Shown: positions 1 to 32,000 of the stretch, piece by piece | Layout of the letters: every line of letters starts with the position of its first letter | Numbering within the stretch: the stretch's first letter is position 1 | Assembly (NCBI GenBank): GCA_023818895.1 | Contig: JAMWCX010000001.1 | Coordinates: 599,789 to 631,788 of the forward strand | Direction: 5' to 3' | DNA length: 32,000 nucleotides | DNA from: Candidatus Omnitrophota bacterium | GTDB taxonomy: Bacteria; Omnitrophota; Gorgyraeia; 2-01-FULL-45-10 | The notes under the pieces: model-generated | What the model was told of the DNA's origin: nothing | Seen by the model: only the letters and a program-made list of their open reading frames with translations | Databases searched by the model: none | Program-made: the position numbers and the translations under genes

Positions 1-943
1 TGCCGGATTCCTTAACAATATCATGCAAACCGAAAGATTGCGATAGCTTCTCCACATCAGGTTTATCATAACCGAATACACACAAATAAAGTTCTATTTT
101 CCGCCTATCGATCTTCCCATGCGCAACTAAATCAGCGACCGCTTTGAAAAAAGGCTCAAGCGGCTGATGATCTTTATGAAGTTTGCCGGTATAACTTATT
201 GTAAACTTAGCATTTTTAGAAAAACCTATTCGCCCGAAATCCTCTTCGTCAAAACCATTTTCTATCACGCTGACCACGCCCCTATTATCTCTAAGCGACT
301 TCTTAAGCCGCTCAGCCCAAGGCTCAGAGACCGTGATAACGGAATCGGCATCCTTCAAGATGCTCTTCTCCATTATTCTCAAAGCGGCTTTTTTTATAAA
401 TGACCTGGGCCTGAAATGGTCCTCTGCCCAAAGATCGCGAAGATCAGCTACCCATGGCATTCCGGAAAGCGTTTTCAGTTTTCGCGCGACAAGATGGGCA
501 GTTTCGGGTGGAGATGTGCTGAATATCACATCAACGCGCTCCTGCTCAATTATCCTCTTACCCTCCTCCAAGGCAAGAGAGTACCAGCCTATTTGGTCAT
601 CAGGCATAGTCACCATTTCTCGCACAAACGAAACTCTTTTGGCCGGCTTTTTAGGACGCAAGTATGTCTTAAGCTCGCTATCGTCAGCGGTTGTAATTCT
701 TGACACGATGCGCTTGAGGCTTCCTATAACATCCTTATAATCGGTCCTGAAAACCTTGGTTCCGTTGAGCGCGTATTCCGATTCCGCATCACCGGCCAAA
801 GGCTTGCCCGCCTTAACGGTTAAAACAAGAGGACTCCACCCATACTCGGGCAGAAACTTCGCGAATTTGAAAGCCCTCATCGTTCCAACGCCTTCCATAG
901 GAGGCCATGCGTAAGATATCATCAACACTTTTTTTACGCTCAT
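1..943 (-). CDS. Glycosyltransferase, GT4 (group 1) family, N-terminal part; C-terminus lies beyond the left window edge
   Basis: Absent from the supplied ORF track because no stop codon falls inside the window. My manual reverse-complement translation from the ATG at 943..941 gives MSVKKVLMISYAWPPMEGVGTMRAFKFAKFLPEYGWSPLVLTVKAGKPLAGDAESEYALNGTKVFRTDYKDVIGSL... and stays open to position 2. The N-terminus has the GT4-like pattern of a hydrophobic strand, then P-x-x-G-G/V-G, then R and a helix. The start lies 4 nt after the stop of the upstream radical SAM gene. The + strand ORFs at 167-740 are antisense shadows of this gene. Confidence 0.75.
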   Translation of the reverse strand, partial: MSVKKVLMISYAWPPMEGVGTMRAFKFAKFLPEYGWSPLVLTVKAGKPLAGDAESEYALNGTKVFRTDYKDVIGSLKRIVSRITTADDSELKTYLRPKKPAKRVSFVREMVTMPDDQIGWYSLALEEGKRIIEQERVDVIFSTSPPETAHLVARKLKTLSGMPWVADLRDLWAEDHFRPRSFIKKAALRIMEKSILKDADSVITVSEPWAERLKKSLRDNRGVVSVIENGFDEEDFGRIGFSKNAKFTISYTGKLHKDHQPLEPFFKAVADLVAHGKIDRRKIELYLCVFGYDKPDVEKLSQSFGLHDIVKESG

Positions 944-947
944 AGAC

Positions 948-2018
948 CTAGATCAACACCCCTTTATTATCTGGACATACTCTGCATGGACCGGGAAGCT
1001 TTTCGGCGTCTGATGAGAGGAAGACGTTCCTCATGCGCCTGAAAAAAGCATTATTCCAAATCTCTTCATCGCGGTAGTTTCCATTGCCTTCCATATTTAA
1101 CAGCATCATAGAGCAACTGGAGATATTGCCATCCCCGTCAAACCGAACCTGCGAGAAGTGTGAAACGCACTTATTTTGACGCAACGTCTTATCTATAAGC
1201 GGCGGCAATGTGAATTTTCTCCGTACCAAAGGCGGATATGCGTTCATGATAGATCTAATTTCCCTTCTTATCTTTGGGTCGGCCATGAGAGAGCGCTCTT
1301 CAGCGGTCAGCCCTTCAACGGGACATGGCAGAAAATTACATAAGAAGGTATGGTCGACGCCCAGATTCAGGCTCGTTTGGATCATGTCTGGTATGTACTT
1401 ATAATTTTGCCTATCTACTATGAAAGACAACTTAACTTTAAGTGGCGAATTGCGCCTATTCCTCTCATCTACCAAATTCTTAATAGCTCGGTATATCTTG
1501 GCATAATAATTTTCATCCATACCTGTCATTCTATTGAATTCTTTAGCGTTATGGCCATTTATACTTATTGTTATCCCGTCTAATTTAGAATTTAAGATAT
1601 TGTCGAGATTATCCTCTATTGTAGTGCCGTTCGAGAAGGTCTTAACCGTCATATGACGCATCGCGGCATAGTCGACCATCTTAAAGAAGTTCTTATTAAG
1701 CATAGGTTCGCCGGAACCTATTATTTGCACATTCAACGCATTTTCAAAACGGTCTATGATCTCCTTGAACATGGCAAAATCCATGTCCCTGGTAGTCGTC
1801 TGGGCATGCTCGTAATCAGCTGGCACTCGTTTCGAGTGAGTTGGACACATATCGCACGAAAACGTGCAGCGTGAAGTCGCGACTATCGAGATGGTAACGG
1901 GATCATAGTCGAGAATCTCTTTCCGCGCTGACATTCTATACTTTAGGTAGTTGAACTTTTGCGAAAAGGTTAGATCTCGCATCAATACGCCCGCTATGTC
2001 TTTTACTTTATTCATCAT
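948..2018 (-). CDS. Radical SAM enzyme with C-terminal SPASM/twitch-like auxiliary cysteine region
   Basis: 356 aa. The CX3CX2C motif is present as SRCTFSCDMCPTH near the N-terminus. The C-terminal region contains C-x17-C with G-x4-C (DGDGNISSC), followed by PGPCRVCPDNKG (CX2C). The start ATG overlaps the AsnB stop as ATGA. Confidence 0.85.
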   Translation of the reverse strand: MMNKVKDIAGVLMRDLTFSQKFNYLKYRMSARKEILDYDPVTISIVATSRCTFSCDMCPTHSKRVPADYEHAQTTTRDMDFAMFKEIIDRFENALNVQIIGSGEPMLNKNFFKMVDYAAMRHMTVKTFSNGTTIEDNLDNILNSKLDGITISINGHNAKEFNRMTGMDENYYAKIYRAIKNLVDERNRRNSPLKVKLSFIVDRQNYKYIPDMIQTSLNLGVDHTFLCNFLPCPVEGLTAEERSLMADPKIRREIRSIMNAYPPLVRRKFTLPPLIDKTLRQNKCVSHFSQVRFDGDGNISSCSMMLLNMEGNGNYRDEEIWNNAFFRRMRNVFLSSDAEKLPGPCRVCPDNKGVLI

Positions 2019-3901
2019 GGCTTTTTGTCTATAAACTTTCTAAGCCAGAGTTCAAGATTTACCCAGCTCCATATTGTAAAATGGGCATCCGGCTCATACC
2101 CCTTTACAAAACGATCAAACTTTTCGAGTACTTGCTTTTGGTCAAAATAGGGACGCCTGGCAAACTCACTGGACGAAAGGAGTTCGAATACCTTACCTTT
2201 AAGATCGAATTTAAACCACCTTGCTAGAGGCGCGGCGAATCCCATCTTGTCGGTTCTGTTTCTGACTTCGGCCGGAAGAATATCTTTCAGGGATCGACGA
2301 AGAATGTATTTTGTCACGCCGTCCCTTATCTTGTACTCCGGCCCGATCGAGAACATGAATTCAACGATCCTGTAATCAAGAAACGGCGCGCGCGATTCTA
2401 CTGAATGCGCCATGCTTGAACGGTCGTCAACATGCAGAAGCGATGGAAGCGGCGATATCTTGAACGCGTTGTAGAGCTCGTTATTCAAGATACCTTTGAA
2501 CCTCTTCTCTGTCGATATTCTGTTAAAGCTGGCTGACGCGAAATCCTTGTTCAAATAGTCAGGTATGGCTTTACCCGCGCCGGCACCGACCAGCGCCTTG
2601 GCTCTTTCCGGCATCGTATAAGACAACATAATCCTCGCTACGGGAGCAGCTATTTTTCTAATGCCGTTTGTCTCCTTGTAAATTGTCATCTCTTTCTTTG
2701 CCTGAGCCCACTTACCGGAATAAATAAGATCAGCAAAAAGATATAGATAATACTTATTGTATCCCGCAAGTGTTTCATCACCGCCCTGACCCGTCAAGAG
2801 AACTTTAACGCCCTTTTCTTTTGCGAGTTTCATAACATACCACTGCGGGAAGATGCTGAGCGTGCTGTAAGGTTCATCCTGATGCCAGATAATATCTTCG
2901 ATATCGTCAAAAAGCCTTTCGGGCTTGGCGAATATGAAATTCGCGTGCGCTCCCGTTCTGTCCAGGACCGGCCGGATAAACCGCCTCTCGTCACACTCCT
3001 CTTCGGTATCAAAGCAGGATGAAAAAGCCTCAAGCCGAGATCCTTCCAACAGACGCGCTGCCACGCAGGCTATCGAAGATGAATCAAGCCCGCCGCTTAA
3101 GCTAACCCCAAGCGGAACATCGCTTCGCAGCCTCAGTCTTACGGAATCTTCAAAAAGCTCATAAAACCGGTGGAAGGCCTCTTCCTCATCTCTGAATCTC
3201 AGCCTTTTGGCAGGATCGGGGCTCCAGTATCTGACCTGCGTAAACTTCCCATTTTCAAGACTAAGTTTAGCATAGTGGCCGGCTTTCAACTGCCTGATAC
3301 CTTTGAAAAACGTCCTTTCTGATATATCGATATAACCGTAACCGGATGCCACGTAATTATATATCGTCTTATCATCAGGCTCCGCCTTGACTTGCGGATG
3401 GGCCAAGAGAGCCTTGATCTCGGATGCGAATATGAAAATATCCCTGTCAGAATAATAATAAAATGGCTTTACCCCAAACCTGTCCCTCGAGCAGAATATT
3501 TCGCGTTTCTTTGGATCGTATATGACGAAAGACCACATCCCATTAAAGCGGTTCAGGCAGTTAGTTCCCCACTTCTCATAGGCATGTAATATTACCTCTG
3601 TATCGCTCTTAGACTTAAACGTAAAACCGAGCCTAATAAGCTCATCACGAAGTTCGCGATAGTTATATATCTCACCATTATGCACTATAACAGCGCCTGA
3701 GGAGTCGCTTGTCATGGGCTGAGAGGCGTCTTTGGAAAGGTCTATAATAGAAAGCCTCGCGTGACCAAGCCCCACAGGACCGTCAACATACATGCCCGTA
3801 TCATCAGGCCCGCGATGGCGCTGAATATCTACCATTGCCCTTAACACAATTTCGGATGCTGGATATTTATTCAGATTTAACAAACCTGCTATTCCGCACA
3901 T
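2015..3901 (-). CDS. asnB: Asparagine synthase family glutamine-dependent amidotransferase (AsnB/WbpS-type)
   Basis: The track ORF runs 2015..4030, but the Ntn-glutaminase nucleophile requires the start at MCGIAGLL, whose ATG is at 3901..3899. That ATG overlaps the upstream TAA by 1 nt (TAATG). GATase-II motifs are present (HRGPDD, HARLSIID, NGEIYNY). The PP-loop SLSGGLDSS lies in the synthetase half. Confidence 0.9.
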   Translation of the reverse strand: MCGIAGLLNLNKYPASEIVLRAMVDIQRHRGPDDTGMYVDGPVGLGHARLSIIDLSKDASQPMTSDSSGAVIVHNGEIYNYRELRDELIRLGFTFKSKSDTEVILHAYEKWGTNCLNRFNGMWSFVIYDPKKREIFCSRDRFGVKPFYYYSDRDIFIFASEIKALLAHPQVKAEPDDKTIYNYVASGYGYIDISERTFFKGIRQLKAGHYAKLSLENGKFTQVRYWSPDPAKRLRFRDEEEAFHRFYELFEDSVRLRLRSDVPLGVSLSGGLDSSSIACVAARLLEGSRLEAFSSCFDTEEECDERRFIRPVLDRTGAHANFIFAKPERLFDDIEDIIWHQDEPYSTLSIFPQWYVMKLAKEKGVKVLLTGQGGDETLAGYNKYYLYLFADLIYSGKWAQAKKEMTIYKETNGIRKIAAPVARIMLSYTMPERAKALVGAGAGKAIPDYLNKDFASASFNRISTEKRFKGILNNELYNAFKISPLPSLLHVDDRSSMAHSVESRAPFLDYRIVEFMFSIGPEYKIRDGVTKYILRRSLKDILPAEVRNRTDKMGFAAPLARWFKFDLKGKVFELLSSSEFARRPYFDQKQVLEKFDRFVKGYEPDAHFTIWSWVNLELWLRKFIDKKP

Positions 3902-4848
3902 TACTTTTCGCTCTTCTTTCTTGCTATTATAAGCACATTCCGTCCGGTCAAGCCTCGCGCCCTGTCGTAGACCAGGCAAAAAGGCACCAGCGGTAGCACC
4001 ATCGCCCTTTTCAGCTGCCCTAGTATACACGTTAGATGACTTGCCTCGCTGCCGCTGCCGCCATCTTTCGCTGTCCCAGCTCGGTTTTTCTCGATCTTCG
4101 CGATAATTCCAAAACGCACCTTCTTTATCAGTGAGTTGACCGTACTCTTTACCGTCAGAGGCTCATAGAGGCGGACAATCACTTCAAATCCCGCCGCCTC
4201 CATAAGCTTGCGCAGGCTTCTGTTGTCCCACCAAGAGAGATGGTGAGGCGGCCTGTCCCACTCTTCCCGCGTCGAATAACATAGGGACTGACGGCTTTGG
4301 CTAGGCACGGATAAAACTAACAAGCCGTCTTTATTCATCATCTTCGCGGCGGCCCTGACAAACCCAAGGGGATCGCTCAGGTGCTCGACTATATGGAATG
4401 CACATACAGCGTCAAATTTCTCGCGGGGAAAATTCGCTGCAAATTGATCGAGGGTGCATTTATAGACTTTTTCGTCTCCGAGCCTCGCCTTAGCTATCCT
4501 TAAAGCGTTTTCATTGATATCAACGCCTATAGCGTCATGCCCCCTCTGTTTGGCGATATAAAGAAAGCGGCCATCGCCGCAGCCCGCCTCGAATATCCGT
4601 TTTTTACCGTGCAAGAAGCCCACGGCCTTACCGAACTCCCACCTGTCGATGTAGTAATCTTCGGGTGATATGTTCTGATATTCTTCATCGCTTAGAGGCC
4701 TCATCGGATCTGAGAACACAACTGAACACGACGGGCATTTATAAAGACTGTAGATCCGGCCGTTTTTGCCCTCATACGACTCTACATATTTTGAATCATC
4801 TTTTCCGCACAGGATACAATTCATACTATTTTGCCCCGCACTTATCAT
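3901..4848 (-). CDS. Class I SAM-dependent methyltransferase with N-terminal CxxC...CxxC zinc ribbon
   Basis: 315 aa. The N-terminus reads CILCG...CPSC. SAM-binding motif I is present as IFEAGCGDGRF, followed by an acidic loop GVDIN. ATGA overlaps occur at both ends of the gene. Confidence 0.85.
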   Translation of the reverse strand: MISAGQNSMNCILCGKDDSKYVESYEGKNGRIYSLYKCPSCSVVFSDPMRPLSDEEYQNISPEDYYIDRWEFGKAVGFLHGKKRIFEAGCGDGRFLYIAKQRGHDAIGVDINENALRIAKARLGDEKVYKCTLDQFAANFPREKFDAVCAFHIVEHLSDPLGFVRAAAKMMNKDGLLVLSVPSQSRQSLCYSTREEWDRPPHHLSWWDNRSLRKLMEAAGFEVIVRLYEPLTVKSTVNSLIKKVRFGIIAKIEKNRAGTAKDGGSGSEASHLTCILGQLKRAMVLPLVPFCLVYDRARGLTGRNVLIIARKKSEK

Positions 4849-5933
4849 GGTGTAGGATGTTTCGTTATATAATCTGCCAAGATCGCGGCAAATTTTTCAT
4901 TACCTTTTTTAGAAAAATGAACGTAGTCGTAAAAGCAGGAATCGTCGAAATCTTCATCCAGAACTTCAGCCACAAAATCCGCACCTTCTGCGGCACAAAC
5001 TTGTTTCATTTCATTGTTATACAATTTCATAGTAGCACCAAGATCTCTCATCTTGACATATGGTATCCAGAAAAAAACTTTGTCTCCTTCCATAGCATCC
5101 CTCGCCAACCTCTGTTCATTTATTATTTGGGGAACCATTATGGGCCGGATACCTTGGGCCCTGCATAGCGCTAAGATGAGTTTCAAATTACGAGCATATA
5201 AAAGGAGGGACCTCTTGTCCGGCTCGACAGTAAATTTCGAAGGTGTGCCTTCTATACTATAGCCGCCGTCTGGATCCTTAATTAGAAAGGTATTAACGAT
5301 TTTTCGCAGGAATCTCAATGTCGCTGATTTATTCCCAAATTTGAATAAATATAGTACAAGATTGTCATATTGTGAGCGGCCGTGAAAATCAGAATAATCC
5401 GGCTTAAGGCCTTTGACGTGCATATTGCGCATGTCATTCCAGCCTTCGTAATAAACACATATATCGGGTGAGATATCAGAAAGCCAAAGCGCCGTTTGAA
5501 TTAGATTCTCGACCGTCGTATAGCCGGGAACTCCCATATTGATAACTTCATACTTAGAGCCGAGTATTTTTTCCAGATAATATGGCCATGTCTGGTCATC
5601 GGAAACGCCTATGCAGTAGGTAGATGACCCGCCTAGTACAACCACCCTTACCCTGCCCTCATCCTTGGTTTGCCGAATCTCCGCGCCGCGCATCCCCAGA
5701 GAATTATTGGTAAAAGTTATCCCGTTCTTTGAGGTAAACGTTGCGCCAGGCTTCGGAACCCCGACAAGATAAGGATGTTTCTTGAATAAATAATGGTGTG
5801 GTTCCTCCTCGGCCAAAAACAACCATTTGTTTGCCGTTACCCTGTAGGCTATCTGACAGGTAATCTCGATGCCGATCAGAAGAACAGCTATGTACAGCAG
5901 TATCCCTAAAAAACGAAGGATGCCTTTTCTCAT
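4845..5933 (-). CDS. Membrane-anchored SGNH/GDSL-family hydrolase or acyltransferase (paralog 1 of 3)
   Basis: 362 aa. There is an N-terminal TM helix (ILRFLGILLYIAVLLIGIEITC). The SGNH blocks are VVVLGGSST (block I), NMGVPGYT (II), YEGWNDM (III) and DYVHFS (V, DxxH). It aligns by eye with the proteins at 7483 and 8603. Confidence 0.8.
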   Translation of the reverse strand: MRKGILRFLGILLYIAVLLIGIEITCQIAYRVTANKWLFLAEEEPHHYLFKKHPYLVGVPKPGATFTSKNGITFTNNSLGMRGAEIRQTKDEGRVRVVVLGGSSTYCIGVSDDQTWPYYLEKILGSKYEVINMGVPGYTTVENLIQTALWLSDISPDICVYYEGWNDMRNMHVKGLKPDYSDFHGRSQYDNLVLYLFKFGNKSATLRFLRKIVNTFLIKDPDGGYSIEGTPSKFTVEPDKRSLLLYARNLKLILALCRAQGIRPIMVPQIINEQRLARDAMEGDKVFFWIPYVKMRDLGATMKLYNNEMKQVCAAEGADFVAEVLDEDFDDSCFYDYVHFSKKGNEKFAAILADYITKHPTP

Positions 5934-7084
5934 CTATTATCCCTTAAAAACTCTCTTATCTTCTCAACGATATAATTCATTTCCGCTTTATCGAGCTCAG
6001 GATACACCGCAAATGAAAGGGTCTGCTCCGATGCCTTCTCCGACTCTTTCAGGTCGCCCTTCCTGTATCCAAGATTTCGATAGCACTCTTGCAGATGCAG
6101 CGGTACCGGATAGTATGTCCTAGCTTCGATGCCGCTTGAATTCAGGTACCTGGACAGCTCCTCCATCCGGTTTTTGAGTCTTATCACATAAAGATGGTAA
6201 GTATGGACATTGTATTCTGGGACGTAAGGGCATACTACTGGCAGATCCTTCAGCTTCTCATTATAATAGGCGGCGTTCTTCCGGCGGGCTTCGAGCCATC
6301 TGTCGAGATACCTGAGCTTAACGCGCAGGACCGCGGCCTGCAGGTTATCGAGTCTTGAGTTCATTCCTATCTCTGAGTGAATATACCTCTGGGCGCTGCC
6401 GTGCACCCTGAGCATCCTAATCCTATCCGCAACCTTTTTATCATTGGTGACCACCATGCCGGCATCACCGAAAGCCCCGAGGTTCTTCGACGGAAAGAAG
6501 CTGAGGCACCCTATGTCTCCCATGGATCCGGCCTTTCGGCCCTTGTAGGTAGCACCTATAGCCTGCGCGGCATCCTCTATGACTTTAAGCTTATGTTTCC
6601 TGGCAATCGACAATATCGGGTCCATGTCAGCGCACTGCCCGTAGAGATGAACCGGTATCACTGCCTTTGTTTTGCTGGTGATCGCCTTTTCGATAAGCGC
6701 GGGGTTTATGTTGTAGGTCTGCGGGTCTATATCTACGAAGATCGGTTTGGCGCCGACTATTGAAATAGCCTCAGCGGTGGCGAAAAAGGTAAACGGAGAA
6801 GTGATGACTTCGTCTCCGGTGCCTATCCCCAGCGCCTTCAGCGCCAATATGAGAGCATCTGTGCCCGAGGCAAGGCCGACACCGTATTTTGTGCCACAAT
6901 AAGCGGCCGTTTCGGCTTCAAACGCGCTAACATCCTCGCCGAGTATGAAATTCTGGTTATCTATAACGTTCTTTACGGACTTATCGACTTCGGACTTTAT
7001 GAACTGGTATTGCTTTTTAAGGTCCAATATCGAGACTTTCATAGAAGTCTTTTCTTTAGATACCTGGTTTGCGGACGTAACCAT
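5930..7084 (-). CDS. DegT/DnrJ/EryC1/StrS-family PLP-dependent nucleotide-sugar aminotransferase
   Basis: The family pattern is recognisable: LDLKKQY, FILGEDVSAFE, ASGTDALILAL, and the PLP-lysine context SFFPSKNLGAFGDAG. The track start at 7087 is TTG. The adjacent ATG at 7084 has a strong GGAGGGAG Shine-Dalgarno sequence upstream and overlaps the upstream TGA (TGATG). Confidence 0.9.
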   Translation of the reverse strand: MVTSANQVSKEKTSMKVSILDLKKQYQFIKSEVDKSVKNVIDNQNFILGEDVSAFEAETAAYCGTKYGVGLASGTDALILALKALGIGTGDEVITSPFTFFATAEAISIVGAKPIFVDIDPQTYNINPALIEKAITSKTKAVIPVHLYGQCADMDPILSIARKHKLKVIEDAAQAIGATYKGRKAGSMGDIGCLSFFPSKNLGAFGDAGMVVTNDKKVADRIRMLRVHGSAQRYIHSEIGMNSRLDNLQAAVLRVKLRYLDRWLEARRKNAAYYNEKLKDLPVVCPYVPEYNVHTYHLYVIRLKNRMEELSRYLNSSGIEARTYYPVPLHLQECYRNLGYRKGDLKESEKASEQTLSFAVYPELDKAEMNYIVEKIREFLRDNR

Positions 7085-7317
7085 CAAGCTCCCTCCCTCA
7101 TCCCGTTAAGAATGATACTGCGATGTTTGTTAAGTGACCTTTTTATATAACCTTTCTTTTCAAGGGCTAATAACTTATCAACCGCTGACTTATACGATTG
7201 AATGCTGCACCCTTCTTGTATTTCCCTTATATAAGGCGAGATAGAGTTCTTCTCTATGTATGCCTTGATATAGTCGTATACCTCTTTCTGCTTTTGGGTA
7301 AGCATGTACTTTTCCAT
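7084..7317 (-). CDS. Small winged-helix DNA-binding protein resembling the LexA N-terminal domain only (no S24 peptidase domain)
   Basis: 77 aa. LTQKQKEVYDYIKAYIEKNSISPYIREIQEGCSIQSYKSAVDKLLALEKKGYIKRS matches the LexA DNA-binding-domain pattern (LTxxQxxVxxxI...PxxREI...S...HLxxLxxKGxIxR). An AAGGAGAG Shine-Dalgarno sequence lies 8 nt upstream of the ATG. This is the first gene after the promoter. Confidence 0.7.
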   Translation of the reverse strand: MEKYMLTQKQKEVYDYIKAYIEKNSISPYIREIQEGCSIQSYKSAVDKLLALEKKGYIKRSLNKHRSIILNGMREGA

Positions 7318-7363
7318 ATTGCGCTCTCCTTTTATTATATTATAACAATATATTATTATATTT

Positions 7364-7379
7364 CTTCATATATAGGAAG
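7364..7379 (-). promoter_or_regulatory. 16-bp near-palindrome CTTC-N8-GAAG overlapping the predicted transcription start; candidate operator
   Basis: The plus strand reads cttcatatataggaag, and 14 of 16 positions are self-complementary. It starts 5 nt downstream of the predicted -10 hexamer. The arm-N8-arm geometry resembles LexA-type boxes. The region is AT-rich, so a chance occurrence is not excluded. Confidence 0.3.
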
Positions 7380-7384
7380 CTGAA

Positions 7385-7413
7385 ATATTACCATATTTTA
7401 AGCTTCGTGTCAA
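7385..7413 (-). promoter_or_regulatory. Sigma70-type promoter for the tailoring operon
   Basis: Read on the minus strand: TTGACA (7413..7408), a 17-nt spacer, then TAATAT (7390..7385). It sits about 70 nt upstream of the ATG at 7317, inside the only long AT-rich non-coding gap (7318-7482) in this part of the window. Confidence 0.55.
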
Positions 7414-7482
7414 TTAAATACTGGCTTTTTCTTATAATATCCTGCCTTTATGCGTATAATAAGAGTAGGCTATATAGGATTA

Positions 7483-8619
7483 CTACTGCTTGAGGCATTT
7501 GCTGCGCAGGGTTGCCTGATATAGAATTTTGCCAAATATCTCGTTACCTTTACGGTTGAAGTGATAATCATAATCATAATAGAGGGCTGAATCCGCATCA
7601 GGATATTCCCTAATAGAACTAACATCAACAAATTCTACGTCCTCTTCCGCGCAAAGGCTTCGTAAGATATTTGTGATTTCGGCGAGCCTATCCTTACCAC
7701 CTGAATAAAACCTTTTAGACGCAACATACCATTTATCGGGAACAAAGAAAAGAGCGGCCACCATGCCCTGCTTTCTCGCAAGACGTGAATACTCACCAAG
7801 ATTCTTTCGCAAGAACTCAAGAAGACGGATATCAGAGAACTCGTCATTAAGAGTGCAGGGAGTGTCGCAAGAGCTTATTAGCCCCAACTTGAGGGCCAGT
7901 TCTGAAAGCGTTTTGTTTCTTTTGACCTTATCAATTATGAAACCGTAACTTAAAAGATGGTAGCGAAGATAATCTTTAAGCTCTATGAAAAAATGCCTTT
8001 TTATCTTTTCCGCGGCTTTTATTTTCAGCCCCGGAAGCCCCATTTCAACAGCAGATTTAGCTAACCCCTCGTCTTCCAAGCTTTCCAAGATATCACCGCC
8101 ATGTAATCCCATCATTATCACATCCGCTTTATATATGCCGGCCAGTTCCTTCGCCAGCTCGATATAATCAACCAATGAATTAGCCGGGATACCGGCATTT
8201 ATGACCTCGTATTTACCTTCGCTGGCAAGTTCTTTTTCAAATACCTTGGGATAGGTCTGGTCATTTTCCACGCCGTGCCCGAAGGTAAAAGAATCTCCCA
8301 ATATTATGATGCGTTTTGTTTGCGGCGGCACATCAAAGGTAAAGTCCCTGTCACGGAACCCTTTACTGTTGGACTTTATGAGGTATGAAAACTCCCTTCC
8401 TTTCACACGGTATTGTCTGTTAGGCAAAAGCCTGTAGCCTTTTCCGCTCGGAGCGCGCGCAAATATATCTTTAGAAAGATATATAGTCCTTTTCTCATCG
8501 CGATGGACCCTGAAACGTAGATACAATTCCAGTCCTGTTAAAAATAAGGCCATGGAAAGTACGACAGAAGCAAGGAATGTTGCGATGGCGAAGATCGAAT
8601 TCTTACTCTTTGCTGCCAT
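7483..8619 (-). CDS. Membrane-anchored SGNH/GDSL-family protein (paralog 2 of 3)
   Basis: 378 aa. There is an N-terminal TM helix (IFAIATFLASVVLSMALFLTGL). Block I is the canonical IIILGDSFTFG and block II is NAGIPANS. Block III is divergent (MGLHGGD, no Asn). The C-terminal DYDYHF stands in place of DxxH. Confidence 0.75.
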   Translation of the reverse strand: MAAKSKNSIFAIATFLASVVLSMALFLTGLELYLRFRVHRDEKRTIYLSKDIFARAPSGKGYRLLPNRQYRVKGREFSYLIKSNSKGFRDRDFTFDVPPQTKRIIILGDSFTFGHGVENDQTYPKVFEKELASEGKYEVINAGIPANSLVDYIELAKELAGIYKADVIMMGLHGGDILESLEDEGLAKSAVEMGLPGLKIKAAEKIKRHFFIELKDYLRYHLLSYGFIIDKVKRNKTLSELALKLGLISSCDTPCTLNDEFSDIRLLEFLRKNLGEYSRLARKQGMVAALFFVPDKWYVASKRFYSGGKDRLAEITNILRSLCAEEDVEFVDVSSIREYPDADSALYYDYDYHFNRKGNEIFGKILYQATLRSKCLKQ

Positions 8620-9754
8620 ATAAGTTTTCTTTTGCGAAAGGAAAGCCTTTTATCGCCTCAAATATGGCCGAGGCGATTATCGCTTGCCCTCTATCGCCTA
8701 CATGGACAGCGTCAAAAAATATAGTATCGGGATAAGGATCATAAAGAGCCATAAAATCCAGGAAAGCGAACTTATCTGACTTGGCCATCTCAGCGAGGCG
8801 TTCCCTTGCGTTTATAAACATGGGTTTTACGATGGGCTGAAGAGCCGGCGGTTCTGAAGCCAGGATGTATTTTTCGTCCTCCGATGGATCTTTTTTAAAA
8901 TAAAGGTTTGGCTGCAGTATAACGACGGGCTCTATTCCTAAACCGCGCAGTATCCTTACCATCTTTCTTATGTTGCTAAGGTAGGCATCGACGCCCGCCG
9001 GATTTGAGGAGAGTTTATTAATAGATTCCGCCTTCCTTTTTTCTTCCAGCCTATTCATAATAAGCTTGGTAAGTCTAAAATTCTTCAATCGCTTGTTCAG
9101 GAAAAGCTTGGTCGGCGAAACCTTAAGGGCTTTTTCAATCATCTCAAACCGCCATGGATAGTTTGGCCGCCTGTCGTTTATTACAGAGCCGACTATGTCA
9201 TTGAATCCATCAAAGATTACCACCATATCCGGTTTAAGGTCGATAAGCTCGGTAACTATAAGAACGAGCTCCTGGGCAGAAATCGCCGAGGCAAGCCCGG
9301 CGTTTATCACCTCGAACTTTTTGTTCCTGGATTCGGTGTTTAGCAACTTCTCAAGAACTCTGGGAAATGCTGTTTCGTCGCTTGATGAACCGTATCCCAT
9401 CGCACCGCTTCCTCCGACAATGATTATCCTGAAGGTGCCTTCTGGCTTTTCTTTTGACACCTCAGCGCCGCGAAAACCGAAAGAATTTATATTGATCGTG
9501 TGCGAATGAAAATTCGGCTTCATGCGAAAAGCAAGATACGGAACGACCACAAGGTCTGTTGCAGCCCTATACTCAGCTATCTGCTGGGGTGAGAGCATTG
9601 CTGAGATGGCCTTATTTTCTTTGTTCTCCCTGGCTTTCTCCGCAATCTTTTCGAACACTTTAAGGCATCTGTCCAGAAGCATAAAGAACAGCACAACAAC
9701 AACGAACGCGAATAGTATCTTTTTGCTTAAGGTGAGGCTTTTCTTTTGCGTCAT
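8603..9754 (-). CDS. Membrane-anchored SGNH/GDSL-family protein (paralog 3 of 3)
   Basis: 383 aa. There is an N-terminal TM helix (ILFAFVVVVLFFMLL). The blocks are IIIVGGSGAMG (I), NAGLASA (II), FDGFNDI (III) and FDAVHVG (V, DxxH). A GGAGG Shine-Dalgarno sequence lies 8 nt upstream of the ATG. The gene overlaps the downstream paralog by 17 nt. Confidence 0.8.
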   Translation of the reverse strand: MTQKKSLTLSKKILFAFVVVVLFFMLLDRCLKVFEKIAEKARENKENKAISAMLSPQQIAEYRAATDLVVVPYLAFRMKPNFHSHTININSFGFRGAEVSKEKPEGTFRIIIVGGSGAMGYGSSSDETAFPRVLEKLLNTESRNKKFEVINAGLASAISAQELVLIVTELIDLKPDMVVIFDGFNDIVGSVINDRRPNYPWRFEMIEKALKVSPTKLFLNKRLKNFRLTKLIMNRLEEKRKAESINKLSSNPAGVDAYLSNIRKMVRILRGLGIEPVVILQPNLYFKKDPSEDEKYILASEPPALQPIVKPMFINARERLAEMAKSDKFAFLDFMALYDPYPDTIFFDAVHVGDRGQAIIASAIFEAIKGFPFAKENLYGSKE

Positions 9755-9759
9755 GCCGG

Positions 9760-10593
9760 CTACCTCCAGAACGGAAGCGGTTTGTTGAAACGAGGCGAGG
9801 CCGGGAAACCCATGAGGGCAGCTCGGGTCCGCAAGGTAAGATAACGCGCCAACCGCCCTATTCCCTCTTTCCCGCTCAAACCGATACCGCCTTTAAGCTC
9901 TTTCCACATCGTTTTTGCCCGCTCTCCGACTATAACGCGCGAAGAATCCATGGTTGGGCGCGATGCCGTCATACTGGTCCTGCGCACCCGTACGATGGCA
10001 AGCTCCTCATCGAGGCAGAGGAAACGACGACCCGCAAACGCCAGTTTAAGAAAAAAATCCCAATCCTCATGGCTCTCAAGCGATGTGTCAAACCTCAGGC
10101 TGTCAAGACAGACGCGCCGCAAAATTACCGTTGAAACATGTATAAAATTACTTCTCTTCAAGAAAAACAAAAGGTCTCCGGAAAGCCGGGCATATGTGGA
10201 AGGAAAAGTCTCTTCTTTCTTGCCGTCGTAAAAATACCGCCAGCCGCTATAAATAACATCATAACCAGGATGTTTTTGGAACGCTCGCACTTGTCGCTCT
10301 ATCTTGTCCGGCAAAAACATATCGTCCGCGTCAAGAAAAGCTATGTACTCGCCTGTCGCCTCTTCCAACCCTCTGTTGCGACTGGCTGGAAGCCCCGCGT
10401 GTCTCTGTATTATACATCTTAACTTACCTTCTCCGCTGTAACGCTCTAAGACTCCTGAAGTTTCGTCTGTAGAACCATCATCGATGATGATAATCTCGAT
10501 ATCTCCAAAGGTCTGCGACAAAACACTATCAACAGCCTCCGCGATATAGTGGGCGCAGTTATATGTTGGTATTATGACGCTCACCGCCGGCAT
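9760..10593 (-). CDS. Glycosyltransferase family 2
   Basis: 277 aa. The sequence VSVIIPTYNCAHYIAEAVDSVLSQTFGDIEIIIIDDGSTDET together with the DADD motif (FLDADDMF) is the classic GT-A/GT2 signature. The start overlaps the upstream stop (TGATG). Confidence 0.9.
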   Translation of the reverse strand: MPAVSVIIPTYNCAHYIAEAVDSVLSQTFGDIEIIIIDDGSTDETSGVLERYSGEGKLRCIIQRHAGLPASRNRGLEEATGEYIAFLDADDMFLPDKIERQVRAFQKHPGYDVIYSGWRYFYDGKKEETFPSTYARLSGDLLFFLKRSNFIHVSTVILRRVCLDSLRFDTSLESHEDWDFFLKLAFAGRRFLCLDEELAIVRVRRTSMTASRPTMDSSRVIVGERAKTMWKELKGGIGLSGKEGIGRLARYLTLRTRAALMGFPASPRFNKPLPFWR

Positions 10594-12002
10594 CAGATAC
10601 GCCCTTCCTTTATCATCCTAAGCAGGTCCAGTTTATGTCTTCCTGGATACCTGCCTACCAAATCCCTGAACATACGCAGGAATCGCCTGTTATGCCTGTT
10701 AAACAACGCCTTATCCATCCGCTCCATGATCTTCGTTCTTAACGGCAGCTTCCGAGACTCAGCAACAGCGGTTTTGAGGAACGCATAATCGACGCCTTTT
10801 ATCTTCGGCTTGTCCTCTTCCGGTATAGGCACGACGTCCTCATGGTCGTCGATAAGCGAAAGGTTCTTCTCCTTGCAGTAATCATATAAATAGCTTCCCG
10901 GATGAGGAGTGAAGAAAGCGGCGCTCGCCCTGTACGGCTTTATCTTCTTTATCATCCTCACCGTATCCCACGCCTCAGCGTTCGTTTCCGTCGGAAGGCC
11001 GAGCATGTAATTGGCAAATATCCTGATGCCGTTTGAGTGGCATATCCTAGCGGCTTCAAGGTTCTGTTTTAATGTGACTCCCTTTGATATAAACCTAAGG
11101 ACTCGATCATTGCCGCTTTCAAACCCTATCTGGGCCATCCTAAGGCCAACATGGGCAAGCTTACGTATCATATCAGGGTGCCTGCAGATGATGTCAGCCC
11201 GCGTCTGGCATATGAAGGGCAGCCTAAAACCGGCTTGCCTGTAGGCATCGCAAAACTCCATAACCCATTTTTCGTCCTCCGTAAAGCAGTCGTCATGGAA
11301 CATGAAACTTTTCATTCCGTAAATATTCTCAAGTTCTTTAAGCTCCGCCATGACAGAGGCTATGCTCCTGCGTCTAGAACCCTTGCCATGAACCATCTTG
11401 CTTGCAGGGGCGCAGAATCGGCAGTTATAACTGCAGCCACGTCCGGCCATGATGGTGAAAAAAGGCATCGGCATGAAGAAATCCCACGGGGACTCAAGAC
11501 AGTCAAAAAGATACCTGTCGATATAGGGAAGCTCGTCCATCGGCATTTGCTCGCCAAAGATAACTTTCTGGGCCTTCTTACCGCTTTTTATACTCTCCAA
11601 GAGAGATACAAAGGCCTTTTCCCCCTCGCAACGTACTATGTAGTCAATCTTGGGATTAGACGTAAGTTCTTCTGGGGCTATTGTGGGATGAATACCCCCT
11701 ACTATGATAACGGCCCGTGGATTTACTTCTTTTATTATATCAACCGCCTTAATCGCATAAGGAAAATCTGGGCTCATGATGGTAATAGCGGCTACCTCGA
11801 TCTTTTTTGATTCGACCTCGCGGCGGAAATGATCCCATCCGCTCAGTATGCTTAAGTCTATTAACTCTGTCGCAAAACCTGCCATCTTTGCACAGGCTGA
11901 TAGATAGCAAAGGCCATGGTGGATGTTCCTGAGCAGTGTTTCCCCGCTGGATGCCTTAAAGCCAGATAGCGCTATGGAAGGATAGATGAAAGTTACTTTC
12001 AT
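10593..12002 (-). CDS. B12-binding-domain radical SAM enzyme (class B-like)
   Basis: 469 aa. The N-terminal part is Rossmann-like and cobalamin-binding-like (VAAITIMSP...AVIIVGGIHPT). It is followed by the radical SAM motif GRGCSYNCRFC (CX3CX2C). Confidence 0.85.
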   Translation of the reverse strand: MKVTFIYPSIALSGFKASSGETLLRNIHHGLCYLSACAKMAGFATELIDLSILSGWDHFRREVESKKIEVAAITIMSPDFPYAIKAVDIIKEVNPRAVIIVGGIHPTIAPEELTSNPKIDYIVRCEGEKAFVSLLESIKSGKKAQKVIFGEQMPMDELPYIDRYLFDCLESPWDFFMPMPFFTIMAGRGCSYNCRFCAPASKMVHGKGSRRRSIASVMAELKELENIYGMKSFMFHDDCFTEDEKWVMEFCDAYRQAGFRLPFICQTRADIICRHPDMIRKLAHVGLRMAQIGFESGNDRVLRFISKGVTLKQNLEAARICHSNGIRIFANYMLGLPTETNAEAWDTVRMIKKIKPYRASAAFFTPHPGSYLYDYCKEKNLSLIDDHEDVVPIPEEDKPKIKGVDYAFLKTAVAESRKLPLRTKIMERMDKALFNRHNRRFLRMFRDLVGRYPGRHKLDLLRMIKEGRI

Positions 12003-12006
12003 GTCT

Positions 12007-12948
12007 TTATCTGACGGCTGACCTGAAGTATGCTATAGTCCGGTTAAGACCAGACTCGAGGGCAACTTTTGGAGCCCACTTAAGAGCCTTTTTGGCCATA
12101 GAAATATCGGGGCATCTGACCTTAGGATCGTCAACGGGCAGTTCCTTAAATATGACTTTGCTTTTGGAACCTGATATCCTTATCACCGTCCTAGCCAATC
12201 CCAAAAGCGTCATCTCGTGCGGATTTCCGATATTGACCGGTTCAGTAATACCGGAATTTATAAGTTTATATATTCCATCCACCATGTCTGATATATAACA
12301 GAAACTTCTTGTCTGCCTGCCAGTTCCATAAACGGTAATGGGGCGATTCTTAAGCGCCTGACTTATGAAATTAGGTATAGCCCTGCCGTCATGCTCACGC
12401 ATCCGAGGGCCATATGTGTTAAATATACGCACTATCCGCGTATCAACCTTGTGGTAGCGATGATAGGCCATCGTCATAGCCTCGGCAAAACGTTTCGCCT
12501 CATCATAAACGCCGCGGGGGCCTATAGGGTTAACGTTGCCCCAGTAACTTTCAGGCTGAGGATTGACTAGAGGGTCGCCATAGACTTCGCTTGTTGAGGC
12601 AAGAAGGAACGTGGCTTTCTTCTTCATGGCAAGGCCAAGGGCGTTATGAGTCCCTAACGACCCTACCTTGAGCGTCTGTATGGGGTATTTCAGATAATCG
12701 GCGGGGCTTGCGGGCGATGCAAAGTGAAGTATATAGTCAAGACCACATTTTATGTCTATGTACTTGGTTACATTATGCTCCAAGAACTCGAAATTCTTAT
12801 TTTTAAGATTATGGGCAATGTTCTCTATCTTGCCTGTTATAAGGTTATCCATGCAGATAACCTTGCACCCTTTTTCTAGAAAAAGGTCGCAGAGATGAGA
12901 ACCTATAAAGCCGGCGCCGCCGGTAATCAAAACGGTTTTTTCGCGCAT
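12007..12948 (-). CDS. uxs: UDP-glucuronate decarboxylase (UDP-xylose synthase)
   Basis: There is strong by-eye similarity to UXS1-type SDR enzymes: [60 protein letters not shown] and [10 protein letters not shown]. The track start is 12966. I prefer the ATG at 12948 (MREKTV...), which has an AGGAG sequence 6 nt upstream. Confidence 0.9.
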
Positions 12949-13913
12949 CGCCTGCTCCTGAACCATTCAACCGTACGCTCCAGTCCCTCGGTAAAACCGA
13001 CTGTCTTTTTCATCTTAAGGAGCCTTCTCATTTTGCTCACATCGGCGCGAGTTTTTCGGACGTCGCCCTTCCTCTTTGGCGCGAAAACAGGCTTTATATC
13101 TGTTCCAAGTATCCTGTTTAGTTCCTTTACTATGTCGATAATCGATATCGTGGAGCCACATGCCACATTGAATACCTCGCCCGATATACCAGGCATAACA
13201 CATGCCCTAAGGTTCGCCTCAACCACATTACCCACATACGTAAAGTCCCTTGACTGTCTCCCATCCCATTCAACGATGGGGCTTTTGCCCTCCATCATTC
13301 TGAATAAAAAAGCTGGTATTACAGCGGAGTATTTGGATTCGGGGTTCTGTCGCGGGCCGAAGACATTGAAATATCTAAGCGAGACCGTCTCCAGGCCGAA
13401 CGTCTTCGCAAAAGTAATGCAATAGTTCTCCGCGGCGAGCTTAGATACGCCGTAAGGAGATATTGGCTTGGGCAGATCTGTTTCCCTCTGAGGAAAGCTT
13501 TTGGCGTCGCCATAAGCAGAACTCGATGAGGCGTAGACGACCCTCTTAACGCCGGCCTTCTTCGCCGCCATCAAAAGATTCAATGTCCCAAAAACATTTA
13601 TGTCATTTGTAGTAAAAGGGTCTTCAACCGATTTCGGGACGGAACGCAAAGCGGCCTGGTGTATCACATAATCAATCCCTTTCATTGCCCTGGCCAGCGT
13701 TTTAGCGCTCCGGATATCGCCCTTTATAAATTCCACTTGCCCAAGGAAAGGCTTAAGATTCTCCAGCTTGCCGGTAATCAGATTGTCGATAACTCTGACC
13801 CTATTGACCTTAAGAGCAATTCCATTTTCTGACAGATCTTTCTTTCTTACAAGCTCCTCGACAATATTTGAACCTATAAAGCCGGCGCCGCCGGTAACAA
13901 GATAGTTTGCCAT
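12927..13913 (-). CDS. NAD-dependent nucleotide-sugar 4-epimerase, WbpP/TviC-like
   Basis: 328 aa. Motifs shared with WbpP/TviC as I recall them are [63 protein letters not shown] and [12 protein letters not shown]. Confidence 0.8.
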
Positions 13914-13916
13914 AAG

Positions 13917-15221
13917 TTATAGCCTGATTATGTTCTTTCTTTCTTTAATGCCTTTAAGCACGTTGCGTGTATCTATTATGAGCTTCGAATTGGCAACAAT
14001 TGTATCGTAATCTACGCTGCTGTGGTCTGTGACTATCAGCACGCAATCTGAATTTTTGAAGGTATCCGCAGAAAATTTGGCGCAGGTAAGATTTATATTG
14101 TTTATCTTCAAGTATGGAAACAGGGGGTCATAGTAAGAAACATGCGATCCTTTCCGCATCAGTATATCAATCACTTCCAATGCCGGCGATTCTCTAAGAT
14201 CTTTCACATCTTTTTTATATGCCACCCCAACGACGATTACCTTCGAGCCTTTGAGCGCTTTTCCGCGATCATTAAGGCCTTCGATCACTTTTGTGATCAC
14301 GTAATGCGGCATCTGCGAATTCACGTAAGACGCCAAGTCAATAAAACGCGCCTCGAAACCATGCACCCTCGCCTTCCACGAAAGATATATCGGGTCAACC
14401 GGTATGCAGTGACCTCCGACACCCGGGCCGGGATAGAACGGCATGAATCCGTAAGGTTTGGTCTTCGCGGCGTCTATGACTTCCCAGACATCTACGCCAA
14501 GCCTGTCACACATGAGCATTATCTCGTTTACAAGACCGATATTGACGATCCGGAACGTATTCTCAAGGAGCTTCACCATCTCAGCGACTTTCGCCGATGA
14601 TACAGGCACTATCGTATCTATCGCCTGTTCATAAAGAAGCTTGGCGATCTCCGTTGAATGAGCGGATATCCCTCCTATTATCTTCGGCGTATTCTTGGTA
14701 TCATACTTTGGATTGCCGGGATCGACCCTTTCGGGCGAGAAAGCCAGATAAAAATCCCTCCCCTCCTTCATGCCGTCTTTCTCGAGTATGGGAAGCATCA
14801 CCTCCTCTGTTGTTCCTGGATACGTTGTTGATTCGAGAACGACGATCTGGCCGCGCTTCATGTGCCGCTTGATATTTTTTACGGCGGATACGATATAGGA
14901 GACATCGGGTTCTCTTGTTTTGTGTAGCGGCGTGGGCACGCATATGATAACAGCGTCGAGGCTTTTTATCACGCTAAAATCGGTGGTTACCCAAAGTGAT
15001 TTCGACCTTTTGACAAGGGCTATATCCGATTTTGGCACATCGAGTATATATGATTCGCCCCTTTTTATCCTCTTCACACGATCCTCATCGATATCTATGC
15101 CCCACACATGAAACCCGCTTTTGGCAAACGTGATCGCAAGCGGAAGCCCTACATAACCAAGTCCTATAATACCTATTCTTGCCTTTTTGCTTGATATCTT
15201 TTTCTTTAGTTCACTTATCAT
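13917..15221 (-). CDS. Nucleotide-sugar 6-dehydrogenase, UDP-GlcNAc (WbpO/TviB) or UDP-ManNAc (WecC) dehydrogenase family
   Basis: 434 aa. The N-terminal NAD fold reads ARIGIIGLGYVGLPLAITFA. A catalytic-Cys context is present (GPGVGGHCIPVDP). It lies directly upstream of the WbpP/TviC-like epimerase, as in the wbpO-wbpP and tviB-tviC pairs. Confidence 0.85.
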   Translation of the reverse strand: MISELKKKISSKKARIGIIGLGYVGLPLAITFAKSGFHVWGIDIDEDRVKRIKRGESYILDVPKSDIALVKRSKSLWVTTDFSVIKSLDAVIICVPTPLHKTREPDVSYIVSAVKNIKRHMKRGQIVVLESTTYPGTTEEVMLPILEKDGMKEGRDFYLAFSPERVDPGNPKYDTKNTPKIIGGISAHSTEIAKLLYEQAIDTIVPVSSAKVAEMVKLLENTFRIVNIGLVNEIMLMCDRLGVDVWEVIDAAKTKPYGFMPFYPGPGVGGHCIPVDPIYLSWKARVHGFEARFIDLASYVNSQMPHYVITKVIEGLNDRGKALKGSKVIVVGVAYKKDVKDLRESPALEVIDILMRKGSHVSYYDPLFPYLKINNINLTCAKFSADTFKNSDCVLIVTDHSSVDYDTIVANSKLIIDTRNVLKGIKERKNIIRL

Positions 15222-16152
15222 GTCGATCCCTTACCTTTTCCTTTCTAATACTAAGCACCATGTACTCTTTCAGCGCCTCTTTCCAACTACGCATCCTATA
15301 CCCCGTGTATTCAGCAAACTTTGAACAGTCCATGGCCGACATCGCGGGACGCCTCGCCGGCCTGTTAAGCTCTTCCGAAGATATCGGCAAAACCCGCGCC
15401 GTCGAGCCGGATAATCTTACTATCTCCCTGGCATACTCGAACCAGGAAACGCTTCCTGAGTTAGATACGTGATAAATGCCGTAACCATTCAGCCGCGATT
15501 CGCTGTTCGTCAGTTTTTTGAGCAACGCATGCATGGCACAGGCCAAATCCACCGTATATGTCGGCGACCCTACCTGGTCATCCACTACCTTTAGGACCTT
15601 TTCGGCCCTGGCCTTCGCGGCTATCGTATCCACAAAATTCTTGCCGTTCTTACCGTATAACCAGCTTGTCCGGATAATATAGTGCTTTTTGACATTCTCT
15701 CGGACAGCGATTTCTCCTTTGAGTTTTGAGTCGCCATAGACGTTCAAGGGCGCCGGCTTGTCATCTTCTTTATAAGGAGAGCTCTTTTTCCCGTCGAACA
15801 CAAAATCGGTGCTTATATATATCAACGTCGCCCCCGCCGCTTCGCAGGCAAGCGCCACATTCTTAGTGCCTTCTGAGTTTATCTTATATGCCCTGTCTTT
15901 AGCGAGCTCGCAACCGTCTACATCGGTCATGGCCGCCGCATGCACAACAAAATCCGGATCAGCCTCGGCTATCACATCTTCGATGGATTCCCTCTCGGTG
16001 ATATCCTCCTTATAAAATCTCCCGATCGTCGATTGCCGATTTTCGACCAAATCAGTGCCCTCAACCTCATAGTCGGCACATAGTTCCTTCCAAAGATCAC
16101 ACCCGAGCATCCCGCTCGAACCCACGATCAATATCTTATTTCTTTTCGACAT
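15211..16152 (-). CDS. rfbD: dTDP-4-dehydrorhamnose reductase
   Basis: The RmlD-like N-terminus reads KILIVGSSGMLG, and the YGDSK catalytic region is present. The track start at 16173 is GTG. The ATG at 16152 (MSKRNKILIV) gives a standard N-terminus, but either start is possible. Confidence 0.85.
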   Translation of the reverse strand: MSKRNKILIVGSSGMLGCDLWKELCADYEVEGTDLVENRQSTIGRFYKEDITERESIEDVIAEADPDFVVHAAAMTDVDGCELAKDRAYKINSEGTKNVALACEAAGATLIYISTDFVFDGKKSSPYKEDDKPAPLNVYGDSKLKGEIAVRENVKKHYIIRTSWLYGKNGKNFVDTIAAKARAEKVLKVVDDQVGSPTYTVDLACAMHALLKKLTNSESRLNGYGIYHVSNSGSVSWFEYAREIVRLSGSTARVLPISSEELNRPARRPAMSAMDCSKFAEYTGYRMRSWKEALKEYMVLSIRKEKVRDRHDK

Positions 16153-17108
16153 GCGATCAACCGCTCGGCCCACGCCCTATTACCGGAATACCATGCGACC
16201 GTCTCTTCAAGCGCCTTTCTGAATTTATGGCGCGGCCTCCATCCTAGAGCCTTGATCTTGGTCACATCGAGAGCGTAGCGCTTGTCATGGCCGGGCCTGT
16301 CTTTTACGTATTCAATAAAGCTTTCGTCCTTGCCGAGAATTGAAAGAAGCATTCTGGTAAGTTCTATATTAGTGATACCGCCGCCAGCGCCTATATTGTA
16401 AATCTCGCCGGGCTTTCCCTTATGCATTACGACATCTATCGCCTCGCAATTGTCGATAACAAAAAGCCAGTCACGGATATTCATGCCGTCAGCATATAGA
16501 GGCACTTTTTTGCCGGCCATCAGGTTTGTGATAAAAAGAGGGATTATCTTCTCAGGATATTGATACGGTCCGAAATTATTTGAGCTGCGGGTTATTATGA
16601 CCGGCACCCCGAAAGTTACAAAGTATGACCTGGCTAAAAGGTCTGCCCCCGCCTTACTCGCGGAATAAGGGCTATTAGGCTCAAGGGGATCGGTCTCTTT
16701 GGACAAACCTTCCTCTACGCTACCATAGACTTCGTCTGTGGAAATCTGAAGGAATAGCCTCGTGCCAAACTTCCTGGCCGCTTCGAGAAGCGTATAGGTA
16801 CCGAATATGTTGGTCCTTATAAACTCCGATGGATCCTTTATGGACCTGTCGACATGAGACTCGGCCGCGAAATTTATTATCACCTCGCAATCCTTGGCAA
16901 GATTCTCCACCACAAACGAATCCGCTATATCGCCTTTTACAAACTCATAATTCTCATTATCTTCTATATCGCGGAGGTTCTCAAGATTGCCGCAATAGGT
17001 AAGCTTATCGAGATTGACAATCCTGTAATCCGGATGTTTATCGAGAAGGTATCGTATGAAATTGGAGCCGATGAATCCTGCGCCGCCGGTAACCAATATT
17101 CTTTTCAT
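16128..17108 (-). CDS. rfbB: dTDP-glucose 4,6-dehydratase
   Basis: 326 aa. The motifs are [35 protein letters not shown] and SPYSASKA. Confidence 0.92.
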   Translation of the reverse strand: MKRILVTGGAGFIGSNFIRYLLDKHPDYRIVNLDKLTYCGNLENLRDIEDNENYEFVKGDIADSFVVENLAKDCEVIINFAAESHVDRSIKDPSEFIRTNIFGTYTLLEAARKFGTRLFLQISTDEVYGSVEEGLSKETDPLEPNSPYSASKAGADLLARSYFVTFGVPVIITRSSNNFGPYQYPEKIIPLFITNLMAGKKVPLYADGMNIRDWLFVIDNCEAIDVVMHKGKPGEIYNIGAGGGITNIELTRMLLSILGKDESFIEYVKDRPGHDKRYALDVTKIKALGWRPRHKFRKALEETVAWYSGNRAWAERLIACRKEIRY

Positions 17109-17113
17109 AGCTC

Positions 17114-17209
17114 AAATCCAAAAATCAAAATCCAAAAATCAAAATCATAGACAAATATCCCAAGTTTTTAATTTTAGGTTGTCGTTTTAATGCTTTGATT
17201 TTTGGATTT
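17114..17209. repeat. 14-bp unit in tandem (2.4 copies) plus a perfect inverted copy, bridging the rmlA 3' end and the rmlB start
   Basis: The unit aaatccaaaaatca occurs at 17114-17127 and again at 17128-17141, with a partial aaatca at 17142-17147. Its exact reverse complement tgatttttggattt is at 17196-17209, inside the last codons of rmlA (encoding KSKNQ). The tandem copies end 6 nt upstream of the rmlB ATG at 17108. Confidence 0.8.
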
Positions 17210-17938
17210 AGGATTATTCTCCTTCCTGGCAACGAGATTGTTCGCCCTCAAAAGCGACTCGAATGTCCCTGCGTCCGTCCACCACCCATCCATCACGCTG
17301 TATTCAAGCTGGCCCATTTTGAGATAGGCGTTATTGACGTCCGTTATTTCCAGCTCGCCGCGGCCGGAGGGCTTGAGCGTCTTGATTATATCAAAGACCT
17401 TGTTGTCATACATGTATATGCCGGTCACCGCGTATTTTGACTTCGGCCTCCTCGGCTTTTCCTCTATCGAGACTATCTTCTTACCTTTAAAACCGACCAC
17501 GCCGAAACGTTCAGGATCCGGCACCTCTTTTATAAGTATCCTCGCCCCGCGGCCCTGAGCCCTAAAGGCGTCTACATGCCTTTTGATGCTTCTCTCCACG
17601 ATATTATCACCCAGGATTACAACGATGTTATCATCATCGGCAAAATATCTGGCAAGACTGAGCGCGTCGGCTATCCCGCCCTCCCCTTCCTGATAGGTAT
17701 AATTGATATGTTTGAGACCGAACTCCTTTCCGTTGCCGAGAAGCCGCAGAAACTCTCCAGCATGCATACCGCCGGTCACTATCAGTATATCCTTTATACC
17801 TGCGTCAACCAGCGTCTGAATTGGGTAATATATCATCGGTTTGCAGAAAACAGGGAGCAGATGCTTATTGGTAATCTTGGTTAGGGGATATAATCTCGTG
17901 CCAAGCCCGCCGGCAAGTATCACGCCCTTTAGGCCCAT
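17174..17938 (-). CDS. rfbA: Glucose-1-phosphate thymidylyltransferase (short form)
   Basis: 254 aa. KGVILAGGLGTRLYPLTKITNKHLLPV is the nucleotidyltransferase signature. The C-terminal tail KENNPKSKNQSIKTTT is atypical and is partly encoded by the inverted repeat. Confidence 0.88.
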   Translation of the reverse strand: MGLKGVILAGGLGTRLYPLTKITNKHLLPVFCKPMIYYPIQTLVDAGIKDILIVTGGMHAGEFLRLLGNGKEFGLKHINYTYQEGEGGIADALSLARYFADDDNIVVILGDNIVERSIKRHVDAFRAQGRGARILIKEVPDPERFGVVGFKGKKIVSIEEKPRRPKSKYAVTGIYMYDNKVFDIIKTLKPSGRGELEITDVNNAYLKMGQLEYSVMDGWWTDAGTFESLLRANNLVARKENNPKSKNQSIKTTT

Positions 17939-17941
17939 ATG

Positions 17942-18388
17942 CTATTTTCTCCAATCATAGGGAATATCGTTCTGGTAGGCGTCCACCCTGAATTCATCGG
18001 GTTCCTTTCGGTTATAGGGTATGGTGACTGTGTTTATCACAATCGCCTCGGTATCGCCTACACACTTGAAACCGTGATATACCTCTTTAGGTATATGCAC
18101 CAACATAGGATCATCGAGGCTGATTAGGAAGTCGTTGATCTCGCCGAATGTGGGAGAGGCCTTTCGCGCGTCATAAAGGGCGAGCCTCATTTTACCGGCT
18201 ATACACGTGAAGTTATCATCTTGTTTTTTATGGTAGTGCCAGGCCTTTACGACACCAGGATACGCTGTCGTCATATAAACTTGCCCGAATTTTTCGAACA
18301 TGGGGTCGTCAGCCCTCAATATCTCCATGAGCCTACCACGCTCATCCGGTATGAGCTTCAGTTTTTTGACCTTTACTCCATCTATCAT
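17942..18388 (-). CDS. dTDP-4-dehydrorhamnose 3,5-epimerase-like cupin (short form)
   Basis: 148 aa. The RmlC-like pattern is present: IPDERGRLMEIL, VKAWHYHKKQ, and HIPKEVYHGF. It is shorter than canonical RmlC. The start overlaps the ugd stop (TAATG). Confidence 0.75.
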   Translation of the reverse strand: MIDGVKVKKLKLIPDERGRLMEILRADDPMFEKFGQVYMTTAYPGVVKAWHYHKKQDDNFTCIAGKMRLALYDARKASPTFGEINDFLISLDDPMLVHIPKEVYHGFKCVGDTEAIVINTVTIPYNRKEPDEFRVDAYQNDIPYDWRK

Positions 18389-19683
18389 TATCTTCTACCT
18401 ATTCCAGTGTAATTGAACCCGAGTTTCTTCATATCGTCAGGATTATAGATGTTCCTGCCATCTATGATCACTGCCTGCCTCATAAGCCTCTTTATCTTTT
18501 TAAAATCAAGTTCTTTAAATTCGTTCCATTCGGTCGCTATCACAAGGCAATCGCTCTGCCTCGCGGTTTCGTACGCATCTTTGCAGAATTTCACGCCGTG
18601 TTTCAATACGGCCTTGGCCTTGGGCATGGCCACAGGATCATAAACTTTTACCTTGACCTTTTGCCCGACGAGCGCCGATATTATATCAAAAGCCGGAGCG
18701 TTCCTGATATCGTCCGTGTTGGGCTTGAAAGAAAGCCCCAATACGCCGACCACCTTATCAGGCAGATTCCACAAACGCTCCTCTATCCTTTTTATGACAA
18801 GCGCCTTCTGGTCCCTGTTTATCTTCGCGACTTCTTTAAGAAGAGCGAAATCATATCCTGCCCGCTCAGCCATCTTTATGAACGCCGTAAGGTCTTTTGG
18901 AAAACAAGAACCGCCGAAACCGATACCGGCGGCCAGAAACTTTTCTCCTATCCTTTTGTCAAGTCCCATCCCTTTCGCCACTTCGACCACATCCGCGCCT
19001 ATCCTGTCACAGATATCAGAAACAGCGTTTATAAAAGATATCTTCATTGCAAGAAATGAATTTGAAGCGTGCTTTATTATTTCCGCGGACTTTATATCGG
19101 TAACTATTATTGGCGCCTTAAGCGGCCTGTAAAGCTTGGTCAGTATATCGCGCGCTTTGCTTGAGCTTACGCCTATAACTATCCTGTCAGGATTCATGAA
19201 GTCCTCGATGGCCGACCCCTCCCTTAGAAACTCCGGGTTTGAGGCGACATCGAACTTGATATTATGCTTGTTGAAAGTCTTTATGGTACGTTCTACCCAC
19301 TCACCGGTGTTTACAGGGACGGTGGATTTTTCCACCACAAGTTTATAAGAACGCATGGAGAGGGCGATCTCTTTAGAGACTTTCTCTACATAAACAAGAT
19401 CTGCCTCGCCGTTTTCCTTCGGTGGGGTATTCACCGCTATAAAGATGATATCAGAACGGTTAACGCTTTCCTTCAGGTTTGTAGTGAAAGAGAGCCGGGA
19501 TTCCTTGACATTTCGCTTTATCAGATCGGATAACCCCGGCTCATATATGGGCATACGGTTGGCCTTTAGATCCTTTATCTTGGCCGCATTGTTATCAACG
19601 CATATAACTTTGTTGCCCAGGTCGGCAAAACACGCGCCGGTGACTAAGCCCACATAGCCTGAGCCTATTAGAGATATATTCAC
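18388..19683 (-). CDS. ugd: UDP-glucose 6-dehydrogenase
   Basis: 431 aa. The motifs are ISLIGSGYVGLVTGACFADLGN, NPEFLREGSA, and the catalytic context GFGGSCFPKD. The start codon is GTG, with an AAGAGGG Shine-Dalgarno sequence upstream. Confidence 0.92.
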   Translation of the reverse strand: MNISLIGSGYVGLVTGACFADLGNKVICVDNNAAKIKDLKANRMPIYEPGLSDLIKRNVKESRLSFTTNLKESVNRSDIIFIAVNTPPKENGEADLVYVEKVSKEIALSMRSYKLVVEKSTVPVNTGEWVERTIKTFNKHNIKFDVASNPEFLREGSAIEDFMNPDRIVIGVSSSKARDILTKLYRPLKAPIIVTDIKSAEIIKHASNSFLAMKISFINAVSDICDRIGADVVEVAKGMGLDKRIGEKFLAAGIGFGGSCFPKDLTAFIKMAERAGYDFALLKEVAKINRDQKALVIKRIEERLWNLPDKVVGVLGLSFKPNTDDIRNAPAFDIISALVGQKVKVKVYDPVAMPKAKAVLKHGVKFCKDAYETARQSDCLVIATEWNEFKELDFKKIKRLMRQAVIIDGRNIYNPDDMKKLGFNYTGIGRR

Positions 19684-19747
19684 TCAAGCCCTCTTTCCGC
19701 CCGCCACAAAATACGGACTTTTTTCGTCATTAGACTTATTTCTGAAA

Positions 19748-19777
19748 ATTATATCATAATATAAATAATATACTCAA
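19748..19777 (-). promoter_or_regulatory. Putative sigma70-type promoter for the ugd-rml nucleotide-sugar block
   Basis: Read on the minus strand: TTGAGT (19777..19772), an 18-nt spacer, then TATAAT (19753..19748). It lies about 65 nt upstream of the ugd start, in the 139-nt AT-rich gap after the lptD stop. Confidence 0.45.
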
Positions 19778-19822
19778 GTGAAAAATAGGCCGACCGAATA
19801 GGCAATGGCCCAACGAAGAAGA

Positions 19823-22006
19823 TTACTGCTCTCTTCCCGCCTGGCCAAAACTCGGCTTGGAGTAGGTCTGCTGCAGGCCGATGGGATAATCTGGGAAGGC
19901 CTTAAGCTTCATGACAAAATAAAGGCCCTGTGTGGTGAGATTATTGCCGATGCTATAAGTAAGTTCGGCTATCCAGCAGTGAAGATCCCTGGATATCGTA
20001 TACTGCATCTCTTCCAGCTTTTTTGAGAAGAGGTCAAACCTTTCGTAAGCCCGCAACGACCATTTGTCATTGATCTTATACCTGATGTCCATCGTAACAA
20101 GCGTGCTATGGAGACTTTCGGTATCTTCATATCTAAGGCCTGCCGCGACCGACCACTTTTCATCCTGATGGGCGACGATATCTACAGCCATCTGGTCTAT
20201 AAGGTACTTCTTCGTATTTACATGGGCCGTTGCCACCGAATACAGCCATGAGTATGGTATGAGCTCCAGCCTGAAGTCTATCCCATCGAATTTGTTCGAT
20301 TTAAGAGCGAGGCTGTCCTGCTTCAGGCGGAACATATAATCCGTACTTACAATTAACGTGGCAAGATCAACCGACTTCATGTTATCGGCCTCGCCCCGTT
20401 TGGTCTGGAGCCTGTTCTCCAGAGCCAGTTTTATACCGTTAGCCGTGTCTATCGCGTCAATATTGTCAAACTGGTTGAGGTTATCCGGGGATATCGTTGG
20501 TTGATGTGTATGATAATATTTCGCTGACGGTGTTATCACATGGCGCAATTTATGTATATCAAGACCCATGAAGTTTGATTCAACATCATAGACTTTATAA
20601 AGCTTCATGGAAGCATCGACACCTTCGCTGAATGCCACACGGGTAAGGTTGGTGTCCCCCCACTTATTTCTTGAATAATATGTTGTGCGCACCCCTGCAT
20701 ATGGCCTCACACTCACAGCTTTGAAAAATCTCGCTGCATATGATATCTCGTTATAGGCGTCAAAACGTATTGTGCTCACGTCTTTTTGCGGAGGGACTGT
20801 CGCCGGATAGGCATGATTTAAATATACGCCGCTTGCGTTGGCAGTGTAGTAAAAATTTGTGTTCATGATCTTGTAGTTTAAGATATCTATCTTGTATTCC
20901 GGCAGCCTTTCAACCACATCGTAAAATTTATTAAAACGTTTTCGGAATAAAAGTTGGGTCGTATAGTCGCGCTTCGCGGTAACCACGGATATATAGTTAT
21001 CGGGATGAGAACCAAGCTCCTCATACTCATTGTAAAAGTAATCCTTTATTACGTCAGGGTCGCTTAAGTAGTTGAACTCGACGATGGCGCTCGTATCAAG
21101 GTCCTTCATATCCCAGCGGTGCCTGTACTGGTAACGGTACCGTCTTAACTGCTCCCCGCTCTTATCGAAGGCAAGATTGTTATTCTCCTCGGTATAATAG
21201 AACTTGAACGCCCCCTTGCCTATATCCTTATTATTGAGATAATGGTTAACACCGACGGCGAGGCCTTTCTTTGAACGGTAATCGAGGAGAGCGTCGCCCT
21301 TCGAATCATCGTTGATATAATATCTGTAGGCAGTTAAGGCGTAATAACCCCAATCTTTGCTCTGGCCGGGTATGACGGTTATATGCGTCTTGCGCTCTTT
21401 GCCCAATGGCTGCACATAATACGGAAGCCAGGCTATGGGAAAGTCACCTACCAGGAATAACACGTTCTTGGCGACTATCTTTTCATCCAAATATAGAGTG
21501 ACCTGCTGTGCCTGTATGCGGTAATGCGGCTTGTCATAATCGCAGGTGGTTACATAGCCGTTATTCATCGAATACTCGTCTTTGTCGGCGACCTTGGCAA
21601 GGTCCTCAGCCCTGCCGTAGAAGGGCCTAGCGTTCAGATAACCATTCGTGACGGAACCTCTGCGCGATTCGAAATTATAAATGATCCTGTCGCCGGTGAA
21701 GTAGGCGTCTTTCTGGGTAATCTTTACGTTGCCGACTGCCTCGGCATCATGCGTCTCCAAGTTTACGACAACCTTGTCGCAGGTGAGCACGATGTCGTGG
21801 TAGGTGATGGATATATTGCCGGTGCCTATGACCTCTTTTTTATCCTGAAGATACTCGACCCTATCGCCGTTTACAACGATGGGCTCTTTGGAAGAGGAAC
21901 CTTGTGCGGAGGCGCATGATACAGAAAGAAAAAACATTGCCGCGCAACACGAGCACCATGAAGCTAGAAACCTTAATATATGGGTTTTATTATTTCTTGG
22001 GGACAC
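19823..22006 (-). CDS. lptD: LPS-assembly outer-membrane protein LptD (OstA family)
   Basis: 727 aa. A signal-peptide-like N-terminus ends in SCASAQG. An OstA-like N-terminal beta-jellyroll repeat follows ([10 protein letters not shown]...GNISITY...GNVKITQ...FTGDRIIYN). The long C-terminal region is rich in aromatic residues and looks like a beta-barrel. The start codon is uncertain (GTG at 22006 or an internal Met). Confidence 0.8.
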
Positions 22007-22637
22007 TTTGCCAGTCCTTGAGGAATTTTTCGATGCCTATATCGGTCAATGGATGTCTAACGAGCGCCATTATCACAGAATATGGCACAGTGGCTATGTC
22101 CGCTCCTGCTTTTGCGGCTTCGAGAACATGTATTGGATTTCTTACACTGGCCACTATTATTTGGGTATTGAAACCATAGTTTGAGAAGATGGCCTTTATG
22201 TCACGCACCAGGTCCATTCCGATCTCGCTTATATCATCGAGCCTGCCTATGAACGGGCTCACATAGGTCGCGCCGGCCTTTGCGGCAAGCAACGCCTGCG
22301 TAGGCGAGAAACATAGCGTAAGGTTGGTCTTTATGCCTTCGGAGGACAGAGTTTTAGTCACCTTCAGGCCTTCCGGCGTTATTGGTATCTTTATGACTAT
22401 ATTTTTATGGATCGCCGCAAGGGTCCTTGCCTCTTTAATCATCTCATTCGCCTTGAGACTGACCACTTCCGCACTTATGGGGCCGTCTACAACGGAACAG
22501 ATCTCTTTGACCACCGCTATAAAGTCCCTACCCTCCCTTGCGACAAGGGTGGGATTCGTCGTCACGCCATCTATTATACCGAGAGAATTGGCGTCCCTGA
22601 TTTCGTTTATATTCGCCGTATCTATGAATATTTTCAT
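21990..22637 (-). CDS. tal: Transaldolase (short type 3B) / fructose-6-phosphate aldolase
   Basis: 215 aa. [31 protein letters not shown] is the hallmark N-terminus. The Schiff-base Lys context is IVIKIP. Confidence 0.9.
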
Positions 22638-22643
22638 TTTAGG

Positions 22644-24059
22644 TTAAGTTGTAATATTATACTCTTTTTTGAATTTGCACACAACATTTTTGCCAGATTT
22701 TTTTGCTTCATAAAGGGCCTTGTCGGCCATCTCTATAAGGCTGTCTATATCTGCCGCGTCCTGTGGGTATACCGAAAACCCAACACTAACCGTAAGCCTT
22801 AGCCTTTCGTCATAAGCCTTGAAGATGTTCTCCTGGATCTTGGCTCGCAGGCGTTCAGCCACCAGGCGCGCGTTTTCTTCCGCTGTCTCAGGGAGGACAA
22901 TAGCTATCTCCTCTCCGCCGTAACGCGCCACTATATCTATTTCACGAACGTTTTCCTTGATTATATGGGCTATCTCTTTAAGAACAAAATCCCCGACGAG
23001 ATGGCCGTACCTGTCGTTACATTGCTTGAAGTCGTCTATGTCCAGCATAAGGATGGCAAAAGGAAAGCCGTGCCTTTTGGACCTTTGCAGTTCTTCCGTA
23101 AATCGCTCATAAAAATAGCGCCTTACGTAAAGCCCTGTGAGCGAATCAGTTATAGCCATTTTTTCGACTATTTCATAAAGTAGAACCTTTTTTATCTCTA
23201 GGGCAAACTGCATCGAGACTATAACGAATCTCTCGAGATCGCTCTTGGGCAGGTTCTCAACGACCAGCATCCCAACCATCTTTTTTTCGCTCAGAAGCGG
23301 GATAACCGCCAGCGTTTTTACAACAGCTGTGTCCAAGCCGAGACCCTCTAAAATATGGCTGTCATTATCGGCGGTAAAAAAGATGTCTCTAAAGCCTCCT
23401 AAAAAAAGGCCTATGAGCCTGTTAAGATCGATGCGCTTTCCGCTGCCGGTTTTTTCGTCATCACCCCAGACGCTATATTCTCTTTCGATTACCGCCTTAT
23501 CGCCCTCACGACCGAGTATAAGGAGATCGCACTTGCGAAAATCGAAGTTGTCCTTAAGTGAGGATGTGAAAGCCGCGAAGATATCCTCGAACTTAAGATG
23601 TTCGGACATCTTCCTGGTTATCTCGTAAAGATTTACGATGGAAGACTCTTTTGCCTTTATGCCGCTCTCGAATCTTGAGGCCTTTTCTAGTTCTTCTGAA
23701 AGGGCCGATTTCCTCCCCTCCATACCTTTCAATTCAACGGCCCTGCGCTTATTCTCGTAACGGAATATACGATTATGCCACATAAAGATGAGGACTAGAA
23801 TATTAAAGATAAAGACTGGAAATGCGGCGTTAATAGGATCCGTGTGGTAGATAAAGGCAAACAGGACACACGCCACAAACCAAGAACAAACGATCAGGAT
23901 AAGTGAAAAACTTTCAGTGAAGACATATCCGGCCGGAGCTATCATAAGAAAAAGGAAATTGACGGCTGCATAAGGTATGACACCCTTTTCGTAAAGGATG
24001 TGGAATGTACCGAGCGCCGCCGGTATGAAAAAGGCGTATAATATTCTCAATTTGAACAA
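22644..24059 (-). CDS. Membrane diguanylate cyclase, TM region - coiled coil - GAF-like - GGDEF (I-site RxxD present)
   Basis: 471 aa. The first roughly 95 residues are hydrophobic. The GGDEF domain has RYGGEEIAIVL, preceded by REID five residues upstream. The start codon is TTG, with an AAGGGAGAG Shine-Dalgarno sequence upstream. Confidence 0.85.
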   Translation of the reverse strand: MFKLRILYAFFIPAALGTFHILYEKGVIPYAAVNFLFLMIAPAGYVFTESFSLILIVCSWFVACVLFAFIYHTDPINAAFPVFIFNILVLIFMWHNRIFRYENKRRAVELKGMEGRKSALSEELEKASRFESGIKAKESSIVNLYEITRKMSEHLKFEDIFAAFTSSLKDNFDFRKCDLLILGREGDKAVIEREYSVWGDDEKTGSGKRIDLNRLIGLFLGGFRDIFFTADNDSHILEGLGLDTAVVKTLAVIPLLSEKKMVGMLVVENLPKSDLERFVIVSMQFALEIKKVLLYEIVEKMAITDSLTGLYVRRYFYERFTEELQRSKRHGFPFAILMLDIDDFKQCNDRYGHLVGDFVLKEIAHIIKENVREIDIVARYGGEEIAIVLPETAEENARLVAERLRAKIQENIFKAYDERLRLTVSVGFSVYPQDAADIDSLIEMADKALYEAKKSGKNVVCKFKKEYNITT

Positions 24060-25480
24060 ACCTGGTCTCTCCCTTGGGATTTGGCCTTGTATAACCTCAT
24101 ATCCGCGACCCTGATCATCTCTTCCTCTGAAAGTGCGTCATCTGGATAAGTAGAAACTCCTATCGAGACGGTCAGGCTCGCTTCCTCGCGCCGCAACGTC
24201 AGCGGCTTCTCTTTTATAAGAGCGCGTATCTTGTCGGCTTCGGCCGCGGCCTCTTCCCTGCCTCTACCATACAAAAGTATAGCTATCTCTTCCCCTCCGT
24301 ACCTGCCAACAACATCATCTTCGTGAACATATGCACTTATTGACTTGGCCAGATGCTTCAATATCAGGTCACCGGCGGTATGGCCAAATTTATCGTTGTA
24401 TTCCTTGAAGTGATCTATGTCAAGCATCAGCAAAGAAAGTTTTTCCCGCTTCCTGGAAGCTCTTTTTATCTCACGATGCAGGCTCTCCATAAAGAATCTG
24501 CGCACCTTAAGGCCGGTCAGGCTGTCTCTTATGGCAAGCTCCTGTGTCCTGGCATACAAATAGGCATTCTCCACCGCCACGGCACCAAGGTTCGCGATGA
24601 TATCCAAAAGCCGGAGGTCGTCCTGCGTGTAAGCCAGCTCCATAGGGCTATCCATCCGCAGGATTCCAATGATCTTATTTTCGCTGACAAGCGGCGTGGC
24701 TATGAGCGACCTGAACGTAGTCCTTGCGGCATCGGCTTCGCTCACGGGAAAACGGAAGTCCCTTGCGACATCTTCTATGATGAGGGACTTTCTGTGTCGC
24801 AAAACCCAGAGATCGAATATGTCGCCTTTCTTGGTCTTTATCACCGCTTCGTCCTGCGTGCTTGAGGACGACAGCATCAGTTCCTGCCTTTCCATGTCGA
24901 CGAGAAAAAGGAGCACCCTGCCGGCTTTCCCGATCGTGCTCAAGACCTTTTTTATTATCAACGATCCGATATCCTCAAGCGATAGGACAGTGCTAAAGGA
25001 CTCGGCAACCTCCTTTAGCATCGAATACCTCGCGAGCTTTTCCTCGAATGACTTGATAGTTTTGTTTCTCTGCTTTATCTCCTCCAGTAGTATATTTATC
25101 TCCTCATCCAACTTTTCTGATTTAAGAACATAGAGTTGATCCAGCCTATGTTTCTCTCTGCAAAACAAATACCCTAGAAAGGCCGTAAGGAAGAAAGGCG
25201 CGGCGAATATATGATATCCGCAAAACCCCATTCTGAAGTCCAGCAACAGCACAAGAAGAAACGAAATTAACGTCATCGATACGCCGCCGACTACGCCGAA
25301 TCCGACCCATGCCAGAAGAATCGGCGCGTTAAAGGCCGAGATAGCAGTCACCATCAGTGTCTGATGGGAAGGCTCCTGGGAATTAACTTTAAAAGAGATA
25401 GCGGAGGAAAGATAAAAGAAAGCGGCAAACAGAATAAGCGATACAGCACCGGCAATAGGTCTACTGCGGAAAAATATCAT
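24047..25480 (-). CDS. Membrane diguanylate cyclase, TM region - coiled coil - GAF - GGDEF (I-site degenerate)
   Basis: 477 aa. It has the same architecture as its neighbour. The active site reads RYGGEEIAILL. The I-site position reads HEDD, with no Arg. It overlaps the paralog by 13 nt. Confidence 0.85.
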   Translation of the reverse strand: MIFFRSRPIAGAVSLILFAAFFYLSSAISFKVNSQEPSHQTLMVTAISAFNAPILLAWVGFGVVGGVSMTLISFLLVLLLDFRMGFCGYHIFAAPFFLTAFLGYLFCREKHRLDQLYVLKSEKLDEEINILLEEIKQRNKTIKSFEEKLARYSMLKEVAESFSTVLSLEDIGSLIIKKVLSTIGKAGRVLLFLVDMERQELMLSSSSTQDEAVIKTKKGDIFDLWVLRHRKSLIIEDVARDFRFPVSEADAARTTFRSLIATPLVSENKIIGILRMDSPMELAYTQDDLRLLDIIANLGAVAVENAYLYARTQELAIRDSLTGLKVRRFFMESLHREIKRASRKREKLSLLMLDIDHFKEYNDKFGHTAGDLILKHLAKSISAYVHEDDVVGRYGGEEIAILLYGRGREEAAAEADKIRALIKEKPLTLRREEASLTVSIGVSTYPDDALSEEEMIRVADMRLYKAKSQGRDQVCSN

Positions 25481-25498
25481 GGTCTATCAAAAACTACA

Positions 25499-26602
25499 TT
25501 AGATGATGGTCTTGTCGGTAGCCTTGTCGAAGAAGTGGATCTTGGACATATCAAAGACGACATCCATATCTTGATTAATCGCCGGCTTGTCATGACCGCC
25601 GACTTTAGCTATAAGTGAATTCTTTCCAGTATTTAAGTAAAGGTATGATTCCGCGCCCATCGGTTCTATGACTTCACAGGTAACCCGTATAGTATTTTCT
25701 GGCGACGCCTCAGAGACAAAAAGTTTATCGTATATATCTTCAGGCCTTATACCGAATGTGACTTCCTCGTCAACATAGAACTGTAGTTTGTCGATCATCG
25801 AATCTATTATCCTGACTTGGAAATTCCCTTCGTTAAAATAAAACTTGCCATCCTTTTTTATAATTGTGCCGTTTACGAAGTTCATCGGCGGCGTTCCTAT
25901 GAAACCCGCGACGAACCTGTTGGCAGGCTTGTCATATAAAGTTATGGGATCGGCTATTTGTTGTATATAGCCGTCCTTCATAACCACGATTCGGTTTCCC
26001 ATCGTCATCGCCTCAACCTGGTCATGTGTCACATATATCATCGTCGTCTGCAGTCTTATGTGCAGTTTCTTGATCTCGGTCCTCATTTGGACGCGCATCT
26101 TCGCATCGAGATTGGAAAGGGGTTCGTCGAAAAGAAAGACAAGGGGCTTGCGAACTATCGCCCTGCCTACCGCGACACGCTGTCGCTGCCCGCCTGAGAG
26201 CTCTCTCGGTTTACGATGAAGAAGGTTCTCTATCCCAAGAATCGCCGCGGCTTCTCTGACACGGCTGTCGATTTCGGCTTTCGGATACTTCCTCAACTTA
26301 AGACCGAACGCCATGTTCTCATAGACTGACATATGCGGATAAAGGGCGTAATTCTGAAATACCATGGCGATATTTCTATCCTTTGGAGGAACGTCGTTTA
26401 CGCGCTGGTTGCCTATGTAGATATCGCCAGTCGTAGCTTCTTCGAGGCCGGCTATTATCCTCAACGTAGTGGATTTGCCGCAGCCGGAAGGGCCTACGAA
26501 AACAACAAATTCCCTGTTTTCGATGCCAAGGTTAATATCACGTATCGCCCAGACATTTCCAGGGAAAGATTTTGAAATATTCTTAAGGCTTACCTGCGCC
26601 AT
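25499..26602 (-). CDS. ABC transporter ATP-binding protein, MalK/UgpC/MsmX carbohydrate-importer type
   Basis: 367 aa. It has Walker A (GPSGCGKST), the signature LSGGQRQR, Walker B (LFDEPLS) and a C-terminal TOBE-like regulatory domain. No permease or binding-protein gene is present in the window. Confidence 0.9.
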   Translation of the reverse strand: MAQVSLKNISKSFPGNVWAIRDINLGIENREFVVFVGPSGCGKSTTLRIIAGLEEATTGDIYIGNQRVNDVPPKDRNIAMVFQNYALYPHMSVYENMAFGLKLRKYPKAEIDSRVREAAAILGIENLLHRKPRELSGGQRQRVAVGRAIVRKPLVFLFDEPLSNLDAKMRVQMRTEIKKLHIRLQTTMIYVTHDQVEAMTMGNRIVVMKDGYIQQIADPITLYDKPANRFVAGFIGTPPMNFVNGTIIKKDGKFYFNEGNFQVRIIDSMIDKLQFYVDEEVTFGIRPEDIYDKLFVSEASPENTIRVTCEVIEPMGAESYLYLNTGKNSLIAKVGGHDKPAINQDMDVVFDMSKIHFFDKATDKTII

Positions 26603-26648
26603 ATGGCTTTATACCTTATCATAAGAGAGCAAATGGCAATATGTAAAT

Positions 26649-27491
26649 CTAAAAATAACTTAAAAGCTTGGAGAGCATCTCCTTCATATTTTTCCTGTGA
26701 ACTATCATATCTATGAGGCCATGGCTTAACAAAAACTCAGATCTCTGGAACCCTGGAGGCAACTTCTGCCTTATCGTCTGCTCTATTACCCTTGGGCCGG
26801 TAAATCCTATGAGCGCCTTTGGCTCAGCGATTATGAAATCTCCTAATGACGCGAAGCTCGCCATTATCCCTGCCATGGTCGGATTGGTAAGAATAGAAAT
26901 AAAAAGCCCGCCCGATCTGTCCAAGCGGCTTAAGGCCGCTGAGGTCTTGGCCATCTGCATAAGTGAAAACATCCCCTCATACATCCTCGCGCCGCCGCCG
27001 GAGCCAGATACTATTATAAGCGGCAGTTTTTCCTTGGTCGCCTTCTCGATAGCCCTGGTAAGCTTCTCGCCGACCACCGAACCCATTGAACCCATTATGA
27101 AGCGTGAGTCGGTTACGCCGAAAACCACGCTCTTGCCATAGATTTTACCGGTTCCTGTTACAACAGCCTCTTTAAGGCCCGTGGCCTCCTGATCCTGCTT
27201 CATCTTCGCTTTGTATGTCTTAGGTCCTTCGAAGGAGAGCGGATCGAGCGATTCCATGCCCTCATCCATCTCTTTGAAAGTCCCGTCATCGATGAGAAGC
27301 TTTATCCTTTCATGAGCTCCGAGCGTGAAGTGGAAACCGCATTTATGGCAGACTCGTAGGTTCTCCTCGAGCTTTTTATTATAGATGAGCTCTCCGCACT
27401 CCTCGCATTTGGTCCAAAGTCCGCCCGGGATATCGCGTTTCTTCGCGACTTTTACAATGGTATATTTCGGTTTTCTTGGGAATAAAGGCAT
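26649..27491 (-). CDS. accD: Acetyl-CoA carboxylase carboxyltransferase beta subunit
   Basis: 280 aa. The N-terminal Zn ribbon reads CEECGELIY...CHKCG. It is followed by carboxyltransferase motifs (SGGARMYEG, MAGIMASFA). Confidence 0.9.
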   Translation of the reverse strand: MPLFPRKPKYTIVKVAKKRDIPGGLWTKCEECGELIYNKKLEENLRVCHKCGFHFTLGAHERIKLLIDDGTFKEMDEGMESLDPLSFEGPKTYKAKMKQDQEATGLKEAVVTGTGKIYGKSVVFGVTDSRFIMGSMGSVVGEKLTRAIEKATKEKLPLIIVSGSGGGARMYEGMFSLMQMAKTSAALSRLDRSGGLFISILTNPTMAGIMASFASLGDFIIAEPKALIGFTGPRVIEQTIRQKLPPGFQRSEFLLSHGLIDMIVHRKNMKEMLSKLLSYF

Positions 27492-27492
27492 A

Positions 27493-28134
27493 TCATTTCC
27501 TCAAAAGCTCTCTGGCCTTATCAACGGCGCCGGCCGCGTCCTTTGCGTATCCGTCCGCCCCTATCGCCGATGCGAAATCCTGCGTGACAGGCGCGCCGCC
27601 CACCAAGACCTTTACCTTATGGCGTATACCCGATTCCTTGAGGGCGTTTATTGTGTCTTTCATCGCGCCCATTGATGTGGTCAGAAGGCTCGACATGGCT
27701 ATAACGTCCACTTCCTTGGCCTTCGCGGCGTCTATGAATCTTTGCGGGCTTACATCTATACCCAGATCCTCTATCTCGAAACACGCGCCCTTAAGCATCA
27801 TGCTTACTATATTCTTGCCTATATCATGAAGATCGCCCTTGACCGTCCCGATGAGAACCCTACCTACCGGCTTGATGCCGTGCTTTGTAAAATGCGGTTC
27901 GAGTAGCGCCATTCCTTCCTGCATCGCCTTGGCCGAGATAAGGACTTCTGGTATAAATATCTCATTACGCTTGAACTTACCGCCCACTATCTCCATCCCG
28001 GCTATGAGCGCCTTGTCCATTACATCTTTTAGACTGATACCTTCTTCCAAAGCCGCTTTTGTGAGGGCTACAACGGCGGCGCGATCACCGTTCATGATCG
28101 CGTCTCTTATATTCTGCAACACCTTCTCTTCCAT
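27493..28134 (-). CDS. Corrinoid (cobalamin)-binding protein, MtaC/MtbC/MetH-B12-domain type
   Basis: 213 aa. An N-terminal helical cap is followed by the DxHxxG motif (GDLHDIGKNIV) and a Rossmann part (DVIAMSSLLTT...VLVGGAP). A single nucleotide separates its stop from the accD ATG (TGAtATG). Confidence 0.85.
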   Translation of the reverse strand: MEEKVLQNIRDAIMNGDRAAVVALTKAALEEGISLKDVMDKALIAGMEIVGGKFKRNEIFIPEVLISAKAMQEGMALLEPHFTKHGIKPVGRVLIGTVKGDLHDIGKNIVSMMLKGACFEIEDLGIDVSPQRFIDAAKAKEVDVIAMSSLLTTSMGAMKDTINALKESGIRHKVKVLVGGAPVTQDFASAIGADGYAKDAAGAVDKARELLRK

Positions 28135-28148
28135 CCTGAGAATCCTCT

Positions 28149-29405
28149 CTAATGTTTATTTATGACTATGCCTGATACCGGTTTTGGATAAAAATAGGTA
28201 GCCTTCCTTGGCATCTTCTCACCGAGCCGCGCGATGCTTTTCACCTGCGATACTTCCGTTGGATTTAGAAAAAATGCCAAGGCAAATTTTCCGCTGTCGA
28301 CCAGACTGACCGTCTCCTTGGGGCTCTTCACAAACTCGACATTGTCATCGTCATCCCTTATTCCGAGTAAGTGCTGAAATATGAAAAGGTGCAGTATCGA
28401 AACATCAAGCCTTTTCCACTGCCTTGGTTTATCCTTTATTACCTCATCCACCGCTCGCGCGTCTTTAAGGACAAGCAGATAAAAGCCATTGGCAGGCGCA
28501 TACATTCCGAAGGCATGATGGCTTTTAAGTCTTTCCATATCCTTAATCATGGCCTGGAGGGTCGGCTTCTTTGCGACTCTGAAAAATTTTCCAAGGCGCT
28601 CCAATATCTCTTCTACCTTGAGGCCTCCCACATCTACGATTAGCCTATGCGCCGGCAGGACCGTAAGCATCCTCTCATTCGCTTCAACGAAATATGCCAT
28701 AACATACTTTGAGCCTGTGTCTTGTGACTCAGCTGAATACATTCGCGATACCTCAAAACGATGATGGCCGTCCGCGATAAATGTTCTTTTGCCATTCATC
28801 AAGCGCTCCAGTTTCTTTATATCACGCTCATCGTCCATTCTCCAGGCCCTGTTCCGCACGCCTTCAAACATTACATCGATAAAAGGTTTCTTTGCGGTAA
28901 TCTTCTTTAGAAGAGAAAGCACTCTATGAGAGGAATCATCATAAAGAACGAATATAGGACTTAGGTTTGCCCTAACCTGCCTTATCAAATTAAGCCTGTC
29001 TATTTTGGGCGCGAGCAAAGTATTCTCATGGGGCAAGACCTTACCGGACCCTTTAGCATCTATTTCCATAAGCGCGAGAAACCCTATCCTATCGACATGC
29101 TTAGCGCCATCCTTATATCGCTGTGAATAGACGTAAAACGTCGGTTTTTTGTCCCGCACAAGTATGCCCTTCTCAAGCCATGACTCAAAAAACTTCTTTG
29201 CCCTGGTGTAACGGTTTTCGTTCACATCATCGGATGGTTCTATTTTGTTGAGCTCCAACCTGACTATATTATAAGGGCTCAACCTACAAAGCTCGTCCTG
29301 CATCTTTTCAGATATTATATCGTAAGGCGGGGCTATGACAGATTCCAGTTTTTTTATTCGACCTGCGTTATAAACAATTCCTCTGAAAGGCGCTATCTTT
29401 GGCAA
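28149..29405 (-). CDS. DUF1015 family protein (function unknown)
   Basis: 418 aa. The N-terminal IAPFRGIVYN...VIAPPYDIIS matches my recollection of the DUF1015 signature. The start codon is TTG. Confidence 0.7.
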   Translation of the reverse strand: MPKIAPFRGIVYNAGRIKKLESVIAPPYDIISEKMQDELCRLSPYNIVRLELNKIEPSDDVNENRYTRAKKFFESWLEKGILVRDKKPTFYVYSQRYKDGAKHVDRIGFLALMEIDAKGSGKVLPHENTLLAPKIDRLNLIRQVRANLSPIFVLYDDSSHRVLSLLKKITAKKPFIDVMFEGVRNRAWRMDDERDIKKLERLMNGKRTFIADGHHRFEVSRMYSAESQDTGSKYVMAYFVEANERMLTVLPAHRLIVDVGGLKVEEILERLGKFFRVAKKPTLQAMIKDMERLKSHHAFGMYAPANGFYLLVLKDARAVDEVIKDKPRQWKRLDVSILHLFIFQHLLGIRDDDDNVEFVKSPKETVSLVDSGKFALAFFLNPTEVSQVKSIARLGEKMPRKATYFYPKPVSGIVINKH

Positions 29406-29791
29406 TATTGGGCCCTCTGGCTCTTCTTATCCGCTATATAGACAAATATACCGGTTAGCGAAGCGGCACAATCTGTCAGGTAGTCAAATATATCGGATGA
29501 TCTTCCCGGGATAAGCCGTTGATACAATTCATCAGCGGCTCCGCAACATAGTGATATAATTATAGCCAAAATGGCCATTTTTGCAAGACTAAGATTAAAG
29601 CGAGAATGATCCAGAGCCCTAATTAGAAGGGCGCCTAGAATAAAATATTCAAGAGCATGAAATATCTTATCGCTATAAGGAATATTGAGATGCGGCAGGT
29701 CCTCGCCTGGGGTAGATGAGATACTGTAGATAATCAAGAGGCAGGCGATAAGAGGAACCCAGAAGATAAATATCGTCCTCAAGGTCCTCAC
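29393..29791 (-). CDS. VanZ-like family membrane protein
   Basis: 132 aa and about 4 TM helices. It contains FHALEYFILG and DELYQRLIPGRSSDIFDYLTD, matching the VanZ pattern DExxQxxxPxRxxxxxD. The GTG start overlaps the fmdB stop. Confidence 0.75.
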   Translation of the reverse strand: MRTLRTIFIFWVPLIACLLIIYSISSTPGEDLPHLNIPYSDKIFHALEYFILGALLIRALDHSRFNLSLAKMAILAIIISLCCGAADELYQRLIPGRSSDIFDYLTDCAASLTGIFVYIADKKSQRAQYCQR

Positions 29792-30054
29792 TTTTGGTCT
29801 TTGTTTAAAGAACAGCCCTTACAGCCATCGCCCTTAGGTTCCGGGCAGGAATCGCCTTTCTTCGGCTCAGGTTTTTTCTTGTAATCGGTCTGGTAGAAAC
29901 CGTTGCCTTTGAATATAATGCCGCCGCCTGTACCTATCAAACGGTGAACGTTGGCGCCGCACTTTGGACACTCCTTCAGGGGCTCATCATTCATCTTCTG
30001 GAATTTCTCGAAACTATACCCGCATCCATCGCATTGGTATTCGTATGTAGGCAT
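29788..30054 (-). CDS. FmdB-family zinc-ribbon protein (CxxC_CxxC_SSSS)
   Basis: 88 aa. MPTYEYQCDGCGYSFEKFQKMNDEPLKECPKCGA is the family hallmark. An AAGGAGA Shine-Dalgarno sequence lies 6 nt upstream of the start. Confidence 0.85.
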   Translation of the reverse strand: MPTYEYQCDGCGYSFEKFQKMNDEPLKECPKCGANVHRLIGTGGGIIFKGNGFYQTDYKKKPEPKKGDSCPEPKGDGCKGCSLNKDQK

Positions 30055-30148
30055 TTGATTCTCCTTGTTGAAGATTATGGGAAGTCGATAATTCCTCGCA
30101 AGAAGCCTTTGGTTTAATCTTAATGGCTCCTGTTCTGCCGACTTCCGA

Positions 30149-31318
30149 CTATCTGAACATTCTTTTCATCTTCTCCATAAACGACTTAGCAAAGGGGCCT
30201 AAACCATTAGCCGATACTTTCGCGTATTCTTTCAGGGCCTTTCGCTGCTCCGGATTAAGATCCGTAGGAACATCTATCTGGACTTTCACGAGCTGGTCGC
30301 CGATACCGGAATCGTGAAGGTGCGCTATCCCCTTGCCTCTTAGTCGGAACATCCTTCCGCCCTGGGTACCGGCTGGAATCTTCATCATTATCCTGCCTCC
30401 GAGCGTCGGCACCTCTATCTCCCCACCGAAAACCGCTGTCGTAAAACTGATCGGCACCTCGCAATAGATATCATATCCATGGCGCTCAAATAGTTCGTGA
30501 GGTTTTACATAGAGAAGTATATAAAGGTCGCCGTGCGGGCCGCCTCGCTCACCGGCCTCGCCCTCGCCGTGTATCCGCAGCCGTGAGCCTGAGTCAACAC
30601 CAGCCGGTATCTTAACCTTGATATTTCTCTTTGTCTTTACACGGCCTCTGCCGCCACATGTCGGGCATGGCGTCTTAACGACGGATCCTTCGCCACCACA
30701 CTTGCGGCAGGTCTGAACAACGTTGAAAAATCCGCTCGAGGATCTTATCTGACCACGGCCGCCGCACTCATAGCATTCTTCGCGTTTAGATCCGCGCTTG
30801 GCACCGGTGCCGCCGCACTCTGGGCAAGTCTCATAACGCGGTATCGATATGGTCTTCTCGGTGCCAAAAGCCGCCTCTTCAAAGCTTATCTCGAGCTGGT
30901 ACTCAAGATCTGAGCCGCGGCGTAAGGCGCTACGCCTACCAGAAGTGCCGAATGATTCCCCGAATATGTCGTCTCCAAAACCAAACCCCCTGAAGAGGTC
31001 GCTTAAATCCATACCTCCGAATATATCTCTCAGGTCGTCGAAGTGGTGGAAATCCTGCCAACTAAAACCTCCCTGCCTGAAAGCCCCTTCAACGCCGGCG
31101 TGTCCGTACTGGTCATAATCCTGGCGCTTTTTGGGATCCACCAGAACTTCGTACGCTTCGGAAATCTCCTTGAACTTTTCTTCAGCCTCCTTCTTTTTGT
31201 CAGCCGGCACCCTATCAGGATGGTATTTGAGCGCAAGGTTCCTGTACGCCTTCTTTATATCGTCGGCGCTCGCGGTTTTCGGGATTCCCAAAACTTCGTA
31301 GTAATCACGTTTGCTCAT
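30149..31318 (-). CDS. dnaJ: Molecular chaperone DnaJ
   Basis: 389 aa. It has a J domain with HPD (YYEVLGI...KYHPD), a G/F-rich linker and four CxxCxGxG zinc-finger repeats. Confidence 0.95.
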
Positions 31319-31345
31319 AGTATAGATTATCGTTCCGCATAAAGT

Positions 31346-31409
31346 TTAAGGCTAAGGTCAAGGATAAGTTTATTTCCAGCTAAGTCTTAACCTCGAGCCT
31401 TAGCCTTAG
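31346..31409 (-). other. Imperfect stem-loop in the dnaK-dnaJ intergenic region
   Basis: There is a perfect 11-bp stem, taaggctaagg (31347-31357) paired with ccttagcctta (31398-31408). It extends by about 6 more pairs with one bulge and one mismatch. No U-run follows on the minus strand, so it is not a canonical intrinsic terminator. Confidence 0.4.
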
Positions 31410-31424
31410 CGCTATTTAATTATA

Positions 31425-32000
31425 TTAGCGTTTCTTGTCCCCTTCATCTTCCGCGGTATATTCCGCGTCAATGACGTCATCCTGCTTGCCGCCTCCGGCC
31501 TGACCGGCGCCTTCTTGCGGCCCTGACGATGCGCCTTGCGGGCCACCTTGTGGGCCGCCCGCACCCGTCTTCTGGCCGGCGCTTTTCTTGTAAACCTCTT
31601 CGGCTAGCTTGTGAGAAGCTCTGGTAAGCTCTTCCATGCCGCGCTTTACGCTTGCGATATTTTTGTCCTTCATGGCCTGCTTCAGATCATTTATGCGCGA
31701 CTCTATCTCGGCCCTCTCGCTCTGGCTTATCTTATCGCCGAATTCTTTGAGAGACTTTTCAGTCGCGTATACAAGGGAATCCGCCTGATTTATCGTCTCA
31801 ACCTCTTCCTTGCGCTTGGCGTCCTCAGAAGCAAATCTCTCAGCTTCCTTGATCATTTTATCTATCTCTTCTTTTGAGAGTTTTTTCGGCGCGGTTATTT
31901 TTATAGACTGTTCCTTGCCGGTGCCGAGGTCTTTGGCGGATACGTGAACTATGCCGTTTGCGTCTATATCAAAAGTCACCTCTATCTGCGGCACGCCTCT
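31425..32000 (-). CDS. dnaK: Molecular chaperone DnaK, C-terminal part (N-terminus beyond the right window edge)
   Basis: The reading frame is open to position 32000. It contains (RG)[22 protein letters not shown], the lid helices and a G/P/Q-rich tail. The 'M' at 31994 in the track is an internal GTG (Val). Confidence 0.95.

Follow-up and report, generated by a model that had tools for sequence, protein, structure and literature searches.

Within a 32,000-nucleotide stretch of contig JAMWCX010000001.1 (the window), a run of closely spaced genes, including those for a DegT aminotransferase, an AsnB-family amidotransferase, a radical SAM enzyme (rSAM) and a GT4 glycosyltransferase, raises two questions: whether the genes are expressed together and whether they serve one sugar-modification pathway. 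A first-pass annotation had proposed both, for a set of seven genes. The sequence evidence points to a real, tightly packed operon within a large surface-polysaccharide cluster of an uncultured Omnitrophota bacterium, in which a smaller core (amidotransferase, rSAM and divergent GT4) is likely to produce and install an unusual sugar via an uncharacterised step.

Table 1. Features of the locus, with positions in the window
Feature	Position	Strand	Basis
Divergent GT4-like GT-B glycosyltransferase; only the first 314 of 438 aa lie within the window	1–943	−	PF13439 + PF13579
Radical SAM enzyme with Twitch-type auxiliary-cluster domain, uncharacterised family (rSAM)	948–2018	−	PF04055, 59.8 bits
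Glutamine-hydrolysing AsnB-family amidotransferase	2015–3901	−	TIGR01536, 488 bits (cut-off 267)
Class I SAM methyltransferase (MT) with N-terminal CxxC...CxxC zinc-ribbon-like segment	3901–4848	−	PF13489, 91 bits
Membrane-anchored SGNH/GDSL hydrolase-like protein (SGNH1)	4845–5933	−	PF13472
DegT/DnrJ/EryC1 PLP sugar aminotransferase	5930–7084	−	PF01041, 433 bits
LexA-DNA-binding-domain-only winged-helix (wHTH) protein, 77 aa	7084–7317	−	PF01726, 56.6 bits
AT-rich box AAATATAATAATAT, candidate operator for the wHTH protein	7350–7363	−	Conserved downstream of −10
Sigma-70-type promoter TTGACA-17-TAATAT with TG extension	7385–7413	−	Pattern scan; conservation in 6 aligned loci
SGNH2 (7483–8619) and SGNH3 (8603–9754), SGNH1 paralogues just upstream of the promoter	7483–9754	−	
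GT2 glycosyltransferase (9760–10593) and B12-binding radical SAM (10593–12002)	9760–12002	−	
Epi1 (4,6-dehydratase/UXS/ArnA-like SDR), Epi2 (TviC-like 4-epimerase) and UDP-HexNAc-type nucleotide-sugar dehydrogenase	12007–15221	−	
RmlD, RmlB, RmlA, 148-aa RmlC/FdtA-like cupin (17942–18388) and Ugd	15211–19683	−	

Every gene from 7317 to the left edge of the window lies on the minus strand, and the 1–4 nt overlaps or tiny gap reported at each junction were borne out: −1 nt for HTH–DegT (TGATG), −4 nt for DegT–SGNH1 (ATGA), −4 nt for SGNH1–MT, −1 nt for MT–AsnB (TAATG, yielding the canonical MCGIAG start), −4 nt for AsnB–rSAM and +4 nt for rSAM–GT4 (944–947). The six genes after the wHTH gene overlap or abut one another in a way that would fit translational coupling. 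The sole sizeable non-coding stretch (7318–7482; 165 nt, 26% GC) does hold the near-consensus promoter that had been placed there, with a TG extension in addition. The window has a single match to the extended pattern ATTGAC-N13/14-TATnnTAnTAT, with 0.00 expected, and the −35 and extended −10 do not vary across six aligned loci (this one and five others, upstream of the orthologous HTH gene) although the proteins of those five are just 51–88% identical; uniqueness and invariance together therefore argue for more than a chance match. An AGGAG Shine-Dalgarno site follows the promoter, 8 nt before the ATG of the HTH gene. Just downstream of the −10, the candidate AT-rich box is partly conserved as AATATAnnnATA at the same position in L002, L020, L019, L032 and L044; the wHTH protein would probably bind it and thereby regulate its own gene. 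Junctions and promoter together carry the proposed co-expression architecture.

The boundaries of the unit are a different matter. Past the left edge of the window, in the same genome, a further glycosyltransferase gene begins at the GT4 stop codon (TAGATG), and the idea of a self-contained seven-gene unit is not upheld: the region appears to be the promoter end of a transcription unit that reaches beyond the window to at least one additional glycosyltransferase, in a surface-polysaccharide locus spanning 20 kb or more. Upstream, the genes from RmlA to SGNH2 form an equally compact block (gaps −46 to +65), so tight junctions are a property of the whole cluster rather than a mark of the HTH-to-GT4 unit, and a simple scan of 7318–7482 turned up no terminator-like site, which leaves room for upstream read-through into this unit. 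Nor does the unit stand apart from the nucleotide-sugar block upstream, as had been suggested, since the dehydrogenase/Epi2/Epi1 genes, which look like a functionally linked supply block, lie directly upstream of HTH–DegT in L002, L010, L019, L032, L038 and L044, and paralogues of SGNH1 sit upstream of the promoter. These paralogues are 25–27% identical to SGNH1 and are missing from the otherwise collinear L032, where the HTH gene comes after orthologues of the GT2 (52% identity) and the B12-rSAM (68%); none of the 40-odd related loci has SGNH1 itself. All three SGNH genes thus appear to be additions found in this genome only.

Profile searches agreed with the domain assigned earlier to each of the seven genes, save for the SPASM label on the rSAM (see below), and catalytic motifs in the operon genes are intact. 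DegT, rSAM, GT4, SGNH1 and MT reach no NCBIfam equivalog cut-off, every one of these models scoring below it for DegT, whose nearest solved structures are 7b0d, QdtB, WbpE and chain 2oga, which we take to be DesV (E 1e-120 to 1e-97). The AsnB protein has GATase_7 and Asn_synthase domains, with the MCGIAG N-terminus and an SGGLDS PP-loop in its translation; among NCBIfam models it passes the generic asparagine-synthase model only, and gene context suggests a sugar carboxylate as its acceptor. In GT4, PF13439 and PF13579 match the N-domain only; the full-length protein is P0267, the AF2 model resembles MshA and BshA, a predicted GT-B fold, and the sub-family is set apart by an invariant PWVADLRDLW acceptor-domain motif. 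In the wHTH protein, the PF01726 match spans the whole domain, the S24 peptidase part is absent and the score falls under the LexA equivalog cut-off. It has ~190 relatives (71–80 aa, 67–92% identity), all named matches being Omnitrophota/Omnitrophica, and this family also occurs inside other Omnitrophota glycan loci without DegT, AsnB or rSAM; what had been called a dedicated DNA-binding protein therefore looks like a phylum-wide feature of glycan loci.

Which of the genes belong together was judged from related loci, which were gathered by rSAM search, so that all co-occurrence figures are conditional on rSAM. AsnB lies upstream of rSAM in 24 of 28 non-redundant loci and DegT in 19 of 28, while GT4 follows rSAM on the same strand and within 5 kb in 21 of 26, mostly directly adjacent. 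For roughly one locus in three (e.g. L009/L021, L022) no DegT lies within 8–10 kb, and amination is therefore not obligatory for the rSAM step. The module is hosted by Omnitrophota, Nitrospinota and Elusimicrobiota, with AsnB–rSAM–GT4 contiguous in L008, L009 (Nitrospinae), L036 and L038. An MT orthologue at the same position was seen only in L032 (50% identity), and B12-rSAM and MT genes are variable insertions in other genomes; downstream genes in relatives include MTs, GT1, GT2, GT-C and Wzx-type flippases, some loci also having Wzy-type genes. Hence, of the seven genes once read as a single pathway, only DegT–AsnB–rSAM–GT4 recurs, and the evolutionary core appears to be AsnB, Twitch radical SAM and divergent GT4, in that order, usually after HTH–DegT and a UDP-sugar dehydrogenase/epimerase block. 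No characterised pathway with this module was found in the literature, NCBIfam equivalogs or PDB sequence matches, and the earlier failure to map the gene set to a named pathway stands.

The rSAM is part of a small, unannotated family: an NCBI "Candidatus Omnitrophica" protein matches it at 100% identity, some 120 homologues are listed without annotation, and 233 clusters were found at E ≤ 1e-30 among 1.84 billion representatives. Its SPASM score (20.6 bits) is below the cut-off of 21.5, and besides CX3CX2C it has invariant C227, C284, C302, C345 and C348. In the AF2 model (pLDDT 92), Cys284 is followed by a beta-hairpin (290–293/298–300), Cys302, a helix and Cys345-x2-Cys348, with the C-terminus 8 residues on. 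This layout indicates a one-cluster Twitch domain instead of a full SPASM, in which four Cys would hold a single auxiliary [4Fe-4S]; Cys227, not conserved in a distant GT2-fused relative, would be located in the active site. The best PDB sequence match has E = 2e-6, and in the structure search DesII came top, with BlsE, both outranking peptide maturases. At a TM of about 0.6 and 15–17% identity these matches are weak in detail, and other small-molecule substrates would fit too. Nevertheless, support for an enzyme acting on sugar comes from (i) this likeness, (ii) GT2 fusions, both in the distant relative P0181 and in P0212, which fuses GT2, B12-rSAM and rSAM/SPASM modules, and (iii) the neighbours of distant members in Thiomargarita and Methanoperedens, namely GT2, DegT and UDP-sugar dehydrogenase genes.

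We consider the following scheme, from dehydrogenase to GT4, to have a slightly better than even chance of being right. The upstream dehydrogenase and SDRs would oxidise a UDP-HexNAc to the uronic acid and epimerise it, DegT would aminate this sugar and AsnB would amidate its carboxylate in a WbpS/WbtH-like role. The rSAM may then abstract a ring hydrogen atom from the aminated/amidated sugar, nucleotide-linked or lipid-linked, and finish the reaction with its single auxiliary cluster (probably four Cys) and the family-invariant Cys227. The leading candidates for its chemistry are epimerisation of an amino/amido uronic sugar and a two-electron oxidation of such a sugar to a keto-sugar. The co-conserved GT4 would install the product, and MT and the membrane-anchored SGNH proteins may introduce or alter methyl and acyl groups.

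Alternatively, the rSAM could be a BtrN/DesII-type dehydrogenase that oxidises a sugar hydroxyl to the ketone for DegT, replacing a WbpB-type NAD-dependent dehydrogenase or a 3,4-ketoisomerase. We regard this as unlikely, even though DegT is nearest to the 3-aminotransferases QdtB and WbpE and to chain 2oga, no Gfo/Idh/MocA protein occurs in the window or in Pfam-annotated relatives, and DesII is the top structural match; the Twitch Cys layout also recalls BtrN, whose four-Cys cluster goes with two-electron oxidation beside a DegT-family aminotransferase (PMC9012708). Linkage of rSAM to AsnB and GT4 is tighter than to DegT, which is lacking within 10 kb in a Nitrospinae locus (L021) and in L022. 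Moreover, keto-sugars could come from the RmlC/FdtA-like cupin, adjoining RmlA and RmlB, or from Epi1, directly before HTH–DegT in many relatives, and the invariant fifth Cys would be unneeded by a dehydrogenase.

No likelier, in our estimate, is an ordinary mosaic cassette, its genes brought together by nothing more than the shuffling of tailoring genes in polysaccharide loci; the rSAM might then act on another sugar or step than DegT and AsnB, with no single new pathway. Omnitrophota polysaccharide cassettes have been reported as hypervariable regions (10.64898/2026.06.07.730766). In keeping with this, core-gene intervals are highly variable (0–2 B12-rSAM or MT genes either side of rSAM), SGNH genes are limited to this genome and the enzymes encoded in the window cluster serve at least three sugars (dTDP-6-deoxyhexose, UDP-GlcA and UDP-HexNAcA). 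However, the AsnB–rSAM–GT4 order, frequently contiguous (gaps ≤40 nt), holds in at least three phyla and in loci whose rSAM is as little as about 41–45% identical; without functional coupling, such persistence would be difficult to account for, and the distinct GT4 sub-family accompanies rSAM on at least 20 contigs.

More doubtful still is a small-molecule glycoside (a low-molecular-weight thiol or compatible-solute-like compound) as the product of AsnB–rSAM–GT4 in place of a polysaccharide unit. MshA and BshA, the best structural matches of GT4, catalyse the opening steps of mycothiol and bacillithiol synthesis, and a polysaccharide-deacetylase-family gene directly follows GT4 in the Nitrospinae locus; yet these two enzymes are generic top matches for GT4 folds (13–17% identity), and the trio sits among initiating transferases (Bac_transf or WecA-like), Wzx flippases, Wzy-like proteins and several GT2, GT1 and GT-C genes. 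Peptide (RiPP-like) maturation by a lasso-type AsnB-like cyclase and a SPASM-type peptide maturase, hinted at by the 422 bits that AsnB scores on lasso-cyclase model NF033535, weak rSAM matches to peptide-maturase models and SuiB and CteB among its structural neighbours, is highly improbable given the 525-bit cut-off of that model, the N-terminal Cys nucleophile, intact GATase domain and passed glutamine-hydrolysing model of AsnB, the Twitch rather than two-cluster SPASM domain, junctions of −4 to +4 nt that leave a precursor gene no space, and a gene context that is uniformly glycan biosynthesis.

The preferred reading, that the core makes and attaches an unusual sugar, can be set beside known systems. 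DegT falls in a QdtB/WbpE-like 3-aminotransferase neighbourhood, and the closest structures to the rSAM, DesII and BlsE, are enzymes of nucleotide-sugar or nucleoside-uronate. The Twitch cluster of BtrN has four Cys ligands and is the proposed electron acceptor in a two-electron oxidation (PMC9012708); the Cys-hairpin-Cys...CxxC layout of the rSAM is the pattern expected of a Twitch domain, as for this four-Cys cluster.

The seven minus-strand genes that run from position 7317 to the left edge of the window encode a small winged-helix protein (HTH), a DegT aminotransferase, an SGNH hydrolase-like protein (SGNH1), a methyltransferase (MT), an AsnB amidotransferase, a radical SAM enzyme (rSAM) and a GT4-like protein, and the first-pass annotation had read them as a self-promoted tailoring operon of a candidate undescribed sugar-modification pathway. 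Searches with Pfam and NCBIfam upheld all seven gene calls, and the NCBI collection holds "Candidatus Omnitrophica" MAG proteins that are 100% identical to the rSAM, GT4 and HTH products.

Features of the window discussed in the text
Feature	Position	Strand	Remarks
GT4-like protein	1-943	-	first 314 of 438 residues; full length is P0267
Radical SAM enzyme (rSAM)	948-2018	-	PF04055; Twitch Cys layout
AsnB amidotransferase	2015-3901	-	glutamine-hydrolysing; MCGIAG start, SGGLDS loop, TIGR01536
Class I methyltransferase (MT)	3901-4848	-	CxxC...CxxC N-terminus
SGNH hydrolase-like protein (SGNH1)	4845-5933	-	N-terminal membrane anchor
DegT aminotransferase	5930-7084	-	PF01041, 433.6 bits
LexA DNA-binding domain-only protein (HTH)	7084-7317	-	77 aa; under LexA cut-off; without peptidase domain
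Non-coding gap	7318-7482		165 nt, 26% GC
AT-rich box	7363..7350	-	candidate operator
Promoter	7413..7385	-	TTGACA-17-TAATAT; TG precedes -10
SGNH2	7483-8619	-	membrane-anchored SGNH paralogue
SGNH3	8603-9754	-	membrane-anchored SGNH paralogue
B12-binding radical SAM enzyme	10593-12002	-	best weak matches HpnJ and BchE
Cupin	17942-18388	-	148 aa; PF00908 (dTDP_sugar_isom) 58.8 bits; faint FdtA match
Two tandem GGDEF diguanylate cyclases	22644-25480	-	one with GAF
VanZ-like membrane protein and FmdB-type CxxC zinc-ribbon protein	29393-30054	-	132 aa and 88 aa; between DUF1015 and DnaJ

The AsnB protein belongs to the glutamine-hydrolysing asparagine synthase family, with its MCGIAG start, an SLSGGLDSS motif and a TIGR01536 score of 487.9 against a cut-off of 267.1. 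An assignment to the XrtA/PEP-CTERM amidotransferases (TIGR03108) was rejected at 445.3 bits against a cut-off of 816.9. Judged from its context (a dehydrogenase and a TviC-like epimerase), AsnB can be taken as a putative uronamide-forming amidotransferase of the WbpS/WbtH type. DegT is a member of the DegT/DnrJ/EryC1 family by its PF01041 match and by the PLP lysine in SFFPSKNLG; it scored under the cut-offs of the specific equivalogs PseC, LegC, WecE, ArnB and DesI, and its nearest solved structures are 7b0d, QdtB, WbpE and 2oga (DesV). SGNH1 is a member of the SGNH/GDSL group (PF13472, 49.3 against 32.9 bits) in which GGSST, GWND and DYVH represent blocks I (GxS), III (GxND) and V (DxxH). 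In MT, a CxxC...CxxC segment (CILCG...CPSC) precedes the Rossmann domain and the C-terminal tail is hydrophobic; its orthologue in L032, a locus collinear with the window, is 50% identical and of equal length.

The GT4-like protein has a predicted GT-B fold that is closest to MshA and BshA (E = 4.5e-19 for MshA). Its N-terminal domain matches PF13439 and PF13579, and its C-terminal domain has no Glycos_transf_1 match; the EX7E position reads GWYSAKLYDY, with K348 and Y352 invariant. An N-domain motif, PWVADLRDLW, is also invariant, which suggests that the GT4 substrate is specific and conserved.

The rSAM protein belongs to the radical SAM superfamily, with C51-x3-C55-x2-C58 invariant among 21 sequences and a PF04055 score of 59.8 against 29.5 bits. 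Only five further cysteines are invariant in the 21-member alignment: C227, C284, C302, C345 and C348. The initial call of a radical SAM/SPASM enzyme held for its first half only, since PF13186 remained just under its cut-off (20.6 against 21.5 bits), the seven/eight-Cys SPASM motif, which includes CX2CX5CX3C, is represented only by the CX2C pair (C345, C348), and the chain ends 8 residues past this pair, so that a two-cluster SPASM enzyme was rejected. In the AlphaFold model (pLDDT 92), a beta-hairpin (strands 290-293 and 298-300) lies between C284 and C302, and a helix (324-334) precedes C345-x2-C348. A truncated SPASM domain that holds one auxiliary cluster is termed a Twitch domain (PMC9012708), and by its modeled cysteine layout rSAM is a member of this sub-family, with a predicted single auxiliary cluster.

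At E <= 1e-30, the rSAM family comprises 233 clusters among 1.84 billion representatives, and its source annotation is just "radical SAM protein." All 48 NCBIfam radical SAM matches lay far under their cut-offs (the best, TIGR04317, at 99.7 against 380), and membership in the DesII, BlsE, BtrN or MoaA families was rejected, as no curated model scored over its cut-off and no full-length homology was clear, identity being 13-17%. In sequence-profile searches of the PDB, MoaA was the best match (E = 2e-6), BlsE and DesII followed at ~2e-4 to 3e-4, and the Twitch region alone had no sequence match. A Foldseek search with the rSAM model placed DesII first (8hzv, E = 4e-15, TM 0.61) and BlsE second (7vob, 5e-13, TM 0.62/0.67), and below these came SuiB, CteB, MoaA, PqqE, viperins, anSME and BtrN, with all matches at 13-20% identity. 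Domain fusions in distant relatives independently support a glycan role for rSAM: P0181 (616 aa) joins a GT2 domain to a distant rSAM relative that is 26% identical over 333 residues and keeps the Twitch cysteines, and P0212 (1953 aa) combines GT2, a B12-dependent radical SAM enzyme and several rSAM/SPASM modules in one chain. Three other homologues (P0178, P0199 and P0218) are chains of 1431-1927 aa with three or four rSAM/SPASM modules each, and further distant relatives in Thiomargarita and Methanoperedens lie among GT2, DegT and dehydrogenase genes.

To compare gene neighborhoods, we gathered ~45 loci with an rSAM family member of >= 40% identity from rSAM-profile scans of genomes and of metagenomes and from neighborhood look-ups, called neighbors by tblastn with the proteins of the window, removed redundant loci and counted those with enough flank. 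Since the loci were gathered via rSAM, the counts are conditioned on its presence. An AsnB orthologue lay upstream of rSAM on the same strand in 24 of 28 loci, a GT4-like gene lay downstream in 21 of 26, and DegT was upstream in 19 of 28, whereas an SGNH gene of any kind occurred in the window's genome only, with counterparts of SGNH1, SGNH2 and SGNH3 absent from every other related locus. The seven genes do not recur as a unit; what recurs is a trio of AsnB, Twitch rSAM and GT4, often accompanied by HTH-DegT. The object of interest is thus smaller and more general than the first reading had it, and while the observation itself stands, its interpretation as an undescribed seven-gene pathway is only partly supported.

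In several Omnitrophota loci and one Nitrospinae genome (L009/L021), the genes of the trio directly adjoin one another; an Elusimicrobia locus (L015) has the AsnB-rSAM arrangement without GT4, and the rSAM-GT4 pair occurs in a Sericytochromatia locus (L012) and, with a 41%-identical member, in L022. In the relatives, zero to two B12-radical-SAM or methyltransferase genes are inserted between or around the core genes, and methyltransferases, GT1, a Wzx-type flippase, GT2 and GT-C genes lie downstream. A block of dehydrogenase and two SDR genes (Epi2 and Epi1) directly precedes HTH-DegT in L002, L010, L019, L032, L038 and L044. The gene order of L032, Epi2-Epi1-B12rSAM-GT2-HTH-DegT-MT-AsnB-rSAM-GT4, matches that of the window, the sole difference being that the locus has none of the three SGNH genes. 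Relative to the common layout, the window therefore has SGNH3 and SGNH2 added before the promoter and SGNH1 added after DegT. Neither SGNH1 nor MT stood out by its base composition as a recent horizontal insertion.

The minus strand carries every large ORF of the window. As first described, the junctions from 7317 to the left edge are tight, measuring -1 (TGATG), -4, -4, -1 (TAATG), -4 and +4 nt, and the sole sizeable gap does contain the near-consensus promoter (see the table), with an AGGAG site 8 nt 5' of the ATG at 7317. When the regions 5' of the orthologous small HTH gene were aligned for the window and five loci (L002, L019, L020, L032 and L044), the -35 element (TTGAC) and the extended -10 element (TAT-n-n-TA-n-TAT) proved invariant and the flanks diverged; the composite motif ATTGAC-N13/14-TATnnTAnTAT occurs once in the window, against 0 expected occurrences. 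An AT-rich box, AAATATAATAATAT, which is partially conserved and lies ~15-25 nt downstream of the promoter elements, is a candidate operator that the wHTH protein would bind. Promoter-like matches inside the unit were at chance level (41 against 29.7 +/- 6.4 expected). In silico, the genes have the features of a putative single operon: they share one strand, overlap or abut, and have one promoter and no internal terminator. The genes from RmlA to SGNH2 upstream are equally tightly packed (-46 to +65 nt), no terminator-like site emerged from a simple scan of the 165-nt gap, and, judging from this sequence, read-through into the unit from the upstream genes may occur. An Rfam search of the window gave no match and the 5' UTR had no significant structure (z = -0.17); hence, no riboswitch or leader structure is proposed.

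Context past the left edge was taken from L001, a 7.4-kb contig of the window's own genome, and from relatives. In L001, the next gene begins at the GT4 stop (TAGATG) and is open to the contig end, so the unit is longer than seven genes. Its product shares 58% identity with a Glycos_transf_1 protein of 444 aa encoded in L032. A scaffold gap (a run of N) lies inside this L001 gene, and its final ~30 codons differ from those of the L032 orthologue (L001 6672-6681 and 7200-7358); the divergent end may be an assembly-end artefact.

The HTH protein carries the winged-helix DNA-binding domain of LexA (PF01726, E = 2e-15) and shares this N-terminal domain with LexA itself. However, it lacks the S24 autopeptidase/dimerization domain, and it is associated with glycan loci rather than with SOS genes; an identity as LexA repressor was rejected on the presence of the DNA-binding domain only (TIGR00498, 56.3 against 110.95 bits). 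Of all products of the unit it shows the strongest conservation, at 78-88% identity in most relatives and 71% in L044, compared with 58-74% for the enzymes in closer relatives. The family contains ~190 proteins of 71-80 aa, and all source-named matches are from Omnitrophota/Omnitrophica. Although the protein had been considered dedicated to this operon, members of the family are also found in unrelated glycan operons. In L024 and L025 (8001-8231), a WecA/Wzy fusion and a Wzx-GT2 operon flank a gene for a LexA-DBD-only protein of 75-76 aa, and in L026 (8001-8228), such a gene lies between epimerases and GT-C/GT2 genes (PMT_2/GT2/YfhO); in this last locus, the promoter motif stands at the head of the operon, five genes 5' of the HTH gene. 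A more fitting description of the HTH protein is that of a glycan-locus regulator typical of the phylum.

The two additional SGNH genes are 25-27% identical to SGNH1, and the three straddle the promoter; among the annotated genes of the window, there was no MBOAT or Acyl_transf_3 partner for them. Further 5' follow a GT2 gene, the B12-binding radical SAM gene, two SDRs (Epi1, which is 4,6-dehydratase/UXS/ArnA-like, and Epi2, which is TviC-like) and a UDP-HexNAc-type dehydrogenase, and farther upstream lie RmlD, RmlB, RmlA, an RmlC/FdtA-like cupin and Ugd. Relatives have up to three B12-binding radical SAM genes around the Twitch rSAM, which makes these glycan loci unusually rich in radical SAM enzymes. 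The cupin gene occupies an apparent 449-nt gap between Ugd and RmlA that arose from the 150-aa threshold of the ORF list; it scored under the RmlC equivalog cut-off and may act either as an RmlC-like epimerase or as a 3,4-ketoisomerase that feeds the QdtB-like DegT. The tandem GGDEF genes, for which a c-di-GMP link to glycan production is possible, lie some kb upstream of the polysaccharide cluster, beyond genes for a transaldolase and for an LptD-N-like protein of 727 aa. Two small unlisted genes, VanZ-like and FmdB-type (see the table), lie between DUF1015 and DnaJ.

How these enzymes might act together can be outlined as follows: (i) the dehydrogenase and the TviC-like epimerase would make a UDP-HexNAc-uronic acid; (ii) DegT would aminate this sugar; (iii) AsnB would amidate its carboxylate, as WbpS and WbtH do in known O-antigen loci; (iv) the Twitch rSAM would take a hydrogen atom from the sugar and complete either an epimerization or a two-electron oxidation; and (v) GT4 would transfer the rSAM product. 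For an epimerization, Cys227, an invariant residue placed where barrel strand beta-6 ends, could be the H-atom donor, a role that a cysteine plays in NeoN and EpeE. For an oxidation, the auxiliary cluster would serve as the electron acceptor, as proposed for BtrN (PMC9012708).

We tentatively propose, with less than even confidence, that AsnB-Twitch rSAM-GT4 is an undescribed module for a radical sugar transformation without a characterized counterpart in surface-glycan biosynthesis (for example, a radical epimerization or oxidation of an amino/amido hexuronic sugar), present across Omnitrophota and a few other anaerobic phyla in cassettes that combine a phylum-specific LexA-DBD-only regulator with as many as four or five radical SAM genes. 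That rSAM itself catalyzes a not-yet-described sugar reaction is a claim we likewise hold as possible but somewhat less probable than its opposite. Alternatively, rSAM could supply the keto-sugar to DegT, in place of WbpB. This explanation is weakened, as the linkage of rSAM with AsnB and GT4 is closer than that with DegT, which is absent altogether from some rSAM loci, and as the window contains conventional keto-sugar sources (RmlB with the RmlC/FdtA-like cupin, and Epi1), with the adjacency of Epi1 and DegT conserved. A RiPP maturation system was rejected given the intact GATase domain of AsnB, the lack of space for a precursor gene and the glycan biosynthesis context.

To our knowledge, nearly all known cases of radical SAM chemistry on sugars come from antibiotic pathways (such as those of DesII, BtrN, BlsE, AprD4 and GenK). 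The small unannotated radical SAM family described here is instead found in the cell-surface glycan loci of uncultured anaerobes, where it is firmly coupled to an amidotransferase and a dedicated glycosyltransferase and often adjoins several B12-dependent radical SAM enzymes. Were the rSAM reaction defined, it would add a new enzymatic step to bacterial glycan biosynthesis, account for the way in which oxygen-independent radical chemistry diversifies the surfaces of Omnitrophota, which are thought to live host-attached, and offer a handle on comparable radical SAM blocks that lack an explanation, among them the Brachyspira plasmid genes linked to virulence. A testable model for the regulation of variable cassettes is also provided by the conserved promoter together with the tiny LexA-like protein.

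The literature searched, which covered few subscription journals, yielded no characterized pathway that combines radical SAM, AsnB, DegT and glycosyltransferase genes in O-antigen, capsule or EPS loci. Among known systems, the uronamide-sugar O-antigen pathways, WbpO/WbpP/WbpS of Pseudomonas aeruginosa O6 and WbtE/WbtF/WbtH/WbtI of Francisella tularensis, resemble the window in having a UDP-HexNAc dehydrogenase, a 4-epimerase, an AsnB-family amidotransferase and DegT in a Wzx/Wzy-type locus. However, these loci are not known to contain a radical SAM enzyme, and only the present module has a dedicated, divergent GT4 partner. The desosamine cluster of Streptomyces venezuelae (DesI/DesII/DesV/DesVI) likewise combines DegT-family aminotransferases, a nucleotide-sugar radical SAM enzyme and a SAM methyltransferase. 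DesII, which has ~480 aa and a dTDP-aminosugar as its substrate, is the best structural match of rSAM, yet at 15-16% identity and a TM of 0.6, and its profile match is marginal (E = 3e-4). The dTDP-deoxysugar of this pathway goes into a macrolide rather than a surface glycan, and the pathway has no AsnB or GT4 partner.

The butirosin enzymes BtrN and BtrS also pair a Twitch radical SAM dehydrogenase with a DegT-family aminotransferase, and BtrN shares the Cys-hairpin-Cys...CxxC layout of rSAM, with one auxiliary [4Fe-4S] cluster held by four Cys ligands in its truncated SPASM (Twitch) domain (PMC9012708). In contrast to rSAM, BtrN is an enzyme of 250 aa that acts on an aminocyclitol; it ranked 23rd in the structural search (TM 0.38/0.52), and the two Twitch regions have no detectable sequence similarity. 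BlsE is the radical SAM decarboxylase of cytosylglucuronic acid in blasticidin S biosynthesis (PMC3715490), and its uronic-acid sugar substrate recalls the uronic acids that the window cluster would make. It is the second-best structural match of rSAM and a weak profile match, but it is only 17% identical and serves nucleoside antibiotic biosynthesis without an AsnB or GT4 context.

The Brachyspira hyodysenteriae plasmid pBHWA1 (L061, NC_012226.1 6143-25030) resembles the window in that radical SAM/SPASM genes are interleaved with sugar genes in an anaerobe, with seven such genes beside rfbF, rfbC, an epimerase and a glycosyltransferase. A role of this block in LOS biosynthesis or glycosylation is presumed, and part of it is reported to correlate with virulence (PMC4267127). 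Its radical SAM enzymes are ~25% identical to the window rSAM, and it has no AsnB, DegT or LexA-like gene; it is an annotation-level precedent for radical SAM enzymes in surface-glycan loci rather than an explanation. Polysaccharide cassettes of Omnitrophota have been reported to be hypervariable (preprint 10.64898/2026.06.07.730766), which fits the variable insertions around the core genes. The gene arrangement is real and, without constituting a new category, is a probable operon of a familiar kind, a polysaccharide locus that carries a conserved, uncharacterized radical-SAM module.

Follow-up and report, generated by a model that had tools for sequence, protein, structure and literature searches.

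A twitch-type radical SAM enzyme in a conserved amidotransferase–glycosyltransferase cassette and its probable role in envelope sugar tailoring in Candidatus Omnitrophota

The locus and its radical SAM gene

The gene content of a 32-kb stretch of DNA, analysed at its full length and called the window here, was assessed around a 356-aa ORF on the reverse strand (948..2018) encoding a predicted twitch-type radical SAM enzyme; a second ATG at 2015 would give a product of 355 aa. The gene is preceded by an AsnB-type glutamine-dependent amidotransferase gene (2015..3904) and followed by a GT4-like glycosyltransferase gene (1..943), both on the same strand. The TGA that ends AsnB (2017-2015) and the radical SAM start codon (2018-2016) overlap as ATGA, while the radical SAM stop codon TAG (950-948) is separated from the ATG of the GT4-like gene at 943 by the 4-nt spacer GTCT. 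An earlier note, made from the sequence alone, had reported this coupling and this gap, as well as the ORF itself, a CX3CX2C motif, a C-x17-C containing G-x4-C and a subsequent CRVC, and all of these were found again.

The amidotransferase starts with MCGIAG, has an intact Cys2 nucleophile, and matches TIGR01536 (487.9 bits, cutoff 267) and the Pfam families GATase_7 and Asn_synthase. The GT4-like protein, cut off at residue 314 by the window edge, matches Pfam Glyco_transf_4 and Glyco_trans_4_4; its full-length relatives have 350-446 aa, and it is strongly recognized in the N-terminal domain only. Upstream of AsnB on the reverse strand lie genes for a class I SAM methyltransferase whose N-terminus carries a CxxC...CxxC ribbon (3901..4848; Methyltransf_23, 91 bits) and a DegT/DnrJ/EryC1 sugar aminotransferase (5930..7087; Pfam, 433.6 bits), for which the best NCBIfam models are C4 aminotransferases (PseC, WecE, LegC, and ArnB). 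The sub-operon running from DegT through the radical SAM gene to the GT4-like gene is headed by a gene for a 77-aa LexA-DNA-binding-like winged-helix protein (7084..7317, reverse strand), before which a promoter scan placed a promoter-like site at 7413-7385. Copies of this protein with 82-88% identity occur upstream of DegT in the related loci L001, L082, and L080, the L082 copy matching PF01726.

Further upstream, again on the reverse strand, a B12-binding radical SAM gene (10593..12002) was identified by Pfam, its nearest NCBIfam model being HpnJ (149.9 bits), a family that shares a network cluster with Fom3 and MoeK5. It lies 8.5 kb from the twitch enzyme and seemingly belongs to a separate transcription unit. 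Three sugar-precursor genes with Pfam and NCBIfam matches are found beside it on the same strand (12007..15221), encoding a WecC/TviB-like UDP-N-acetylhexosamine 6-dehydrogenase (13917-15221), a TviC-like 4-epimerase (12927-13913), and a second SDR resembling 4,6-dehydratases, UXS, and ArnA (12007-12966). The same three genes are present upstream of DegT-AsnB-radical SAM in L001, L009, and L080. Scanning the window for Rfam families and tRNA genes gave no hits.

The radical SAM protein passes the Pfam Radical_SAM model (PF04055; 59.8 bits, E 5e-16, gathering cutoff 29.5). The cysteines of its CX3CX2C motif, C51-T-F-S-C55-D-M57-C58 (1845..1868, reverse strand), are the predicted ligands of the SAM-binding [4Fe-4S] cluster, and in an alignment of 33 close homologues C51, C55, and C58 are invariant, as is Met57, at a position that is usually aromatic. 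The SAM-binding GSGEP motif (G101-S-G103-E104-P105) is likewise invariant among the close homologues; as far as motifs can tell, all SAM-binding elements are retained. The AlphaFold (AF2) model (pLDDT 93.6) contains the six strand-helix units of a partial (beta/alpha)6 barrel, and its Foldseek matches at E<=1e-7 are radical SAM enzymes. A total of 128 homologues were found at E<=1e-3, with 40-71% identity among the best 120 of the 128, and 258 clusters at the 50% identity level match at E<=1e-30. Judged by this homologue set, this is a genuine gene that selection maintains.

Twitch module, Cys227, and family assignment

Residues 284-348 (975..1169, reverse strand) constitute a predicted twitch domain, in which C284, C302, C345, and C348 would supply full ligation of one auxiliary [4Fe-4S] cluster. 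The cysteines are arranged as C284-x17-C302, including G297-NISS-C302, followed by C345-RV-C348, and the chain ends 8 residues past C348. In an alignment of 90 relatives, reaching down to 22% identity, these residues are invariant or present in 89 of 90. The earlier note had counted four extra cysteines; six in fact lie outside CX3CX2C (227, 232, 284, 302, 345, and 348), and its count stands for those that are invariant in the family. Twitch domains are described as having 3-4 conserved cysteines, a beta-hairpin, and a helix, with no second CX2CX5CX3C...C set (PMC9477430, PMC9012708). Only four conserved cysteines follow residue 280, compared with 7-8 in a full SPASM domain, and no CX5CX3C was found in the C-terminal region of the window protein or the family alignments. 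The AF2 model places a hairpin at residues 290-300 (strands 290-293 and 298-300) between C284 and C302, and a helix at 324-334 before the CX2C. Pfam SPASM (PF13186) aligns over its full model with residues 284-349 at 20.6 bits, 0.9 bit short of the 21.5 cutoff, and matches 58 of the 90 relatives (best E 4.8e-18); a sequence search of solved structures with the twitch region alone gave no match at E<=10. The four invariant cysteines, the early chain end, the lack of CX5CX3C, and the hairpin and helix all bear out the assignment proposed before: going by sequence and model, the module is a twitch domain with a single predicted auxiliary cluster and not a full SPASM domain.

Cys227 (1338..1340, reverse strand) is a candidate hydrogen-atom donor in predicted strand beta-6 (F-L-C-N-F-L-P; residues 223-228 in the AF2 model). 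It is kept in 31 of the 33 close-clade homologues, and C232 is not conserved in the alignments. The earlier note had left Cys227 unmentioned. Among the 90 relatives of the wider family, position 227 is variable, with residues that include His (n = 20), Asn (n = 11), Leu (n = 9), Asp (n = 9), and Gln (n = 9). All loci with the cassette described below have Cys227, and five relatives without a GT4-like gene have Y, I, L, V, or Q at this position. Such switching with the cassette is the behaviour expected of an active-site residue that determines the chemistry, and no residue tells more than Cys227 when oxidation, epimerisation, and C-C bond formation are weighed against one another. Its predicted placement relative to SAM comes from the beta-6 location and from alignments to MoaA, NifB, and GDGT-MAS only.

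HygY is described as a radical SAM epimerase of the twitch type, which a single Cys mutation turns into a dehydrogenase (PMC10991966, ref CR3), and NeoN has Cys249 as its hydrogen donor (PMC10991966). The Cys227 of the window clade would be analogous to the active-site Cys of these two enzymes; the likeness lies in the proposed mechanism, with abstraction by a 5'-dA radical and return of hydrogen by Cys, and was drawn from descriptions of these enzymes. HygY (hygromycin B) and NeoN (neomycin) differ in that their substrates are free pseudo-oligosaccharide antibiotics.

The protein could not be placed in a named family. No NCBIfam model reached its cutoff, the best being W_rSAM_matur with 99.7 bits versus 380, and none of the 90 relatives had a strong model match (best E 2.8e-41). 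A direct sequence search of solved structures returned only SkfB (E 0.0099), and the best PDB match in profile comparison was MoaA (E 6e-7). An anaerobic sulfatase maturase was rejected on the four cysteines rather than 7-8 and on the lack of a sulfatase domain in the 27 window proteins scanned; anSME models are absent from the NCBIfam matches listed. A RiPP maturase was rejected because the N-terminus comprises two short helices without a Pfam match and peptide-maturase models score far under their cutoffs. Neither Pfam nor the AF2 model gave an RRE/PqqD domain in the radical SAM protein, and the sole small ORF in the 396-nt gap searched for a RiPP precursor encodes the winged-helix DNA-binding protein. 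For MoaA (GTP 3',8-cyclase), TIGR02666 scores 47.8 bits versus 284, PF06463 (Mob_synth_C) is absent, and the auxiliary cysteines number four versus three. A viperin (pVip) role in defence was set aside on NF038283 (52 bits versus 180) and on a PADLOC pVip match of 57.8 bits that spans profile positions 2-151 of 257, a generic core match.

A conserved cassette in glycan loci

The cassette clade is defined here by Cys227, an upstream AsnB gene, and a GT4-like gene that follows on the same strand; this combination is found in the window and in all 12 evaluable related loci. Of 15 distinct Cys227 loci, 14 have an AsnB orthologue (40-68% identity) at most 6 kb away, and the GT4-like gene is downstream in 12/12 evaluable Cys227 loci versus 0/5 non-Cys loci. 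The radical SAM proteins of the 15 loci are just 41-63% identical, and the loci carry the labels Omnitrophota, Planctomycetia, Nitrospinae, and Sericytochromatia. Since most of them come from one phylum, these counts should not be read as independent events.

The usual company of the cassette consists of the UDP-HexNAc 6-dehydrogenase, the TviC-like 4-epimerase, the second SDR, DegT, B12-radical-SAM enzymes, and methyltransferases. Of the 12 Cys227 loci with sufficient upstream sequence, 10 have a DegT gene, usually directly upstream of AsnB; in L083 and L084 none lies within 10 kb of the cassette. B12-radical-SAM genes occur in nearly all related loci and also in those of distant relatives. 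Methyltransferase genes near the cassette, a flippase, initiating transferases, and more glycosyltransferases were found in L080, L082, L084, and L085. AsnB, the radical SAM enzyme, and the GT4-like enzyme are encoded by a conserved, predicted co-transcribed cassette within Wzx-type glycan loci.

The suggestion of a sugar substrate had been made from one locus; it has now gained the synteny of 15 loci in several phyla, with DesII and BlsE as top structures. It had been set against membership of a peptide- or sulfatase-maturase clade with a cognate substrate gene at hand, and here no maturase model comes near its cutoff, nor does the window hold an RRE, a precursor-like ORF, or a sulfatase. We consider it probable that the radical SAM enzyme tailors a sugar in a cell-envelope glycan pathway.

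Possible chemistry and competing explanations

The top distinct structures in Foldseek were DesII (E 3e-15) and BlsE (E 1.7e-12), with TM-scores of 0.58-0.65 that are no better than the 0.59-0.63 of the peptide enzyme SuiB, which weighs against the reading favoured below. The likeness to BlsE and DesII is at the level of the fold (15-16% identity, TM about 0.6), and the profile E is only 1e-4, with parts of the core covered. Both act in pathways where the radical step is coupled to a PLP aminotransferase, and their substrates are nucleoside- or nucleotide-linked sugars, that of BlsE being a hexuronic acid. BlsE also has the CxxxCxMC cluster motif (PMC3715490), and is reported to catalyse 1,2-diol dehydration on a hexuronic-acid nucleoside (ref 54 of PMC10267522).

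Membership in the BtrN sequence family was rejected on a profile E of 0.25 confined to the C-terminal 43 residues and on a Foldseek match with 13% identity and a TMq of 0.37 (E 1.9e-9), so that BtrN is a relative at the fold level only. BtrN, the archetypal twitch enzyme, is the 2-deoxy-scyllo-inosamine dehydrogenase of butirosin biosynthesis; its substrate is carbohydrate-like, and its partner is an aminotransferase of the DegT family. The spacing of its Cys169/187/232/235 is almost equal to the x17, x42, and x2 of the window protein, and a profile match below significance, to BtrN residues 197-237, aligns C345/C348 with BtrN 232/235. The window protein differs in being about 100 residues longer; two conserved helices (Q20/N23) extend its N-terminus, a linker of 55 residues precedes the twitch domain, and the clade-specific Cys227 is present. 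Its setting is a primary envelope glycan locus, whereas BtrN belongs to an aminoglycoside cluster. Common to both are the radical SAM core and, behind it, a truncated SPASM domain whose single auxiliary [4Fe-4S] cluster (predicted in the window protein) has four Cys ligands. In BtrN this cluster is proposed to accept the electron in a two-electron oxidation, and it is for oxidations of this type that auxiliary clusters ligated entirely by Cys have the best documentation (PMC9012708), a point against an epimerase.

Likeness of another kind, limited to the partner genes, connects the locus with two systems that are not known to contain a twitch radical SAM enzyme. Enzyme sets are known for the GalNAcA-amide of Pseudomonas aeruginosa O6 (WbpS-type amidotransferases) and for the C-methyl uronamide of moenomycin (MoeF5 and MoeK5), and the AsnB, B12-radical-SAM enzyme, UDP-HexNAc dehydrogenase, and 4-epimerase of the window resemble these sets.

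Radical tailoring of an amidated amino-hexuronic sugar is the most likely reading of these observations, with an epimerase ahead of a keto-sugar dehydrogenase or dehydratase. The latter, a possibility to which we give well under an even chance, would take hydrogen from a carbinol carbon and then act either as a BtrN-like dehydrogenase, with the electron going to the auxiliary cluster, or as a BlsE/DesII-like 1,2-diol dehydratase or deaminase, with loss of the adjacent hydroxyl or amine; the keto or deoxy-keto hexuronic sugar so formed would be transaminated by DegT and amidated by AsnB. What favours it is the presence of DegT in 10 of 12 loci, co-operonic in the window, together with the aminotransferase link of DesII, BlsE, and BtrN, in whose pathways keto or amino sugars are made or used beside aminotransferase steps. 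Moreover, no SDR able to supply a keto sugar is seen beside DegT in L082, L003, and L004, the best structural matches are DesII and BlsE, the latter with the CxxxCxMC motif in common, and the four-Cys cluster of BtrN is a proposed acceptor in such an oxidation (PMC9012708). However, the window, L001, L009, and L080 do have a possible keto source in the 4,6-dehydratase/UXS/ArnA-like SDR upstream of DegT, and the cassette without DegT in L083 and L084 suggests that the aminotransferase is not obligatory for the radical SAM product. The sequence relation to BtrN, DesII, and BlsE is marginal (E 0.25 to 1e-4), and the clade-specific Cys227 would be left without a role. Some other radical chemistry shared with the B12-radical-SAM enzymes appears unlikely to us; it might be C-C bond formation, rearrangement of a ring, synthesis of a branched sugar or one of higher carbon number, or service to the cobalamin methylases as an electron-transfer or helper subunit. 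Nearly every cassette locus has one to three B12-radical-SAM genes flanking the twitch enzyme, and there is precedent for sugar-acting cobalamin radical SAM C-methylases in GenK, GenD1, and MoeK5 (PMC9204698). Several family members lack CX3CX2C and yet have the twitch cysteines, which hints at a cluster-only role for some paralogues, whereas the window protein has every SAM-binding motif. L083 combines the radical SAM, GT4-like, and AsnB genes with no B12-radical-SAM gene, and that of the window is distant and apparently transcribed separately. Relatives in Anaerolineae (21-28% identity) occur in arrays of five B12-radical-SAM and two SPASM-domain radical SAM genes, one gene per array being 45-48% identical to the B12-radical-SAM enzyme of the window; these arrays have no glycan genes nearby and were discarded as a functional clue because relatives at 21-28% identity are too distant for function transfer.

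It would surprise us greatly if the glycan setting were coincidental and the protein a peptide or protein maturase, a cofactor maturase (MoaA or a tungsten-cofactor enzyme), or viperin-like. Peptide maturases do dominate the SPASM/twitch subgroup, and AsnB homologues include lasso-peptide cyclases. The top NCBIfam scores belong to W_rSAM_matur, rSAM_Geo_metal, and the mycofactocin model MftC, MoaA and pVip are matched as given above, and AsnB scores 421.9 bits on NF033535 (lasso cyclase). All of these scores are far under their cutoffs, that of the lasso cyclase being 525, and the maturase and viperin matches of the radical SAM protein cover the radical SAM core only. In addition to the missing RRE/PqqD and Mob_synth_C domains, the 32-kb window has no sulfatase; AsnB, unlike lasso cyclases, retains Cys2 as its glutaminase nucleophile; and glycan genes are neighbours in every locus examined, the distant Anaerolineae arrays apart.

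The Cys227-dependent epimerase mechanism, which we put forward tentatively and with somewhat less than even confidence, would act on a nucleotide-linked (or lipid-linked) 2-acetamido-hexuronic acid derivative, the carboxylate of which would be converted to a carboxamide by AsnB. The 5'-deoxyadenosyl radical would take hydrogen from an unactivated ring carbon, and the Cys227 thiol at the end of strand beta-6 would give hydrogen to the opposite face, yielding the epimer. The resulting thiyl radical may be re-reduced by the auxiliary cluster, and the epimerised product would then be transferred by the dedicated GT4-like enzyme.

In the literature covered, which treats twitch enzymes, HygY, BlsE, and sugar enzymes in part, we found no relevant characterised radical SAM enzyme in O-antigen, capsule, nucleotide-sugar, or AsnB-linked pathways. 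To our knowledge, almost all characterised carbohydrate-acting radical SAM enzymes come from antibiotic pathways (BtrN, DesII, BlsE, NeoN, HygY, and GenK). In its boldest and more doubtful form, our proposal is that the cassette makes and installs an undescribed envelope sugar, an amidated 2-acetamido-(amino)-hexuronic acid that is radical-epimerised at an unactivated carbon. The enzyme might then be the first radical SAM epimerase of primary envelope glycan biosynthesis, and position 227 might act as a switch between epimerase and dehydrogenase/dehydratase (Cys versus His, Asp, or hydrophobic residues) across about 258 clusters.

If true, this would extend radical SAM sugar chemistry to the routine assembly of envelope glycans in phyla that are uncultivated and for the most part anaerobic, such as Omnitrophota and Nitrospinota. 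The three-gene cassette with its clade-marking Cys227 is a compact system open to direct testing, as the neighbouring dehydrogenase, epimerase, and AsnB could supply the substrate, the adjacent glycosyltransferase could report the product, and one residue is predicted to determine the reaction outcome. Its practical value would lie in an improved annotation rule for the roughly 258 clusters defined at 50% identity, and the family may be a source of novel sugar-editing biocatalysts.

The radical SAM gene and its twitch domain

The radical SAM gene (948-2018, minus strand, by ORF call; 356 aa) is real and founds a family. Its motif C51-TFS-C55-DM-C58 is encoded at 1845-1868 on the minus strand, and its C-terminal part carries C284-x17-C302, enclosing G297-x4-C302, and then C345-RV-C348. 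Its start codon overlaps the stop codon of the gene for the amidotransferase AsnB in an ATGA at 2015-2018, and GTCT separates its own stop codon TAG (948-950) from the ATG, at 943, of a GT4-like glycosyltransferase gene. The CX3CX2C motif, the C-x17-C with its G-x4-C, the CRVC, the ATGA coupling and the 4-nt gap described in the earlier note all proved accurate on re-reading the sequence. The four extra cysteines that it counted are C284, C302, C345 and C348, but six lie outside CX3CX2C, as C227 and C232 had been missed. Pfam Radical_SAM scored 59.8 bits, and Pfam SPASM 20.6 bits over its full model length (gathering score, 21.5).

An AlphaFold2 model built on a 33-sequence alignment (mean pLDDT 93.6, pTM 0.91) consists of a partial TIM barrel of six strand-helix units and a helical linker, with a beta-hairpin (290-293/298-300) between C284 and C302 and a helix at 324-334. 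The chain ends eight residues past the C345-x2-C348 pair and lacks the seven- or eight-Cys SPASM pattern. As modeled, the hairpin, helix and cysteine set fit the definition of a twitch, not a full SPASM, domain; the invariance of the four C-terminal cysteines, the hairpin and helix and the early end uphold the previous reading of a twitch-like domain with one auxiliary cluster rather than a seven-Cys SPASM domain. A profile match to BtrN, non-significant at E 0.25, aligned its residues 197-237 with 310-352. In the same non-significant alignment, C345 and C348 fall opposite BtrN 232 and 235, the CX2C pair of that enzyme. Having four invariant ligands, the predicted auxiliary cluster should be fully Cys-ligated like that of BtrN and unlike the open-sited cluster of MoaA (PMC9012708). 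Both the sequence and the predicted fold are those of an enzyme that cleaves SAM and holds a single auxiliary cluster with a full set of ligands.

A family outside the characterized ones

A search of 5.8 billion proteins returned 128 homologues, the best 120 of which were 40-71% identical and nearly all metagenomic; the organisms named among the homologues listed were Omnitrophota, Nitrospinae or Sericytochromatia only. A profile search run exhaustively over 1.84 billion cluster representatives yielded 258 clusters with E<=1e-30 and 9,429 with E<=1e-10. C51, C55, C58, C284, C302, C345 and C348 are invariant in 33 close homologues, 31 of which keep C227. Across 90 full-length representatives, the most distant at 22% identity, every sequence has C284, C345 and C348, and 89 have C302; Pfam SPASM matched 58 of the 90 (best E 4.8e-18). 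The window comes from a Candidatus Omnitrophota bacterium: its DnaJ is 70-83% identical to its best homologues, and all organism-named ones are Omnitrophota MAGs.

Some relatives depart from this architecture. P0219, P0224, P0230, P0232, P0245 and P0266 (and P0246 partly) have lost all three CX3CX2C cysteines (e.g., Y/G/F or H/T/H) and kept the four twitch cysteines, N23 and R330; to judge from these residues, they are probably pseudo-radical-SAM paralogues retaining the auxiliary cluster alone. In the giant proteins P0191 (1927 aa), P0208 (1953 aa), P0207 (1431 aa) and P0233 (1444 aa), the family profile matches three or four distinct stretches, so that each looks like a fusion of multiple radical SAM modules.

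All 48 NCBIfam matches to the window enzyme fell far under their cutoffs, including the top one, a tungsten-cofactor maturase model (99.7 bits, cutoff 380), and MoaA (47.8 bits, cutoff 284), and none of the 90 relatives approached an NCBIfam cutoff either. Against PDB sequences, the top single-sequence match was SkfB (E 0.0099), and the profile matched MoaA best (6e-7), followed by NifB, GDGT-MAS, BlsE (1.4e-4) and DesII (1.8e-4). The profile matches to BtrN, BlsE and DesII are marginal (0.25, 1.4e-4 and 1.8e-4), and the enzyme is not a sequence member of any of these three. By sequence, it belongs to none of the characterized families covered by these comparisons.

Foldseek against the PDB placed DesII first (E 3e-15, TM 0.58-0.65) and BlsE second among distinct proteins (1.7e-12), followed by SuiB, SkfB, viperins, MoaA, PqqE, BtrN and anSME. 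DesII and BlsE are the PDB's radical SAM enzymes for sugar-nucleotide and sugar-nucleoside substrates, respectively. As TM-scores to these two were no better than to the peptide enzyme SuiB, the structural match is a lead and not a placement. A small common oddity is the Met of CxxxCxMC, called unusual by the authors of the BlsE study (PMC3715490), which is shared with BlsE, does not vary within the close clade and recurs in 44 of 90 wider relatives. The closest functional likeness is to the few twitch-type and allied radical SAM enzymes with carbohydrate-editing roles in antibiotic pathways, namely, BtrN, BlsE, DesII and, by description, HygY and NeoN.

The glycan locus and its conserved cassette

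All genes from 19683 down to 1 lie closely packed on the minus strand, in the order Ugd, a short RmlC-like cupin, RmlA, RmlB, RmlD, a WecC/TviB-like UDP-HexNAc 6-dehydrogenase, a TviC-like 4-epimerase, a second SDR (4,6-dehydratase/UXS/ArnA-like), a B12-binding radical SAM enzyme, a GT2, two SGNH/GDSL proteins, a 77-aa winged-helix protein, the sugar aminotransferase DegT, a third SGNH protein, a methyltransferase, AsnB, the twitch enzyme and the GT4-like gene. The longest AsnB ORF (2015-4030, minus), opening with GTG at 4030, shares 130 nt with the methyltransferase gene. Translation almost certainly begins at the ATG at 3904, where the overlap with the methyltransferase stop is 4 nt and the product has an intact glutaminase N terminus, MCGIAG, with Cys2 as nucleophile.

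A consensus scan found promoter-like sites before Ugd (19777-19748) and before the winged-helix gene (7413-7385, TTGACA-17-TAATAT), together weakly suggesting that the winged-helix, DegT, AsnB, radical SAM and GT4-like genes form a single transcription unit. The LexA-DNA-binding-like winged-helix ORF (7084-7317, minus) overlaps the DegT ORF start, and its product is 82-88% identical upstream of DegT in three other loci (L001, L082 and L080), where flanking enzymes are only 61-68% identical; it may be a dedicated cassette regulator. The three paralogous SGNH/GDSL proteins (4845-5933, 7483-8619 and 8603-9754, all minus) are ~370 aa long and carry a hydrophobic segment at the N terminus. Weakly similar to the Leptospira families LA_2486 and LA_2490, they may be glycan O-acyl transferases or esterases. 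The methyltransferase (3901-4848, minus) has an N-terminal CxxC...CxxC zinc-ribbon-like segment; its 61-bit match to the PADLOC "mad2" model is probably generic methyltransferase-domain similarity. Directly upstream of the glycan locus, a 727-aa protein (19823-22006, minus) with an LptD N-terminal/LptA-like domain, weakly similar to the chlamydial CT351 outer-membrane barrel family, is consistent with an LPS-linked glycan. A tandem pair of GGDEF diguanylate cyclase genes (22644-25480, minus), one of which also encodes a GAF domain, lies upstream of transaldolase and this LptD-like gene.

Window proteins were compared by tblastn with 17 genome loci encoding relatives of at least 35% identity, and further with five loci recovered via exact-protein look-up. 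Of 15 distinct loci with Cys227, 14 have an AsnB orthologue (40-68% identity) no more than 6 kb away, the exception being a 3-kb contig, and each of the 12 that are long enough has a GT4-like gene immediately downstream in the same orientation. DegT occurs in 10 of 12 Cys227 loci with enough upstream sequence, usually directly ahead of AsnB, and in L001, L009 and L080 the dehydrogenase, the 4-epimerase and the second SDR precede it, as in the window. Flippases (Polysacc_synt), initiating transferases (Bac_transf, Glycos_transf_4), more glycosyltransferases and methyltransferases surround the cassette, with one to three B12-radical-SAM genes among them in every locus but one. Even where radical SAM identity is down to 41-49%, the cassette is kept, both in MAGs that bear a Nitrospinae or Sericytochromatia label and in one divergent clade (L008/L084, L011, L083). 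In glycan loci, the enzyme is inherited together with an amidotransferase that transfers ammonia and with a dedicated glycosyltransferase. None of the five relatives in which residue 227 is Tyr, Ile, Leu, Val or Gln has the GT4-like gene, and only one has AsnB; Cys227 and the cassette therefore jointly mark a clade that is probably isofunctional.

The cassette partners are reminiscent of WbpS-type uronamide formation in O-antigens and of the moenomycin uronamide unit, made with AsnB-like and B12-radical-SAM tailoring. MoeK5 is a cobalamin methylase (PMC9204698). In L082, a 902-aa fusion of a B12-binding radical SAM module and a GT1-family glycosyltransferase domain (16896-19604, plus) shares the glycan locus with a cassette orthologue, which hints at a physical link between radical chemistry and glycosyl transfer in such pathways.

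Proposed chemistry

In the proposed pathway, the dehydrogenase would oxidize UDP-GlcNAc to a uronic acid, which would be epimerized at C4 and, in the majority of loci, aminated at that carbon by way of the SDR and DegT; AsnB would amidate the sugar at C6, the twitch enzyme would edit the amidated sugar, and the GT4-like enzyme would transfer the product. We tentatively favor epimerization as the radical step, with Cys227 as candidate hydrogen donor. At the end of predicted strand beta-6 and adjoining the widely conserved Asn228 (74/90), residue 227 varies more than any other polar position of the family (His, Asn, Asp, Gln, Leu, among others) and is Cys precisely in the cassette clade. In carbohydrate radical SAM epimerases, the hydrogen-atom donor is a Cys thiol (Cys249 in NeoN), and HygY, a twitch epimerase by description, is reported to turn into a dehydrogenase when one Cys is mutated (PMC10991966 and reference CR3 therein). 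An epimerase needs no follow-up enzyme, which fits the two cassette loci lacking DegT.

Those two loci count against keto-sugar formation by a BtrN-like dehydrogenase or a BlsE/DesII-like eliminating enzyme feeding DegT, which we regard as somewhat less likely; the window, moreover, already has an SDR upstream of DegT, and Cys227 would be left without a role. Such an activity would nevertheless suit the frequent linkage to DegT, the occurrence of DegT without an accompanying SDR in L082, L003 and L004, the structural neighbors and the link between full ligation of an auxiliary cluster and two-electron oxidation (PMC9012708). The almost constant co-occurrence of B12-radical-SAM genes suggests chemistry linked to them (C-C bond formation, branching or a helper role), as do Anaerolineae relatives (21-28% identity) in seven-gene all-radical-SAM arrays without glycan genes; we give this a low probability. 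A peptide, sulfatase, cofactor or antiviral role is highly improbable, being effectively excluded by the family-membership tests. The peptide- or sulfatase-maturase affiliation with a nearby substrate gene, which the earlier note had named as fatal to a sugar substrate, did not emerge: NCBIfam scores are under cutoffs, the window holds no sulfatase or RRE, and no peptide-like ORF was seen in the stretches where short ORFs were listed.

The B12-binding radical SAM enzyme of the window (10593-12002, minus; nearest model HpnJ, 149.9 bits) has homologues of 45-48% identity in Anaerolineae operons (L026, L030, L045, L071 and others). By Pfam, the L045 operon has seven consecutive radical SAM genes, five B12-type and two with SPASM domains, and no recognizable glycan, lipid or peptide genes near this one array. 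The same locus, from Ca. Amarolinea aalborgensis, carries an RtcB RNA ligase gene (2937-6109, plus) apparently interrupted by an intein (Intein_splicing domain in a 750-aa ORF).

Our literature search found no paper on a radical SAM enzyme of this family or on any twitch enzyme in an envelope-glycan cassette. What is new is the clade, its partners and its biological setting; the fold and general chemistry are already known. Uncharacterized radical SAM enzymes in general are very common, and it is the compact conserved cassette, together with a single-residue hypothesis, that makes this one unusually testable.
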